The position numbers were made by a program, and so were the translations under genes. From the IMG/VR virus record IMGVR_UViG_3300035661_000001, positions 62,001 to 126,000 of that record: a DNA stretch of 64,000 bases; one strand, given 5' to 3'. Below are positions 1 to 64,000 of this stretch, one piece after another (the stretch's first letter is position 1; each line of letters begins with the position of its first letter). Below the pieces are notes generated by a model, which worked only from the letters and a program-made list of their open reading frames with translations, did no database searches and was not told where the DNA came from.

Positions 1-75
1 CTATTAATCAGTTTCAATTTCATCTGGAACATTTTCCAGACGATCCTCTCAATACTTTTAAGGAGATCTAGAAAA

Positions 76-819
76 ATGTCTTTCCGAATTGTTCCGTATA
101 AAAAGGGCAGTGAAGGTGCAAAGCTGCTTGCCTTGAAGATGACCGAGATTAGTGGTAAGAAGGTTGCCGCCGGTGATCCTAGCTATGACCATCGCAACCT
201 TCTTTGGGGAACTACAAAGTATCCCTTGCTGAATTTGCAGCCAGCTGCAAGTATCGCTATTGCTCAGAACAAATTGAGCACGCTCAACAAGCTGAAACAG
301 TCTGACGTTTCTGTTCCTGAATTCACTACTCTCAGAGCAACGGCAGAGGAGTGGATTAGAAACGGCACGGTAGTCGTGGCTCGCACGCTACTGAACGCTT
401 CTGAGGGGCGTGGAATCGTTGTTTGTCGTACGGTTGAGGAACTTGTTCCGGCGCCTTTGTATGTCAAGCTGGTTACCAAGGATAAAGAATTCAGAGTTCA
501 TGCCTGTAATGGTGTGGCTATTGATTTGCAGGAGAAGCGTCGCCGTAATGGAGCGCGTAATCCTGATGGCTCACGAATTGACGGTATGATTCGCAATATC
601 GACAATAACTGGGTTTTTTGCAGGAACGGTATTGCTGAGCCCCGAGGACTGAGAGATCTGGGTATTAAAGCCGTTCAAGCCCTGGGTCTGCTGTTTGGTG
701 CAGTGGATATCATTTACAACAGCCAGACCGGGCTAATGTATGTTTTGGAAGTTAATACCGCGCCTGGATTGTGTGAAAGCACCGCGACTCGGTATGCTCA
801 GGCGTTTCTGGCGCTGTGA
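76..819 (+). CDS. ATP-grasp (RimK-like) peptide ligase, phiEco32-type
   Basis: ATP-grasp motifs: 'NKLSTL..L', 'EGRGIVV', 'KEFRVH', C-terminal 'FGAVDII...YVLEVNTAPGL'. Confidence 0.88.
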   Translation: MSFRIVPYKKGSEGAKLLALKMTEISGKKVAAGDPSYDHRNLLWGTTKYPLLNLQPAASIAIAQNKLSTLNKLKQSDVSVPEFTTLRATAEEWIRNGTVVVARTLLNASEGRGIVVCRTVEELVPAPLYVKLVTKDKEFRVHACNGVAIDLQEKRRRNGARNPDGSRIDGMIRNIDNNWVFCRNGIAEPRGLRDLGIKAVQALGLLFGAVDIIYNSQTGLMYVLEVNTAPGLCESTATRYAQAFLAL

Positions 820-893
820 GTAAATGACTCCCTGGATCTGTCCGATCCATTCATTGAGGTGACAACTCATAGGGAGTTCTAAGGAATTGTAAT

Positions 894-3077
894 ATGGACG
901 AAGACGAGGATGACATTGAACAAGTAGATGCGCCAGCACCAGCTGAGGTGCCAGCTCCAATCGCCCAACCTGCCCAGCAAGTAGTTGAGAGAGGCGGCTT
1001 TGCAGCTTTCCAAGCCGCATTGGTTGCGGCAGGCGAAGCTGCCAGAGTAGTTAATCGCAACGTCATGAATTGGGGACGTATTGAGGAAGCAGATCGGCAA
1101 GTAGATCAACTTCTTGAGGAAGAGGAACAGCTTGTCGATGAAGCTTTTCATGAAGCGGAACATCGACGTCTTCATGATATAGAAGCGGGTCAAGTTCGAC
1201 CACGAGGCATAAATTGGTTTAGAGAGCTGGCTGTTAACGGCGGTGTCTTCGGCAGAGAAATTGCACCGAGACAAGCGGTTCCACAACCTGCGCTACCAGG
1301 ACCATATGTGCCATATGTAGCGTATCAGGAACGAGTACAAGATCCAATCTTCATCAACGACGACGATATACAACGAGCAGCAGCAAGACTTAGGGAACAA
1401 TTGAATGTTCCCGATCCATTCAACGAGGAAGACCCAAGAGCGGTAGGAAATGATATGAATTACGATCAATTGGTGAGACGTTTTCCAGCTTTGACTGATC
1501 GGTATCTTCCCGATCTTTCCAACCGGAACAACGCAGCCCGAGCACTTCAGCAGTTCGATCTCGATCAGTCTGGTAATGCTGTGGAGCGTGATCTGGAGCG
1601 TAATGCCCTCACCCTTTACCTCGCCGGTCATGCTCAGGCAGCTAACATCAACTATGCTTGGTGTGCCGAATGTGAGATGATGATTGGATTTGAAAATCAT
1701 ACTCACTGTCCGTTTTGTACCTATGCCATGGTTGAGCGTGGTGAGGGTGAGGCTCGTGGATCTCATCATCGAGATGGTTGTGCCAATTGTGGCGAATGCT
1801 GTCGAGTGAAGGGTCACCAGCACTGTCCTTCTTGTGATGCCCACATGGAACGAGGTTGTCGTTATTGTGGTAAGTGCGCAGCATGTTGTGCATGTGTCCT
1901 GTGCACTGTGGCGGGTTGCCAGTACATGCAGGAATGTGAGGATTGCAAGAAGTGCTATGAACACTGCACTTGTGTGGCAGTTGCATCTTCTGATCCCACT
2001 GGCAAGATTTATCCTGCGGGGAAACCTAGCGAACGTCGACAGTTTGATTCTGAGAGACTCTCTGGTATTGAGTGGGAGTACAATCGTGCGGCTGATACAC
2101 GTGCCATGGATCACTGGTGTAAAAAGTGGCGCGGTCATATCCACCGTGACGACTCTTGTGGTTTTGAAGCAGTGAGCGCTCCGGTGGCTGGTGATTACAT
2201 GGTCCGATGTATCACCTCTCTTGGAAAGGTTCTGACTCGGGCGACGATTGATGATCGATGTTCGATTCATACCCATGTTGATGCCAAGGATCTTCAATGG
2301 ACCGATATGTTTCGATTCTTGGACCTGTACGCCAGAGTCGAGCCCATCCTGTACATGATTGCTGGACAGGAGCGACTTGATAACAGATATGCGGTTCCGA
2401 TTGGTAAGGAATACGCAGTTGCATTGAAGCGAGTTGATCGCAAAGATGCTATCATGGCAGTAGCCTTCTGCCCTCTCGAAAGAGATGGTCGTAAGCACAC
2501 TGTGACTACGATGCCTGATCACGGCAGAAACTCTCAGAGAGAGAAGCCTGGACGGCGCGCTGATAATCATCAGTATTGTCGGCGTAAGGGTCTCAACATT
2601 CTTCCTTGGTTGGCAGGACGAGGTCCCAGACCTCAGACTCCCATCAACGCTCCGGTCAAGGCTGGAGATACATTGGAGAAGTTGGCTCACCGTCACGGTG
2701 TATCAGTGGCAGCTCTGATGCGTTGGAACAAGGTCAAGCCCGGTGGTAAACTTGGTAAGACTATCGTTATCAACAAGAGAACTCTTGCACCTGACACTAC
2801 GGTGGAATTCCGAATCCATCCGAACACTCATGACCCGATTCGAGTAATCAATTGGGTTAAGATGGTGAATCAGTTGGTAGAATGGGCTGCGACGAAAACA
2901 GATAAGGATCTGGAGAGCTTGCCGAAGTCTCCGCTCCGAATTCTGTGTGAGCATGTCGTACCTGAGTGTGCTCCTTGGATCATGGCTCGGGTCAAAGAAT
3001 GGCGTAAAGAAACGGCGAGAAACATCGGGCGTCAAGCCCGCCGAATTACCATTAAGGGTGGAAAGTACGTGTACTGA
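894..3077 (+). CDS. Putative amidoligase (Amidoligase_2 / GS-like fold) with Cys-rich region and inserted LysM domain
   Basis: 'GIEWEY', 'DDSCGFEAVSAP', 'CSIHTHVDA', 'TVEFRIH' motifs; LysM-like 'VKAGDTLEKLAHRHGVSVAALMRWN' at about 2652-2775; dense CxxC tract at about 1655-1975. Confidence 0.8.
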   Translation: MDEDEDDIEQVDAPAPAEVPAPIAQPAQQVVERGGFAAFQAALVAAGEAARVVNRNVMNWGRIEEADRQVDQLLEEEEQLVDEAFHEAEHRRLHDIEAGQVRPRGINWFRELAVNGGVFGREIAPRQAVPQPALPGPYVPYVAYQERVQDPIFINDDDIQRAAARLREQLNVPDPFNEEDPRAVGNDMNYDQLVRRFPALTDRYLPDLSNRNNAARALQQFDLDQSGNAVERDLERNALTLYLAGHAQAANINYAWCAECEMMIGFENHTHCPFCTYAMVERGEGEARGSHHRDGCANCGECCRVKGHQHCPSCDAHMERGCRYCGKCAACCACVLCTVAGCQYMQECEDCKKCYEHCTCVAVASSDPTGKIYPAGKPSERRQFDSERLSGIEWEYNRAADTRAMDHWCKKWRGHIHRDDSCGFEAVSAPVAGDYMVRCITSLGKVLTRATIDDRCSIHTHVDAKDLQWTDMFRFLDLYARVEPILYMIAGQERLDNRYAVPIGKEYAVALKRVDRKDAIMAVAFCPLERDGRKHTVTTMPDHGRNSQREKPGRRADNHQYCRRKGLNILPWLAGRGPRPQTPINAPVKAGDTLEKLAHRHGVSVAALMRWNKVKPGGKLGKTIVINKRTLAPDTTVEFRIHPNTHDPIRVINWVKMVNQLVEWAATKTDKDLESLPKSPLRILCEHVVPECAPWIMARVKEWRKETARNIGRQARRITIKGGKYVY

Positions 3078-3100
3078 ATTAACTGTCAGATGAATGATTC

Positions 3101-3616
3101 TTATTGATTATGTACAGCAACGGCTTTACAAACCTCAATGAATTGTTCATCTGACAAAATTCCCTTCCCACTATTTACAGAAGTATGAAGCCATCTGAGG
3201 TTTTCAATTTTATTTGAACCGCCTTTTGATTTCGGCATGATGTGATCAATACTAGCATTCTCCCCAACAGTTAAAGATAAACCACTAAGCGCACATTTCC
3301 CATCCTGTTTCCTCCATAACTCTTGGAGCGGCTGAATGAGTGCAGTGGAACCAAAAGTAGATGCTTTTATTGACCACCAACATTTTAAACAAAGAACAGT
3401 ATCACCGATAGGTATACCTGTTGCGCAGCTTCCACAACCGCCAGAAGATACTCGAATTTTTCTTCGGACGGATTCCCATCTTCTACGTTTTTGTAAATGC
3501 ACAATACAATATGTTGTATTTTCATGACGCGGATCATTACAAGAAGAACAGCAGCCTGTTGCAAGGCGTTTTTCGCGAAGAGCTTTTTGTAATAAGTTAG
3601 TTTTTGATTTTTTCAT
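3101..3616 (-). mobile_element. HNH homing endonuclease
   Basis: 'CALSG...SIDHIMPKSKGGSNKIENLRWLHTSVN'; AT-rich, antisense insertion in a GC-richer operon. Confidence 0.85.
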
Positions 3617-3688
3617 AGTTTAACCCCATAAAGATATTCACATAACATATAACACGTTATGTGCGAGTTTGAAAGGAAATAACACATT

Positions 3689-4678
3689 ATGTGCGGGCTG
3701 AGTGGTTATATTGGTTTGAGTTCTTCTACGGAAGATAAGTTGATGTTGATCCTCGGTCTCGGGGACGGTATTGACAACCGCGGAGGTCACGCTTGTGGCT
3801 ATGCTGCCATCGCAGAGGACGGAGATTTCCGATACGCTCGAAAGAGTGGTACTTGGATTCGTTCTCGTGTCAGGTTCGTTGAGGGCGCTGCGGGTCATAT
3901 CTGTATGATGCACGCGCGTTGGGCTACTTGTGGAAATCGTGAAGATCCCATGAATGCTCACCCGTTTGCTATTCGTCGCGGTGGACGTGTAGTGATGTGG
4001 GGCGCCCATAACGGTATGGTTCCGGATGCTTTTGCTAGCGCCAAAGCTCATGGTCGTGAGGTCGCCGTTGATAGTCAGGAAATCTTTGAGCTGTTGGCAG
4101 ACAAGGATTACGAAGGTATCCGGTCTCTGGCAGGTTACGGCGTGGCGACTTGGATTGATACTGATCATCGCGATCGTGTTCATCTGTGTCGTCTCTCTAG
4201 CAATTCCGACATCTGCGTCGTCTCTGTCAAGGGTGGCGGTTTGGTGTGGGCTTCTACCTGGAAGATCCTCAAGGATGCGCTTGCGGTGGCTGATCTTGAA
4301 GTCGAGCGCGAGTTCAAGATTGATGAGATTGGTCGAGTATATCGTTTGAGCGCTGACGGCGTGCGAAAGACCAAGCTCGGCGATATCAAGGTTGGATATC
4401 GTGCTCGTGGAATGAAATCTTCGGGATACTCTAGCGGTCCCGAAGCCGCCAAAGTAAGCGACATGGAGATTGATGAGGACGCTCTCGTCGAGACCAAAAA
4501 TCCTGGCGAGAGCGAACGAACCCAAAGCACCTCGTACTCTCCTTACATGAATGAGTATCAGCATTCTAATACTCCAGTACGTACCTCCGCCCCCACTGTG
4601 ACCAGAGAAAAAGGGGATCCCAAAAAAGAGTACGAGGATATAGAAGAGTATTACCGTGGCATGGGCTGGTGTGACTGA
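3689..4678 (+). CDS. Class II (Ntn) glutamine amidotransferase
   Basis: N-terminal 'MCGLSG' (Cys nucleophile), 'RGGHACG', 'HARWAT', 'HPF', 'HNG', 'DSQ'. Confidence 0.88.
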   Translation: MCGLSGYIGLSSSTEDKLMLILGLGDGIDNRGGHACGYAAIAEDGDFRYARKSGTWIRSRVRFVEGAAGHICMMHARWATCGNREDPMNAHPFAIRRGGRVVMWGAHNGMVPDAFASAKAHGREVAVDSQEIFELLADKDYEGIRSLAGYGVATWIDTDHRDRVHLCRLSSNSDICVVSVKGGGLVWASTWKILKDALAVADLEVEREFKIDEIGRVYRLSADGVRKTKLGDIKVGYRARGMKSSGYSSGPEAAKVSDMEIDEDALVETKNPGESERTQSTSYSPYMNEYQHSNTPVRTSAPTVTREKGDPKKEYEDIEEYYRGMGWCD

Positions 4679-4704
4679 TCTTCTCTTAGAGAGCTTATCT
4701 TAAA

Positions 4705-4732
4705 TTTTGCCCGGGCGGGTCTCCGGGCAAAA
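4705..4732. terminator. Stem-loop, probable intrinsic terminator
   Basis: TTTTGCCCGG / CCGGGCAAAA inverted repeat just after the GATase stop. Confidence 0.55.
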
Positions 4733-4961
4733 CCATTTCAACCCAACAACTAACTTAAGGAGGTGGCTGGCATGATCATTGTCACTCAAAATTCCACTTA
4801 TGAATTCGATAGCGATCAAGAAAGATATCGTAAAATTAAACCTAGCATTGGAATATGGAAAACCTATCATGGTTTTCTAATGGACCCATGTATTGGTAAT
4901 AGTTTACGTATCATACGTGACGCCAATACATTGACAACTACTTCTAGAATTACTCAGATTT

Positions 4962-5165
4962 TTGGAATCGAAGATGAGTAAAAGAGTTCCTTACGAGCAA
5001 GTAGCTATTCAAATGGATCGACTTTGGAATGTTAAAATTGATCCTACTGATGAAGCGGCAATGGAGAAACATTGTGATCTACTTCGAGGATATGTAGAAG
5101 GTTGTGGTTGGGATGTAGATGATTACATTCGACGAATGATGGACTTTCCTTCGTCGAAAAATTAA
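4962..5165 (+). CDS. Hypothetical protein
   Basis: Clean short ORF in the operon flow. Confidence 0.5.
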   Translation: MESKMSKRVPYEQVAIQMDRLWNVKIDPTDEAAMEKHCDLLRGYVEGCGWDVDDYIRRMMDFPSSKN

Positions 5166-5176
5166 GGACATCATCT

Positions 5177-5635
5177 ATGGAAGATACAAAAGTTACGTGT
5201 GCGTGCGCAGACGTATACAAAACTCTCCGTTGGGAGAGCGAAAAAGTTTCAGAACGTTTCAATGCTGAGTATCAGTATTGTGATTGTTCAAATTGTAACA
5301 AATCTGTTTACGCCGGAATTTGCCGGATGGCAGACAAACTGAATCAGAATAAACGTCTGAGTGCAAAGGAACAGAAGAATATGTCGTCAAAAGATAAACT
5401 TACGGTCAGCAAAGCTATCAAGTCTCTCCACGCCAAAAATGGCAAGGGCTTGAGTCTCAAAGAGTTTGCTCGTCGTTTGGTGCGAGATGGTAATGAGCTT
5501 GCCAAGGATTGGTTTGCCAATAAGGGCGGGGCTACCGTTGAGGCTCGATCGAAGTTGAAGGAAGAGCGAATCACCGCGGAAAAGGCTGCTACTAAGAGCG
5601 CCAAGAAGTCCAGCAAATCCGGCGCGAAGAAGTGA
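5177..5635 (+). CDS. Hypothetical basic protein (Lys/Ala-rich C-terminus)
   Basis: AAGGA upstream; ends 'KAATKSAKKSSKSGAKK'. Confidence 0.55.
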   Translation: MEDTKVTCACADVYKTLRWESEKVSERFNAEYQYCDCSNCNKSVYAGICRMADKLNQNKRLSAKEQKNMSSKDKLTVSKAIKSLHAKNGKGLSLKEFARRLVRDGNELAKDWFANKGGATVEARSKLKEERITAEKAATKSAKKSSKSGAKK

Positions 5636-5664
5636 TTCTTCTTACCAAATAAAGGAAAACAGAA

Positions 5665-7083
5665 ATGTCTATCAATGTAATTGATCTGATGAATCTTTTG
5701 AAGGCTCAACCTAACGGACTCGTGGTTCGCCTTGTTACTCGTAACGTGCCTGAAATGAAGAACGCAAACGGTTGTGTGACCGCACGCGCCTATACTTTCA
5801 AGGAAGATATCTATTCTGTTCTAAATGTCTCTGACTATGGCGATGGAGAGATGTACGTTTCGTTCTTGCTATCGACCGGAGCACAGGATTGGGCTTATGT
5901 TCCGAATGATTTTCAGTTCGTTGTTTTGAATGACGAAGAGAAGAAAGAATTAGAGGCAACCTTCGAAAAGCGCCAAATGGAAAATCTTCATTCCCATTTG
6001 GTTCACTCTGGCTCGGTTGGTGCTTGGGCTGAGTTTTTCGTTGTGAACGATAAGAATGAAGTTATTCCTGGAGACCTGATTTCCAAGCGTTCGACCGGAC
6101 CTGGAAATCGTTATGGTACTATCTCTGCAAGTGGCAATGCGTCAAGTGTGGAGTTTCAGACGACCTTCAATAGCTGTTTGGCTGGAACCATTGATAGCAT
6201 GGCGTGCGGACTCAAGAGCGCGTATGATCAGGCACGGGAGAAATTCCCTACTGCCAAAATCTCTACACAGTCTGTGAAAAAACTTCCTCTGGAAGCACTC
6301 AAGGCTCTTGACGAGACGTCATTGTCATTGAAGAAATTTGATGTCAAAAACGCATATGGTTTCAAACGCAATGCTGAGGTTGACATTCCGATGCGCGCTT
6401 GCCAGACGGCTTTTCAGTTTCAGTTGAATGGCATGATTGGTCTTTCTGATGATCGAGCTAAGTCGATCACTAAGACTATTGACGCTACTCTGGGCGTCGC
6501 ATGTGTCTCGCTTCTTGCCAAGTATAACCAGCTTGATCGTGTTAAGCTGGGTGGTTTGCCTGGTGATTATCGAACTACTCCAAACCAGTTGGAATATTAT
6601 GGTTTGGGAAACACCTGGATGATGCACCCCATGTGCGCTAACCTGGTCTTTGACTTTGCGCGTAAATGCGCAGTGTTTGGAGAAAAGGGTTTTGGCAAAC
6701 ATTGGATTGCCTCTGAGGATGAGGTCGTCAGTTGTATGATGGAGCTGAATGTCGATCTCGCTCGGGAGATCATGGGTCGAAATAAGGACATCATGATAAA
6801 GATGTTCAAGGCTGCCTGGCCAATTTGTCGTGGTGATTCGGCTACTGGTGTTCCCAACCTTAGCAACGATATCAAGCCGGAGAAGGCTCAGGAATTTGTC
6901 TGGGAGGTATTCAATAACGGTATTGAATCCGTTCTGGGAGACATCTCCGAGAATATGACTTCCAATTGGACCATGGATGGCAAGTGGATCCGTCACTCGG
7001 AAGGTGATGATAAGAACGTTTGGAGAACCATCAATGCGCGGCACGGTGCGCGTAAGTTCACCAATCAGATTATCTACGGTTGA
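5665..7083 (+). CDS. Divergent phiEco32-like COOH-NH2 ligase (type 2)
   Basis: 'VGAWAEFFV' resembles GxDxEFF; 'YRTTPNQLEYYGLGNTW' resembles YR...EYRxLSNxW; context of ATP-grasp and GATase. Confidence 0.6.
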   Translation: MSINVIDLMNLLKAQPNGLVVRLVTRNVPEMKNANGCVTARAYTFKEDIYSVLNVSDYGDGEMYVSFLLSTGAQDWAYVPNDFQFVVLNDEEKKELEATFEKRQMENLHSHLVHSGSVGAWAEFFVVNDKNEVIPGDLISKRSTGPGNRYGTISASGNASSVEFQTTFNSCLAGTIDSMACGLKSAYDQAREKFPTAKISTQSVKKLPLEALKALDETSLSLKKFDVKNAYGFKRNAEVDIPMRACQTAFQFQLNGMIGLSDDRAKSITKTIDATLGVACVSLLAKYNQLDRVKLGGLPGDYRTTPNQLEYYGLGNTWMMHPMCANLVFDFARKCAVFGEKGFGKHWIASEDEVVSCMMELNVDLAREIMGRNKDIMIKMFKAAWPICRGDSATGVPNLSNDIKPEKAQEFVWEVFNNGIESVLGDISENMTSNWTMDGKWIRHSEGDDKNVWRTINARHGARKFTNQIIYG

Positions 7084-7092
7084 TAACAAGTC

Positions 7093-7124
7093 TGCAGGGG
7101 AGGGAAACCTTTCCCTCCCCTGCA
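7093..7124. terminator. Strong hairpin between convergent genes
   Basis: Perfect 15-bp stem TGCAGGGGAGGGAAA / TTTCCCTCCCCTGCA. Confidence 0.7.
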
Positions 7125-7125
7125 C

Positions 7126-7824
7126 TTACCGATTCTCTTCTGTCTCAAGAAACAGTTTGGCATTTGTCAAACATAAAATATCGTTATTAAACAATGCTAG
7201 AGCCTTGTTACATTTTGAACAAAGTTCATCACGAATTTTTCTGTATTTGTAATTTTGATCTTTAAAGATAGTCTCATTAGAAGATTTATTGCAGATACGG
7301 CAAGTATTTGTATGCACATGCACATCTGTTTGTAAAGATAAATATTTCCAAGTTTCTCCGTGCTTAATAGATGAAATAGTTGATCTACTAACTTCATATA
7401 TTTTAGCAAGTTTACTTTGAGATAAAAGAGATGACTTAATCTCTAATACCTGAGTTTCTGTTAACTTAGTTATGTAATCATGGTTTCCTCTTCTTTTCTT
7501 TTCACGGTCAATAGCATTTGTTTGATGTGTACCTGTAAATAAATGATTTGGATTAACGCAAATAGGGTTATCACACGAATGACAAATGATCATCCCATCT
7601 GGAATCTTTCCTTTGTGTAATTCGTATGAATACCGATGCGCCACAGTATGCCCAAGGTCTTTGCTGATACGGAAATAACCGTAGCCATTATTGCCTTGCC
7701 GACATGCCAACCATATCCAACAATTGTTGTCATCAGATTTTTGTACTTTTTTCCAAAATCTGATCTCAGCATCTTCTGAAGTAAAAACCATGTTTATGTA
7801 ACCCCTTTCATAAACATATTTCAT
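7126..7824 (-). mobile_element. HNH homing endonuclease (HNH_3 type, with HTH and endonuclease VII-like tail)
   Basis: 'CWIW...AHRYSY...ICHSCDNPICVNPNHL..GT...N'. Confidence 0.88.
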
Positions 7825-7847
7825 TATTAATAGAAAGTATAAAAAAA

Positions 7848-8072
7848 ATGTTTAAATGTCAAATAACTGGTAAAATGAGTAAGCCTGGTGAGAAGTCGAA
7901 TAAACTGGTTCTCGAAACTAGAGAGAAAGTTTATTATGGTTTCGTCCTCAATGAAGAAACCGAAGAAATGGAAGAGGTTGAAGTCGGTCGTGGCTTCGAG
8001 GTAGTCAAAGAAGTAAATGCTACCGACGAGGGAGCGAAGATTTGGCTGAGCCGGCAGGGTCTGAATCCCTGA
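7848..8072 (+). CDS. Small hypothetical phage protein
   Basis: Clean ORF 'MFKCQITGK...GFEVVKEV'. Confidence 0.6.
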   Translation: MFKCQITGKMSKPGEKSNKLVLETREKVYYGFVLNEETEEMEEVEVGRGFEVVKEVNATDEGAKIWLSRQGLNP

Positions 8073-8993
8073 TTGAATAATAGTTTGCGGCTTCTATTCA
8101 AAAAGCCGCACTGTTTGTAAAACTAGATTGTTGATCGCGGAAGCTAGCCAAAAATGAATAAGGAAGAATCTTTTCAAAATCAACTTGATATCCTTAATGA
8201 TAAGCTATCAAATTCTCGCAGCAAGATTTCTGTACTGAAGAGAAAGCTCACAGATGAAGAATCGCGCGCGATTGAATTGCAACTAGTTAAAGCTTCTTTA
8301 TTGGAAGCTTGGAGAAAACATAAAGCTTCTTTACCATCTTGTTCAGAAAAAGAACAGAAAGAAAAAGAAATTGATGAGGAGTTTCTTCGGAAACTTCCGT
8401 TTCTTTTGGAGAAAGTATAATGTCAGATCTGATTTCTCATTCCGCCACGGTATCTTTTCGATACCTTGATGGAGGATATTACGAAGATGATCCTGTTTTT
8501 TCTTATAAAGGACCTGTAGGCGAGGCTTATGTAGAGCTTACAGCACCTAAAGTGCCGGGCAGACATAATGGAAACGTTAAAGTAACAATTACCATTGAGC
8601 CAGTTGAAGATGCTAGACATATTTGGATTGAATGTGAAGATGAATCTTTCAACGAAATGTGTTTGGCTTGTGGCGTGGTGGCAGAACATGATGACTGGAA
8701 TGGGGTAAAGCACCCTGATACTTCTTGTCCTGGTGAAAAGGAATAACAAATGATTGGATATTATTGTTCTACTTGTGGTACAGAACATAGACACCTGGGT
8801 GATTGTCCATACTCAGGTGGATATGGACACGATACTTATCGTGGCGCACCGGAACGTGATTACACTTCAGTTTTTATTCCTTCCGACATAAGGGTTAAAG
8901 AAACTATTACTGTACAGTTGCCTTCTGGAGATCGCATAACTCTTAAAAGGATTGATTGAATGTCAGTAGACGATTTTGAAAAGGACGAAAGCG

Positions 8994-10468
8994 ATGAGTA
9001 ATGAAAAATGGGAAGCTCATAAAAAACTAGCAGAACGTGTTAGAGATTCTTTGGAATCTCGATTGGAATCGAATCCTAGTTCCATTTTTCTGAACGGTAA
9101 TGGTCATTCGTTGAACGAACGAAGTATAGGTCATCTTAGCCTATTGAATTTTATTGTTTTTCCGGAAGATGATCTAATCAAAATCGAACGTGGGGAAAAA
9201 GTTGAACCGCAACCTTTTTCTTTTGGTGGCGGACAATGTTGGTATTGTGGAGATTATTATACTAGTACATTCGATGGTGTGACTATTACTGCCGATTCGA
9301 AATGCAAATTCCCGGTGGAATTCAGGAGCATTCTTTTGAATTGAATGTCCCTTCTGGTCGGATGGTTTTTGCAAATGATCTGCGGCAGTGGTTTCAGATG
9401 CACACCGATTTCAACATTAATGCTGATCTTGGAAAAGTTAAAACCACAGAGGCTTATGCTAAGATCGGAATGGCTCATGCTTTTGTCGGCAATTCTTGCC
9501 CTGCTGTTTATCAGGTGGATGATTCAAATCTTTCCATTTCTAGACATGGATCAGAAGCCGGCGACGAGTGTTATGATTCAGAAGTTGACGATTATGTTGA
9601 GTTAACCAAAGAGCAAGCAGAAGCGAGAACTCCTCCAGGCAAAGAAGTTGGGTATATTTGTACTGATCTTTGGTGGTATTCAGTTGTTGATTATGATGAT
9701 TTTCAACGCCACTTTTTGGAAAAAGGAACTGAAAAACAGTTTCTGAAATACATCAAGGATAGCTGTAACGTAGTCTCTGTTAAACCTGGGACATATAAGT
9801 TTACTCATCGTGAGGACCGTGAAGATAAAGAAAAAGGTATGAAACCTTTTCACTATGCCACAATCATATGGGACCGAGATTCAGAAGGTGTTGATCTTTT
9901 CTCTGAATATAAAAAGATCAATTATACCATTGGTCAGTGCTGGTTGGCGAACAAACTTCGTCAAGCTAAATATTTTGAGAAAAATAGAGATCTCTCTCTT
10001 GAAGAGCATATAGAAAAATACAAAGCTTTGGCGCCAGAAGCATTAGAGGAATTAGCAGCGAGCTATTATTCCGATATCTTCTGTAGTTTTGATCTTGGCT
10101 CCTGGCATCCGAATGGTTGGGCTGGTGGTCAAGAAATGCCTGACAACCTTCCTGATTTTACTCTACCTCCCTTGACCAGAAAACATTTTTGGTGGGATAT
10201 GAACGAAGAATATTGTGGTCTTTTCTTGGCTTCTACAGGAGAAGAATCATATTTGGGATTTAATATTCCTACACTGAATGAAAGCTTCTTGACAGCAGCT
10301 TATGAAATGTGTTATTCTATTTTGAAGTTCGGAGCTGATGGATTTAAAAAAGCTGTGGATGATCCTAAATCTGAAAAAGAAAAACAGCAACTGACACTGA
10401 AAGCCCTGAAAAATCTCAACAAAAGATTCCCAGGAACCTTGCCAGAAAAGTGTAAAGAGTTTCTGTGA
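8994..10468 (+). CDS. Hypothetical protein, one gene split by a 1-nt indel near 9310
   Basis: ORFs 8976-9344 and 9302-10468 join as ...CKFPGGIQEHSFELNVPSG... if one T is added to the T-run. Confidence 0.55.
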
Positions 10469-10483
10469 ACGAGGTATTGCATC

Positions 10484-11494
10484 ATGTCTAAAAACTTTAT
10501 AGAAAAATTGAAAAGCAGAATTCGTGCCCAGAAGGATGGTATTCCTTTTGACAAAAGTGAATCCTATTATGATTCAGAAGACATGAGGCAAGTTCCGTTT
10601 GATTTCTTTTCAAACAGATATACTGATCGTTACAAGGACGCAAAAGAGATTGAACAAGAAGCTTTTGTAAAAAAGTATTTTGACATGTCTTGCGGGTACT
10701 TGCATTTAAGCTGGGATATCGATGCCTTTTGGACAGAGGTTGCGGAGAAGGTAATGATCCCATATGTTCAAGCAATTTATCGCGAGCTGGTCCGTCTAGG
10801 TCATGATGAATCTAATCCATGTATGTATGGTGATGCGGACGGTGATATGTTCTGGGTCCCAGCTCCAAATCCAGATACAATGGTTTTAGTTCAAAAAGAT
10901 CAGCAAGGTAGAAAGTACCTTTACGTTTGCACTGAAAATGGAACTGTCTACGATTACCCATCCAGCAGATGGAATTTTCATATCCGCCAGTTCTGGGAAA
11001 GATATCAAGACGACCCAGAAAATTGGAGGTTGGATGAATTGTACTCATGTTATAGCAAAGTCTCCATGCGCGATTTGGAATGCCTGAATTCTTCTAAAGA
11101 AGATCTAGAATCTTTTAGTAAAGAAGAACTTATTGAATTCATTCAGAAAGACGACAGAAAAAGAATGTCTCCTGATGAGTTCATTAAAAGCATTTTGACC
11201 CGTGTAGATAGTTATGCGGAATTATCTGATGATCATTATCAGTATACCCATCGTCATAGTCTGGACTTCTATAAACAACGAGGTTTCAATTTTCAAAACT
11301 ATCGTGAACCGTTTAATAACATCTATGGTGATGGTAGAGACGGCGGCTATATTATCTCAATCAAGAGCCATCGAGCAGAAGATTTGGTAAAAAATTTCCA
11401 CGCATTGGAGATGATTGCAACCTGTCATCTTCCTTGTCTGGCGAGCCAGCTTGATTTAGATGTTGACATAACTTGGATTGGTAAAAACCAATAG
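10484..11494 (+). CDS. Hypothetical protein
   Basis: 336-aa ORF, GAGG upstream. Confidence 0.6.
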   Translation: MSKNFIEKLKSRIRAQKDGIPFDKSESYYDSEDMRQVPFDFFSNRYTDRYKDAKEIEQEAFVKKYFDMSCGYLHLSWDIDAFWTEVAEKVMIPYVQAIYRELVRLGHDESNPCMYGDADGDMFWVPAPNPDTMVLVQKDQQGRKYLYVCTENGTVYDYPSSRWNFHIRQFWERYQDDPENWRLDELYSCYSKVSMRDLECLNSSKEDLESFSKEELIEFIQKDDRKRMSPDEFIKSILTRVDSYAELSDDHYQYTHRHSLDFYKQRGFNFQNYREPFNNIYGDGRDGGYIISIKSHRAEDLVKNFHALEMIATCHLPCLASQLDLDVDITWIGKNQ

Positions 11495-11503
11495 AGAATT
11501 CCT

Positions 11504-12019
11504 ATGGAAAAAACTATCTATCAGATTGCATTCACGGAAACTGTTGTTTTCTCTTGCGCAGAAATTGATACATTAATTACATTTAGTGGATCTGGATTGC
11601 GCTGGTGGATGTCTGCGGATAATGGAGAGTTCATGTTGGTAGACACATTGGATGTCAACAACGATCTTAGTCGAGCACCAATTGCTTATGCTAGAAAGCT
11701 GGCAAGTGATTGGTTTAACCATTCGATGACTAAAGCTGCTGACGGAAGTACTGAGGAAGAAACTCCTTTGTCAAATGCCTATAACACTACGCCAGTGAAC
11801 AGGAATTATACTCCTGTTAGAAACGTAGTGAAAGTAGAGAAAAACTTTCCTGTGGTTGAACCAATGTGGGTTGATGAAGATAAAAGAGATGCTCACACTG
11901 AACACTGTTGTTTGACCCATCGATTTTGTTTTTATGGTAACAGCAAGTGCTCGGTGGTTCTTGGCAAGAAAAAGCCTAGTTATTCCTGTCGATGTGCAGA
12001 AAAGGAAAAAGCAGCATGA
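11504..12019 (+). CDS. Hypothetical protein with C-terminal Cys/His cluster
   Basis: 'HTEHCCLTHRFCFYG..KCSVV...CRC'. Confidence 0.55.
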   Translation: MEKTIYQIAFTETVVFSCAEIDTLITFSGSGLRWWMSADNGEFMLVDTLDVNNDLSRAPIAYARKLASDWFNHSMTKAADGSTEEETPLSNAYNTTPVNRNYTPVRNVVKVEKNFPVVEPMWVDEDKRDAHTEHCCLTHRFCFYGNSKCSVVLGKKKPSYSCRCAEKEKAA

Positions 12020-12795
12020 GTAACACGGATGTTCGTGTTTTGTTTCCAGTTCGAGAGAAAAGGAAGTCGTACTAGACGAGGTCATCGCCCTAATAGATAT
12101 CTATTAGCCCCAACGTACAGTGAGATGGTGGCGACTGCTTTCAATATAGTTCTGTCTGACGTTCAGAGCTACGGTCGTAGCAAGATCACTTTTTACTTGT
12201 TGCGAAAAGAAAATGAAGATAAGAAGTGTTTTGGATACATGAAAAATGTAGAAGATTCACATTATCCAATCAATATTGATAGTTATTTGACTTTACAGCA
12301 TCATTACAATGATATGCTGAAAATGCCTAACTGGCATGATACTGTAGAGGAACTGATTCAAGAAAGAATCAGTTCCTCTACTGCAAGAGTAAAAAACTTT
12401 AACTTCATGAAAAAAGTTAGGGAACAATTCAATTTACCGGAACCGGTGATTGATGTTGCTTCCGTATCAAATTCTATACCAGAAGTTGAACCCATCCAAG
12501 TACAGCCTGTGCGAGAAGTGCCGATGCCTCGGGTAGCTCCTGTTGAACCTCCTGCAATAAGGTGGGATCCGCTCGCTGAGAGATGGAATAGAATTGAGGC
12601 GATAGCAGCTATCAATGAAGTTGTTGCAGAACAAAATATCAACCTTGATGCCGTTCCCATCAGAAACCTCCCGTTGCGAGAGTTGCATAACGTTATTGAA
12701 CGCAATGGTGGTTTTATTGTAGAAAATATCGACGAGCAAGTAATGCGTGATATTTTTGGCAACGTAATCTGATACAAAGAAAGTAGAGAATTTCA

Positions 12796-13203
12796 ATGCC
12801 TAGTGTTCGTGAATTGTTTCCTGAGTGTGAGAAGCGTAAAAGAGTTCGGCGCGGCTATGCAGCGCAGAAAGAGTGGAGTGCCCCGCCACTGATGAATAAC
12901 TTCATTGCCAAGCTGTCTACTGACGTTTTGGATTCTCATACCAAGGAATCTATTGTTCAGGGTCGAGCCGTTGAGATGCGGCGAATGATTATCAAAGAAC
13001 GAAACAGATTTGGATATCTTTGTTTCAAACCTGGTACTATTAATTTGGCGCAGGTTCGGTCATACGACGGTTTGCACCAAGTATACAAGTCGGTTAGAGG
13101 CACAATCAATTGGTCGAATACTTGGGCTGATTGCCAGCAATATGTGGCGGCACATTGCACTTCTCCTGCGTATGTGGCTAGAGTCCGTCAGCTTCGTTTC
13201 TGA
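12796..13203 (+). CDS. Hypothetical basic protein
   Basis: 135-aa ORF in the operon flow. Confidence 0.5.
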   Translation: MPSVRELFPECEKRKRVRRGYAAQKEWSAPPLMNNFIAKLSTDVLDSHTKESIVQGRAVEMRRMIIKERNRFGYLCFKPGTINLAQVRSYDGLHQVYKSVRGTINWSNTWADCQQYVAAHCTSPAYVARVRQLRF

Positions 13204-13577
13204 TCTTAAAAGAGATTAAAATGAAATTGATCATGGAGTATATGGCTGGTGAAGGATTCAATCATTGGACTGTAACAATTCCTGTTGAGTATGAATCAAA
13301 AGAAAAACTACTCGCTGATTTTGAAGTAGCTTTGGATAAAGCCCTTCTTATCAAGAGCGATACTTTTCATTTCTTGTGTGATTTTTCTGTGGAAGATTTT
13401 CTATCTCACAGAAGTTATAATGCTTGGAAAGTTCTTCCGAAAGTATTCAAACTAAGCGAGTGGTTTGATTCTTATAAGTTGAAAGATCCGGAAGATTCAA
13501 ACATCCATAGTTGTAGTATGGAGTGTGGATTTGGACATTCGTGTGGAAGTATTGTTTTCGATCCAAACTGGTAACTT

Positions 13578-14525
13578 ATGAATCTTTTAGTCGAACCAAA
13601 AATCGGGGGCATTTCTTGGGAAAAATTCCTTGAGGGATGCCCCAAATTTTCTATTGCCCTAGACGGTTATGTCAATGTTGGTCCACGATTGGACCTTGAC
13701 AAAATGGCAGTCAACTTCAATCATCATGAAGAGGTTGATCGGCTAGCAACCAGGGCTACCTGTGCACAGGTGCTCATGGCAATTCGTCAGGGAATGTTTT
13801 CTTCTTTTAGAGATGACAATGGACCATGTGCTAACATCTTTGTAAACGATTGTGATGAAGATGTTTGCACTTCTTGGTTTCTATTGAATAACAGCCACAT
13901 GGTTACCCATGCTGTTAATCCAATGGTTAACAAATTAGTAATCATGGAAGACGCTTTGGATAGCACTGCTGGAGCTTATCCGTTCCCGGCTGAACTGCCT
14001 GCCTTGCAGGAATTGGCGTGGGTTTTTGCACCATATCGTCAATTCCGTCTTAACCATGGTTTAGATGGAAGAGATGCTGATTCATTCAGATCCATTATCA
14101 TGGATGTTGAATTACGTATCATGCAGTACATTACTGGTCATGGAAAGACTCTTCCACTGAATACTAAATATAAAGTAATCGGTGGTGGCGAAGGCTGGTC
14201 CATGGTTGAAGAGATTGGCATGCATGCACGAACAGGCATGTTTGGTGATGGAATCAAAGCATATGTATCCGTTAAGCAATTGCAGAATGGTAACTATGGA
14301 TATGTGTTCGGAAAACTATCTCCATTTATTCCGGTTGATTTGATTAAATTTACCAAAAGGTTTAACACTATAGATCCTGCGGTGATTGAGTCTGAGCGCG
14401 AAGCTCTTGCTGTCGGTAGAGAAAACCATAATAAATGGGGTGGTGGTAATAATATCATAGGTAGTCCGAGACTCACCGGAAGTCTCATTGATCCAGAAAA
14501 TTTGCAAAAAGAAATTAATGGCTGA
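13578..14525 (+). CDS. Hypothetical protein, possible DHH-like phosphoesterase
   Basis: 'ALDG', 'FNHHE', 'NDCDEDV', 'DS..G', C-terminal 'WGGGNNIIGSPR' resembling DHHA1 GGG. Confidence 0.4.
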   Translation: MNLLVEPKIGGISWEKFLEGCPKFSIALDGYVNVGPRLDLDKMAVNFNHHEEVDRLATRATCAQVLMAIRQGMFSSFRDDNGPCANIFVNDCDEDVCTSWFLLNNSHMVTHAVNPMVNKLVIMEDALDSTAGAYPFPAELPALQELAWVFAPYRQFRLNHGLDGRDADSFRSIIMDVELRIMQYITGHGKTLPLNTKYKVIGGGEGWSMVEEIGMHARTGMFGDGIKAYVSVKQLQNGNYGYVFGKLSPFIPVDLIKFTKRFNTIDPAVIESEREALAVGRENHNKWGGGNNIIGSPRLTGSLIDPENLQKEING

Positions 14526-15099
14526 ACGATGACGGTTAAGTTAACCAAAATTCAATTGGCGACTCTAGAATACATCTGTCAAAAATGTGAGATCACAACT
14601 TATCATCCTTCTACTGGATCTTTGGTAATGAAGAATCTTGTTAAATTTGGATTTTTAAGAGTGCTAGATTCTTCGTATGGTTCAACCAAACAACAAACGT
14701 GGATACCAACTTTGCTTGGTAAATCTCATGCTGAAACTAATAGAACTGCTGCTCGGGCAGCAATCTATGATTTTGGGCGGGACTAAAAATAAGGAGATTG
14801 TATGAATAAAAACTTATTTAGTTTTCCCTTTGCTGGTATGACAAAAAACGATTTCAACGAAGCAATGACAGGATTGATTGACAAAGGATTGGCTATCCGT
14901 GTAATGTTGGAAGGGAAAGAATTTTTCTCTTTGACTCCATTGGGGCAAGTTGTTAATAAGCACGCGCGTGGGGACGCGTCTAAAAGGAATTGAGTATGTC
15001 ACCAAATATTAAAGCGCTACTGGCTAACATTATCTATTGAAATAATCTACACTATCAAAACCCACTTGATAGTATACCAGATTTTATTATTTTTACTGG

Positions 15100-15127
15100 T
15101 TGACAAATAAGTCCTAGTGCTTAGCAT
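15100..15127 (+). promoter_or_regulatory. Sigma70-like promoter
   Basis: TTGACA-N16-TAGCAT in an intergenic gap. Confidence 0.5.
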
Positions 15128-15172
15128 GAACTTGCAAGCATAGCGGTGCGCCGGGGCTTTAAAAAATGATTA

Positions 15173-15250
15173 TAATTACGTCCTCTATACGGCTAAGACA
15201 CCTGATTTAATTTCAATCAGACAAAATGGGTTCGATCCCCGTCGGAATTG
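15173..15250 (+). pseudogene. Degenerate tRNA (Glu-like)
   Basis: Intact T arm (GGTTCGATCCC) and CTGATT/AATCAG stem, mismatched acceptor and D stems, abnormal anticodon loop. Confidence 0.45.
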
Positions 15251-15264
15251 TTTTGGAGTTTAAC

Positions 15265-16098
15265 ATGATAAATATTCGTACTTCGGTTTTTGAAACCAAT
15301 TCTTCCAGCACTCATAGTATATCTATCGCCAGTAACGCTGATGGTATCTTGGGGACCATAGTGCCCAATGATGAGGGCGTGATCATTCTGACAGGCGGAG
15401 AGTTTGGTTGGGCTTGGGATAAGTTTAACGATGCAATAACCAAAGCTAATTATTGTGCGGTGGATGCTGCTGAGCACGCTGAGCACTCACACATGCTTGC
15501 AGAAGTGCTTGCTGAGCACACTGGAGCTAAAAAGATTGTTTTTGCTATCGATGATGGAAGTTATATCGACCATGACTCAACTGGAGCTTCTGGTGAAGCT
15601 TTTCAATCACCAGAGAAATTGAAAGATTTCATTTTCAATTCTAAATCTTGGTTGTTTACTGGAAATGATAATGATGATAGTCCGCCAAACTTTTATGATG
15701 TAGAAGATGATATCGTTTACACATATGAGTTGAAAATGGATGGAATTGATTTTTCAACTAAATTCTCAGAGAAACCTTCTCCTAGCGATGTGGAAGAGGC
15801 TGCTGAGAAGATGGCGAAAAAGCATCCTGCAACAATAATTAATCGCGAAGATTTTGAAGATTACATTGATCATGAACCATACATGGTATATCCCTATGAC
15901 TTGAAATTGTATGACGAGACTATCGTCAACTCTCTTAATAAAATCGATCAAGGGCTGATAACTCTTTATCGTGTTGAACGTATGTGGCAACGTAAAGAAT
16001 CATCTATTACTAAATCTAACCGTGAAGGACTAGCCGTTAAGGGAGATGCAGTAATGGATTCTATTGACATTTCTTTTCAGTTAATTCCGATAGAATAA
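15265..16098 (+). CDS. Conserved phage protein with N-terminal 'FETNSSSTHS' motif
   Basis: 'MINIRTSVFETNSSSTHSISI'; listed 15226 start lies inside the pseudo-tRNA. Confidence 0.6.
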   Translation: MINIRTSVFETNSSSTHSISIASNADGILGTIVPNDEGVIILTGGEFGWAWDKFNDAITKANYCAVDAAEHAEHSHMLAEVLAEHTGAKKIVFAIDDGSYIDHDSTGASGEAFQSPEKLKDFIFNSKSWLFTGNDNDDSPPNFYDVEDDIVYTYELKMDGIDFSTKFSEKPSPSDVEEAAEKMAKKHPATIINREDFEDYIDHEPYMVYPYDLKLYDETIVNSLNKIDQGLITLYRVERMWQRKESSITKSNREGLAVKGDAVMDSIDISFQLIPIE

Positions 16099-16411
16099 AA
16101 AGTTTTATGTACAAAGTAGCTCCTGCACCCATTGGTTTGTATTATGGTCGCGGCGTACAGGTCTTGTATGACGTTAAAGACGTTGTACGAAAAGTACCAG
16201 CAGTTCGTACTAAAGAAGGGAAAATCTTAATTCAAGATCGCCCCGACCTTCCTTATGCTATGACTATGGAAGAAATTAGGGATGCGTATGGTGGAGAGAT
16301 TATTGAAATAGAAGTTATGAATGAAGTTACTGCTAATTATTCACAGTATGTAACAGAATCAAATTTCCCTAAAGTTAAAGATCTATCTGCGATTGAAAGA
16401 GCGTATCAGAG

Positions 16412-17356
16412 ATGCCGAAAATATATGGATTCTCTTGGAAACAAAAAGAAGTGAAACTTCTACATTCTTATCTTAACGGAAATTCACATGTGTGTCTGTA
16501 TGAAGATGGAACAAAAGAACGAACATATAATGGAATTCCTGATGCCACTCATCCAGAATCCATTGACGTAAAGATTACTAATTACTGTGATGCTGGCTGT
16601 AGTTATTGTCATGAGAAATCTACAATAGCCGGATCACATGGTGATCTAGATGTTTTGACTGAAACTCTGAGTTGCCTGCCGGCAGGAGTAGAAATTGCTA
16701 TTGGTGGTGGTAATCCTCTTTCCCATCCACAACTGGTTCCTTTTCTTACAGCTATGAAGGCTCAAGGATTGATTTGCAATATTACAATCAATCAAAAACA
16801 TTTGAAAGAGTATAAAGATTTAATTCTATCTCTTATTTACCAGGAGTTGGTATATGGTGTAGGAATTTCTTATTCTTCAAAAGTTTATTTGGAAAATATT
16901 AAACCATTTCTGGAAGCTTCTTCTAATGTTGTATTCCATGTAATCATGGGTATTAATGGAGTTTCTGACATTGATGATTTGATGAACGTGTGTCAGACAC
17001 ACGCACGTGTGTGTAAGATTCTTATCTTGGGCTATAAAAGCTATGGGTTTGGATTAAACTACTATTTGAAAAACAAAAGGATTGAAGATGTAAAATATCA
17101 ATGGTATACTAAATTGGCTACTTATTTTAAGAAGCCCGATTTGGTTTTGTCATTTGATAACTTGGCAATTTCTCAAATGAATCTCAAGCGTTTCTTTACC
17201 GGAGCAGCATGGGATAAGTTTTTCATGGGCACTGACGGTCAGTTCACTTGCTATATCGATGCCGTGGAACAACAGTACGCTATGTCTAGTACATCTTCAG
17301 ATAGAGTTTCTTTCAAAGAAAAAGATCTTCTTTCATTTTTTGTTTCTTTGAAATAG
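16412..17356 (+). CDS. Radical SAM protein
   Basis: CxxxCxxC 'NYCDAGCSYCHE', 'AIGGGNPL', 'NITIN'; true start may be downstream of 16412. Confidence 0.9.
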   Translation: MPKIYGFSWKQKEVKLLHSYLNGNSHVCLYEDGTKERTYNGIPDATHPESIDVKITNYCDAGCSYCHEKSTIAGSHGDLDVLTETLSCLPAGVEIAIGGGNPLSHPQLVPFLTAMKAQGLICNITINQKHLKEYKDLILSLIYQELVYGVGISYSSKVYLENIKPFLEASSNVVFHVIMGINGVSDIDDLMNVCQTHARVCKILILGYKSYGFGLNYYLKNKRIEDVKYQWYTKLATYFKKPDLVLSFDNLAISQMNLKRFFTGAAWDKFFMGTDGQFTCYIDAVEQQYAMSSTSSDRVSFKEKDLLSFFVSLK

Positions 17357-17418
17357 AAATCATCTACGCATATGATTTCATAAGTACATCAAACTCTTCT
17401 AGTAGTTCTGGTAGTACT

Positions 17419-17640
17419 ATGAATTGTGAAACGATTTCATATTGTCAAGAATTCAATCAAAATTGTAATCTAAACTTGATAAGCTCTGTTGCGTGTCAAT
17501 CAGTATGGGATTCCTGTTATTTTGGTAATGGTTGTCCGGCATCTTTTTCACAAAAAATTTTAATTGCTTTTAACACGTGTGCATGGTATAAAATGCAACC
17601 ATTGAGCAATGCTTTGGGTAGTTGTTGTTACTGTGAGTAA
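17419..17640 (+). CDS. Small Cys-rich peptide
   Basis: 73 aa with 10 Cys, ending CCYCE, directly after the radical SAM gene. Confidence 0.45.
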   Translation: MNCETISYCQEFNQNCNLNLISSVACQSVWDSCYFGNGCPASFSQKILIAFNTCAWYKMQPLSNALGSCCYCE

Positions 17641-18119
17641 TTTTTCAAAAGAACAGGTACAAATGAAAATCTACGAGAATGTTCAGCGGTTTGATAGCAA
17701 AACTGGTAAGCCGTATTTTGTGAAACGATTCAAGGAATTCCGTTGTGATTTTTCCGGTCAACTGATTGACGAGGATGATCTGGAGACCTATTTCTATCCA
17801 TCTTACAATCTGGATTACGAAAGCTCGGATCCCTGTTTCGGATCTTGTGGCGATGAGTATGAGTTCGGTCAGAAACATGACGTCGCTATGTTTGAATTTC
17901 TGAGCGACACCTATCATTTTCGCAATGATATCGATCCTGATGGTCATGGATTTATCGATCAATCTGTTAAAATGATGCAGCACTATCTTCCGGATAGGCT
18001 TTCGTTTGCGGAGATGTGCCGCACTAGCCGCATCGTAACCGCCGAGAAACTCATCGAAAGCGGAGAGATTGCTGCCGATCAACTGTCTCTTTAAGTATAA
18101 ATAGTTCTGATATATTAAT

Positions 18120-18191
18120 GGTTCCATCGTTCAACGGCTAGGACGGCGGCTTCTAACACTGCCTATAAGGGTTCGACTCCCTTTGGAACCA
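18120..18191 (+). tRNA. tRNA with CTA anticodon in the canonical register (possible amber suppressor; alternatively a degenerate Arg-TCT)
   Basis: Acceptor GGTTCCA/TGGAACC, D stem GTTC/GGAC, loop TTCTAAC, T arm AAGGG-TTCGACT-CCCTT. Confidence 0.7.
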
Positions 18192-18213
18192 TCCATTTAA
18201 TTTAAGGGTTTAA

Positions 18214-18360
18214 TATGAAAATATATTTATTTGCGGGTGCATGTGCGTTTGTTTTTTTTGGTTGCGGTTCAGATGAACCACAATGTAGAATCCCTTGTCC
18301 ATTTCATATGGATGAATTGTGTTGGGAAGATTGTACTCAAGCACCACCAGGTACTCCATA
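18214..18360 (+). CDS. Small Cys-rich lipoprotein (not in ORF track)
   Basis: MKIYLFAGACAFVFFGC|GSDEPQCRIPCPF...; lipobox-like FFGC. Confidence 0.5.
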
Positions 18361-18756
18361 ATGAAAAGTTCAACAGTTACAATTAAGTTTAGTAACCCAT
18401 CTGCCGCCGCACATTTTGTTCACTGGTTGGGCGGACAAGGCGAACAAGATTATTGCATTTGGATGGAGTGTAGAGAACAGGAGGAAGAGGGTGATATTAC
18501 TGCTCTTCGTTTTGATTACGACTATGACAATACTGTTGAAGTAAAAGCAATATGTGGCAGAATGGATGCTAGAAAAATTAAAAAATGAATTTTGACAAAT
18601 TAAGTATAGCTATTTATAGTAGTATGGCTACGGCTAGCTTTTTAATTGCAGCTAATAGTTTTTCTTCTGGAGAGAAATCTGATGGATTTCTTTTTGGTAT
18701 TAATGCAATTTTTTGGTTTGTAACTACTGTTGTTTGTTGTGCTAAAGGTGAAAAAT

Positions 18757-18978
18757 ATGGGAACTGATAAAAAATCTATAAGTCCGTGGGTGTGGGTGTG
18801 TCTGGGCGTATTTGCACTGGTGGTTGGTCTTCCTTTGGCAACATGCGGAGCATGTTCTGCATATACAGTAATTGGAACTAGCCGCAATGCACATCCGACT
18901 TTGCGAAAAGGTGACAAGTGCGAAAGCTCCTCTCAATGTGAGGGAAGTTCATCTTGTCGTGACGGCGTATGTCGATGA
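18757..18978 (+). CDS. Membrane-anchored protein with C-terminal 4-Cys knot
   Basis: TM segment then 'CESSSQCEGSSSCRDGVCR'. Confidence 0.5.
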   Translation: MGTDKKSISPWVWVCLGVFALVVGLPLATCGACSAYTVIGTSRNAHPTLRKGDKCESSSQCEGSSSCRDGVCR

Positions 18979-20021
18979 ATGCAAACCGGGTAAAATTCCG
19001 TTAATAAAGGACCAGATGCCAGAAGAGAAAATCTCAGCCAGAGAACAATTAAAACTCAACGAGAAAAAAGTAGAAGAATTAAATAAGCAAGCAGATGATT
19101 TGCACAAGATCGCTTATGATCTTGAAAAAGATTCTTCTGCCGTGATTGCCAAATTAATTGATGAAGAGAAAATTTTGGCAGGAACAACCTGGGAACTGGT
19201 CCCAGGTAAAAAAACAACACATCTAGAATTTACGGGTAATTTCAAATCTCCCGAAATTTCAAAAGTGTTTGAATTAACTTGGAATGGCTATCACTCATCT
19301 TTTGTGATGGCAGATGGAATTGATTTGTATTATGATGATTACAGGGTTTCAATTCAATTTGATGATTTGAAATTAGTAGCACCCTTCATAAAAAAAATGG
19401 AAATCATTTTGGATATGTCTAGCATCCGAGATAATCTTCAAAAAATGAGAAGAGACCTATCGGCATTAGAAATGATTTGCCATCAGTTGCAATTGATGGC
19501 TTAGTGATTATTATGTAGGTATGGAAATAATTTTAAATTACTCACAAATTCAACTTGAGGCAGCCATAGAATTTATCTCTTCAAATAACCTTAACTTTTT
19601 AGAAAAGGACGAAGAGATAAAACAAACTATCTTAGACGGAATGGTGTATTTAACTAAAGACGTTGATGCCCAATTCTATTCAACTATGGGATTTACTTTG
19701 GTTGCTGATAGGGAATTTGAATCTATAGATTCAGATGAAAACGTTTGTCGTATAGAAATTTTGATTGACCCATCCATGCATCTATATGATTATATGGATG
19801 AGGATGATATCCAGGCTCAAACATTGGAGACAGAAATATGAAGATTGAAGATTTTTTGGGTCTCACTAAAAAAGTGCTCAGGACAAGGCGGAATCAAAAA
19901 GTTTGATTTTTCGTCTTATTCGTGTGGATAGAAATGATTTTTTCTCTTATCCAGAAGATACTATAAACGATCGTGTATGTGTAGAAATTGATAATGGCAA
20001 AGTGAGTAAGGTCATTTTGAA

Positions 20022-20462
20022 ATGAAAATTAATATTGCCGTTGGCGATGAAGGTGGAGATGGTCACGAAAAAAATGAACAGGTGACCATTGAATCTAATC
20101 TTACCAAAAAAGAATTAGAAAAAACTTATAAAAAAAGCTCTAAAATTCTTGGATTTGATTTCTGTAAAATTGCAGCTACTGATTATGAAAACTCTGAAGT
20201 CCCTATTAAATACTTTCAAGCACTTAGGGACAGCGGATACCAAGGTGTTATTGAAGCTGAAGAAGATTACAATATTCTGATTGCTAAACCAAAAGATAAA
20301 AGAGAGCGCTGGGAGCGTAATCTCAAAGGTCCATCTGTAACCATGGACGAATATATTGATATCTTTTTATTTATTTGCAAGTTGGGCGACCCACAGTTGA
20401 AATATAAAATTGTTCATGACGACAATGATTACTTGCATATTGGTGGTTATGGATTATTGTAA
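20022..20462 (+). CDS. Hypothetical protein, tandem paralog 1 (GDxxGDGH...IGGYGL)
   Basis: Aligns end to end with 20474-20917. Confidence 0.7.
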   Translation: MKINIAVGDEGGDGHEKNEQVTIESNLTKKELEKTYKKSSKILGFDFCKIAATDYENSEVPIKYFQALRDSGYQGVIEAEEDYNILIAKPKDKRERWERNLKGPSVTMDEYIDIFLFICKLGDPQLKYKIVHDDNDYLHIGGYGLL

Positions 20463-20473
20463 ACGGAATAAAA

Positions 20474-20917
20474 ATGAAAATTAATATCTTTGTTGGTGAC
20501 CGTAGTGGTGATGGTCATGATAAGAAAATGCATTTGACTTTTGAATCAAATTTTTCAAAAAAACAAATGGATGAAGCTTTTGATAAAGGCTCGGCGATTC
20601 TTGGATTTGATTTCACCAATGAAGTAGCTACTGATTATGAAGACTCCGAAGTCCCCATCGATATGTGGCGAAAAATTAAAGAAGCAGGATACTCAAATCA
20701 TATTGATGACGAGGAATCTTACAACAAGCTAATTGCTAAACCAAAAAGTGAAATAGCACCATGGGAGAGATCAGTTCCTAACTGTCCATCTGTAAATATG
20801 GATGAGTTCATTGATATTGTTTTATTTATTTGTAAATTGGGAGCTCCCGATTTTGAATATGAAGCGAACACTGATAACAACGATTGGTATATTGGCGGCT
20901 ACGGATTGTTTACGTGA
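20474..20917 (+). CDS. Hypothetical protein, tandem paralog 2
   Basis: 'MKINIFVGDRSGDGH...IGGYGLF'. Confidence 0.7.
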   Translation: MKINIFVGDRSGDGHDKKMHLTFESNFSKKQMDEAFDKGSAILGFDFTNEVATDYEDSEVPIDMWRKIKEAGYSNHIDDEESYNKLIAKPKSEIAPWERSVPNCPSVNMDEFIDIVLFICKLGAPDFEYEANTDNNDWYIGGYGLFT

Positions 20918-20924
20918 GGAAACT

Positions 20925-21275
20925 ATGATTCAAGAACATATTAGAAATAATCTGTCAAGATTTGAAGAGATCTTTCAAAAGGCTACCAGTAAAATTGAGG
21001 CACTCAAAGTTGGTGAAAGATTGCCTGCAACGACGCTTGCGGCAGATCTAGGTAAAGAATATGATTTAACTGGTGCACAGCTTTATCCTGTGATATCTTT
21101 GTTTTTGAAAGGATATCCGGATATCGAGATCGCGCGGGGTGCCAAGGGCGGAATCGTTAAGCTTAGCCCTGGCAGTTCTAAAAACAAACTTGCCAAATTG
21201 TTGGCAGAAGAAGATACGGAAATGCTTGACCCTAACCACTTAGACAGCAAGTTGCTGCCAATCATTAATACGTGA
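20925..21275 (+). CDS. Small winged-helix-like DNA-binding protein
   Basis: 'ATTLAADL...IARGAKGGIVKL' wing motif, shared with 43483-43899. Confidence 0.45.
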   Translation: MIQEHIRNNLSRFEEIFQKATSKIEALKVGERLPATTLAADLGKEYDLTGAQLYPVISLFLKGYPDIEIARGAKGGIVKLSPGSSKNKLAKLLAEEDTEMLDPNHLDSKLLPIINT

Positions 21276-21560
21276 GGATAACCAAATGAATCTTGAAGAC
21301 CTGGAAGAGTATCTGTCTGATTTTCTTCCCACCGGATTTAAAGTTGATACCAATAAAAAAGGCGAACTTATCATCTATACCGGACTGGTTCAAGATGATG
21401 ATGGTGAGTTGTCCGACCTGAAAGAACCAGAAGAAGATGAGCCCGAGGAGGAATCCGAATTTCCGGGGGAGGAGTTCGAACCTTTGGAGGACGAAGAGGA
21501 AATCGAAGATGATTCGTGATTGATAATCTTTACGAATATCCTGGCATATAGGGTATTCAT

Positions 21561-21633
21561 GGGCTGGTGGCGAAATGGCAAGCGCGACGGTTTTAAGAAC
21601 CGTTAAGTGTGGGTTCGAGTCCCACCCAGCCTA
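21561..21633 (+). tRNA. tRNA-Leu(TAA) with a short 5-nt variable loop
   Basis: Acceptor GGGCTGG/CCAGCCT, Leu-type D loop, ACGGT-TTTAAGA-ACCGT, variable TAAGT, A73. Confidence 0.85.
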
Positions 21634-22103
21634 CTGTTTTTACCTTTATTTTTACCACAATATGTTTCAGTTTGAGAATGGCAATTAGGGCATAACAATC
21701 TTAGATTCAACAATTCATTATTGGTATTATCACCATCAATGTGATCTAAATGTAATGCAAGTGGTTTGGAATTCCATTCTGCAATCAAACAGATGGCGCA
21801 TTGATTAATCATCAACTGCTCTTTTAACAATCTGTGTTTTAAACTGTATGAACTTGTATAAGCACTATTCTTAATTAGAATTTCTTCTATTGGCTGTTTG
21901 ATAGCCCAATTATGGGTTTTATATTTAAGATATCCTTGTCCAGTAAAATGACTAGTATCAATACCAAGTCTTTTAACTTTTTGATGAAAAATTTTATAGT
22001 TTCCTCCGGCAGGTACTATTCCCAATTTGTTTAGTACTTCTCGTATAGAGAAACTTGTTTCAACTGCAATCACGAATTCTTTGTCTGAAAATTTCAGTTT
22101 CAT
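21603..22103 (-). mobile_element. HNH homing endonuclease
   Basis: 'LHLDHIDGDNTNNELLNLRLLCPNCHSQT'; 3' end overlaps tRNA-Leu antisense. Confidence 0.9.
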
Positions 22104-22924
22104 GGTAAACTCATATAACAACAGTTTTATAAGTTTACCTTAATAAGAAAATACATAATGTCCATAGATCATGCAAGAATATCAGAAATAGAAAAACTTT
22201 CTTCGTGTGAAAGGATAGCCGGCTATCTTTTTTACAGTAGCAAACTGGCTATGGTCGGTGCTAGGCTTAGAAAAAATGATAGGTCTGATTTCTCTTGGAC
22301 TGATGAAGAACATGAAGAATGGGATTCTATTTGTGATGAGATTGAACCTTGGTGGTATGCCTTGTCTGATGAGGAACACGCGGCTTTAAATGATGTAGAA
22401 GTATTTATGGCAAAATTAACGTGTGATGAATCTGTTTTAGAAGATGACCCATCACGGCAGTACAAAGCGATCAAAAGTTGGCGTTCCTAAAAATCTGCAC
22501 ATGTTTATGCATAAACATATGAAAAAGAAAAAGAAAATTCGCAGTGGATTAATTATGGCGATGTTGAATAGTCGTAAAGGCGGATCCATGAAGAATAAAA
22601 AAGATAAACGAAAAAATGGAAAAAATAAGCAAGAAGCTTATTTAGATGGAGATTACTAAAGTCAAGTTATAGATTTAATGAGGTATAGTATCTCATAATG
22701 TTTGGAAAATACAATGAGTGAGTTAGGTTTTTGTTCTTGTTTTGTTTTGAAAAGTACGGGAAATTGGAAAAAGTCATCTACAGATGACTGGGATTTGGAT
22801 GTAATAGAGCTTTCTGGAAAAGAAAAGCTGCTTGGTCATCGACCTATTGACGGATCAATTTTCAAAATTCTTCAAACTGATGACGGTAAAATTATTGCCG
22901 TTAGCAAAAATAATTGAATTATGT

Positions 22925-22953
22925 AACGGCTACTAGGTTTAATAGTAGCCGTT
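22925..22953. terminator. Hairpin between convergent genes
   Basis: AACGGCTACTA / TAGTAGCCGTT. Confidence 0.65.
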
Positions 22954-22976
22954 GGTATTTATTAGGAAAGAGATAA

Positions 22977-23591
22977 TCAAATTTTCTTTGCTAATTTTTC
23001 TATTTCTTTTTTCAAAATTACAAGTCGAACCCGTTCGCTTGGAGATGCCAGTTTACCCATATTAACAGGGTCTACATAATTTTTAGCTAAAGCAAAAGCT
23101 TGATTTCCCGCATTAGTTAATTGTGGTCCAAGAGCAGCTCCAGCTGATGACATAGAAATAGCATCATTTTGTACGGATGATGCAGCGGCATATACTGGTT
23201 CGAAAATCTTTCTTAAAGATTCTCCGAATGTTTCGACAGTCGGAAACCAAGATGCTTTACCATATTTTTCTCTGATAAAATCAGCTAGATTAGTTCCTGC
23301 CATAACTTTTAAAAATTGATCTCGCATGTAGCCAAATGAAGCTATTGTATTCTTATCCGCAATACCACTAGCAGCATCGGTCAATTTGCCATAAGTTTTC
23401 TGAACATTATTCAAATAATCTGAAACAAAAGTTAAGAGACCACTCTTATCTTTATCTTTTACTATCTGAGTCATGTTTAATAAATTAATATTTAAATCGC
23501 GCATTCCTTTTTGAAGAGCAACAATACCGGGATCAGAAAAAGTATCCTGAGCATTAGATATTTTATACACAATATACGTGGATCGGTTCAT
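22977..23591 (-). CDS. Hypothetical protein, possible virion/internal protein
   Basis: Antisense to early-type neighbours, Ala-rich, K[IL][AS]-type motif. Confidence 0.55.
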   Translation of the reverse strand: MNRSTYIVYKISNAQDTFSDPGIVALQKGMRDLNINLLNMTQIVKDKDKSGLLTFVSDYLNNVQKTYGKLTDAASGIADKNTIASFGYMRDQFLKVMAGTNLADFIREKYGKASWFPTVETFGESLRKIFEPVYAAASSVQNDAISMSSAGAALGPQLTNAGNQAFALAKNYVDPVNMGKLASPSERVRLVILKKEIEKLAKKI

Positions 23592-23628
23592 GGTAATATT
23601 GTAATTTATGCACAGAGATTAGGTCAAT

Positions 23629-24462
23629 ATGTCCAAAAATAAATCGTCTCTTAGAAGATTTTTTTCTTCGTTTTCAAAAGTCGGAAAAAGTATTTGGACT
23701 ACAACTAAAAAATTATCTAAATTTGGATTGGCGGGATTATCTTTTGCTGCTTATGCTTTTTTGTATAATTGGCGGCTAGCACTGCTTATTATGATTTCTG
23801 TGGGATTTCATGAGTCCGGTCATATTTGGGCAATGAAAAAAGCTGGAATAAAAACAAAAGGTTTTTATTTTATTCCATTTATTGGAGGTATAGCTATTGC
23901 TGAAGCGCAGTATTCTAGCTATAAACAGAATGTTTGGGTAGCTATTATGGGACCTGTGTGGGGATGTCTTTTAGCACTTGTTACAGCTGGCGTATATTAT
24001 TATACAAAAAATTCTTTGTTTGCCATAGCTGCTATCTGGATGGCAGCATTAAATCTGATTAACCTAGTACCAATCTCACCTTTGGATGGCGGTCAAATCA
24101 TGAGATCAATTACGTTTTCAATCAATCAAACGGTTGGATTAGTATTTTTGATCTTTTCATTTGCGATATCAGCTAACATAATGTTTGTCCTTCGTATTCG
24201 AGAGTGGGCATTAATTTTTATTGTAGGTGGTATTGAATTGATTTTCGAGTTGTATCTTAGGTACAAGACCAAAAATAAAAAACAATCTAGTTGGTTAACG
24301 GTTGAATTAACCGGCAGTCATTGCCCAACTCCATTAAATTGGAAACAAATAGTATTGTCAACCACATCTTATGTGGTTTTATCTTCAGTGTTGATGATAA
24401 TAATTCTTGTACTTAGAAACATTCCTGATGTAAATCTGGCTCTGTATGCTTTCATTCAATGA
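23629..24462 (+). CDS. M50 family (site-2) intramembrane metalloprotease
   Basis: HExxH 'FHESGH', 'MGP', 'NLINLVPISPLDGG', multiple TM segments. Confidence 0.92.
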   Translation: MSKNKSSLRRFFSSFSKVGKSIWTTTKKLSKFGLAGLSFAAYAFLYNWRLALLIMISVGFHESGHIWAMKKAGIKTKGFYFIPFIGGIAIAEAQYSSYKQNVWVAIMGPVWGCLLALVTAGVYYYTKNSLFAIAAIWMAALNLINLVPISPLDGGQIMRSITFSINQTVGLVFLIFSFAISANIMFVLRIREWALIFIVGGIELIFELYLRYKTKNKKQSSWLTVELTGSHCPTPLNWKQIVLSTTSYVVLSSVLMIIILVLRNIPDVNLALYAFIQ

Positions 24463-24477
24463 GAAAGAATTACTAAA

Positions 24478-24813
24478 ATGAATAAATTTTCATTACTATC
24501 TCTGTTGCTTGTAACTGGTTGCACATGGGGCAGCCCTCCATGCCCCGAACTATCGAACGATGATAAAGATGGAATATATCTTCGAAACTTAGGGTCTGTT
24601 GTAATTGATAATGAATCATGTTCAATTATTGAAACAATCAAAAAAACTGATTGTATTATCCAATAGGGTTGGAACCGCGGTCCATCTTGTAAAGGCGAAT
24701 GGATGAGTTGTAATACACAGGTTCTTACTCGATTTACTAAATGTCCTTCAGGAACATTTTCAAATACAATAACTTATTCTTCAGATAAGTTTCATAGAGA
24801 ACAAGTAGAATGA
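24478..24813 (+). CDS. Lipoprotein interrupted by an in-frame TAG at 24664-24666
   Basis: Lipobox VTGC; frame stays open 48 codons past the TAG, to a TGA overlapping the next ATG. Confidence 0.5.
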
Positions 24814-25319
24814 AATTCATATTTCTAGATTTTGATGGCGTATTAAACAGCGATAAATATTTCGACAGCCCTATTTTTAAAAATGAAACTAAAGGTATGG
24901 GCTGGAATGAGATTATGCTAATCGTTCATCATACCCATCTGGATCGAGATGCAATTCAACTGATAAATCAATTAGTTAACAAATCGGAAGCATCAGTAGT
25001 AGTCTCTTCTACTTGGAGACAAAAATATTCAATTGATGAATTGAATGAAATGTTAACTGCTCGTGGGGCAACTTTTACTATCATTGCAGCGACTCCTATA
25101 CATCGTTGCACTTATGTTGGTTGGGGCATGCAGGAAGTTATACGTGGCCATGAAATTCAAGATTATTTGAATGGAGTTGAAGCTCCAGTTCAATTTGTAA
25201 TTTTGGATGATATCAATAACATGGATCAATTAACCGATCATTTAGTGTTAACAGATGAATCGGTTGGTATTACATCAGCAGATATTGATAAAGCTTTACA
25301 AATCTTAAGCGAGGAATGA
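24810..25319 (+). CDS. HAD-superfamily phosphatase (Swiss-army-knife RNA repair-like HAD)
   Basis: 'IFLDFDGVLN', 'VVSSTWR', 'RGHEI..YL', 'FVILDD'. Confidence 0.85.
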   Translation: MKFIFLDFDGVLNSDKYFDSPIFKNETKGMGWNEIMLIVHHTHLDRDAIQLINQLVNKSEASVVVSSTWRQKYSIDELNEMLTARGATFTIIAATPIHRCTYVGWGMQEVIRGHEIQDYLNGVEAPVQFVILDDINNMDQLTDHLVLTDESVGITSADIDKALQILSEE

Positions 25320-25320
25320 T

Positions 25321-26529
25321 ATGGAAGAGAAAAAATCTGAACTTGATCATAAAGTTGTGCCTGCTGGACAGTCTATCTATGGCATCAATGTTATTGGGCT
25401 TTATTTACCTAGAGCATTAAAACATCATTTGGATACTGGCTCTCCTTTAGACGCCAAAAGTGTAAGTGGTATTCTTTCAATTCCTATTGAAGAGTTATGT
25501 AAATATCTAGAAGATAATGGTGGCGTACGAGGAGTATGCCAATACGATAGCGAATACAGCTATCTATGGAATTATTCTTTCTTAAACATCTCTTACAGTA
25601 AAAAAACTAGTTCTATTAGTATTACAGGATACTTAATGAGTGCTGAGCTAGTGGCGCTCATGAAATCAATTGAAACTAATTTCATATCTAAAAGTAAAAA
25701 GGATTTGGTATTTTCAATTGTTAAATCAAGCCTGGGGCTTGATATTAAAAACATGGGTAATGGATCGTCGCCGCTTATTAAAGATAATTATAATCCAGAA
25801 GTAATTTCTGATTTGGATATCGTTATTGAATCTTTCAAGAGTGCAACACCATCCGGAAGAATATGTATCCTTAATGGAGAGCCTGGTACTGGTAAGACAC
25901 ATTTAGTAAGATCAATGTTATCCGCTATTGATAATGTGTACCTGATTGTTCCTTCTAACCTCATTTCAGCATTAGATAGTCCCGAATTTCTACCTCTTTT
26001 GCTTAGGGTTAAAGAGACTCATGAAAAACCAATTATCTTAATTATTGAAGACGGTGATTCATGTTTAGCTCCAAGAAAGAGTGATAACATGTCTTCAATT
26101 ACATCTCTGTTAAATTTGAGTGACGGTATACTTGGGTCGATCCTTGATATCAAAATGATCATTACCACCAATGCCCAGATTAGAGATGTGGATCAAGCTA
26201 TTATGAGAGTTGGGCGGTTGTGCAAAAATATTGATGTTGGTGCATTGCCTTATGAGCGAGCTAATGCAAGATATCAGCAGTTGATGAAAAACTCAGAAGT
26301 AGTTTTGGATAAGAAAAAGTTTTATACTTTGGCAGAAGTATATAATATTTTCAATGGTAAAAATGAACGTCAGCCGGCGACACCTAATAATTCTAAACGC
26401 TCTATTGGTTTCCAATCAAATATTGGTTTTTCTATTCGTAGTCATGATGAAGTTGATGTCAAATATCATAAATTACTGAATGAAGCGGCTGCTTTAGAAG
26501 AAATAGCTAAGAAAAAAGGCTTGTTGTAG
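25321..26529 (+). CDS. AAA+ ATPase
   Basis: Walker A GEPGTGKT, Walker B IIEDGD, 'LLNLSDG', 'TTN', 'D.AIMRVGR'. Confidence 0.88.
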   Translation: MEEKKSELDHKVVPAGQSIYGINVIGLYLPRALKHHLDTGSPLDAKSVSGILSIPIEELCKYLEDNGGVRGVCQYDSEYSYLWNYSFLNISYSKKTSSISITGYLMSAELVALMKSIETNFISKSKKDLVFSIVKSSLGLDIKNMGNGSSPLIKDNYNPEVISDLDIVIESFKSATPSGRICILNGEPGTGKTHLVRSMLSAIDNVYLIVPSNLISALDSPEFLPLLLRVKETHEKPIILIIEDGDSCLAPRKSDNMSSITSLLNLSDGILGSILDIKMIITTNAQIRDVDQAIMRVGRLCKNIDVGALPYERANARYQQLMKNSEVVLDKKKFYTLAEVYNIFNGKNERQPATPNNSKRSIGFQSNIGFSIRSHDEVDVKYHKLLNEAAALEEIAKKKGLL

Positions 26530-26571
26530 ATTATAGTCTACCCATCGACAGATACTTAATGTCGATGTTGC

Positions 26572-26646
26572 CGGGCAAAAGGTCAGCTGGTTGCAGCCGG
26601 AGTTCTTATAAAGCTCTTGAGGTGGGTTCGATCCCCATTTGCCCGA
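26572..26646 (+). tRNA. tRNA-Ile(TAT), copy 1
   Basis: CGGGCAA/TTGCCCG; GAGTT-CTTATAA-AGCTC; GTGGG-TTCGATC-CCCAT. Confidence 0.85.
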
Positions 26647-26772
26647 CGGAAAATCGTATGAAAAATGATTGAACGATCATATCATTTAATGATATAGTAG
26701 ATGTGAAACATATTAGGTGTTTGGGTTTAATCCCCTCCATCCTCCCAATCCAGTATTTAATATGTTTTCATT

Positions 26773-26855
26773 GGGCGAGTGGTGGAATGGTAGACACAGC
26801 GGACTCAAAATCCGCCGGCAGCAATGTCATGAGGGTTCGACTCCCTCCTTGCCCA
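26773..26855 (+). tRNA. tRNA-Leu(CAA), normal long variable arm
   Basis: GCGGA-CTCAAAA-TCCGC, long variable arm, canonical T loop. Confidence 0.92.
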
Positions 26856-26901
26856 CAATCTTATAGATTCGTATAATAATTATGACTAAAAGGAATCATC
26901 C

Positions 26902-27255
26902 ATGAAAAGACTGCTACTTTCTCTATTAACTGGGTTGGTTTTAGTTGGTTGCGTTGCTCCCATCGAAGAGTCAAAAGAAGTGAATACGCCATCAGAAGAG
27001 GCGGTCGGTGTTCCATCTGATTATTATGTTAAAGATAAGGGCGCAGGCTATGACTGCCTGCCTCAGCTTGTGGAATTGAAACTTCCTAATGGTAATACCA
27101 AAATGGTTCTGATTCCTGTACTTTGCGATGAAAATCCATATTTAGATAAGGGTGATCCTTCTCCAGATGTAACGTCTCCGGAAGATGAGGTCACCGATTC
27201 TGATCCCACAAAATTAATGAAAAATAATGTGGAACCTGTTTCGCCGATGATTTGA
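26902..27255 (+). CDS. Putative lipoprotein
   Basis: Signal peptide with lipobox LVGC; AAGGA upstream. Confidence 0.6.
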   Translation: MKRLLLSLLTGLVLVGCVAPIEESKEVNTPSEEAVGVPSDYYVKDKGAGYDCLPQLVELKLPNGNTKMVLIPVLCDENPYLDKGDPSPDVTSPEDEVTDSDPTKLMKNNVEPVSPMI

Positions 27256-27305
27256 AAAATCATGTCATAAATCATGATATGTTTTAAATGTGGACATCAT
27301 GATTT

Positions 27306-27695
27306 ATGAATAGAAAAATCCTTGCTTTTTTTGAAGTTGCAGCTAGAACGGCTACCAGTAAAATGGATAGGCGTTCTTTTTTGCTTGGTGCCATTGGTAT
27401 TCGTAATGATGGTGTTATGGTACGATCTTTGAATTCCCCGACAGAAAACAAAAATCGTAAAGCTCATGCTGAATGTAAACTTTGCCGTAAGCTTGACTAT
27501 GGTGCTGAGGCAGTTTATGTTGCTAGGGTAAGATTTGATAATTTTCAATTCGGCATGGCTCGACCTTGCTCTTCTTGTAGAAAAATTCTGAAGACTAAAA
27601 AAGTAAAGAAAGTTTTCTACACCATTAGCCAGAGTTCTTATGGCGTAATTGATTTCGGTAAAAATACAGAAGTAATTTATGAAGATAACTTTTAA
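27306..27695 (+). CDS. Zn-dependent cytidine/adenosine deaminase-fold protein
   Basis: HAE ... PCxxC ('HAECKL', 'ARPCSSC'), 'KVFYT'. Confidence 0.85.
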   Translation: MNRKILAFFEVAARTATSKMDRRSFLLGAIGIRNDGVMVRSLNSPTENKNRKAHAECKLCRKLDYGAEAVYVARVRFDNFQFGMARPCSSCRKILKTKKVKKVFYTISQSSYGVIDFGKNTEVIYEDNF

Positions 27696-28125
27696 TAAAC
27701 TTTCTTTATGTAATGAAGAAAGAGATGACGTTCTTAAAGAACGTCATGCAATTATTTACTTCTTAAAAAATCAGGATATCGATACATCAATAATTGATAA
27801 ACTTCGTTCCGAACAACATTGGATATGTGGTGCACCATATAATACAAAAGGCTATTTCGATGAAGAAGCATTTTACAAAGTAATTGAAAATTTGAAATCT
27901 CATGGTTATGATAAAAGACCCCTTCATCAGTTCAAAGAAATTGACGACGATGAGTTTGTCTACGACGAAGAAATCGGAAATGCTTTAAACGAACGATCAA
28001 TGATTATTTCTTTCTTAAAGAGAAATAAGATTAGCTTAATTATTATCAATAGTTTACGGTCAGGCAAACATTGGGCGTTAGGATCTGCATATGGTCCAGG
28101 CGGGTGTTTTGATTATGGCGAATGA
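27679..28125 (+). CDS. Hypothetical protein with internal duplication
   Basis: Two 'L.ER..II.FLK...LRS..HW..G..Y...G.FD' units. Confidence 0.6.
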   Translation: MKITFNKLSLCNEERDDVLKERHAIIYFLKNQDIDTSIIDKLRSEQHWICGAPYNTKGYFDEEAFYKVIENLKSHGYDKRPLHQFKEIDDDEFVYDEEIGNALNERSMIISFLKRNKISLIIINSLRSGKHWALGSAYGPGGCFDYGE

Positions 28126-28160
28126 TATAAATTTTTAATTGAATACATGGTATAAAAATA

Positions 28161-29423
28161 ATGACACACGTATGCGTTATGTTTCCTTATCCGAGTGGTA
28201 ATGGATTGCACATTGGGCATTCTTATAACTATGCCGTTACAGATTCTTATTGCAGATATCTAAGGTTTACTGGAAAGGAAGTCTTTCAGCCTTTTGGATA
28301 TGATGCATTTGGTTTGCCCGCAGAAAATTATGCCCGTTCAGTTGGAGGTAATCCTAAAGATATTACCTATGCTAATATTGATAAGTTCAGAGAACAAATG
28401 GTTCATATGAATACTCAATATCAAGAGTTGCTTATTACATCTGATCCATCTTATCAAAAATGGACACAATGGTTGTTTACCAAGCTTTTGGAAAAAGGCT
28501 TGGCTTATAAATCTTTTGGTGATGTCAATTTTTGTCCTAGTTGTGATACTGTTTTGGCGAGGGAACAGGTAAAAAATGATCATTGTGAAAGATGTCATTC
28601 AAAAATTGAAATTAAACAATTGAATCAATGGTATTTCAAAATTACTGCATATAAAGATCGTTTGATTAAAAATTTGGATAAAATTGATTATCCAGCAAAA
28701 ACTATTAAGTCTCAGCGTAACTGGTTGGAAAATCTTCATGACTGGTGTGTGTCTCGTCAGCGTTCATGGGGATGCCCAATTCCAATTGAAGGCGAGACTG
28801 ATACTTTGGATACTTTTGTAGATAGTTCATTTTATTTTGTAAGATATTGTGATCCTACAAATGAAAACGAATTGTGCGCTAAAGATAAATACAAACAGGT
28901 AGATGTGTATGTGGGTGGGAATGAGCACGCGTGCATGCACTTGATTTATGCCAGATTCATACATATGTTTTTGTATGACCTCGGAATTGTTTCTGAAGAA
29001 GAGCCTTTCAAAAAAGTAATTCATCAGGGAATGATTTTGAATGACGGCGAAAAAATGTCCAAATCAAAAGGAAATGTTATTAATCCCGACTCATACGATC
29101 AGGATGAGTTGAGATTCTATTTGATGTTTATTGGTCATTATTTTGATGGCGGCTCTTGGTCTGATAAAAATATTAGTGGTGTGCGTAGATTTACGGCACG
29201 AACTAAAGAATGGTTGTCGAGAACAGGAGAAGAATCAATCAATGATCACCTGTCTAGATTTCAAGATCAGATTTTCAATTTTACTGAAAATTTCAAATTC
29301 AATCGAGTAGTCAGTGAGTTTATGATTTTGGTTAATCAACATCGAACCAAAAATATTACTGTCGCCGATAGAGATAGATTGATTTCTTTGTTGAAAATCT
29401 ATATGCCAGGATTTACTGTATGA
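28161..29423 (+). CDS. leuS: Minimal leucyl-tRNA synthetase (no CP1 editing, leucine-specific or C-terminal domain)
   Basis: 'MFPYPSG.GLHIGH', 'GYDAFGLPAEN', Zn knuckle, 'QRNW' joined to 'DW.VSRQR.WG.PIP', 'ETDTLDTFVDSS', 'GG.EHA..HL.YARF', 'KMSKSKGN'. Confidence 0.95.
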   Translation: MTHVCVMFPYPSGNGLHIGHSYNYAVTDSYCRYLRFTGKEVFQPFGYDAFGLPAENYARSVGGNPKDITYANIDKFREQMVHMNTQYQELLITSDPSYQKWTQWLFTKLLEKGLAYKSFGDVNFCPSCDTVLAREQVKNDHCERCHSKIEIKQLNQWYFKITAYKDRLIKNLDKIDYPAKTIKSQRNWLENLHDWCVSRQRSWGCPIPIEGETDTLDTFVDSSFYFVRYCDPTNENELCAKDKYKQVDVYVGGNEHACMHLIYARFIHMFLYDLGIVSEEEPFKKVIHQGMILNDGEKMSKSKGNVINPDSYDQDELRFYLMFIGHYFDGGSWSDKNISGVRRFTARTKEWLSRTGEESINDHLSRFQDQIFNFTENFKFNRVVSEFMILVNQHRTKNITVADRDRLISLLKIYMPGFTV

Positions 29424-30028
29424 ATATAAAAACTTTAATGTTTACATTAATTTTAATTGGTTGTTCACCTTCCGAAAAAGAATTAAATTTAACGGCAGAT
29501 AAAACAAGAATTAAAGTTTGTTCTCCTATAGGAGAGTTTGTTAGTTTACCAATTTATGATTGGAATACAGGAAGTCCATCTAAATATGGCTATAAATTAG
29601 CTACACAGTGTGACCCTAATAAAAAAGTCGAAATCTCTATTGAAAGAAATAATTGTTATAATCAGGCGCCATATGAGGTGATTATTACAAATACAACTGA
29701 TCGTAGTATTAAAAATACTACAATAAATATTGAGGCATATGAGCCAGGCATCTCTACTAATGTATTAGAAAATGATACAAGATATATGGAGATCGTATCT
29801 CCATTCATTATTAAATCAAATGAATTTAGTAAAAGTTGTACTGCCATATATTATGGTACAGAATATAAAGAAAATAAAATTGATTATGATTTAAAAGTTT
29901 TAGGGGCAAAGTATTTAGATAACCTGGATGCATATTCAAAAATTCCAAAAATGTTACCAGCATCTTATAAAGTAAAAATAAAAATTGTTAATGTGGAATT
30001 TTATTCTTCTGATAAAGAAATTCCATAG
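29420..30028 (+). CDS. Putative lipoprotein
   Basis: Lipobox LIGC. Confidence 0.55.
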   Translation: MNIKTLMFTLILIGCSPSEKELNLTADKTRIKVCSPIGEFVSLPIYDWNTGSPSKYGYKLATQCDPNKKVEISIERNNCYNQAPYEVIITNTTDRSIKNTTINIEAYEPGISTNVLENDTRYMEIVSPFIIKSNEFSKSCTAIYYGTEYKENKIDYDLKVLGAKYLDNLDAYSKIPKMLPASYKVKIKIVNVEFYSSDKEIP

Positions 30029-30039
30029 TCTAATTTCTC

Positions 30040-30435
30040 TCAATAAAAATCTTTTGCAGTTTTCTTCCTATGACAGTTAGCGCATCTTACTTCACATTTT
30101 TCTATTTCTTTTTCTAATTGTTTAATAGAGCTTCTGTTTATAATCATTACAGAAATATTTGATTTTTTTACATATTTGATATGATCAAATTCTAGACAAA
30201 CAGGATTCGATTCTCCACAATCAACACAAGGATGTTTTGTTAAATATTCATAAACAAAAAATTTTGTTTTATTTCGATATTCTTTAGTGTATCCTTTATC
30301 TCTACTACGATTATTATATATTTTATTATGGCATTTTTTACAATTATGACGACGAGAGATTTTATTTCTTAGTGGAAACTCAGTTATGTTTTTCTCACAC
30401 TTACAAATTCGGCAAATTTTAGTAATTTCATTCAT
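30040..30435 (-). mobile_element. HNH homing endonuclease
   Basis: 'HPCVDCGE....LEFDH...IEKCEVRCANCHRKKT'; probable start MNEITK. Confidence 0.85.
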
Positions 30436-30460
30436 ATTAAATATATAACATAGGCGCATA

Positions 30461-31477
30461 ATGAACAAAGATCTTTTATTAGCTAAACCCAATTTACCCA
30501 GCGGGTGGTTGGATACTTCCGTGGGCGAGCCATATTCTGTTAAAGAAAATTTATTTGAATATTTTAATTTATATGACTATAGCCTATCAATGAGAGATAG
30601 CTCAATATTTGAATATCCAAATCCTAGCGGCTATAAACCTTTAGTTGATTTATTGGAGAATCGATATGGTGCTCCAGTTATAATTACCAACGGTGCTAAA
30701 CAAGGATTAGCTGCAGCGTTATATACTTTGAAAAAAATGGGTAAACGAAAAGTAGGAATGAGAACTCCTTTCTGGGCTCTTCTTCCTCCGCTTATTCATA
30801 TGCAAGGTTTACACCCTACATCTTATGAAGAATCTGATTGTAATCTGTTGGTTATGCCTAATAACCCAGATGGATTTACTATGACTCCACATGACGTAAA
30901 TGAGTTTGTATCGGAGTGCATTGATAATCACAAACCATTGATTCATGATGCGGCATATTATAGCCATATTTATTTGCCAGAATCTTATCCTCTCGATCCC
31001 ATCGGTGATGTCCAACTCTTCTCTATGAGTAAGATGCTCGGTCTTTCTGGTCTTCGTTTAGGGTATGCGGTATGTCACAATCATATTTATTATAAGTTTA
31101 TCCAAGAATATATGGAAGCTATGACTGTGGGTGTTTCAAACATTTCACAAATTCTTTTGTTTGATCTTCTGACCCAGATGTCAGAGAATGGTGAATCATC
31201 AGAAGCATTTGAAAAAATGGCGTACCATTCAATTCAGAAATCTAAAAGTATTCTTAAACAAATAAACCCAGAAGTATTACTAGTACCAGATAATATAGAA
31301 AAAATTCCGGGTATGTTTGCTTGGTTGAAGATTGGAGAAAAAGCTAATTTCAAAAAATCCAAAGTTCATGTAGTAGAAGGAACTCATTTCGGAGTTCCTG
31401 GCATGGTACGAATTAATTTAGCTTTAGATCATCAGACTTTGCAAGAAGTAGTGGATCGTTTAAACTCTGTGGTGTAA
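30461..31477 (+). CDS. PLP-dependent aminotransferase class I/II
   Basis: 'ITNGAKQGL', 'PNNPDG', 'DAAY', 'SMSKMLGLSGLRLGY' (PLP Lys). Confidence 0.9.
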   Translation: MNKDLLLAKPNLPSGWLDTSVGEPYSVKENLFEYFNLYDYSLSMRDSSIFEYPNPSGYKPLVDLLENRYGAPVIITNGAKQGLAAALYTLKKMGKRKVGMRTPFWALLPPLIHMQGLHPTSYEESDCNLLVMPNNPDGFTMTPHDVNEFVSECIDNHKPLIHDAAYYSHIYLPESYPLDPIGDVQLFSMSKMLGLSGLRLGYAVCHNHIYYKFIQEYMEAMTVGVSNISQILLFDLLTQMSENGESSEAFEKMAYHSIQKSKSILKQINPEVLLVPDNIEKIPGMFAWLKIGEKANFKKSKVHVVEGTHFGVPGMVRINLALDHQTLQEVVDRLNSVV

Positions 31478-31829
31478 AATTATGTTTAATTCCATTAAAG
31501 AAAAACCATTAGCCGAGCAGTTCAAAACAATTGCTAAAATTTCAAGACAAAAACTTGAAGAAGAAGCTAAAATAGGATCTCCTAAGGATTTAAAGAAAGC
31601 TCAAAACCTTTATCAAAAAATTCTGAAAGAGATTAAAACTGAATCAGAAAAAGGTAATACTAATTTATTTTGGTCTAATCATTATATGTGGTTTGGTAGA
31701 TGGACAGTTTCTTTTTCTTTAGCATCAGCTATTTGTAATCTTTTGGAAAACGATGGATTCTCTACTAGCAAATGTCTATCTTCTAGTGATATCGGGCAAT
31801 ATTACATTTCAATTTATTGGTGATTTAAA

Positions 31830-32621
31830 ATGATCATTGACTGTCATACTCATATTGGACGAAATCAACATATAGATTTTTTAGTAGATCAACTACTAAA
31901 ATCTATGGATGAAGCAAAAATCGATAAATCTTTGGTATTTGCCGGCGAATTGAATAATATTTCAAATGAATATCTTCTTGATGCTATAGGTCCCCATCGC
32001 GACCGATTGATGGCGGTAGCTGCCGCGTCGCCTATGTCTAGGCGCGGCGGTCTGTTAGGAGAAGGAGTTAAAGAAGAAGCGAAAATTATTTCCGATTTGT
32101 ATGGCGAAGGAAAAATTGTTGCCTGTAAATTTTATACAGGCTATGATCATTTTTATCCTTATGATGAAATCATTCAAGATTATTTGATTAGTTTTGAAGA
32201 AATACATTGTCCGGTTATTTTCCATTCTGGAGATTGTTTGTGTTCAGCTAATCACGCTAAATTAAAATACGCACACCCACTTCATATCGATGAAGTTGCT
32301 GTAGATTATCCGGGCATTAATTTCATTATAGCTCACATTGGTTTTCCTTGGCATAGAGATGCGGCTGAGGTCGTATACAAAAACAAAAATGTTTTTGCAG
32401 ATATTTCTGGTTTTGTTTACGGATCATTTGGTCTCAATTCAGAATCTTCATTTCATAAAATGCTTGAAGAAGTTTTGGATATAACAGGTAATTCTGACAA
32501 ACTTTTGTTTGGAACAGATTGTCCAATTTCTGATCAGTCAAGTTATGTAATGGCAGCCAGCAAAGTTCTGCCAGAAGATATTTTTTGTAAGAATCCTAAG
32601 AAAGCATTTAATTTTAAATGA
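31830..32621 (+). CDS. Amidohydrolase family (TIM-barrel metal hydrolase)
   Basis: 'IDCHTH', 'FHSG', 'AHIG', 'LFGTD.P'. Confidence 0.88.
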   Translation: MIIDCHTHIGRNQHIDFLVDQLLKSMDEAKIDKSLVFAGELNNISNEYLLDAIGPHRDRLMAVAAASPMSRRGGLLGEGVKEEAKIISDLYGEGKIVACKFYTGYDHFYPYDEIIQDYLISFEEIHCPVIFHSGDCLCSANHAKLKYAHPLHIDEVAVDYPGINFIIAHIGFPWHRDAAEVVYKNKNVFADISGFVYGSFGLNSESSFHKMLEEVLDITGNSDKLLFGTDCPISDQSSYVMAASKVLPEDIFCKNPKKAFNFK

Positions 32622-33206
32622 TAATTTTTAAAGCCGATTTCTTCACTATTGGATCAGATGATGATTACAATCAAAAAGATTTTCTAAAGAATCTAGAAAA
32701 TAATTTCCAATATTTTAGTGCTACCCTTCATACTCATGATGACTATAATCACTATGATCCTTGCTATATATTTGAAAGCATAGATGACGCTTTAGATGAA
32801 GCCGCAAACCATGAGGCTGTTGGTGTAAAAATTTCTAAATTCGTTTTGGATGAGGATGATTGTAAAGAACTTTTAATTTCTAGGAATTTGAAAGTTCCTT
32901 CAGAAAAAGTATATTATTCTTATAATGAAACGACCCAAGAGTTGGAAGAATTCCAATTAAAAATTTTCCTGTAATAATCTATGTTAAAAAATATTAAAGT
33001 AGCTAAACTGATTGAAGAACTTCAGAAATATGATCAAGAATCTACAATTTCTGAAGTTAATTTATCTGGTGCAGAATTGATTTCTTGGAGAAATGATCCG
33101 AAGAACCCATCGTGGGTAAGATATAAAAACAGATATAAACATGATGACAAACCATGCTCATGTGGATATGTTCCATGGGATGGTTTACCTTTTTGAAAAT
33201 AAAATT

Positions 33207-34547
33207 ATGACTAGAGTTAGATTTGCTCCTAGCCCAACAGGAACGCTTCATGTTGGCGGGGTGCGTACGGCATTGTACAATTGGTTATGGGCTCGCAAAA
33301 ACGGTGGGAAATTTATTCTCCGCATTGAAGATACCGATCAAGTCCGTAATGATCCTGCTAGTTATAATAACATTTTAACAGCTCTGGATTGGCTTGGACT
33401 AGATTGGGATGAGGGTCCTAATGTTGGTGGAGATCATGGTCCTTATACTCAATCAGAGCGCCGTGACTTGTATAAAACTTGTGCTAATCTTTTAATAGAC
33501 TCCGGTAAAGCTTACCGTTGCAATTGTAGTTCTGACGATCTCGATCGCATGAGGCACGAATTTCGAGGCAGAAATGTTAAAGATACTTGGAAATACCCGG
33601 GCGTTTGTCGAGATAAAAACGTTTCTTCAGATGTACCTCATGTAGTGAGATTGATTGTTGATCCTGGGCAAGTCGTCTCATTTGACGATCTTGTTTTTGG
33701 TAATATCAAAACTCCTACATCCTCTCTTTATGATTTTGTTATCATGAGAGAGAATGGCGTGCCGCTGTACAATTTCGCGGCAGTCATTGATGATTACCTT
33801 ATGGATATTTCTTTGGTAGGTCGTGGTAAAGATCATTTGATTAATACTCCTCCTCAGATTCTAATCTACCAAGCTTTAGGTTGGAAGACTCCTGATTTTG
33901 CACATTTACCAATGTTGCTTAATCAAGATAATGTAAAACTCTCCAAGAGAGACGGCGCGGTCTCGGTGGATCAATTCAGAGAACTTGGGTTTTCAGCCAA
34001 TGGGCTTTTGAATTATTTAATGAGATTTGGTTGGGCTCATGGTGATAAAGAGCTTTTCTCCATGCAGGAGATGATTGATTTATTCTCTTGGGATAAATGT
34101 AAAAAATCAGATGGTAAGTTTGATTTCACAAAAGCCACGGCAATCAATGGTAAAAATCTTATCAATGATCAGTTGGTACCTGATAAGGTATATACTGATG
34201 ACTTGAAGAAGTTCATCCCTGATATTACCCCCGACAAAATAGCTCTAGTAAGGGCTAAGGCTAAAACTTACAAGGAGTCGGCAGCCTTCTTGTCATTCTT
34301 CACTGACGGCTCTCTTAATGGTCCCCCGGCGGATATGGATCCTGACGATAAGGCTCATGTCGAGACGTTTTTGAATATGTATCCTGTTTTGATTGTCAAT
34401 AAAGACAGAAATGCATTTTTGGACCTTACAAGGAAGTATTGTGAGTCTCATGATGTTCCTTTTGCAAGGATTTCTCAGGCGTTAAGATATTGGTTTACAC
34501 ACAGAACGGTTGGACCTGATATCTATCAGATAATGACTTATCTGTAA
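33207..34547 (+). CDS. gltX: Glutamyl-tRNA synthetase
   Basis: 'RVRFAPSPTGTLHVGG', 'RIEDTD', 'WDEGP', 'YTQSER', 'YNFA.VIDD', 'KLSKR'; true start is Met23 of the listed ORF. Confidence 0.95.
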   Translation: MTRVRFAPSPTGTLHVGGVRTALYNWLWARKNGGKFILRIEDTDQVRNDPASYNNILTALDWLGLDWDEGPNVGGDHGPYTQSERRDLYKTCANLLIDSGKAYRCNCSSDDLDRMRHEFRGRNVKDTWKYPGVCRDKNVSSDVPHVVRLIVDPGQVVSFDDLVFGNIKTPTSSLYDFVIMRENGVPLYNFAAVIDDYLMDISLVGRGKDHLINTPPQILIYQALGWKTPDFAHLPMLLNQDNVKLSKRDGAVSVDQFRELGFSANGLLNYLMRFGWAHGDKELFSMQEMIDLFSWDKCKKSDGKFDFTKATAINGKNLINDQLVPDKVYTDDLKKFIPDITPDKIALVRAKAKTYKESAAFLSFFTDGSLNGPPADMDPDDKAHVETFLNMYPVLIVNKDRNAFLDLTRKYCESHDVPFARISQALRYWFTHRTVGPDIYQIMTYL

Positions 34548-34583
34548 TATTTACCTCAGTCGCATTCACTAAAGGATATTTTT

Positions 34584-35774
34584 ATGGATCATCGCGAAAT
34601 CGGCAAGAGGATGGACCTTCTCATGTTCCATCCTCTTAGTCCTGGCTGTCCCATCTGGTTACCTGCTGGGAATTTCTTGTATTCTACCCTCTCGGATAAG
34701 ATTCGACAACTCAACAAGCGTAATGGATATGTTGAAGTCCGTACGCCTATGTTGTTTAAGTCGGATCTTTTCAAGATGTCAGGGCATATGGATCACTATC
34801 GTGATAATATGTATCTCATTGGAGACTCCGAAGATGAGAGCGCATTGAAACCCATGAACTGTCCTTGCCACATGTTGATTTTCAAATCAAAAAAGTGGTC
34901 ATATAGAGAGCTGCCTTATCGTATTCATGACCAAGGCGTTCTTCACAGAAATGAAACGTCCGGGTCATTGTCAGGCTTGATTAGGGTTAGATCTTTTTGT
35001 CAAGATGATGGTCACTTGTTTGTAACGAAGGATCAGTTAATTGGTGAAATTCAATCCATTATCAAGATGGTAAACCAGGTGTATCGAGTTTTTGATATGC
35101 CTGTCCGTGCTATGGTGTCAACCAGACCCGAATCATTCATGGGCGATCCTCTCTTGTGGGATCATGCCGAGTCTGTTTTACAAGAAATCCTCAAAAACAA
35201 TTCCATGGAATTTGAAATTGATGCTGGCGCCGGAGCCTTCTACGGTCCCAAGATTGATTTCTATATTAAAGATTCGTCTGGTCGAGAATTTCAGACGGCA
35301 ACGATTCAGCTTGATTTTCAGTTGCCATTGAAGTTTGACCTATCATATCAGGACGCTAGTAATGAATTGCTAGCCCCGATTGTTATTCATAGGGCAATTT
35401 TTGGATCTTTCGAAAGATTCATTGCTATTCTGTTAGAACATACGCAGGGTAAACTTCCACTTTGGCTGGCACCCATCCAAGGCGCGTTGATCCCAATCAA
35501 CTCAAGGAATGAGCAATTCTGCCGAGACCTGGCAGACAAATGGAATGCGGTTGGTGGTAGGTTTATTGTCAGTGACGATAACTCTCCGTTGGCGGGCAAG
35601 ATCAAACAAGCTCATGAAAAACTAATTCCTTATTCCCTAGTCGTTGGGGATCGGGAAGTTCAGGCGAATCAGGTTGCAATTAGAGAATTAAAATCCTCTA
35701 TGTCTCCTGATGATTTTTGGCAAAAACATATTGCAAATTCGTTAGAATTCAATTTTTATGACTCCCAAGACTAG
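34584..35774 (+). CDS. thrS: Threonyl-tRNA synthetase lacking the N-terminal TGS/editing domains
   Basis: Starts at 'DHREIGK'; 'KPMNCPCH', 'HRNE.SG.LSGL.RVR.F.QDD.H', 'GAFYGPKID', 'IHRAIFGSFERF', 'WLAP'. Confidence 0.95.
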   Translation: MDHREIGKRMDLLMFHPLSPGCPIWLPAGNFLYSTLSDKIRQLNKRNGYVEVRTPMLFKSDLFKMSGHMDHYRDNMYLIGDSEDESALKPMNCPCHMLIFKSKKWSYRELPYRIHDQGVLHRNETSGSLSGLIRVRSFCQDDGHLFVTKDQLIGEIQSIIKMVNQVYRVFDMPVRAMVSTRPESFMGDPLLWDHAESVLQEILKNNSMEFEIDAGAGAFYGPKIDFYIKDSSGREFQTATIQLDFQLPLKFDLSYQDASNELLAPIVIHRAIFGSFERFIAILLEHTQGKLPLWLAPIQGALIPINSRNEQFCRDLADKWNAVGGRFIVSDDNSPLAGKIKQAHEKLIPYSLVVGDREVQANQVAIRELKSSMSPDDFWQKHIANSLEFNFYDSQD

Positions 35775-36363
35775 AACGTCACCTGATGTATCTCTTTCTT
35801 CTGACAGCCATGTCGCAGCGATGAAGGATATCGATTCCCATCTGCGATCTTGGGCACATAATGTCAAAGATGATTTCAAAGCTTTGTCACCTGATGAGAT
35901 CAAGCTTCGTCTCAAGGAAACCGCCAATCCGTTTGCTGTGTGTTTCGAGAACTGGATTGGCGATTTCAATATCTCTACCGGAATGAGAAATGCCAATGCC
36001 TTTAATGCCAAAGAGGCATTTTACGTTGGCAACAAGCGGTGGGATAAGCGCGGAGCTGTTGGAGTATACAACTACACTGACATCAATTGGATTCCGACTA
36101 TGGATGACTTCTTGAAACTAAAGGAGAAGTACATTTTCATTGGAATTGATAATGTTCTCGGCTCTGTTCCATTGGCTGGATTTCGTTGGCAGCCCAATAC
36201 TCTTTTGATCTTCGGAGAAGAGGGTGTTGGTCTAACTCCGGAGACACAAGCTTTGTGTGAAGCAGTGGTTGAAATTGAAATGTACGGATCTATTCGCAGT
36301 CTGAATTGTGGAACAGCGTCTGGCATTATCATGCACGATTTTGTTTCAAAAATGAGAGTTTGA
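35758..36363 (+). CDS. SpoU/TrmH-family RNA 2'-O-methyltransferase
   Basis: 'N.GMRNA.AF', 'LIFGEEGVGL', 'IEMYGSIRSLN...ASGI.MH'. Confidence 0.9.
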   Translation: MTPKTRTSPDVSLSSDSHVAAMKDIDSHLRSWAHNVKDDFKALSPDEIKLRLKETANPFAVCFENWIGDFNISTGMRNANAFNAKEAFYVGNKRWDKRGAVGVYNYTDINWIPTMDDFLKLKEKYIFIGIDNVLGSVPLAGFRWQPNTLLIFGEEGVGLTPETQALCEAVVEIEMYGSIRSLNCGTASGIIMHDFVSKMRV

Positions 36364-36727
36364 ATAATGCAAAAATTAGGGATAAATAGGGTTGAAGTAT
36401 TAATTATCAATACTCGACATTGCCCTTATGAAGTAACAGAAAGGCTTCATGAATTAGACGTTCATGATGGTCATAGACCAAGCTTTAGACTTTACATAAG
36501 CGAACTGTCCCCATATGGAGATGAAGATTGGTCTCGCATTTCTATGGAAAACATTAAGTTCTATTGGGAAAACCAGTGCGCCAGACTTGGCGAATATAAA
36601 TACAATGGGACATTAGAAGAGTTTATTAAAGATTATGGTTTAACCATTGATAAATGGTTAATTGATTCTGGTATAGATTTGACAGGAATCAAACATATCT
36701 TTTTTACTTATTAGGATTTAGATTTAT

Positions 36728-37130
36728 ATGCGTAACGCTGCCGTGATGTTTGTCATCAAAAATGGTTTGATTCTAGGTGTGTCTCGTGGTCTTGGTGATC
36801 CTAAGTTTGGTTTGCCTGGTGGTAAATGTGAGCCGGGGGGAAACTCTTATGGCAGCATCTATTCGAGAAACTTTTGAAGAAACTGGTTTGACGGTTGATT
36901 CTTGCTCTTTTATTTTTGAGCAAATCGAATTACGTCACACACCAGAAGGAGAAGATTTTAATACCCATTGTTTTTACGCTCACTCGTGGTCCGGGACTAT
37001 TGTCCCATCACACGAGGGAGACGTGCGTTGGGTAACGGTGGATGAATTAAAACGTGGATCGTTTCCAGAGTATAATTTAAAATCTCTGGAAGTTCTCAAA
37101 ACTTTGTATCCAAATATTAAACTGAAATAA
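36728..37130 (+). CDS. Nudix hydrolase with a +1 indel in the G-run at about 36835
   Basis: Removing one G gives 'GLPGGKCEPGETLMAASIRETFEETG'. Confidence 0.8.
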
Positions 37131-37138
37131 GGATTATT

Positions 37139-37798
37139 ATGAATAAATATCTTTTTGGCTTGGCACTTTCTATTGGTTTGATGTCAGCTGGTTGTGATGC
37201 CAGTAAACACATGGAAGACATGGGCTTCAAGAAGGGTGAAGGTGTAGTAGAAAAGGGTGTTATTAAATATGATACTCTGGTCGAAAAAGATGAAATCTGT
37301 AATGAGTCCTGGAGTAATTATGAGGCACAGTTACAGAGACGTGCTGACCTGATTCCGATGTTAGTTAATACTGTAAAAGGTTACGCTACACATGAACAAG
37401 AAACTTTGACTAAGGTCATGGAAGCCCGCGCCGCCGCAACTCAAATCAAAATGACGTCTGAGGATTTGACCAATCCAGAGAAGATGGCGGCGTTTCAGAA
37501 AGCTCAAGATCAGATGAAGGGAAGCTTGTCACGACTGATGGTTGTTCAGGAAAATTATCCTACTTTGAAAGCTGATGGTAGATTTCATGATTTGATGGTT
37601 TCTATGGAAGGGACCGAGAATAGAATTCTTATTGCTCGTAAGAATTACAACAAGTCTGTCATGGAGTATAACGTTGAACTCCGTAGAGTGAGCGGTAAAG
37701 CTATCAATCCTGTTACTGGTTTTGAGTTCAAGCCTCGATTGCCCTTCTCGGCTGATGAGAATGCCAAAGTTGCCCCCAAAGTGGATTTTAGCAAATGA
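37139..37798 (+). CDS. lemA: LemA family protein (lipoprotein signal)
   Basis: 'WSNYEAQLQRRADLIP.LVNTVKGYA.HE', 'ENYPTLKA', 'EGTENRI..AR..YN'. Confidence 0.93.
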   Translation: MNKYLFGLALSIGLMSAGCDASKHMEDMGFKKGEGVVEKGVIKYDTLVEKDEICNESWSNYEAQLQRRADLIPMLVNTVKGYATHEQETLTKVMEARAAATQIKMTSEDLTNPEKMAAFQKAQDQMKGSLSRLMVVQENYPTLKADGRFHDLMVSMEGTENRILIARKNYNKSVMEYNVELRRVSGKAINPVTGFEFKPRLPFSADENAKVAPKVDFSK

Positions 37799-37998
37799 GT
37801 ATTGTTATATTTATCCTTTTGTTTCTATTCTTTATATTACTTATTGCAAGTGGAGCAATCGGAGTATTACTCGAAATAGTCTTCGCTATAATAGGATTAT
37901 TTACTGGAGGATCCGTAGGCTCTGACAAATCATCAGATGATGATTCGGGATTTGGCGGCGGCGGTTCAGACGGAGGGGGATCAGATGATTCGTTTTAA
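37795..37998 (+). CDS. Small membrane protein with a TPM-like Gly/Ser/Asp tail
   Basis: Two hydrophobic segments then 'DSGFGGGGSDGGGSDDSF'. Confidence 0.55.
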   Translation: MSIVIFILLFLFFILLIASGAIGVLLEIVFAIIGLFTGGSVGSDKSSDDDSGFGGGGSDGGGSDDSF

Positions 37999-39085
37999 AT
38001 ATCTTCCTGCTGCATTATTAACAATTGCATTATTGCTTGTTAGTAATGCACTATTAGCTTTCACTCCACCTCCAGCACCCATCCCTCCGAAAAGCTATGT
38101 AGCTGATGTAGCTAATAAATTATCCTCTAGTGATTTGTTGAAACTTAATTCACAAATTAACAAGGTTAATAGAAGTAGTGCGAATGAAATAGCTGTGCTA
38201 ATTATCCAATCACTTGAAAATGAGTCTATTCCAGAAGTAGCTCATACAACTTTTAATACTTGGAAAGTTGGCAAAAAAGGATTAGATAATGGAATCTTAA
38301 TTGTTATTGCTGTAGATGACAAACGCTCTAGAATAGAAGTAGGTCGTGGAGTTGAAGGTGATTTAACTGATCTTCAATCAAATGATATTATCAGAACTAA
38401 ATTAAATCCTCTTTTGAAAAGCGGTGATTTTTATACTGGATTATCAGACACAATTGATGCTATCTCTAAAACTATCGAAAGTCGTAAGGGGCAGAAAGTA
38501 ATTCCACCTTCCGCTCCAGCGCCAACAAACCTTCCCACTGGTGCGGCAGGTTGTTCAGTTTCGGAAATTGGAATTAATGATGGTGGTGTTGCAATGTTTT
38601 CATTTATTTTCTTTATTGGTTTCATGATTATTGTTTATCTGATTTGGAAGGCAAGTGAATACAAAGATGGTACTTCCCATTATTATTCTACTCCTCCGAC
38701 TCCACCACCCCCGCCGGTCACAACCCCGCGACGGAGACGATCAGATGTTCCGACATATGGACATATCACGCCTCTTCCCAAAGAGGTTTATTATCCACCA
38801 TATAGACCATCTTCTATCTCTGCTTCTATTGCAAATTATTCTCCACCAGAACCGTATGTTGCTCCGGTGCCAGAACCAATTAAAGAGGAAGAGTCTGATT
38901 ATGTTGCGCCAGTCATTGCAGCTGTAGTTTTGTCTTCATTGTTTGAGTCTAACGATGATTCAAGAGAGAATTCATATTCTCCTCCAGAGGAAGTATACTC
39001 TCCACCATCAAGTGATTCCGTATCAGATGATACTGGATTTTCTGGTGGAGAATCAGATGGTGGCGGCTCAGATGAATCTTGGTGA
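37985..39085 (+). CDS. TPM domain (YgcG-like) membrane protein
   Basis: 'YVADVA', 'IAVLII.SL', 'WKVGKKG.DNGIL', 'RIEVGRGVEG.LTD'; tail 'GFSGGESDGGGS'. Confidence 0.9.
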   Translation: MIRFKYLPAALLTIALLLVSNALLAFTPPPAPIPPKSYVADVANKLSSSDLLKLNSQINKVNRSSANEIAVLIIQSLENESIPEVAHTTFNTWKVGKKGLDNGILIVIAVDDKRSRIEVGRGVEGDLTDLQSNDIIRTKLNPLLKSGDFYTGLSDTIDAISKTIESRKGQKVIPPSAPAPTNLPTGAAGCSVSEIGINDGGVAMFSFIFFIGFMIIVYLIWKASEYKDGTSHYYSTPPTPPPPPVTTPRRRRSDVPTYGHITPLPKEVYYPPYRPSSISASIANYSPPEPYVAPVPEPIKEEESDYVAPVIAAVVLSSLFESNDDSRENSYSPPEEVYSPPSSDSVSDDTGFSGGESDGGGSDESW

Positions 39086-39090
39086 TTGAT

Positions 39091-39126
39091 AATTGGGGAA
39101 GGATTCGAATCCTTCCCCAATTTTTG
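39091..39126 (+). terminator. Intrinsic terminator after the LemA-TPM operon
   Basis: AATTGGGGAAGGATT / AATCCTTCCCCAATT followed by a T-run. Confidence 0.75.
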
Positions 39127-39139
39127 TTTGGAGAATATT

Positions 39140-39667
39140 ATGTACCCTTTTGCTTCAAAAAATTCTCATTGTTCTTATTGTGGAGCATATTTTCTGGAAC
39201 AAGAAAATTTTCCTAGAACATGTGTTATCTGTAAAAATATTACATATTCTAATCCGTCCCCTGTAAGTGTAACTATGATTAGAGTTCTTAAAAGAGAGTA
39301 TGATTATGGTTTGGGTCTTTTAATTGTACAAAGAGCTAAAGCGCCACAAATTGGAGAATGGGCTTTGCCTGGTGGGTATTTAGTAACTGGAGAATCTTGG
39401 CAAGAAGGATCAGTACGGGAAATAAAAGAAGAGGTTGGCATTTCTTTAGATCCAGAAGGAATTAAATGTTATGATGTAGTTAATAGCTCTACAACTAATA
39501 ATTTATTAATTTTCAGCACTTACAATAAAATTGTTTTATTTGAAGAAATTGATTTTAAAATCAATGATGAAGTTTCAGATATTGATATTTGTTTTCTTCC
39601 ATCTGAATTAGCATTTCCTACCCACACCGAATATTTATCTAAATATCTGGAGGAAATCAATGAGTAA
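39140..39667 (+). CDS. Nudix hydrolase with N-terminal Zn ribbon
   Basis: 'CSYCG...C..C...Y.NP', 'WALPGGYL..GESW.EG..REIKEEVG'. Confidence 0.88.
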   Translation: MYPFASKNSHCSYCGAYFLEQENFPRTCVICKNITYSNPSPVSVTMIRVLKREYDYGLGLLIVQRAKAPQIGEWALPGGYLVTGESWQEGSVREIKEEVGISLDPEGIKCYDVVNSSTTNNLLIFSTYNKIVLFEEIDFKINDEVSDIDICFLPSELAFPTHTEYLSKYLEEINE

Positions 39668-40367
39668 TATTTGCAATAAATGTAAGATTAAAAATCCAAA
39701 ACATTCTGAAAATAATTGTCCAAATTGCCCTAAATGCGGAGCTGACCCATCGCATTATGAGATGCGCAACTATAGTATGATGTGGCATGAAGGAGATATA
39801 TACTGTACATTGTGTGACACGTTTATAAGATATTTTGATGCCGGTTAAATTAATTTGAGTTGATGGCGGAATTGATGTACGCGAGCAGAGAATAAGATAG
39901 TGTATGAGTTTTATTCACTGCTTAATGACATACTTACACTATGTTAATTTGTAGGTTTGAACCCTACTCAACTCACCATATGTATAATGTTTTACGTAAA
40001 TCCCATGAACTATATGGAGAAATTGTTTTAATTTCTATAGAAGAAATTGGAGATTATCTCAGTCCATTTCAAGCAGCAAATCGGGCTAAATTATTGAGAC
40101 GATTTTCTTTGGAAAAAGGTATCGTTAAGATAAACTTATTGGTCAATAATGAAATATTGACAGTTCAAGATTTAGAAATTTGGGCAAAACAAGAGTATGA
40201 TTTCTTACCCAAATGTCGTACTTGTTCTTGTATACTACAAGTTCAGGTCTACACCCATCCACTGTGTAAAAATAGTTTGTTTTGTTCGCAATTGTGTGCT
40301 GACAAAGATTATACTTCAGAGAACGAAAAAATGTTAGATGAAGTAGAGATCGATTATTTATAATCAT

Positions 40368-41123
40368 TCAAGAGTGTACAAAATGATTGTAAATTTTTTT
40401 AATTTGAATTTTGAATTCTTCTATAGAATAATTTAATTTAATTTTGTTACACATACTACAGCATGGTGCACAATTAGATTTCAAATACCCAATCGTATTG
40501 TCAATACGATCAATACCATTACGCATTTTATTACCACTCCGCAATTTTACAGATTTTTCTGTTCCACAATAAATACATGGCGATTTAACTAAATCTTCAA
40601 AATCAGATTGAGATATTTCCCATGATAATTTTCTTTTATCTGCACATTGAATTTTATATCTATTATACTCGGCTTTCCATGGGTCTAAAGATTCCCTCCA
40701 TTGTGGAGGAATACAACCGCATGATACGATCGGGCGAGTCTGTTTAATCAAAGAATAAGCTTTAACGATATTAATCGTGCCACAATCACATTTGCATTTT
40801 ACCATTTGACCTCCATATTTATCATGCTTATCATATGATAAAACAGTCAAATGACCGAATTTTGATCCCGGGTAAACAAGATTAATCGTTTTATTTTTTG
40901 AAGAATTATTAATTCTTTTTATACATCCACAAGACATTACTCTTCCATGACTAATTGTTTGAAATAAAACATCTGTAGTATTTCCACAATCACATAAACA
41001 TCGGACAACTGTCCCGTGCTTATTTTTACCTAAAATTTCTACAAGAGTCAATTTATTAAATTTATTACCAATGCATTTTGCAGCGAATAGTCTAGAAACA
41101 TCATTATTAATTTTATTACTCAT
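40368..41123 (-). mobile_element. Putative homing endonuclease (His-Me finger)
   Basis: Two 'C.CDCG...SCGC' repeats; 'C.YCG...NGIDRIDN..GY...NC.PCC..CN'. Confidence 0.8.
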
Positions 41124-41417
41124 TACAACATATTGTTATATTAGTATGATGATCCAAATAATGATATTACAAATATTATATTAATTGCTAGTATATAAAA
41201 ATTACAAAACTTTTAAAATATTGGACGATGAAATCATCGTGATTTCTAATGAAACAGAGTACGGAATAAGTACTGCTGTAGAAATAAATAGTACAATATA
41301 TTATCTAGGTTTAGAAGAGCCTACATTGGAAAATGTCATGTTTGCATGGCAAGATTTTAATGAAACACTTCTATCAGAAGAACAATTCGAACAAATATTG
41401 AAAGAAAATCAGGAGAA

Positions 41418-41771
41418 ATGAATATGTCAGTTAAGAAATCACCTTCAGCCAAAGTTGTTGCTAAGAAACCAGCCGTGAAGAAACCTGTAGCTAAAAAAAC
41501 GGTAGCTAAGAAAACTGCTGCTAAAAAAGTTGCGCCAAAGCCTGCTGCGAAGCCTGCGGCAAAAACTGCTAAAAAAGTAGTTAAACCCAAAGTTCCAGCT
41601 AAGAAAGTTGCAGCCAAAAAGGTAGCCGCTAAACCTGCTGTTAAGGCTCCTGCGAAGCCCGCGGCAAAGAAGGTAGCTCCTAAGAAAGTCGTAGCCAAAA
41701 AGAGCAAGAAGGTGCCGGCGGTGCCCGTTGTTGCTGCTCCAGTTGCTCCAGTTGCTCCAGTAGCAGAATAA
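41418..41771 (+). CDS. Histone H1-like Lys/Ala/Pro-rich DNA-binding protein
   Basis: Repeated KKPAA/KKVAA/PAAK pentapeptides. Confidence 0.75.
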   Translation: MNMSVKKSPSAKVVAKKPAVKKPVAKKTVAKKTAAKKVAPKPAAKPAAKTAKKVVKPKVPAKKVAAKKVAAKPAVKAPAKPAAKKVAPKKVVAKKSKKVPAVPVVAAPVAPVAPVAE

Positions 41772-41936
41772 ATAATGGAAGAATTAACAGTTAAAGATAA
41801 ATTAAAACTTGCCAAAGATTTAGTTATCAAATCTATTGATGAAGGTAATCACCTTACAGATGATCAATTATGAACTTTGAATAAAGTTCATGGCGAGTTG
41901 TCAACTTTGATTAAAAATCTTTAAAAACTCCATTCA

Positions 41937-42839
41937 TTAATGAATAGATTGTTGAATTTTTTCAAAAAGTATTTTTCTTTGCGTACCATTCAACAATCTA
42001 TTCATATAATGATAACTAAAATTAAAATTATTTTCTTGATGAAATTTTTTTCTAAATCCTATTTTATTTCTAATTTCAATAGGAATTAAAAACCATTTAT
42101 TCAAAATCTGTTCAAGATATTGATTTGACAATTTTTTGCAATTTCTATTTTTATCAGTGTTGAAATTTTCTAAATTTGATAGGCTCAATCCACGGTTTTC
42201 AAAAACTTCTATTATTTTATAAGCTAATTGTTGTTTACGTGGCATAGCTGTGATATTATCTTGATAATAAATCCATTTTAAAAATTTATAACAATTCTTG
42301 CCATAAATAGATATTTTATATAAAATATTTTTTCTAATAGAGATTTTATCTCTTATTTTTATTTCTTGTCCGGCTGGGCGTTCATAATAATTGAATTTTA
42401 TATTGTTGTTAATCAGTATTTTAGAAAAAGAATCAATAAAAGATTTACTTGCTGATACAATGTATGTTGTATTTTTGGAGCTATCAATAGATCCATCTCC
42501 GTCTATAATTCCACGAATCATATCAGGTAAATATTTTTCTGGTATTTGTGGAAATAATAGGGTTAAAGATTTATTTTCTGTACATGAATTCTGTTTAAAC
42601 CAATCAACAATTATTTTGTTTTGCCCTCGCAAACGATAACAATTGTTATGAAGCTCTAATACCTTATCAGGACAAATAATATTTTTTATTAGATCTAACC
42701 AATCCTTATCTTTACTAGTTAATTCAAAACTATTTTTATAGACACATCCATCAGTTAAATAACATCCAAGCAAATAATAACTGTTTTGATCGTTATTAGT
42801 AAAAACATCTTCATTATATTTTTTCAATGGAACCTCCAT
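41937..42839 (-). mobile_element. LAGLIDADG homing endonuclease
   Basis: 'YLLGCYLTDGCV' and 'MIRGIIDGDGSI'. Confidence 0.85.
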
Positions 42840-43437
42840 GCAAGCTTTGAAACTTATCCGTCAGCTAAATTGCCAATTTATGCCCATGATTGGAAAAGAA
42901 ATTGGTTTTGGCGGGGCTGATGGCGAAGTATTCGAGATCCAAGGGGATCCAAATAAAGTTATTAAATGCGCAGTAATTTACGAATATTTCATTCCTGTTA
43001 ACCAGGAAATTGAAAGAATTGAAAACGTTGCTCGCCATCTAATTAATACTTGTCCACGTGCGTATGTGCGTGTACATGCGTTCGAAACTGTAACGCAATT
43101 TATTAGAAAAACTGTTTCAGGAAATCAGAAATATTTTCTATATTATTACATCATGGATAAATGTTTCAAAATTTCTGAAGACGAGAAAAAAGTATTTCAC
43201 AGTATTTTATCTAACGAGGATAGAAATCTCAATAAAAATTATCCTCTAAATAAAATAACTTCTATGCTTACAGGTATGAGTATGGGCTTAGAATTTGATT
43301 TGAAAAAAGTTTTAAGTTTTTGCCAAGCAATTCAAAATTCTGAAATTGATAATACGGATATCAATCCAAGAAACATTATGAAAAATTCGGACGGCGAATT
43401 CAAATTAATAGATTTCGACCGATCATCATTACGATAA
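42838..43437 (+). CDS. Protein kinase-like fold protein
   Basis: 'IGFGGADGEVF', 'VIK', 'DINPRNIM', 'LIDFD'. Confidence 0.7.
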   Translation: MQALKLIRQLNCQFMPMIGKEIGFGGADGEVFEIQGDPNKVIKCAVIYEYFIPVNQEIERIENVARHLINTCPRAYVRVHAFETVTQFIRKTVSGNQKYFLYYYIMDKCFKISEDEKKVFHSILSNEDRNLNKNYPLNKITSMLTGMSMGLEFDLKKVLSFCQAIQNSEIDNTDINPRNIMKNSDGEFKLIDFDRSSLR

Positions 43438-43482
43438 CAATCCGTCAAAAACATTACTAAATAACTTTAGGAGCCATAATTA

Positions 43483-43899
43483 ATGAGCAACCATGTAGAA
43501 ACAATATTAGATAGTTTAGTCGGAATTTACGGCGCCACTGATGAAATTTTGAATGAATGGAATGGTGAGGGTAATCTTCAATTTCCTACATTATTCGGTA
43601 TGATGGCAATCAAAATGGGCTGGGGAGATAAAGAAGTTCGCGAGGCGGATCCAATTATCAGATACTATATCAGGAGACATCCTGAGTGGCATGTTACCCG
43701 TGGTGCTCATGGTGGAATTATGAGAATCTCTGATAAACAAAAAAAAGAAGAAGCCAAATCAGCAAAAAATTCTGTTAAGAAACAATTACAGATAGCACTT
43801 GAAGCAAAAGTTCAGGCGATGATGAATAAACCTGTGCTATCTAAAATCATAGAAGAGATCAACGACTCTGATGATAATGATCTATTTTCTGATAGGTAA
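43483..43899 (+). CDS. Hypothetical protein, winged-helix-like
   Basis: 'VTRGAHGGIMR' similar to 20925-21275. Confidence 0.5.
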   Translation: MSNHVETILDSLVGIYGATDEILNEWNGEGNLQFPTLFGMMAIKMGWGDKEVREADPIIRYYIRRHPEWHVTRGAHGGIMRISDKQKKEEAKSAKNSVKKQLQIALEAKVQAMMNKPVLSKIIEEINDSDDNDLFSDR

Positions 43900-44029
43900 T
43901 TTTGATATTAATTTTTTATCTGATCCACAGAGAGATAACCTTCCCCCTATAGATCCCCCAAGTTTTTGTCGAGAGAAGTTAGGTAAACTTGTTGATAATT
44001 GTTTTTAATATTAGACAGGCTCCTCAAAA

Positions 44030-44123
44030 TATGCCCCGGCGGTAACAGCATAGTTAGCAATTTTATGGATTGTAATGAATGTTATAATTTGATTGCTATA
44101 CCGGCTGCGTGGCTCGGGGCATA
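44030..44123. ncRNA. Candidate structured intergenic RNA (long hairpin)
   Basis: TATGCCCCG/CGGGGCATA outer stem and TAGCAAT/ATTGCTA inner stem. Confidence 0.35.
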
Positions 44124-44185
44124 GACACAACTAATAGATTGTTATAAATTGTCTGGTAAACTTTACGTTATGGAAAGTGATTAAA

Positions 44186-44704
44186 ATGAAAAAAATATTA
44201 GCACTGGTCGCGGCTTTAGGATTAACAGCATGCCAGGCTTCTGTAAAAGCAAAGACACCTGCGCACGTGGATGTGTCTAAACCTGAAGTAGTATCTGTTG
44301 TAGAAGAAACCGTTGATCAAAAAATATCATTTGATAAGTTGACAATTACAATTCCTGTTGGGTGGATTAAATTAGGAGTTGGAGAAAATATTGCAGCTTA
44401 TGCTTCTAGCCACAAGAAGTTTAAAGTTTTGATGACTAAAGAAAATTGCCCTGATTTTACTCTATGCATGGTATCAGTCATGCACAGTATGCAAGAAGCT
44501 GAGGCGACTATTGAAACAATAAAAGTTACAACTTCCCCTCATGGAAATGAAGTTTTGATCGTATCTTTTAAAGATGACATAAAGATCTATTCATGGTTTA
44601 CTATTAGTGGTGATGATGTTTACATGATTGCATGTGGTGGAGAAAATGGTTTGCCAGCACAAGAAATCTGTAATTCAATTCATGATTCAATTATTATTAA
44701 ATAA
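44186..44704 (+). CDS. Putative lipoprotein
   Basis: Lipobox LTAC. Confidence 0.6.
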   Translation: MKKILALVAALGLTACQASVKAKTPAHVDVSKPEVVSVVEETVDQKISFDKLTITIPVGWIKLGVGENIAAYASSHKKFKVLMTKENCPDFTLCMVSVMHSMQEAEATIETIKVTTSPHGNEVLIVSFKDDIKIYSWFTISGDDVYMIACGGENGLPAQEICNSIHDSIIIK

Positions 44705-45597
44705 TGGATAAAATTCTTTTAATTGATGGTCATAATGCGTTACATCGCGCAAACACTACATTCACATTCAAGAAACATACTAATCAAGTCGCTGATGAAT
44801 TTAAATGTGAATGCGGTGGAGAATGGATTGATGGAAAATGTTCAGAAGAACCTAATCCAGAATTTATTCCTATTTACAATTTTTTCAGAAATCTCCGCCC
44901 GATAATTGAATTGTTTGCTCCTGAGAAATGTTTTTTTGTATTAGAGGGGCATCCACAATTTAGATTTGATTTGTTCGCCGGATATAAAGCTAGTCGTTTT
45001 GTAAAGTATGCTTCTAAAAAAGAAGAATTAAATAAGTTCTTTAAATATAAAGACAGAGTAGTTGATTTATTAAAATATTTACCAATTACTATTTGTCGAG
45101 CAGAAAAATATGAATGTGATGATGTTATTGGCGCTTTATCAGAAAATTTGAAAGATGAAGATTTAGTAATTCTAAGTAACGATTCAGATTTTATTCAAAT
45201 CTTACAACGCGGATATAAGCATTGTAGAATTTATAATCCAATTAAAAAAACATTCATGGAACCGCCAGCATATCATTACATTGGTTGGAAATCCTTGAAT
45301 GGTGATAAGTCAGATGATATTCCCTCACTTTTAACTCCTAAAAAAGCATTAGATGCTATTTCTTCTCCAGAAAAATTAAAGAAGTTTTTGTCTTTAGAAG
45401 AAAATCGAGCGAATTTTAATATCAATCGTCAGCTGATAGAATTCCTACCAGTACCAGAAGAAGATATAGAATTTCGTGAAGGGCAATCTGAATTTGATAA
45501 ATTGAAAGAAGAATTTGTTCAAATGAAGTTTGAAACCATTACCAATGATAAATCTTGGGAGCGCTACAAAAATACTTTCAATTGTATTAAATATTAA
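44704..45597 (+). CDS. 5'-3' exonuclease / flap endonuclease (T4 RNase H-like)
   Basis: 'LLIDGHN', 'YKASR', 'ECDDVIG', 'SNDSDFIQ', 'GDKSDDIP'. Confidence 0.9.
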   Translation: MDKILLIDGHNALHRANTTFTFKKHTNQVADEFKCECGGEWIDGKCSEEPNPEFIPIYNFFRNLRPIIELFAPEKCFFVLEGHPQFRFDLFAGYKASRFVKYASKKEELNKFFKYKDRVVDLLKYLPITICRAEKYECDDVIGALSENLKDEDLVILSNDSDFIQILQRGYKHCRIYNPIKKTFMEPPAYHYIGWKSLNGDKSDDIPSLLTPKKALDAISSPEKLKKFLSLEENRANFNINRQLIEFLPVPEEDIEFREGQSEFDKLKEEFVQMKFETITNDKSWERYKNTFNCIKY

Positions 45598-46288
45598 CAT
45601 GTTTCCATGTTTTACCATGATAAATGCTTGATACTGTACTTTTAGTTATTAAGAACTGCTTGGCAATTTCTATTTGTTTGACACCTATTTTTAATAGGGT
45701 TTTTATTTCTTTTACTTGCTCTTCGGTAAGTACCGAATTTTTATTTTTAGAACCAGAATTGGATGCGCTGATTTTTTTCCTTGATTCTATTGAATGTATT
45801 TGTTGTCCTAATTTGTATCCCGGGTGACCCAAATTAGATTTAGATATTTTTGCTCTTGTTTCATTAGTATGAGTTTTGCCATAAAATGGATTATTTGTTC
45901 CAGAATGTTTATTTTTCATACTTTTAGAAATGAGATTTTTTGTCTCTTCTGTGTGTTGAAACTGTTTGCCACCACTTAATAAGTTATATCCATTTAAAAT
46001 AGAATCAAAAATTGTTATGAAAAATTCTTCTAACACGAAAGAATGATTTTCATTTTCTGTCACACACAGAAGTTCTACAGAAAAATTAGATTTGCCATAT
46101 TTTTTGATGGCGTTAGTTAATTTCCTGCAACCAGGTGCAGAGCGACGTATACTAGTTAAATGTTCTTTAAATCTTTTTTGTATATGTTTGTATGTTCTTC
46201 CAATATATAATTTGGAATTTAAAACATTTTTTATTACGTATATTTTATAAAGCATAAAATAATGATACGATATTGATATAAATATGTG
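45587..46288 (-). mobile_element. GIY-YIG homing endonuclease with NUMOD3 repeats
   Basis: 'KIY.IKN..N.KLYIG.T', 'HTEETK..IS', 'NPFYGKTH'. Confidence 0.88.
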
Positions 46289-46638
46289 CAAACATGAAAT
46301 AAATATGTTCACACATTCAATTGTTTGAAGTATTGACCTATGAAATATAAAGTCGGCGATTGGGTAATATGTGAGGTGGAAACCTTTTCTGACAAGAAAA
46401 GAAAACTAAATCTGACAACTCCCAAAAAAGATTCTACAATCGAGCAATTAAGTTTTCCAATCGTAGCTGTTGATAAAAGTATGGAAACCTACAAGCTCGT
46501 AATTGATTATGATATGACAGGTTGGGAGATCAGTCAATTTCATATAAAATATCAAAATGTCGACAAGAAGTATTTAGGAAAAAGGTTTTACGACATTACC
46601 GAGGCTTTGGTTATTGACTCGGGAAAGAAGAGAGAGAT

Positions 46639-47014
46639 ATGAGGAAATTTGTTATTCGGTATTCTAAACAGGATACACTTATTATGGAAGCCGAAGTAGA
46701 AAAAATTCTGGGAGTAGAAGATTTAGCAGTTATGTTTTTACCGCCTGGTGAATTTAAAGGAAGAGTATTAAAACCTGAATCTTTTATGAAAAAGATAAAT
46801 TTGGAAAATTAGTTCCCCAACATGGTACTCTCATGCGTTTTTTGATAATGTTGAATTAGCAATGGCTCGCTTACGCTCAGATGCCGAGTTCGGTTATTTT
46901 AAATCTAAAGCTGTAGAAGCTTACAAATTAGGTTTAGAATTAAAAATTGATGAAACGGAAATGAAATTAAAAGCAGAAGAAATTTTGAGTGAAGTGAAAG
47001 TGATATATCTTTAG
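46639..47014 (+). CDS. Hypothetical protein with frameshift(s) near 46790-46820
   Basis: Two overlapping open frames join across A/C runs. Confidence 0.4.
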
Positions 47015-47037
47015 ATAATATTGAGCGGTGATGTTAA

Positions 47038-47646
47038 ATGAAAGTATTTATTATTGGTTTGCCTGGCGCCGGAAAAACAACGGCAGCTAAAAATATGTGT
47101 GAAAAATTAGGTTCAATATATTTGGACCCTGACGCATGTATTAGGCATACTTTTAGAGAGCCAAACGAAAACGAATCTATTCAACAATATATGGATTTGT
47201 ACAATGAATATATTAATCAAAGACTAGTAATTGATCCTGATTTAATAATCAAATCAATTACTGATATTATCAAAGTTCACCCAATCATATATGGTTCAGA
47301 AAATGATCAATTTATAATTGATGGAATTTCTAATCCAAGAGATTTTATTCAATTGTTTGATTACACAAAAGATTTAGTAGTGTTTTTAAATCGTATGGAT
47401 AATGAAATGGAATATAGAGGAGTTCAGAATATTTCTCTTTCTGTTATGAAAGATTATTGTTTGTGGTTAGCCAGCTCAAATCTTTTATCTAAAGATAGAT
47501 GGTTTGAATTCAATTTTACTATTCCCGGAGATGAAAAACAAGACCTGGTTAAAAAAGCAGGTTTTCATAATACAGTCATTCTAGCTCGTTCTTTTAAAAG
47601 AGTAATTTCTTCATTGGAGGAAATTTTACATAAGTACCAGGCATGA
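47038..47646 (+). CDS. P-loop nucleotide kinase-like protein
   Basis: 'IIGLPGAGKTT', 'IIDG...P'. Confidence 0.7.
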   Translation: MKVFIIGLPGAGKTTAAKNMCEKLGSIYLDPDACIRHTFREPNENESIQQYMDLYNEYINQRLVIDPDLIIKSITDIIKVHPIIYGSENDQFIIDGISNPRDFIQLFDYTKDLVVFLNRMDNEMEYRGVQNISLSVMKDYCLWLASSNLLSKDRWFEFNFTIPGDEKQDLVKKAGFHNTVILARSFKRVISSLEEILHKYQA

Positions 47647-47707
47647 AATTGAAGATCATTGGGTTGATGATATAAATAGAATGAATTATTAACCCAATGA
47701 GAGTCCT

Positions 47708-48613
47708 GTGATTGATAAATTAATTAAACCTCCCTATCCATATTTCGGATCTAAAAAAAGAGTAATCAAAGATGTTTGGTCAAGATTTGGAGAAATTGAG
47801 AATTTTATTGAGCCTTTTGCGGGCTCTTTAGCTATTTTGCTTGGGAATCCTAATATTCCAAAAATAGAAACATCTAATGATGCCGATTGTATGATTCCTA
47901 ATTTTTGGAGAGCCGTCGCCGCAGATGCTGAAAAAGTTGCCGAACATGCAGATTATCCAGTATTGGAAGCTGATTTACATGCAAGACATAGATGGTTAAT
48001 ATCACCAGAAGCAGAGGAATTTAAATATAAAATCAATCATGATCCTAATTTTTACGATGTAAAAATTGCTGGTTGGTGGGTCTGGGGAATGAACGCATCA
48101 TTAGGAATTACTTTTTGCAAACAACGGGGTTTGAATTGCAAACCATTTTTATCTATGGTTGGTCAAGGAGTTACTACTCCAACCGTTGATATCTTAGAGT
48201 GGTTTAAGATTCTGCAAAATAGAATGAAAAAAGTAAGAATATGTTGTGGTGATTGGAGTAGAGTTGTAACTCCCGCTGTAACATATAAGAATAAAAGTTT
48301 AACTAAAAAGGGTATGGTCGGAGTCTTTCTTGATCCACCATATTTAGTGGAAAACAGAGAAGACAAATTATATAGAATTGAAACAAATGTTTTTCTAGAT
48401 GTTTGTAAATGGGCGATTGATAATGGATCAAATCCTAAAATGAGAATCGCCGTCTGTGGTTATGACGGCGATTTTGAATTCCCAAATGATTGGGAGGCAT
48501 TTAATTGGCAAACTGGTGGTGGTTTTTCTTCTTTTGCAAAAGAAGAAGAGCGAGGCAAAATTAACTCCAAGAAAGAAGTTATTTGGTTCTCGCCCCAGTG
48601 TTTGAAAATTTAA
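47708..48613 (+). CDS. DNA adenine methyltransferase (D12 class), paralog 1
   Basis: 'PYFGSK', 'EPFAGS', 'FLDPPY'. Confidence 0.9.
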   Translation: MIDKLIKPPYPYFGSKKRVIKDVWSRFGEIENFIEPFAGSLAILLGNPNIPKIETSNDADCMIPNFWRAVAADAEKVAEHADYPVLEADLHARHRWLISPEAEEFKYKINHDPNFYDVKIAGWWVWGMNASLGITFCKQRGLNCKPFLSMVGQGVTTPTVDILEWFKILQNRMKKVRICCGDWSRVVTPAVTYKNKSLTKKGMVGVFLDPPYLVENREDKLYRIETNVFLDVCKWAIDNGSNPKMRIAVCGYDGDFEFPNDWEAFNWQTGGGFSSFAKEEERGKINSKKEVIWFSPQCLKI

Positions 48614-48777
48614 TCTAACGTTTTTGATAATAAATCATCAATTGCCTGATCCCAGACTTGATCAAATACTTTATCAGCAAATACCTCAGCTTCTGATTCT
48701 GGAACCCCAGGATTAGTTTCTGGGGTTTTTGTTTGTGATATTTTTTTCAATAGTAATAGTCTTTGTTTTGAATTCAT
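48610..48777 (-). CDS. 55-aa protein coupled to the 674-aa gene (not in ORF track)
   Basis: ATGA overlap with the upstream stop; MNSKQRLLLLKKISQT... Confidence 0.55.
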   Translation of the reverse strand: MNSKQRLLLLKKISQTKTPETNPGVPESEAEVFADKVFDQVWDQAIDDLLSKTLD

Positions 48778-50798
48778 AATTCCACGCTTTCATAAGTAAC
48801 AGAACCATCTTCGTGAATTTTTCTGTGAAGAATTTCTCCAGACTCTGGATCAATTTTCTCTTCACCCACATCTTCTTCTCCTGCAACATCTACCGGAGCC
48901 TGAGACGCTTGAGGAGATTTAGTATTTAATAAGTTATGAAGATATGAAACGGCATTTCTAATATAATTTATTTGAGTTGCATATGGATTTTTATATGAAA
49001 GTCCTGAAGGGTACCCTTCTGTATTAGTTCCGCGTGGACCAATTGGTTTAATATCTATGCTTGTCAAACGATTTGCAACAGCTTCACCATTTGCCATTAC
49101 AGATTTAATAGCTGCTACATCAAATTCGTTTAAAATAGGTTTATCTTCTATTTTTAATCTTTTCAAATCTTCTAATTGATTTTTAAAAGTATGAACGGGG
49201 CGACTAATTCTTACGCTCAAAACAAATTGTGAAAACTCTGGCATCAAATGCATATGCTCTTTAACAGCTTGTCTTAATCTTTGAACAGCAGTTAACATAG
49301 ATGTTTTGTCTTGTTTTTTCGTAGCATCTGCAACAGCGTCCAATAATGGTTTAAATACTGTTTTGTGCTCTTCTTTAATTTTTTTATTTTTAGAACCAAC
49401 TAATCTATCTTTAGCAGTTTTTCTTTCAGCTAACATTGCTTTAGATAAATTGTCGATAAATCCATCTAATCTCATGCCAATCCAATTACGTGCACCAGGA
49501 ATATTTTGGACAGTATATCTTCCAAGACCGGCTTCTTCACGCGCTTTTTGTAATGCGTCAGTGACTTCTATTTTTTGCATTTTAACGCCGGTTTCTTTTG
49601 CTTTCATTTTATTCCAATCTTTGATTGGAATTTTCTTAGCAGAAGCGTCTTCAATATTTTTTAATAGTTTTTCATAAGTGGCTCTACCAACTTCTGTTGC
49701 GCTCATACCAGGCAACCAAGCTAATAATTGTCTTCGAGCTTTTGTTTCAGCTCCTTTATTTTTATCTTCACTACGCATTGTTTTTAGCAACAATAATTTG
49801 TGTTGAAGAATCATTTTTTCTTTTGGATTTTTTTCAGCTTGATATTCTTTTAATAACTGATCGCTTTGACGAGTCAGCATATCATTACGAATTCCTGCCT
49901 TATCCGCAATCATAGATTTTTTGGCAACTGCGATTTGTCTCTCAACTTCGCCCAATTTAGTTCTATCTTCTTCATCATCAGCAATTTGAAGTTTTTCTTC
50001 AAACATATTTTTTGAAGCAGTTAATTGTTTTAATCTATCCAAAGTAGCAATAAGATTTCTTTTCTTTTCTGCAACTCGTGGATTTTTTTCTTCGGGTAAT
50101 TCATCTAGATATCTTTGTTTTTCGGTTTCATAAGCTTTAATCCAATCTTTATATGTTCTTCCATCTTTGGAATAACCTCTACCGAAACCTTTACCCGCTT
50201 CTTCCATTCCAACGCCGCCGGACATATCGAAAACCCCTTTGGCATTTTCATCCCAAACATTTTCTCCGCCAGCTAAAGTTCTCTCTCTATCAGCTACATC
50301 ATATTGATCTTTGACCTGATTGATTGCTTTTACAGCTGCGTCGCTATCTCCTTTATTAAAACCACCGCCAGAAGCTTTTGCTCTTTTCGCAGCATCATCG
50401 CCGATTTCACCTAAAGCATCGACCATTTGATTTGCAGGATTATCTTCATCATCTGGATCGTCAAGATCAATTAAATTCAAAGCATTACTAACAGCTTTTT
50501 TGACAGCATTAAAACCGTCATTCAAAGATAAAGCTTTTTTATACATGTCAGAAATTAATAATGCTTCTGAAACAAGAGAAGGATCTCTAATGACTCGTGC
50601 TAGTCCTTCAATTTTATTTGTTAATTCATTTCCAGAATCACTTCTAGCTGCAGGGCTTTCTTCATCCTCCTCATCATCGTTCATAGTCCAAACGGATGGT
50701 TCAGCTGCAATTTTGCTCAATTTATAGTCAGCCAATGCAGTATGATAAAAGCTGTCTATTTTTTTAAATAATTTGTTAAGATTTGACATGGATACCAT
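48774..50798 (-). CDS. Large helical acidic/basic protein, possible internal virion protein
   Basis: 674-aa ORF, N-terminal '...YKLSKIAAE' leader, coiled-coil-like composition. Confidence 0.65.
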   Translation of the reverse strand: MVSMSNLNKLFKKIDSFYHTALADYKLSKIAAEPSVWTMNDDEEDEESPAARSDSGNELTNKIEGLARVIRDPSLVSEALLISDMYKKALSLNDGFNAVKKAVSNALNLIDLDDPDDEDNPANQMVDALGEIGDDAAKRAKASGGGFNKGDSDAAVKAINQVKDQYDVADRERTLAGGENVWDENAKGVFDMSGGVGMEEAGKGFGRGYSKDGRTYKDWIKAYETEKQRYLDELPEEKNPRVAEKKRNLIATLDRLKQLTASKNMFEEKLQIADDEEDRTKLGEVERQIAVAKKSMIADKAGIRNDMLTRQSDQLLKEYQAEKNPKEKMILQHKLLLLKTMRSEDKNKGAETKARRQLLAWLPGMSATEVGRATYEKLLKNIEDASAKKIPIKDWNKMKAKETGVKMQKIEVTDALQKAREEAGLGRYTVQNIPGARNWIGMRLDGFIDNLSKAMLAERKTAKDRLVGSKNKKIKEEHKTVFKPLLDAVADATKKQDKTSMLTAVQRLRQAVKEHMHLMPEFSQFVLSVRISRPVHTFKNQLEDLKRLKIEDKPILNEFDVAAIKSVMANGEAVANRLTSIDIKPIGPRGTNTEGYPSGLSYKNPYATQINYIRNAVSYLHNLLNTKSPQASQAPVDVAGEEDVGEEKIDPESGEILHRKIHEDGSVTYESVEL

Positions 50799-50845
50799 TT
50801 TATTTTAATCCCAAAGAGTTTGAGGGCTATAGTTATTATATAGTT

Positions 50846-51535
50846 TTATTGATTGTGTCTAGTTCGATAAATACCATCTAAAACGTTTTGTTTGGCTGAA
50901 TATGGTCGCAAATTTTCCAAAGCCCAACATTTTTTGAAATTATCATCTTGTATTGAATCATATTTAAATATTGATTGGGGGATAATATGATCTATTTGCC
51001 ATGTCCATGTAGACGACTCATCCTCATTCCAGGATTTTAAATATCTACCATGATTATTCCAAGTCATCCATGGTTCAAATTGAGATTCTAAATGTTGTTT
51101 TAATTCATCTAGTGTATATGGAAGATATTTTAAAAGTGATTCTCTTTTTTTCTTTTTGAAAGTCGCATGTAAATATGCCGATATAACTATTCTTAATTTA
51201 TAATTAGGTTCAGTTATGAATCTTTCAATCGCTCTTTTTCTATCAGTTTCACGTATTTTTTCTTTGTTGTCTTGTCTGTACTTTAAAATTTTTTCTTTAT
51301 TTTTTTGAAAATATTCTTTGCCCCAGTCTTGAATTTGTTTTTTTAATCGTTGTTTATATTCTTTATTTTTTAATTTAGTTTTATCAGTTTTTTTGTACTG
51401 TTTGAATTTTTCTAAATTTGTTGTTCTGTAGTTTTTATTGTATATTTTAATACAAGATTTACATCGTTTTTTATTTTTATAATTATTAAATTCAGATTCT
51501 TCTTTTTCTTGATTACAAAATGTACACAGTGACAT
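50846..51535 (-). mobile_element. Putative HNH homing endonuclease
   Basis: 'C.FC...K', 'L..HLESQF', 'WQIDHIIP', 'CWALENLRP'. Confidence 0.8.
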
Positions 51536-51559
51536 ATATGCCTCTAAGAGAGATATATC

Positions 51560-52450
51560 ATGAAAATTCCTTTCAGTTGGTTTGGTGGAAAACGTAAAAT
51601 TGCAAGTATAGTTTGGTCGGGACTAGGTGAAGTTTCTAATTATGTAGAGCCTTTTGCTGGTTCTTTAGCCGTTCTCTTAGCTGCTCCCCAAATTCCTAAA
51701 ATTGAAACTATAAATGATTTAGATTGTGGTTTGGCTAATTTTTGGAGATCTGTGTCATTTTCTTCAGAAGAAGTAGCTAAATGGGCAGACTGTCCAGTTA
51801 ATGAAACAGAATTACACGCCCGTCATAAATGGTTAATTGAAAGATTAACTATTGACTTTCGTCAGAAAATGGATTCCGATCCAGATTTTTATGATGCTAG
51901 AATGGCTGGATATTGGATTTGGGGACAGGGCGCTAGTGTTGGTAACAATTGGCTACAACCAAAAGGGGTAAAAGCTTTACCCCTTTTGTCCTCAGCCGGT
52001 GGTGGTATTCATGGGTTAACATATAATATTCAAGAAGATTTCAAAAAATTACAAACCAGACTACGTAGAGTAAGAGTTGCTTGTGGTGATTGGACCAGGG
52101 TAGTGACCCCAGGAATAACTCATGCTTCTAAAGGATTAGGAGATAAGGACATTACTGGAGTATTTTTGGACCCTCCTTATGAGGCAAGTGTTCGAGATAA
52201 AGTTTATAAGGAAGATAAAGATATATTTAAACAAGTTTGTCAATGGGCAATAGATAATGGTGATAATAAACGTATGAGAATTGTTTTATGCGGCTATGAA
52301 GGCGATCATGGCATTCCTGAAACCTGGCAAACTTTTTCTTGGAAAACTGGCGGAGGCATGTCAGCATTAGGAAATGGTAGAGGAAAAGATAATGCTAGTA
52401 AAGAAGTTATATATTTTTCTCCTCACTGTTTGAAAGTTAATATAATATGA
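51560..52450 (+). CDS. DNA adenine methyltransferase (D12 class), paralog 2
   Basis: 'WFGGK', 'EPFAGS', 'FLDPPY'; collinear with 47708-48613. Confidence 0.9.
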   Translation: MKIPFSWFGGKRKIASIVWSGLGEVSNYVEPFAGSLAVLLAAPQIPKIETINDLDCGLANFWRSVSFSSEEVAKWADCPVNETELHARHKWLIERLTIDFRQKMDSDPDFYDARMAGYWIWGQGASVGNNWLQPKGVKALPLLSSAGGGIHGLTYNIQEDFKKLQTRLRRVRVACGDWTRVVTPGITHASKGLGDKDITGVFLDPPYEASVRDKVYKEDKDIFKQVCQWAIDNGDNKRMRIVLCGYEGDHGIPETWQTFSWKTGGGMSALGNGRGKDNASKEVIYFSPHCLKVNII

Positions 52451-53013
52451 ATGAAGATAATGAAGACGTAGAGATAGTATTTTTGGAAATGGAAGAAAAT
52501 GTTGGAAATACTTTATTTTCTTTACAGCAAGATTTAAGTAAAATTAGTCTCGGGCGAGCGCAATCAGATATTTTCGATTTGATTAAAGTAGAATATTATG
52601 GTAACATGACATCATTGCCACACATGTCAGTGGTATCTGTAATTGATTATAATAAAGTTTCAATTGAACCATATGAAAAATCTTCACTTAAAAGTATTGA
52701 AAAGGCACTTAATGGAAGTAGTTTAGATTTTAGTACCCAGGTCCAAGGAAATTTGATTAATGTTTACTTCCCTCTAGTAACTATAGAGCGTAGAGATAAA
52801 TTAATTAAATTGGTAAGACAATACGGTGAAAAAGCTAAAGTAGCTATTAGAAGTGTTCGTCGTACGGCTATTGATGGTATTGAGGGACTAGGTCTTGGAA
52901 AAGATATTTCTAGCGATGCCATTAGGAAAATTGAAGCTTTCATCAAAAAAGCTGTAAAAAATATTGAGGATTTAACGGAATCCAAAAGTAAAAAACTTCA
53001 CGATATGAGATGA
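52447..53013 (+). CDS. frr: Ribosome recycling factor
   Basis: 'GRA', 'IKVEYYG', 'I.PYEK', 'IEKA', 'ERR..L.K', 'E.AKVAIRSVRR'. Confidence 0.9.
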   Translation: MNEDNEDVEIVFLEMEENVGNTLFSLQQDLSKISLGRAQSDIFDLIKVEYYGNMTSLPHMSVVSVIDYNKVSIEPYEKSSLKSIEKALNGSSLDFSTQVQGNLINVYFPLVTIERRDKLIKLVRQYGEKAKVAIRSVRRTAIDGIEGLGLGKDISSDAIRKIEAFIKKAVKNIEDLTESKSKKLHDMR

Positions 53014-53141
53014 TAATTTTATGAATGTAAAACAAATCCTGTGCCATTTATTTACCGTAGGGAAGCATTATCCAGAAAGTCATCATCTTCATGAAGATTG
53101 TTGGAACGATTAGTAGACATTTTCTGTGATATACATTTAGT

Positions 53142-53963
53142 ATGTATATTTATAAAATAACTAGCTTAATCGATGGTAAAATTTATGTTGGGCAAACAAC
53201 TCGTTCTTTAGACAAAAGAATAGCTTTTTATAAAGCTGATATTTGTACTTACAAAAAAGGCAAATATAAAGCAAGATCTAAAATCATTGCTGCATTATCA
53301 AAATATGGTATTGAAAATTTCAAATTTGAAATAATAGATCAAGCAACTTCTCAAGAAGATTTGAATTCGAAAGAACAATTTTGGATTAAAGATACGAATT
53401 CATGTGATAGAGAAATTGGATTTAATATTCAATTAGGTGGATTTGGAGTTGGTAAACATTCTGATGAAACAAAAAAGATAATGTCAGAAAAGAAGATTGG
53501 TAAACCTGCATATAATAAAGATAAACAAGGGCTATCAGAAGAAAATGTAGGTAATTCTGTTTTAACTCAAAAACAAGCAAATAAAATTAGAGAAGAATAT
53601 AAGATTGAAAAAAGCTGTTTAAAATTAGCCAAAAAGTATAATACTTCTAAAACAGTAATATTACACGTATTGCACAACAAAACTTATAAAGACCCTAATT
53701 ATATTTTTGAGAAAATAGATAAGCCGTGGTATGTATATTTAATTCAATCGTCAAAAGACGAGACCATCTACACTGGTATTACTAAGGATGTAGATGCGAG
53801 ATTGAAAACTCATAACGAAGGGCGTGGAGCTCGATATACTCGTGGAAGAGGTCCTTTTTTTATATTAAAAAGTTTTCAAGTTGAAACAAAAAGCGACGCT
53901 CTAAAACTAGAGTATAAGATCAAACAACTCCCTAGAGAAGAAAAGTTGAATTACAATGAATAA
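53142..53963 (+). mobile_element. GIY-YIG endonuclease with two GIY-YIG domains
   Basis: N-terminal 'YIYKI...KIYVGQT' plus NUMOD; C-terminal YhbQ-like 'WYVYLI...IYTGIT.DV..RL..HN.G.GARYTRGR.P'. Confidence 0.85.
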
Positions 53964-54318
53964 AGAAGAGTACGATAGGCTGTATTCGCAAGCAATTGAA
54001 AAATTCAAAGAACTTCACGAGGGAACCGCATTTAATGGACAAACTGGACTTACCCTCGATGGTAAGCCGGTTTTGTCAGGCGTATATCAATTCCACGAGA
54101 CTCATGGTCTACCACTCGACATTATTTTTTCTTTGTTTGAAGAGAGAAATTGGGTTCCAGATTGGATAGATTTCTACAATAGTGCGCTCAAGGCGGGAAT
54201 GAAACATAAAAGGATTTTGTCTAAATTGTCGGAAGCTTTGACCGATTCTTTTGGTAAAGAGTGGGAACAAGTAGTTATTTCCAATTTGGATAAACGTTTT
54301 GGCAAAAATGCCGAATAA
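53956..54318 (+). CDS. Stand-alone fragment resembling the AlaRS helical domain
   Basis: 'LSG..VYQFHETHGLPLDII' resembles AlaRS 'LSG..AFKLYDTYGFP.DLT'. Confidence 0.6.
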   Translation: MNKEEYDRLYSQAIEKFKELHEGTAFNGQTGLTLDGKPVLSGVYQFHETHGLPLDIIFSLFEERNWVPDWIDFYNSALKAGMKHKRILSKLSEALTDSFGKEWEQVVISNLDKRFGKNAE

Positions 54319-54332
54319 CAAGAAAGTAAAGT

Positions 54333-55052
54333 ATGAAAGAAAATTTGACCTCTATTAATGTAATATTGGATGGCAGCGGTTCTATGGGACGGCTAGTTAA
54401 TGATACGATCGGCGGGTTTAATCAATTCCTGCAAGATCAACAAGCTCTTCCCGGAGAAGCATTATTGTCATTGACTATTTTCAACACCAAGCCAACAGTA
54501 GTTCATGACTGCCTTCCTATCGCAAACGTCCCTGCCTTGAATAAAGATGTTTATAAAGCATCTGGTGGTACGGCTCTTTTAGACGCTGTAGGTCTGACAG
54601 TCGACAATGTTGGGCAGAAGCTTGCTTCTATGAGAGAAGAAGATAGACCATCCAAAATATTGTTTTTGATTATCACTGATGGTGAAGAAAATGCTAGCAG
54701 CATTCCATCCGATGATTTTGTGAGAATCCTTGAGGATGTGAAAAGAAAAACTGCTGCTGGTAAAGGACACTACGGTGTTGGTACTCCTAAATTGAAATAC
54801 CCTCTTGAACGTATCAAGGAGATGATTGAACATCAGACTAGCAAGTATAATTGGGAGTTTGTCTTCCTTGGAGCCAACATTGATGCTTTCGGAGAAGGTG
54901 GTAAGCTTGGAGTTGCCGCAGGGAACACTCTTCAATATGACGCTTCTGGCGCTGGAGTGAGAGGAATGTACAAGTCAATTTCTCAAGGTGCAACTAGATT
55001 GCGCTCCCGCAGCGCAAAGTCATCCGGCGGATTTTTCGGAAATAATTCGTAA
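54333..55052 (+). CDS. von Willebrand factor A domain protein
   Basis: MIDAS 'ILDGSGSM', 'GTALLDA', 'IITDGEEN', 'FLGANIDA'. Confidence 0.9.
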   Translation: MKENLTSINVILDGSGSMGRLVNDTIGGFNQFLQDQQALPGEALLSLTIFNTKPTVVHDCLPIANVPALNKDVYKASGGTALLDAVGLTVDNVGQKLASMREEDRPSKILFLIITDGEENASSIPSDDFVRILEDVKRKTAAGKGHYGVGTPKLKYPLERIKEMIEHQTSKYNWEFVFLGANIDAFGEGGKLGVAAGNTLQYDASGAGVRGMYKSISQGATRLRSRSAKSSGGFFGNNS

Positions 55053-55141
55053 AATTCTGGACGCCTCGCACTCCCATCCGCCACGACAAGCTCGGCAAGG
55101 ATGCGACGACGCGATGACAAAAAGAAAAAAATAAAGCGGAG

Positions 55142-55169
55142 TTGACGATGACTGACCCATCGCTATAAT
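55142..55169 (+). promoter_or_regulatory. Strong sigma70-like promoter with A-tract UP element
   Basis: TTGACG-N16-TATAAT preceded by AAAAAGAAAAAAATAAA. Confidence 0.65.
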
Positions 55170-55189
55170 GAGGGTGTCGGACAAACGAA

Positions 55190-55215
55190 AATCTCCTCGG
55201 GCGACCGAGGAGATT
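55190..55215 (-). terminator. Intrinsic terminator for the minus-strand gene
   Basis: 11-bp stem AATCTCCTCGG/CCGAGGAGATT, T-run on the minus strand. Confidence 0.7.
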
Positions 55216-55240
55216 CTCAGAGAACGGACTGAAAACTAAA

Positions 55241-55591
55241 TTACTTGGTTAAACCTAAGTTATGTAGAACCAGTTCTAGTGCGTTGAACTTAGCGATAGC
55301 TTCAGCTAAACTTGAATCTTCTGATATTTGTCCAACTCTTTCAGCTTGAACAGTAGCAGGTGCTCCGTAGAAACCGATCCCTAAAGATCCGAAATCGGCT
55401 AATAGATGACCGCCGGGGGCATCATAGACTTGGAAAGATCCTTGCCAGCTTCCACCAGATGAAGCTTTGACTATCATGTCTCCGCCACCTTCGGAGCTGA
55501 TTATAATACCAGCGCCTTCGGGGTCAGTGACTTCTAAACCCGAATTAATTTTAACTGTGCTAGGTGAAGCGTCTAATATAATTGTTGACAT
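55241..55591 (-). CDS. Probable virion structural protein (head/tail fibre-like C-terminal motif)
   Basis: 'IGFYGAPATVQ...NAL...L..LGL'; AGGAG before MSTII. Confidence 0.5.
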   Translation of the reverse strand: MSTIILDASPSTVKINSGLEVTDPEGAGIIISSEGGGDMIVKASSGGSWQGSFQVYDAPGGHLLADFGSLGIGFYGAPATVQAERVGQISEDSSLAEAIAKFNALELVLHNLGLTK

Positions 55592-55702
55592 TTGACTCCT
55601 AAGTAAAATAAAATCCAATTAGAAAAAAACTAATTGAATTAAATTAATATGTAAATATACATAGCAATATCTTGATATAAATATTACTGTAAAACAACAT
55701 TT

Positions 55703-55776
55703 GTCTCTGTAATTCAACTGGATAGAAACGCAGTCTTCTAAATTGTGAGTTGTAGGTAGGAATCCTACCAGAGACG
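55703..55776 (+). tRNA. tRNA-Arg(TCT), non-canonical T loop
   Basis: GTCTCTG/CAGAGAC; GCAGT-CTTCTAA-ATTGT; A20; T loop TAGGAAT. Confidence 0.8.
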
Positions 55777-56186
55777 CTAGCTTCAGCCACCCCGAGACTA
55801 AGGGAAGGTTTAGTTAACAAACCATATGAAAATATGTTAGGTTAGTGTCTGAGGATAATTTTTCGATGGTTATTAAGATCCTTCCTTCTACTATAATTAA
55901 ATAATAAAACCAGGGTTTTAGCTTTCCATCAAAATTTTTCAATTGTAAGGAATTATATGAGTAATACCAAAAGAGATGTAACTCCTGGTTGGAATCCTTC
56001 AGATCCACATTGGTGTTACGGAAATATGACAGAAAAATACCAGGCGAGAGATAGGTCTGAAGGTAAATGTAAATCAAGTAAGAACCATAGATTTACAAAA
56101 GGCATAAAGAATACGAAGTACAATCTTCAACAAAAAATTGAAGATTTAAGTTTGGAAGAAGAACTAAGTTTAGTTTGAAATTTCGT

Positions 56187-56260
56187 GGTGTCGTGAGAGA
56201 GCTGGCGAACTCGGTGGACTGTGAATCCATCTTAGGCGGGATCGAAACCCGTACGACACA
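56187..56260 (+). tRNA. tRNA-His(GTG)
   Basis: GTGTCGT/ACGACAC with G-1; GTGGA-CTGTGAA-TCCAT. Confidence 0.8.
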
Positions 56261-56273
56261 TTTAATAAGTTAT

Positions 56274-56349
56274 CGCGGAGTAGAGCAGTCTGGTAGCTTG
56301 TCGGGCTCATAACCCGAAGTCATGGGTTCAAATCCCATCCCCGCAACCA
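56274..56349 (+). tRNA. Initiator tRNA-fMet(CAT)
   Basis: C1:A72 mismatch, three G-C pairs in the anticodon stem, encoded CCA. Confidence 0.93.
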
Positions 56350-56402
56350 ATTTGGTCTCATAAAAATAAATATGATTTATGAGAATATTTAAACATTTTT
56401 AT

Positions 56403-56849
56403 ATGAAAGAGAAAAAATGTTCAAAGTGTAAATTCATTAAACTAATTAATGAATTTAATAAAGCTACTAGACGAAAAGATGGATTGCAGTTACAATGTAG
56501 AGATTGTATAAAAACTACTGCAAAAAAATTACTACATTAATAATAAAGATGTACAACTTAAAAGAGTATTAAAACAAAATCGTAAAAGGTTACTATTATC
56601 TCAAAAATACATTTTAGAATATTTAAAAGCGCACCCTTGTGTTGATTGTAAGGAAACTAATATTCTAGTTTTAGAATTCGATCACAGAAGAGATAAAAAA
56701 TTGATGTTTCTAAGATGATTACATCGGGATACTTAATAAAAAATATCGCTCTAGAAATTGAAAAATGTGAAGTCAGGTGTGCAAATTGTCACAGAAGAAA
56801 AACGGCAAAAGATTTTGATTGGTGGCGTTACAAACTATCAATAACGTGA
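56403..56849 (+). pseudogene. HNH endonuclease with two homopolymer frameshifts; paralog of 30040-30435
   Basis: Reconstructs 'HPCVDCKE...LEFDH...IEKCEVRCANCHRRKTAKDF'. Confidence 0.7.
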
Positions 56850-56869
56850 TATAGTAGAGTTACAGATAT

Positions 56870-56943
56870 TGGGATGTCGTTCAACGGCAGGACAAATGAC
56901 TTTGAATCATTGAATGAAGGTTCGATTCCTTCCGTCCCAACCA
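56870..56943 (+). tRNA. tRNA-Gln(TTG)
   Basis: TGGGATG/CGTCCCA; AATGA-CTTTGAA-TCATT; CCA. Confidence 0.92.
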
Positions 56944-57024
56944 TTAACAGTTATTTTTCTATAACTATTTAGATTAGATTGTTAATACGCCCGGGGCATT
57001 GAGGCGAAAGTATCAGTGCCGCAT

Positions 57025-57097
57025 TCCTCCTTAGCTCAGCGGTAGTAGCGCCAAGCTGTTAACTTGGATGTCCCTGGTTCGATCCCAGGAGGGGGAG
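57025..57097 (+). tRNA. tRNA-Asn(GTT)
   Basis: TCCTCCT/AGGGGGA; CCAAG-CTGTTAA-CTTGG. Confidence 0.92.
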
Positions 57098-57130
57098 CTA
57101 TTCATATGGTAATATCATGATATATACCAT

Positions 57131-57556
57131 ATGAAAATGAAAAGAATACTCACACCTTTTAGAAAAAAGTATTTACGATTCCGTGTGTCGGAACAACGTA
57201 GAAAACTAAAACGTCAAGCAATTGAATATAAAGGTGGTGCGTGCCAAAAATGCGGATATAATAAATGTCCTGGCGCATTAATATTTCATCATTTGGACCC
57301 AAAACAAAAAGATTTTGGCATTTCAGCTCAAGGCAAAACTAGATCTTTTGAAAAGATAAAACCAGAATTAGATAAATGTATTTTGTTGTGTCAAAATTGT
57401 CATGCTGAAATTCATTATGAAGAAGATGATAAAGAACGTAAACGGCAGCAAGATGAAATAGATTGTGAAAAAAGAATTTACGTTAAAAAAGATATTTATG
57501 TGGAAGTAGCTCAGACGAGAGAGCGCGGCGCGGAAAGTGCCGAGGTCGAGGGTTAA
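57131..57556 (+). mobile_element. HNH homing endonuclease
   Basis: 'YKGGACQKCGY...L.FHH.DP..K.F...LDKCILLCQNCHAEIH'; reads into tRNA-Phe. Confidence 0.85.
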
Positions 57557-57575
57557 AATCCCTTCTTCTACACCA
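57500..57575 (+). tRNA. tRNA-Phe(GAA) with G33 and T loop TTAAAAT
   Basis: GTGGAAG/CTTCTAC; CGGCG-CGGAAAG-TGCCG; CCA. Confidence 0.7.
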
Positions 57576-57663
57576 TGCATGATATGTTAGTTTAACGAGA
57601 ACGCTTGGGAATTGATCCAGGAAATATTAGCCCGTACCTAATACATGTCACCAGTTTGTATAT

Positions 57664-57750
57664 GCCTTCGTTGAGCAGGTGGTGAGCTCAGTGCGCTGTA
57701 AACGCATCTCCCTTCGTGGATTAGAGGTTCGATTCCTCTCGGTGGCACCA
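57664..57750 (+). tRNA. tRNA-Tyr(GTA)
   Basis: GTGCG-CTGTAAA-CGCAT, long variable arm, CCA. Confidence 0.88.
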
Positions 57751-57890
57751 AGCTTTGAGTTTGACCCGTCTCGAATCGTTTAGATGATATAACGGGTCCC
57801 AGAATCGTCCAAGCTAGAGAGGAACAGTTCAAGAGTAACTAGCAGTATCAAAATTTTAAGCCCTGAACATGGCTGTAAAAAAGTTCTTCA

Positions 57891-57963
57891 CGGGAATTAT
57901 GATAACTTGGTAGTCTCGGCGATCTGGAATCGTCTTGTGTCGGTTCAAATCCGGCATTCCCGA
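57891..57963 (+). tRNA. tRNA-Pro(TGG), atypical loop
   Basis: CGGGAAT/ATTCCCG with A73; GGCGA-TCTGGAA-TCGTC. Confidence 0.75.
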
Positions 57964-58019
57964 CAAAGATTATGGTTCAAATCATAAAAGCACGACACGG
58001 ACATGATATATGATTAATC

Positions 58020-58439
58020 ATGATAACAATTAATAAAAAACAGTTTAGTGAAGATGAAATACGAAAAATTGTGGCAGAATCTCTTTCTAAACAAGAGGTA
58101 GCGGGAAAATTAGGATTTACATATTGTAATGGTAAGATTATTGGAAAACTAAAAAATTTATTTGAATCTCTTAGTTGTTTAACTGATCATTTTGATTCTT
58201 CAGCCAAGCTTAGAGCTAATCGTAAATATCCTAAAATCATAAAAAATTGCCCTATTTGTAATAAAGAATTTAAATCTTCTTTGGGCTCTCCAAAAGAAAA
58301 AATAACTTGTTCAAACGTTTGTTCTAATATATATTTTTCTGATGTTAGGCACACAGATAAATCAAGAGAGAAAGTATCAAAGTCTTTAATATTATATAAT
58401 AAAAGTATTGAATCGCACATGCCCGACTGGTTAAATTAA
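58020..58439 (+). CDS. Homing endonuclease-like N-terminal remnant
   Basis: HTH-like start similar to 21603-22103, 'CPIC.KEF...CSNVC'; no HNH core. Confidence 0.45.
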   Translation: MITINKKQFSEDEIRKIVAESLSKQEVAGKLGFTYCNGKIIGKLKNLFESLSCLTDHFDSSAKLRANRKYPKIIKNCPICNKEFKSSLGSPKEKITCSNVCSNIYFSDVRHTDKSREKVSKSLILYNKSIESHMPDWLN

Positions 58440-58690
58440 TGAAAAATACATTTAGGTACGGAAATGTTGATTTGTCTGAATGGAAATATTTAGAATGGTA
58501 AGTTGAAGGAAAAAAGTTTTCCAAAAATCCATTTGAATTTGAAATAAAATGGACACAAAAAACTGATCATGCCGGACTTTCTTTTACATTTTCAATATAT
58601 AAATTATTTTGGATAAATGTAAATATACATGATCGACGTCATTGGAATTATGACAAGGATACTTGGGAAAAGTATTGAATTTTTAATTAC

Positions 58691-58805
58691 GTTGTAATAA
58701 GTGTAATGGTTGCAAAGCTCCTAAGAAGTTATACATGTGTTCGACTCACATTTATCCCGGTGGATATAGCAAGGAGGGAAAAGGTTCGATTCCTTTATTA
58801 CAACA
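58691..58805 (+). ncRNA. tRNA-like RNA with a 49-nt structured insertion replacing the anticodon loop
   Basis: 8-bp acceptor GTTGTAAT/ATTACAAC, D-loop-like AATGGTT, CTCCT/AGGAG stem, canonical T arm; second T-arm-like hairpin inside the insert. Confidence 0.65.
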
Positions 58806-58809
58806 TTTT

Positions 58810-58883
58810 GGATCTATAACTTAGCGGCTAAAGTTACTGTCTCTTAAACAGTTTATCATGGGTTCGACCCCCACACGTATCGC
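58810..58883 (+). pseudogene. Degenerate tRNA-Lys(CTT)
   Basis: ACTGT-CTCTTAA-ACAGT intact, acceptor stem mostly unpaired. Confidence 0.6.
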
Positions 58884-59288
58884 TAATTTTTTATTGGATA
58901 TTTTCATGAATCGTACATTAATTGATCTTTTTGATTTTTTACCAACAGAAAAAAATACCTGCCATAGAACTTGAGTATGGTGATGTATCTTTTATTCATA
59001 GTGTATGGACGTTAGTTTTAAACGCATCTATAAATGAAGGTTTTGATAATCACGGATCTAATTTAGAAATTGAGAAATGGCAGGGCGGTATATCATACCT
59101 ATCGCCGAAACATATAGTAAAAATAATTAAACGAGATGCGTTAGACACACATGGGGTTAAAATTTTCATAGGTAGTGATCTGGAATCACAGCGACTACGA
59201 GAAGAAGAGATTGCGCGGTATGAAGAAGAAGAGAGATTAGAAGAGATTGCTAATCTCAAAGAACGTTTAAAAAGATTGGAATCGGGAG

Positions 59289-60016
59289 ATGACGATTGAG
59301 TTTATTGATCAGGTTTTAATTCAACGATACATTGATCGAGATAATGAGTCTCTAGCTTCAGCTGAAAAGGATTTATAGAACTTGGAATTCAAGTAGATAG
59401 ATTTGATTCTAAGATTCAATTAGAATCTTTACCATTATCAAAATCAATTCTTGTCTGTGGTGGTATCGGAACAGTTCGTCATGCATTAAATCTTGTTGGG
59501 TGTCAAGATCCTGAAATGATTGATTATCCAGAAGAGTTGTCAGAATTCTATGGACGAAAAATTTGGAGATCTACTCTTGGAGAAATTCGAGAATCTGATC
59601 GAGATGATTTGTTTATCAAACCAATAAGTCAAAAATTATTTATTGGGCATATACGAAGTAATATTGGATATCTAACACAAACGGCTCCTTTCGAAGATGA
59701 TTTGGAAATCTGGTGTAGTGATCCTGTAAAATTTATTTCAGAATATAGAACATTCATTTCTGGCGGACAAATTGTAGGTTGTAAACATTACAAAGGAGAT
59801 TTTTTAACTTTTCCAGATGCTGATGTTATTTATGATTGTGTAGTAGAAATGAGTCCGAAGTATAATACTTATTCTCTAGATGTAGGGATTACTGAACGTG
59901 GTGAGACATTTGTAGTAGAAGTGAATGATGCATTCTCTCTAGGTAGCTATGGTCTAGACTGTGTGACCTATGCTAAGATGCTGGAGAATAGATGGTTGGA
60001 GATTGTTAATTCATGA
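59289..60016 (+). CDS. ATP-grasp domain protein (DUF4343-like) with a -1 indel at about 59365
   Basis: 'IDYPEEL..FYGR', 'FIKP...KLF.G', 'SEYR.FI', 'LDVG', 'VEVND..SLG.YG'. Confidence 0.8.
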
Positions 60017-60600
60017 AAGATTTTTTCTATTTAAAAGAGGGATTAAATAAACTGAAATTATTGACTCAACCATACCAATTCAAATATCATTGGCACGATA
60101 AGCAAATGAAAATTTGTTTCAAAAGTTCTATTCTTCATTCTTCAGGCGAATGTGAATTGTGTTTAGGTCAGGAAAAATTGGTGGATTTTCATTCGCATTT
60201 TGTTGGAATGTTTATTGGTGTACAAGTAAAGGATGATGACAAAAAATATATTTGGCGTATCCCTAGTCCAGCGTTTAGACAGTTACAAGAAGTATCCAGA
60301 GGGCAGGGCGACCCAATTCAGTTTGAGTATGATGTGACAAAAGACAATCTTTTTACTCACGTAAACAAATTGAATAGTATAGAAAACATCAAAGATGAAG
60401 AGATATCAAAAAAGATTTTGCAAATGATCGACGCAATGTGGTGGTGTTTAAATAAAAAATCTGACCCACTAGAATTTAAAAAATTTTATCAAGCTTGCAA
60501 AAATCATAGTGACCAATTAGTTGATGAGCTGTATTCTACGGTAGAGAAAGATTTTCCTCAAAAGTTGGAAACATTAAAAACTTTATTACTTTTTTCTTGA
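60013..60600 (+). CDS. Possible gp32-like ssDNA-binding (OB-fold) protein
   Basis: 'C...GECELC', aromatic-rich strands, 'GDP...YD'. Confidence 0.35.
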   Translation: MKDFFYLKEGLNKLKLLTQPYQFKYHWHDKQMKICFKSSILHSSGECELCLGQEKLVDFHSHFVGMFIGVQVKDDDKKYIWRIPSPAFRQLQEVSRGQGDPIQFEYDVTKDNLFTHVNKLNSIENIKDEEISKKILQMIDAMWWCLNKKSDPLEFKKFYQACKNHSDQLVDELYSTVEKDFPQKLETLKTLLLFS

Positions 60601-60794
60601 GGCTGATATGTCGGAAGATAGTTGGGCAGATTATGATTCAGGACCGTTTTGTCAGCATTGGTCAGAACTATATTCATGTAAAGATATTTGTGTAAAATGT
60701 GATCATTATTGTCGTGATCATGGTGAAGAAGAAGATTCCAAATGTCGTGGAAGTTTATTTTGCAAATGTAAAAAAATCGTAGATAAATAAAATT

Positions 60795-61193
60795 ATGTTT
60801 AATTCAAGCGGAATTTTAAGATTCGACCCCAAAAAAGATACTAAGCATTTTACTCCTTGGTGGTGTTTACTAGAATGTGATGAAAATATTGCTGAATATT
60901 ACGCTTGGCTTCTCAAAAGATATGGACTAGAATCTAACTCCAAAAGCTTATGGGGCGCACATATTTCTGTTATTAAGGGCGAAGATATCCCTGACCCATC
61001 CACTTGGGGTAAGCTTGAGGGCATGGAAGTTGATTTTAATTACAATCACTTAGTCCGGTTTGAAAATGGAAAACATGCTTGGGTAGATGTTTATTCAGAA
61101 GACTTATCGGCGGTTAGAGAAATGTTAGGGTTACCATTCAAACCATGGTATCATTTAACAATTGGAAGGCTGGAAAGACCTTATGAAATTTAA
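60795..61193 (+). CDS. 2H phosphoesterase-like protein
   Basis: Two HxS/T motifs: 'AHISVI' and 'YHLTIG'. Confidence 0.65.
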   Translation: MFNSSGILRFDPKKDTKHFTPWWCLLECDENIAEYYAWLLKRYGLESNSKSLWGAHISVIKGEDIPDPSTWGKLEGMEVDFNYNHLVRFENGKHAWVDVYSEDLSAVREMLGLPFKPWYHLTIGRLERPYEI

Positions 61194-61577
61194 TTCAGAA
61201 CGAGAGCTTGCTAAATTGTATCCCGATTGTATAAAGATAATTCAAAATGAAAATGAAGATCAATATTCTGGCGCTAAATTTGTAGCCGCTTCTTTTGTTA
61301 AGATTGAAGATAAAATTGATATTCATTTTGTTTATGACATCGGTTCAGATGAAAATTATCTTTGGATTTGGGGTTCTAGACATGCATCGAAAGATAATTT
61401 CTACATTGATGAATATTTTGAGCTGCCAAAAAAAGAAGCTTTAAAAGAAGTAAAAATGTATTATGAAGAGTTATATCTGTGAGTGTGCATGTCATGTTTC
61501 GCGACATGACATGTGATTCATACAAAAAATTTGCGACTCTGATATAAAGGATAATAAATAAGTATTAAGATACAAAT

Positions 61578-61649
61578 ATCTCCGTACGCATCTGGCGAGG
61601 CGGGTAGCTTGTCACGCTACTGAGGCGGGTTCGATTCCCGTCGGAGGTG
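61578..61649 (+). tRNA. tRNA-Asp(GTC)
   Basis: ATCTCCG/CGGAGGT; GTAGC-TTGTCAC-GCTAC; G73. Confidence 0.85.
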
Positions 61650-61676
61650 CTGATCCTTAAATATTGGAATAATTAA

Positions 61677-62081
61677 ATGACTGTAAAAAAAGAGATGCGT
61701 AAAATAGCTGATATTTTGGGAAAACAACAAAGAGTTTTAACAAAATTAGCTCAGCAAGTTGTAGATACTAGCGTGCCGAATAGCGATCCTCTAGGAAAAA
61801 TTATACATGATGCTACGTCTGCTTGGGCAATTCAAAATAAAATGAGTGCCAAGTCTAGTTTTGAAGCCGGTGCTGATGGAAAAAATTACGAAGCAGATGT
61901 AATATTGAATATTACAGATCCTCGTAAACCTGTAGGTAATACGCCTGCGGCGCAAGCTACTCTTGAAAATTTTAAAAGAAGCTTTACGGCATTGTTACAA
62001 TCAACGTTTGCTAGAGAAGCTCAAAATTCTTTGTCTCCATTATTTAATAGTACTGCAAGATTTAATGTTACAGTAAGATAA
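61677..62081 (+). CDS. Hypothetical protein with 'TKLAQQ' leader
   Basis: Clean ORF between tRNAs. Confidence 0.55.
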   Translation: MTVKKEMRKIADILGKQQRVLTKLAQQVVDTSVPNSDPLGKIIHDATSAWAIQNKMSAKSSFEAGADGKNYEADVILNITDPRKPVGNTPAAQATLENFKRSFTALLQSTFAREAQNSLSPLFNSTARFNVTVR

Positions 62082-62089
62082 TAAATTAA

Positions 62090-62164
62090 CGAGTAAAAGG
62101 TCAGCTGGTTGCAGCCGGAGTTCTTATAAAGCTCTTGAGGTGGGTTCGATCCCCATTTACTCGA
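62090..62164 (+). tRNA. tRNA-Ile(TAT), copy 2
   Basis: Identical to 26572-26646 except compensated acceptor pairs (CGAGTAA/TTACTCG). Confidence 0.85.
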
Positions 62165-62181
62165 CTGAAAGAAATTTAAAC

Positions 62182-62604
62182 ATGTATGAATGGCGTAATA
62201 CAGATCCACGAATAGATATCAACAAAAGAGCTGATATCATTATCATAAGACCTGATTATGAAGTTAGTAAATCACACGTAGAGACTAAACATGTTTATTG
62301 TATCTTTACAAATTTTTCCGATATACGATGTATAGGTGAAGGAAAAGATTGGGATACTGAATGGAAATGGATATGGGGTCCACATTTTGGAAAATATGAT
62401 TGGGATGAATGGAAAAATTCTGATCCTAGATTCGATGTAAAAGATAATAAAAATATTGTTATTGTTGCCCCTTGGTTTGGGGCAGGTAGTGGTATAGTAG
62501 ATAATGAAAACGGTTGGAGCATAACATCGCCTTTTGAAGGACATGAAGTTGTAACTGTGGATGATGAATGGTGCCAAGATTGGTGGTGGATTTATGGACC
62601 ATAA
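62182..62604 (+). CDS. Trp-rich protein with two tandem domain repeats
   Basis: 'EW.N.DPR.D...W...W.W..GP' twice. Confidence 0.6.
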   Translation: MYEWRNTDPRIDINKRADIIIIRPDYEVSKSHVETKHVYCIFTNFSDIRCIGEGKDWDTEWKWIWGPHFGKYDWDEWKNSDPRFDVKDNKNIVIVAPWFGAGSGIVDNENGWSITSPFEGHEVVTVDDEWCQDWWWIYGP

Positions 62605-62618
62605 AATATAAGTATAAT

Positions 62619-62693
62619 GGCTTCTTAGCTGAGATAGATTAGCGTATCCCTAAAGAGGATGAGAGGTTGGCGCAATACCAACAGGAGCCACCA
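62619..62693 (+). tRNA. tRNA with AAA anticodon (Phe-decoding?), T loop CGCAATA
   Basis: GGCTTCT/AGGAGCC; TATCC-CTAAAGA-GGATG; GTTGG/CCAAC; encoded CCA. Confidence 0.7.
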
Positions 62694-62756
62694 AAGATTA
62701 ACATTCCGAACTACGCGAGGTAGGGGCGTAGCTGTTAAAAATATCCTAGGAAAAAT

Positions 62757-62832
62757 GGCACTGTCGTATTTGTGGTCAAGACTCGGGTCTGAAAAGCCCA
62801 GAAAAGCGGATCGTTACCGCTCGGTGCCACCA
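62757..62832 (+). tRNA. tRNA-Phe(GAA), T loop ATCGTTA
   Basis: GGCACTG/CGGTGCC; loop CTGAAAA; encoded CCA. Confidence 0.8.
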
Positions 62833-63284
62833 AAACAAATTAAAGAGGTGGGCTAACATAAGCAGCCATCCTATAATGAGTTGCGAAAAGAATAAAGATA
62901 GATTAAGAAGGCGTTAATATGAAATTTATAAGGAAAAGTTAAATGTCATGGTGGTATGAACATCCAGAAGATTTGCAAAAATTATTGCAACCTAGTAGAG
63001 ATTTAGATAAGCAATTGATTAAACCTTTTGTAAATGAAAAGGGATATCTTGAACATTTAGATAAAAATGGTAAGATGATTAATGGATTACCAAAAAACAT
63101 TAGAATTAAATGTGGAGATTTAATGCAAGAAAGATTTCGCATCATAGATGAATATAATGGTACTCATCCAGGCAGTATATGCATAAAGTGTGGCGAAATC
63201 ATTTTAGCCAGTCAAAATGGTAAGTGTATGAATATTGCTGATTGCCCAGACGCACCGCCATTTATTGGAGGTTAAAAATTTTTT

Positions 63285-63558
63285 ATGAAAAGACATAAAG
63301 TTAAAGAACATTCTGGTAAAAACAGAATATTCTATATTCACGCGTATTAATGTACATAGTCCGCTCCCATCCGTCGAAGACATATTCGTAGTAGAGGGTC
63401 CTCAGTCCAAAGAAGATTTTGAAGATTTCAGATTTGACGATTGGGATAAACAAATAATTCAATACGGTAATGAATCAGAAGATGATGTTTTACTCGCAAT
63501 GACCAAACATGAAACCGAAAGACTATATTTTATGTTAGGGAAAGCATTAGGAAAATGA
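63285..63558 (+). CDS. Hypothetical protein with a +1 indel in the A-run at about 63320
   Basis: Two frames join; ends in an ATGA overlap with 63555. Confidence 0.45.
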
Positions 63559-64000
63559 TTTTCTTTTCTTTTGAAAGAGATAAAATTTTAGAAAAACTAG
63601 TATTACCGGAACACATGATTGTATATCAGTACAACGATATGTTTTTGTATTGTACGGCTTGTGCCGAAGGGAAATTTATTACTTCTTATAACAATGAGTT
63701 TTACGAAAAAACTCATCAAGATCTTGCCAAAGATAATGTAAAATATGATAGTCCAATTTATGATGCTGCGTTAGAAGAAATAGCTAATCATTATTTGAAT
63801 TTATTAAACCCATTTATTACTTATCATAGCAAATGCATTGCCTCAGAAGAAAATAGGCAATGGAATTTACATTGCTTGTAAATTAATAATTTTTATTCGG
63901 TGAAAAATAATTATGGATTTATTGACTCTTTTGAAATTAGATTTATCAGTTCGTGCTGATAATAATCTTTGGGGTAGTGGTTTGGGAGGTAATCCTTCTG

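What the first reader, a model, noticed from the sequence alone, without database searches (positions are those of the whole stretch)
33207..36363. GluRS - editing-less ThrRS - TrmH operon: a second synthetase stripped of proofreading
Seen: GluRS, a 396-aa ThrRS that starts at the catalytic core, and an overlapping SpoU methylase. Established: the ThrRS N2 domain removes Ser-tRNA(Thr); editing-less ThrRS occur in yeast mitochondria and some archaea. Inference: parallel loss of editing in LeuRS and ThrRS suggests selection for compact or error-tolerant synthetases. No Thr or intact Glu tRNA is in this window; GluRS may be non-discriminating and charge the tRNA-Gln(UUG) or the CUA tRNA.
Basis: partly seen in the sequence, partly recalled or inferred. 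Interest (0 to 1): 0.65.

Follow-up and report, generated by a model that had tools for sequence, protein, structure and literature searches.

The report
Editing-less ThrRS inserted in a huge phage
A 452-kb phage carries an apparently working threonyl-tRNA synthetase that naturally lacks its proofreading domain; it belongs to an old, apparently phage-borne family of such short enzymes and was inserted between a conserved GluRS–methylase gene pair, so it is not a loss that happened in this genome.

Summary
The three genes are GluRS (33207-34547), a 396-aa ThrRS (34584-35774) that starts exactly at the catalytic core, and a SpoU-family methylase (35758-36363) that overlaps the ThrRS by 17 nt. 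The window lies in a complete 451,956-bp phage genome.

The ThrRS keeps all three zinc ligands, motifs 2 and 3 and the anticodon-binding domain. It equals the engineered E. coli ΔN-ThrRS (residues 243-612). The phage genome holds no N2/SAD, TGS, archaeal ThrRS-ED, YbaK/ProX or DTD domain.

The truncation did not happen here. Among the best 120 relatives, 47 are short forms that start at the same DHR(E)IG motif. They fall on one side of one branch (SH-aLRT 99), are deeply diverged (median 55% identity), and lie in huge-phage-like contexts in all six places examined.

Four related phage lineages have GluRS next to SpoU with no ThrRS between them, so this ThrRS was inserted into a conserved block. 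Calling the three genes a functional operon is not supported, and neither is the name "TrmH".

The phage encodes tRNA-Thr(UGU) and tRNA-Glu(UUC) outside the window. Whether the GluRS is non-discriminating could not be settled.

Verdict: a new variant of a known kind, of moderate interest.

The parts
33207..34547 (+). Glutamyl-tRNA synthetase, 446 aa (alternative starts at 33180 and 33141). It is part of a block conserved across this phage family.
   Evidence: TIGR00464 403 bits (cut-off 290); PF00749 and PF19269. HIGH-type HVGG and KLSKR motifs are visible in the translation. Sister-phage orthologues are 55-65% identical.
34548..34583 (+). 36-nt spacer with the AAAGGA ribosome-binding site of the ThrRS gene; left junction of the inferred insertion.
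   Evidence: Sequence read. In sister phages the GluRS stop is followed within 4-26 nt by the SpoU start.
34584..35774 (+). Threonyl-tRNA synthetase, 396 aa: catalytic core plus anticodon-binding domain only, with no N1 (TGS) or N2 (editing) domain.
   Evidence: TIGR00418 451 bits, profile positions 172-546 of 565. Aligns to E. coli ThrRS 243-612. Matches PHROG 18916 at positions 243-614 of 643. Belongs to the 47-member short group.
34824..35441 (+). Class II catalytic core (Pfam tRNA-synt_2b, aa 81-286). Zinc-ligand codons: C93 (34860-34862), H144 (35013-35015), H269 (35388-35390). Motif 2 HRNE is at aa 121-124 and motif 3 GSFER at aa 274-278.
   Evidence: All 83 columns that are at least 98% identical across the 119 ThrRS sequences are kept in the query.
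35484..35699 (+). HGTP-type anticodon-binding domain (aa 301-372).
   Evidence: PF03129, E = 2.2e-11.
35758..36363 (+). SpoU/TrmH-superfamily RNA 2'-O-methyltransferase, 201 aa, substrate unknown. Its start overlaps the ThrRS 3' end by 17 nt (35758-35774).
   Evidence: PF00588, E = 4.9e-19. All NCBIfam equivalogs score far below their cut-offs. Best PDB match is 7edc (TrmH), E = 1e-6, with the three SpoU motifs aligned. It sits in a virus-dominated Atlas cluster. It is 60% identical to the sister-phage orthologue from residue 1.
34578..34586 (+). Left copy of the 9-nt direct repeat ATTTTTATG, ending in the ThrRS start codon.
   Evidence: family D13, spacing 1174 nt. About 4 exact 9-mers are expected by chance in this stretch, so this is only a possible junction microhomology.
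35752..35760 (+). Right copy of ATTTTTATG, ending in the SpoU start codon.
   Evidence: family D13.

Best explanation
The 396-aa protein is a working, minimal bacterial-type threonyl-tRNA synthetase made of the catalytic core plus the anticodon-binding domain. It is the natural equivalent of the laboratory ΔN-ThrRS of E. coli.

It belongs to an old lineage of N-terminally truncated ThrRS found so far only in huge-phage-like contexts, where it moves between genomes as single-gene cargo. In this phage it was inserted into the slot between GluRS and a SpoU methylase, two genes that are directly adjacent in related phages.

During infection it most likely charges the phage's own tRNA-Thr(UGU), and probably host tRNA-Thr, to keep threonine decoding supplied.

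With no editing site it cannot itself clear Ser-tRNA(Thr). The phage therefore either tolerates a roughly per-mille Ser-for-Thr error during its short infection cycle, or relies on the host's full-length ThrRS to recapture and hydrolyse the mischarged tRNA.

Shown: the domain content, intact active-site residues, absence of recognisable editing modules from the genome, clade membership, and the synteny that implies insertion.
Inferred: catalytic activity, which tRNAs it charges, and tolerance or host-supplied editing.
For: - Family and boundaries.
- All 83 near-invariant ThrRS columns are kept, including zinc ligands C93, H144 and H269 and motifs 2 and 3. Only four conservative positions separate short from long forms.
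- No N2 domain in the genome: an HMM built from 72 long relatives gives best E = 0.55, against 2.8e-174 for the core and 1e-53 on the Phosso positive control. No SAD, TGS, ThrRS-ED, YbaK or DTD.
- 47 of the best 120 relatives are short and start at the same DHR(E)IG motif. They fall on one side of one branch, SH-aLRT 99, with median 55% identity among themselves.
- Six sampled contexts of short ThrRS are all huge-phage-like and all different.
- Four related lineages show Amidohydro_2 - GluRS - (nothing or one small ORF) - SpoU - NUDIX. The query is nested among them in a GluRS tree rooted on cellular sequences.
- The phage tRNA-Thr(UGU) has G1-C72, C2-G71, G35 and U36.
- Metagenome contigs span both junctions.
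- From the literature: zinc excludes Val but not Ser, N2 clears Ser-tRNA(Thr), and class II enzymes can recapture released mischarged tRNA (PMC7373986). An editing-impaired ThrRS can be rescued in trans by an editing-competent one (PMC4787780).
Against: - No biochemical or expression data. All runs that hold the stretch are DNA.
- The host is unknown, so host-supplied editing is untested.
- The ThrRS is not a compositional outlier from its neighbours (GC 0.42, against 0.41 and 0.44), so the insertion is not recent, or it came from a similar genome.
- The insertion polarity rests on a GluRS gene tree with moderate support at the inner nodes (82-94).
- The 9-nt junction repeat could be chance.
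- An unrecognised editing factor among the many ORFs with no family hits cannot be excluded.
Confidence: 0.68

Rival explanations
1. One reading: this phage itself stripped the editing domains from a host-derived ThrRS, and from LeuRS in parallel, under selection for compactness or error tolerance.
For: Three of the phage's four synthetases lack accessory domains: ThrRS, the LeuRS-like protein without CP1, and the core-only MetRS.
Against: The same truncation point is shared by 47 deeply diverged relatives that fall on one side of one branch, so the loss long predates this genome. Sister phages lack ThrRS in this slot. The short group does not nest inside any sampled cellular lineage.
Confidence: 0.05
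2. Editing is not missing but supplied by an unrecognised phage-encoded trans-editing factor, or by a more accurate active site (for example pre-transfer hydrolysis of Ser-AMP, as I recall has been reported for yeast mitochondrial ThrRS).
For: Most ORFs in the genome have no family assignment. Crenarchaea pair a short ThrRS with a free-standing editing protein (PMC7373986).
Against: Searches for N2/SAD, ThrRS-ED, YbaK/ProX and DTD were all negative, while the control genomes were positive. A second huge phage with a short ThrRS also has no SAD. Only four conservative substitutions distinguish short from long cores, and none is at a known active-site position.
Confidence: 0.12
3. The short ThrRS has a mainly non-canonical role, for example a decoy or replacement that escapes a host toxin or inhibitor aimed at host ThrRS, or a binder of tRNA-like RNA. 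Bulk charging would not be its main job.
For: The N-terminal region of E. coli ThrRS is needed for its translational repressor function (PMC7373986), so a ΔN form would be free of that circuit. Phages often carry replacements for targeted host factors (general knowledge).
Against: Full conservation of the amino-acid, ATP and zinc sites and of the anticodon-binding domain. The thrS equivalog score is above its cut-off. A cognate phage tRNA-Thr is present. No thrS leader or other regulatory RNA was found in the window.
Confidence: 0.08
4. Deliberate mistranslation: the editing-less enzyme is kept because Ser-for-Thr substitution diversifies or regulates phage or host proteins.
For: The short form has persisted for a long time (median 55% identity within the clade). 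Adaptive mistranslation has precedents in Mycoplasma and under stress (PMC7373986).
Against: There is no positive evidence. The expected error rate is low, and the host ThrRS would counteract it.
Confidence: 0.05
5. The gene is a decaying fragment (pseudogene) of a full-length ThrRS.
For: It is 40% shorter than canonical bacterial ThrRS.
Against: A clean start with a ribosome-binding site exactly at the domain boundary. No internal stops. Every invariant residue is kept. The same architecture appears in 47 diverged homologues.
Confidence: 0.02

Closest known systems
E. coli ΔN-ThrRS (engineered, residues 242-642; PDB 1evk/1evl/1fyf/1kog)
   Same: Same boundaries: query residues 2-370 align to E. 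coli 243-612 with essentially no gaps. The zinc ligands, motifs and anticodon-binding domain are the same. From my own knowledge (Dock-Bregeon et al. 2000, not retrieved here), the engineered enzyme is active and mischarges serine.
   Different: The phage protein is natural, about 40% identical to the E. coli enzyme by my estimate from the bit scores (no exact figure was computed), and has been maintained across a deep phage clade. It is not a laboratory construct.
Crenarchaeal ThrRS-cat with free-standing ThrRS-ed (e.g. Aeropyrum pernix, PDB 3a31/3a32)
   Same: The thrS gene is naturally shortened and lacks the N-terminal editing domain (PMC7373986).
   Different: Archaea supply editing from a separate ThrRS-ed gene, and none is present in this phage. 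The phage core is bacterial-type: 302 bits to the E. coli enzyme against 197 bits to 3a31.
Yeast mitochondrial ThrRS MST1 (PDB 3ugq)
   Same: A natural ThrRS without an editing domain, with core plus anticodon-binding domain; 304 bits to the query.
   Different: It is an organellar enzyme and the sole ThrRS of its compartment. The phage enzyme works beside a host ThrRS that presumably edits.
Tupanvirus mini-AlaRS (PMC10036535)
   Same: A virus-encoded synthetase that has lost its editing domain (homologous to ThrRS N2) and other appended domains, and is still active.
   Different: It comes from a eukaryotic giant virus, concerns a different amino acid, and is a single case related to its host's enzyme. 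The phage ThrRS belongs to a large, old clade that appears to be virus-specific.
Anabaena T2 ThrRS and Mycoplasma ThrRS (degenerate editing domains; PMC4787780, PMC7373986)
   Same: Natural ThrRS with impaired proofreading. For T2, editing is supplied in trans by a second, competent ThrRS, which is the model proposed here for host rescue.
   Different: Those enzymes keep a degenerate N2 domain. Here the domain is absent altogether.
Huge-phage synthetases in general (Al-Shayeb et al. 2020, PMC7162821)
   Same: Huge phages carry up to 15 synthetases and many tRNAs, thought to charge phage tRNAs. One genome from the same accession series (LR756504.1) carries a short 386-aa ThrRS.
   Different: In the passages I searched, that paper does not mention the domain architecture or the loss of editing.

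Membership tests
Threonyl-tRNA synthetase (class IIa, NCBIfam TIGR00418 thrS) | Whole-protein score above the curated equivalog cut-off | tested here: met
   451.2 bits against a cut-off of 383.65, despite missing the first 171 profile positions.
Threonyl-tRNA synthetase (class IIa, NCBIfam TIGR00418 thrS) | Active-site zinc ligands (E. coli Cys334, His385, His511) and class II motifs 2 and 3 | tested here: met
   C93, H144 and H269, with HRNE and GSFER, all lie in columns at least 98% conserved across 119 ThrRS.
Threonyl-tRNA synthetase (class IIa, NCBIfam TIGR00418 thrS) | C-terminal HGTP anticodon-binding domain | tested here: met
   PF03129, E = 2.2e-11, aa 301-372.
Threonyl-tRNA synthetase (class IIa, NCBIfam TIGR00418 thrS) | Aminoacylation of tRNA-Thr with threonine | not testable with these tools
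   Needs an enzyme assay. A cognate phage tRNA-Thr(UGU) with G1-C72, C2-G71, G35 and U36 exists.
Canonical bacterial ThrRS architecture (N1 TGS, N2 editing, core, anticodon-binding domain) | N2 editing domain (with SAD, PF07973) in cis | tested here: not met
   No Pfam or NCBIfam match. The protein starts at E. coli residue 243. The upstream 36 nt are non-coding.
Canonical bacterial ThrRS architecture (N1 TGS, N2 editing, core, anticodon-binding domain) | N1 TGS domain | tested here: not met
   No PF02824 match in the protein or anywhere in the genome. The nearest cellular relatives (about 580 aa) also lack TGS.
Split ThrRS system (ThrRS-cat plus free-standing editing protein, crenarchaeal type) | A separate gene encoding a ThrRS editing domain (DTD-like ThrRS-ED or N2-like) | tested here: not met
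   PF08915, PF02580 and PF07973 are absent from the genome. The N2 HMM gives best E = 0.55.
Short ThrRS group found in phage-like contexts (defined here) | Starts at the DHR(E)IG motif and groups with the other short forms on core columns only | tested here: met
   47 rows on one side of a branch, SH-aLRT 99. The query sits with P0002 and P0003.
Short ThrRS group found in phage-like contexts (defined here) | Carried by phage genomes, not cells | tested here: inconclusive
   Six of six sampled contexts are phage-like, and the query's own genome is a DTR virus record. The other 40 members were not examined.
TrmH, tRNA (Gm18) 2'-O-methyltransferase | Score above the TrmH equivalog cut-off | tested here: not met
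   NF008295 scores 31.3 bits against a cut-off of 227. RlmB scores slightly higher at 35.8 bits against 160.
SpoU (SPOUT) methyltransferase superfamily, PF00588 | Pfam gathering score and the three SpoU motifs | tested here: met
   69.3 bits against a cut-off of 29.7. Motifs 1-3 align to 7edc.
Bacterial glutamyl-tRNA synthetase (TIGR00464 gltX_bact) | Score above the equivalog cut-off, with HIGH and KMSKS-type motifs | tested here: met
   403 bits against a cut-off of 290. HVGG and KLSKR are in the translation.
Non-discriminating GluRS | Loss of the anticodon-domain residue that reads C36 (Arg358 in T. thermophilus, from my own knowledge), or charging of tRNA-Gln | tested here: inconclusive
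   The C-terminal domain alone finds no PDB sequence. The best PDB hit is T. maritima GluRS2, deposited fused to GatC (3al0), but GluRS1 scores nearly the same. The phage has no GlnRS or GatB.
Conserved GluRS-ThrRS-SpoU operon | The same gene order in related genomes | tested here: not met
   Four related lineages have GluRS-SpoU without ThrRS. Six other short ThrRS genes have unrelated neighbours.

The most novel reading that the evidence does not exclude
Huge phages have maintained over long evolutionary time, and possibly evolved more than once, a dedicated proofreading-free ThrRS that spreads as a single-gene cassette. LR756504.1's short ThrRS groups with a full-length phage enzyme. This would mean the phage translation toolkit is systematically built from editing-less minimal synthetases, here ThrRS, LeuRS and MetRS. 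Fidelity modules would then be dispensable or even counter-selected in viruses, either because the host edits in trans or because a per-mille error rate does not matter within one infection cycle.
Probability: 0.3. Interest if true: 0.6.

Novelty: new variant of a known kind. Interest (0 to 1): 0.45.

Why it matters
Proofreading by ThrRS is treated as nearly universal. The known exceptions are an organelle, a split archaeal system and genome-reduced parasites. A deep clade of bacterial-type ThrRS that has lived without any editing domain, found so far only in phage-like contexts, is a natural experiment on how much translational accuracy a virus needs. It also supplies many compact (about 390 aa), diverse ThrRS cores for enzymology and for engineering orthogonal pairs. 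For phage genomics it shows that synthetase genes are mobile cargo dropped into variable slots. They are not host-derived operons, so they are poor markers of the host.

Tried and rejected
- The search for related loci with the single ThrRS protein in viral contigs found nothing. Contexts were obtained through the look-up of encoding contigs instead.
- TAG, TGA or TAA recoding was considered because of the CUA tRNA. Standard-code ORFs already cover 89% of the genome and no region collapses, so table 11 was kept.
- GC and GC3 do not mark the ThrRS as foreign relative to GluRS and SpoU, so composition gives no support for a recent transfer.
- The GluRS anticodon-binding domain alone finds no PDB sequence, so the discriminating residue could not be mapped.
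- Rfam found only tRNAs in the window: no T-box and no thrS leader.
- Promoter and terminator scans were near the shuffled expectation. The one strong terminator-like hairpin is at 39091-39122, downstream of the block.
- Four literature searches found no paper describing short or editing-less phage ThrRS. Absence from this library does not prove it is undescribed.
- Several 'phage' ThrRS hits in INPHARED (Acinetobacter MD-2021a, Vibrio p16) are full-length thrS genes in thrS-infC(-rpmI-rplT) arrangements. I take these to be host-derived and did not use them.
- Independent truncation in LR756504.1: the free tree separates it from the short clade, but the AU test does not reject a single clade (p = 0.103). 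This is reported only as a possibility.
- The depth spike and the 70-nt 'joint' near 33241-33471 in the read laying come from other organisms' contigs matching the conserved GluRS HIGH region. They are not a feature of this phage.
- The big representative search, structure prediction and complex prediction were not run. Sequence evidence was already decisive for family and architecture.
Full report
**Setting.** The window is bases 62,001-126,000 of a 451,956-bp virus record with direct terminal repeats, rated complete. It is a huge phage with 41 predicted tRNAs. Standard-code ORFs cover 89% of the genome and no region suggests stop-codon reassignment, so table 11 was used throughout. The same stretch occurs in microbial-mat and sediment metagenomes. 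Single contigs from two runs span it at 39× and 25× with no differences, although those runs may be the source sample. A third run holds identical fragments, one of which crosses the ThrRS/SpoU junction. No contig skips the ThrRS.

**Observation.**
- GluRS, 33207-34547: TIGR00464 403 bits against a cut-off of 290. Its N-terminus is MTRVRFAPSPTGTLHVGG.
- ThrRS, 34584-35774, 396 aa: TIGR00418 451 bits against a cut-off of 384, covering only profile positions 172-546 of 565. Pfam finds tRNA-synt_2b and HGTP_anticodon and nothing else.
- SpoU-family methylase, 35758-36363: PF00588. It overlaps the ThrRS by 17 nt, and its start is confirmed by homology from residue 1.
- Only 36 non-coding bases, carrying an AAAGGA ribosome-binding site, precede the ThrRS.

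**What the ThrRS is.**
- Residues 2-370 align without notable gaps to E. coli ThrRS 243-612. That is the boundary of the engineered ΔN-ThrRS used for crystallography (1evk/1evl).
- In an alignment of 119 ThrRS, the query keeps every one of the 83 columns that are at least 98% conserved. These include the zinc ligands C93, H144 and H269, motif 2 (HRNE) and motif 3 (GSFER).
- It is therefore an intact catalytic core plus anticodon-binding domain, not a fragment.
- The phage encodes a tRNA-Thr(UGU) at genome 205,455-205,528 with G1-C72, C2-G71, G35 and U36. From my own knowledge, these are the bacterial identity elements.

**Is proofreading supplied elsewhere?**
- The genome has no SAD, TGS, archaeal ThrRS-ED, YbaK/ProX or DTD domain. 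The same searches found these domains in between 6 and all 14 of the named control genomes, depending on the family.
- An HMM of the N-terminal region built from 72 full-length relatives finds nothing in the six-frame translation (best E = 0.55). The core HMM scores 2.8e-174, and the N2 HMM scores 1e-53 on the full-length ThrRS of Sinorhizobium phage Phosso.

**Where the short form comes from.**
- Of the best 120 database relatives, 47 are 378-413 aa and 72 are 580-651 aa. The remaining one is a 501-aa partial sequence, which I left out of the tree.
- All the short ones begin at the same DHR(E)IG motif.
- On core columns only, they fall on one side of one branch (SH-aLRT 99). A single change of architecture explains all 47.
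- They are as diverged from each other (median 55% identity) as the long forms are (57%).
- The best-scoring long relatives are named Candidatus Sericytochromatia and already lack TGS. The short group is not nested inside them.
- Six short-ThrRS contexts from different subclades, on contigs of 34 to 670 kb, all look like huge phages. They show dense small ORFs without family hits, weak gp23 or gp32 matches, HNH, ribosomal S21 and other synthetases. None shares neighbours with another.
- The truncation is therefore old and has been inherited within a gene pool that, in every context examined, is phage-borne.
- PHROG 18916, the phage ThrRS family in PHROGs v4, is a 643-position profile, of which the query matches positions 243-614. 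Phosso carries a 640-aa enzyme. Both architectures therefore exist in phages.
- The 636-kb phage LR756504.1 has a 386-aa ThrRS starting at MEDHRIIG and no SAD anywhere in its genome. In the tree it groups with Phosso's full-length enzyme (SH-aLRT 99), which hints at a second, independent truncation. It is a long branch, and the AU test does not reject one clade for all short forms (p = 0.103).

**The 'operon'.**
- The closest GluRS relatives (55-65% identity) lie on contigs of 448 and 466 kb and on several shorter ones.
- In all four lineages whose context could be read, the order is Amidohydro_2 - GluRS - (nothing, a 59-aa ORF or a 110-aa ORF) - SpoU - NUDIX, followed in most of them by LemA and/or TPM. 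There is never a ThrRS in that slot.
- In a GluRS tree rooted on cellular sequences, the phage family is one clade (SH-aLRT 100). The query is nested inside it, next to P0126.
- One gain in the query's lineage therefore explains the data, whereas loss would have to have happened at least three times.
- GluRS-SpoU is the conserved pair, the junction between them is a variable cargo slot, and the ThrRS is the cargo here.
- A 9-nt direct repeat, ATTTTTATG, sits exactly at the ThrRS and SpoU start codons, 1174 nt apart. It may be junction microhomology, but about four such repeats are expected by chance.
- The ThrRS is not compositionally distinct from its neighbours.

**How it most likely works.** Established biochemistry, summarised in PMC7373986: the active-site zinc excludes valine but not serine. 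The N2 site removes Ser-tRNA(Thr). Class II synthetases release product quickly and can recapture mischarged tRNA. PMC4787780 shows that an editing-impaired ThrRS can be covered in trans by a competent one. I infer three things:
- The phage enzyme charges phage and host tRNA-Thr.
- It makes some Ser-tRNA(Thr).
- The error is either tolerated during the short infection or removed by the host's own full-length ThrRS.

None of this was measured. The rival explanations and their odds are listed in that field.

- The neighbouring 420-aa protein is LeuRS-like. It scores 398 bits to TIGR00396, matched in four pieces, with no CP1/PF13603 and no Anticodon_1 hit.
- A 462-aa MetRS core lies outside the window.
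- Three of the phage's four synthetases are therefore minimal forms, which fits 'compact synthetases' as a pattern. A sister phage, however, has a class I enzyme of about 1010 aa with Anticodon_1, so the pattern is not universal in the family.
- 'TrmH' is not supported. The best NCBIfam scores are 31-36 bits against cut-offs of 160-227. The protein sits in a virus-dominated SpoU cluster, and its substrate is unknown.
- On GluRS specificity: the phage has tRNA-Glu(UUC), tRNA-Gln(UUG and CUG) and a CUA tRNA whose D-arm and U1-A72 pair resemble the phage tRNA-Gln. It has no GlnRS and no GatB. The nearest cellular GluRS are from Myxococcota at 45-49% identity. The discriminating residue could not be aligned, so this question stays open.

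**Comparison and novelty.**
- Editing-less ThrRS are known from yeast mitochondria, from crenarchaea (with a separate editing protein) and as the engineered E. coli ΔN form. Degenerate editing domains occur in Mycoplasma and in Anabaena T2. A virus-encoded mini-AlaRS without an editing domain is known from Tupanvirus (PMC10036535).
- Synthetases in huge phages are well known (PMC7162821), but the passages I retrieved there do not discuss domain loss. Four literature searches found no description of a short phage ThrRS.
- The finding is therefore a new variant of a known kind. It is bacterial-type, lies in phage-like contexts wherever examined, is clade-wide, and has no recognisable replacement for editing.
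- It is not a peculiarity of this genome and not an operon.

Noticed in passing
window 28161-29423 and 29420-30028: A LeuRS-like protein of only 420 aa: TIGR00396 398 bits, below the cut-off of 548, matched in four pieces, with no CP1 editing domain and no Anticodon_1 hit. A 202-aa ORF with no family hit follows it and may or may not be the missing C-terminal part.
   Followed up: partly
L006:1336-2724 (genome 144,835-146,223, outside the window): A 462-aa MetRS core (NF008900 positions 5-482 of 648) without the C-terminal appended domain. With it, the phage carries at least four synthetases, three of them in minimal form.
   Followed up: partly
window 18119-18195: An amber-suppressor tRNA (anticodon CUA). 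It shares its D-arm almost exactly with the phage tRNA-Gln(UUG), has U1-A72, and has one extra base that allows an 8-bp acceptor stem. The genome shows no sign of TAG recoding, so what it is used for is unclear.
   Followed up: partly
window 31830-39085; L007:6020-10582; L008:4462-9668: The block Amidohydro_2 - GluRS - SpoU - NUDIX - (LemA) - TPM is conserved across at least five phage lineages. The GluRS|SpoU junction acts as a variable slot holding nothing, a 59-aa ORF, a 110-aa ORF, or ThrRS. In L008 a LAGLIDADG endonuclease gene sits just after SpoU. Why GluRS and this methylase stay together is unexplained.
   Followed up: partly
window 39091-39122: A strong terminator-like hairpin (14-bp stem followed by a T-run) directly after the TPM-domain gene. 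It may be the end of the transcription unit that contains the three genes.
   Followed up: no
window 55703-62832: A tRNA-rich region with 12 of the window's 16 tRNA genes, interspersed with small ORFs. tRNA-Phe(GAA) occurs twice within it. tRNA-Ile(UAU) occurs once here (62090) and again at 26572.
   Followed up: no
genome 42-243 and 451,744-451,945 (outside the window): A pair of tRNA-Arg(UCU) genes lies in each terminal repeat, so the repeat itself carries tRNA genes.
   Followed up: no
window 1-8000 versus 22000-32000: GC content falls from 0.49 at the left edge of the window to about 0.32 in the middle. ORF GC3 across the genome has a very wide spread (mean 0.30, sd 0.15), which suggests a mosaic of genes of different origin.
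   Followed up: no
L009:1050-1565: In another huge phage that carries a short ThrRS, a 171-aa ORF matches only part of a HisRS-type class II core. It is another apparently fragmentary or minimal synthetase-like gene.
   Followed up: no
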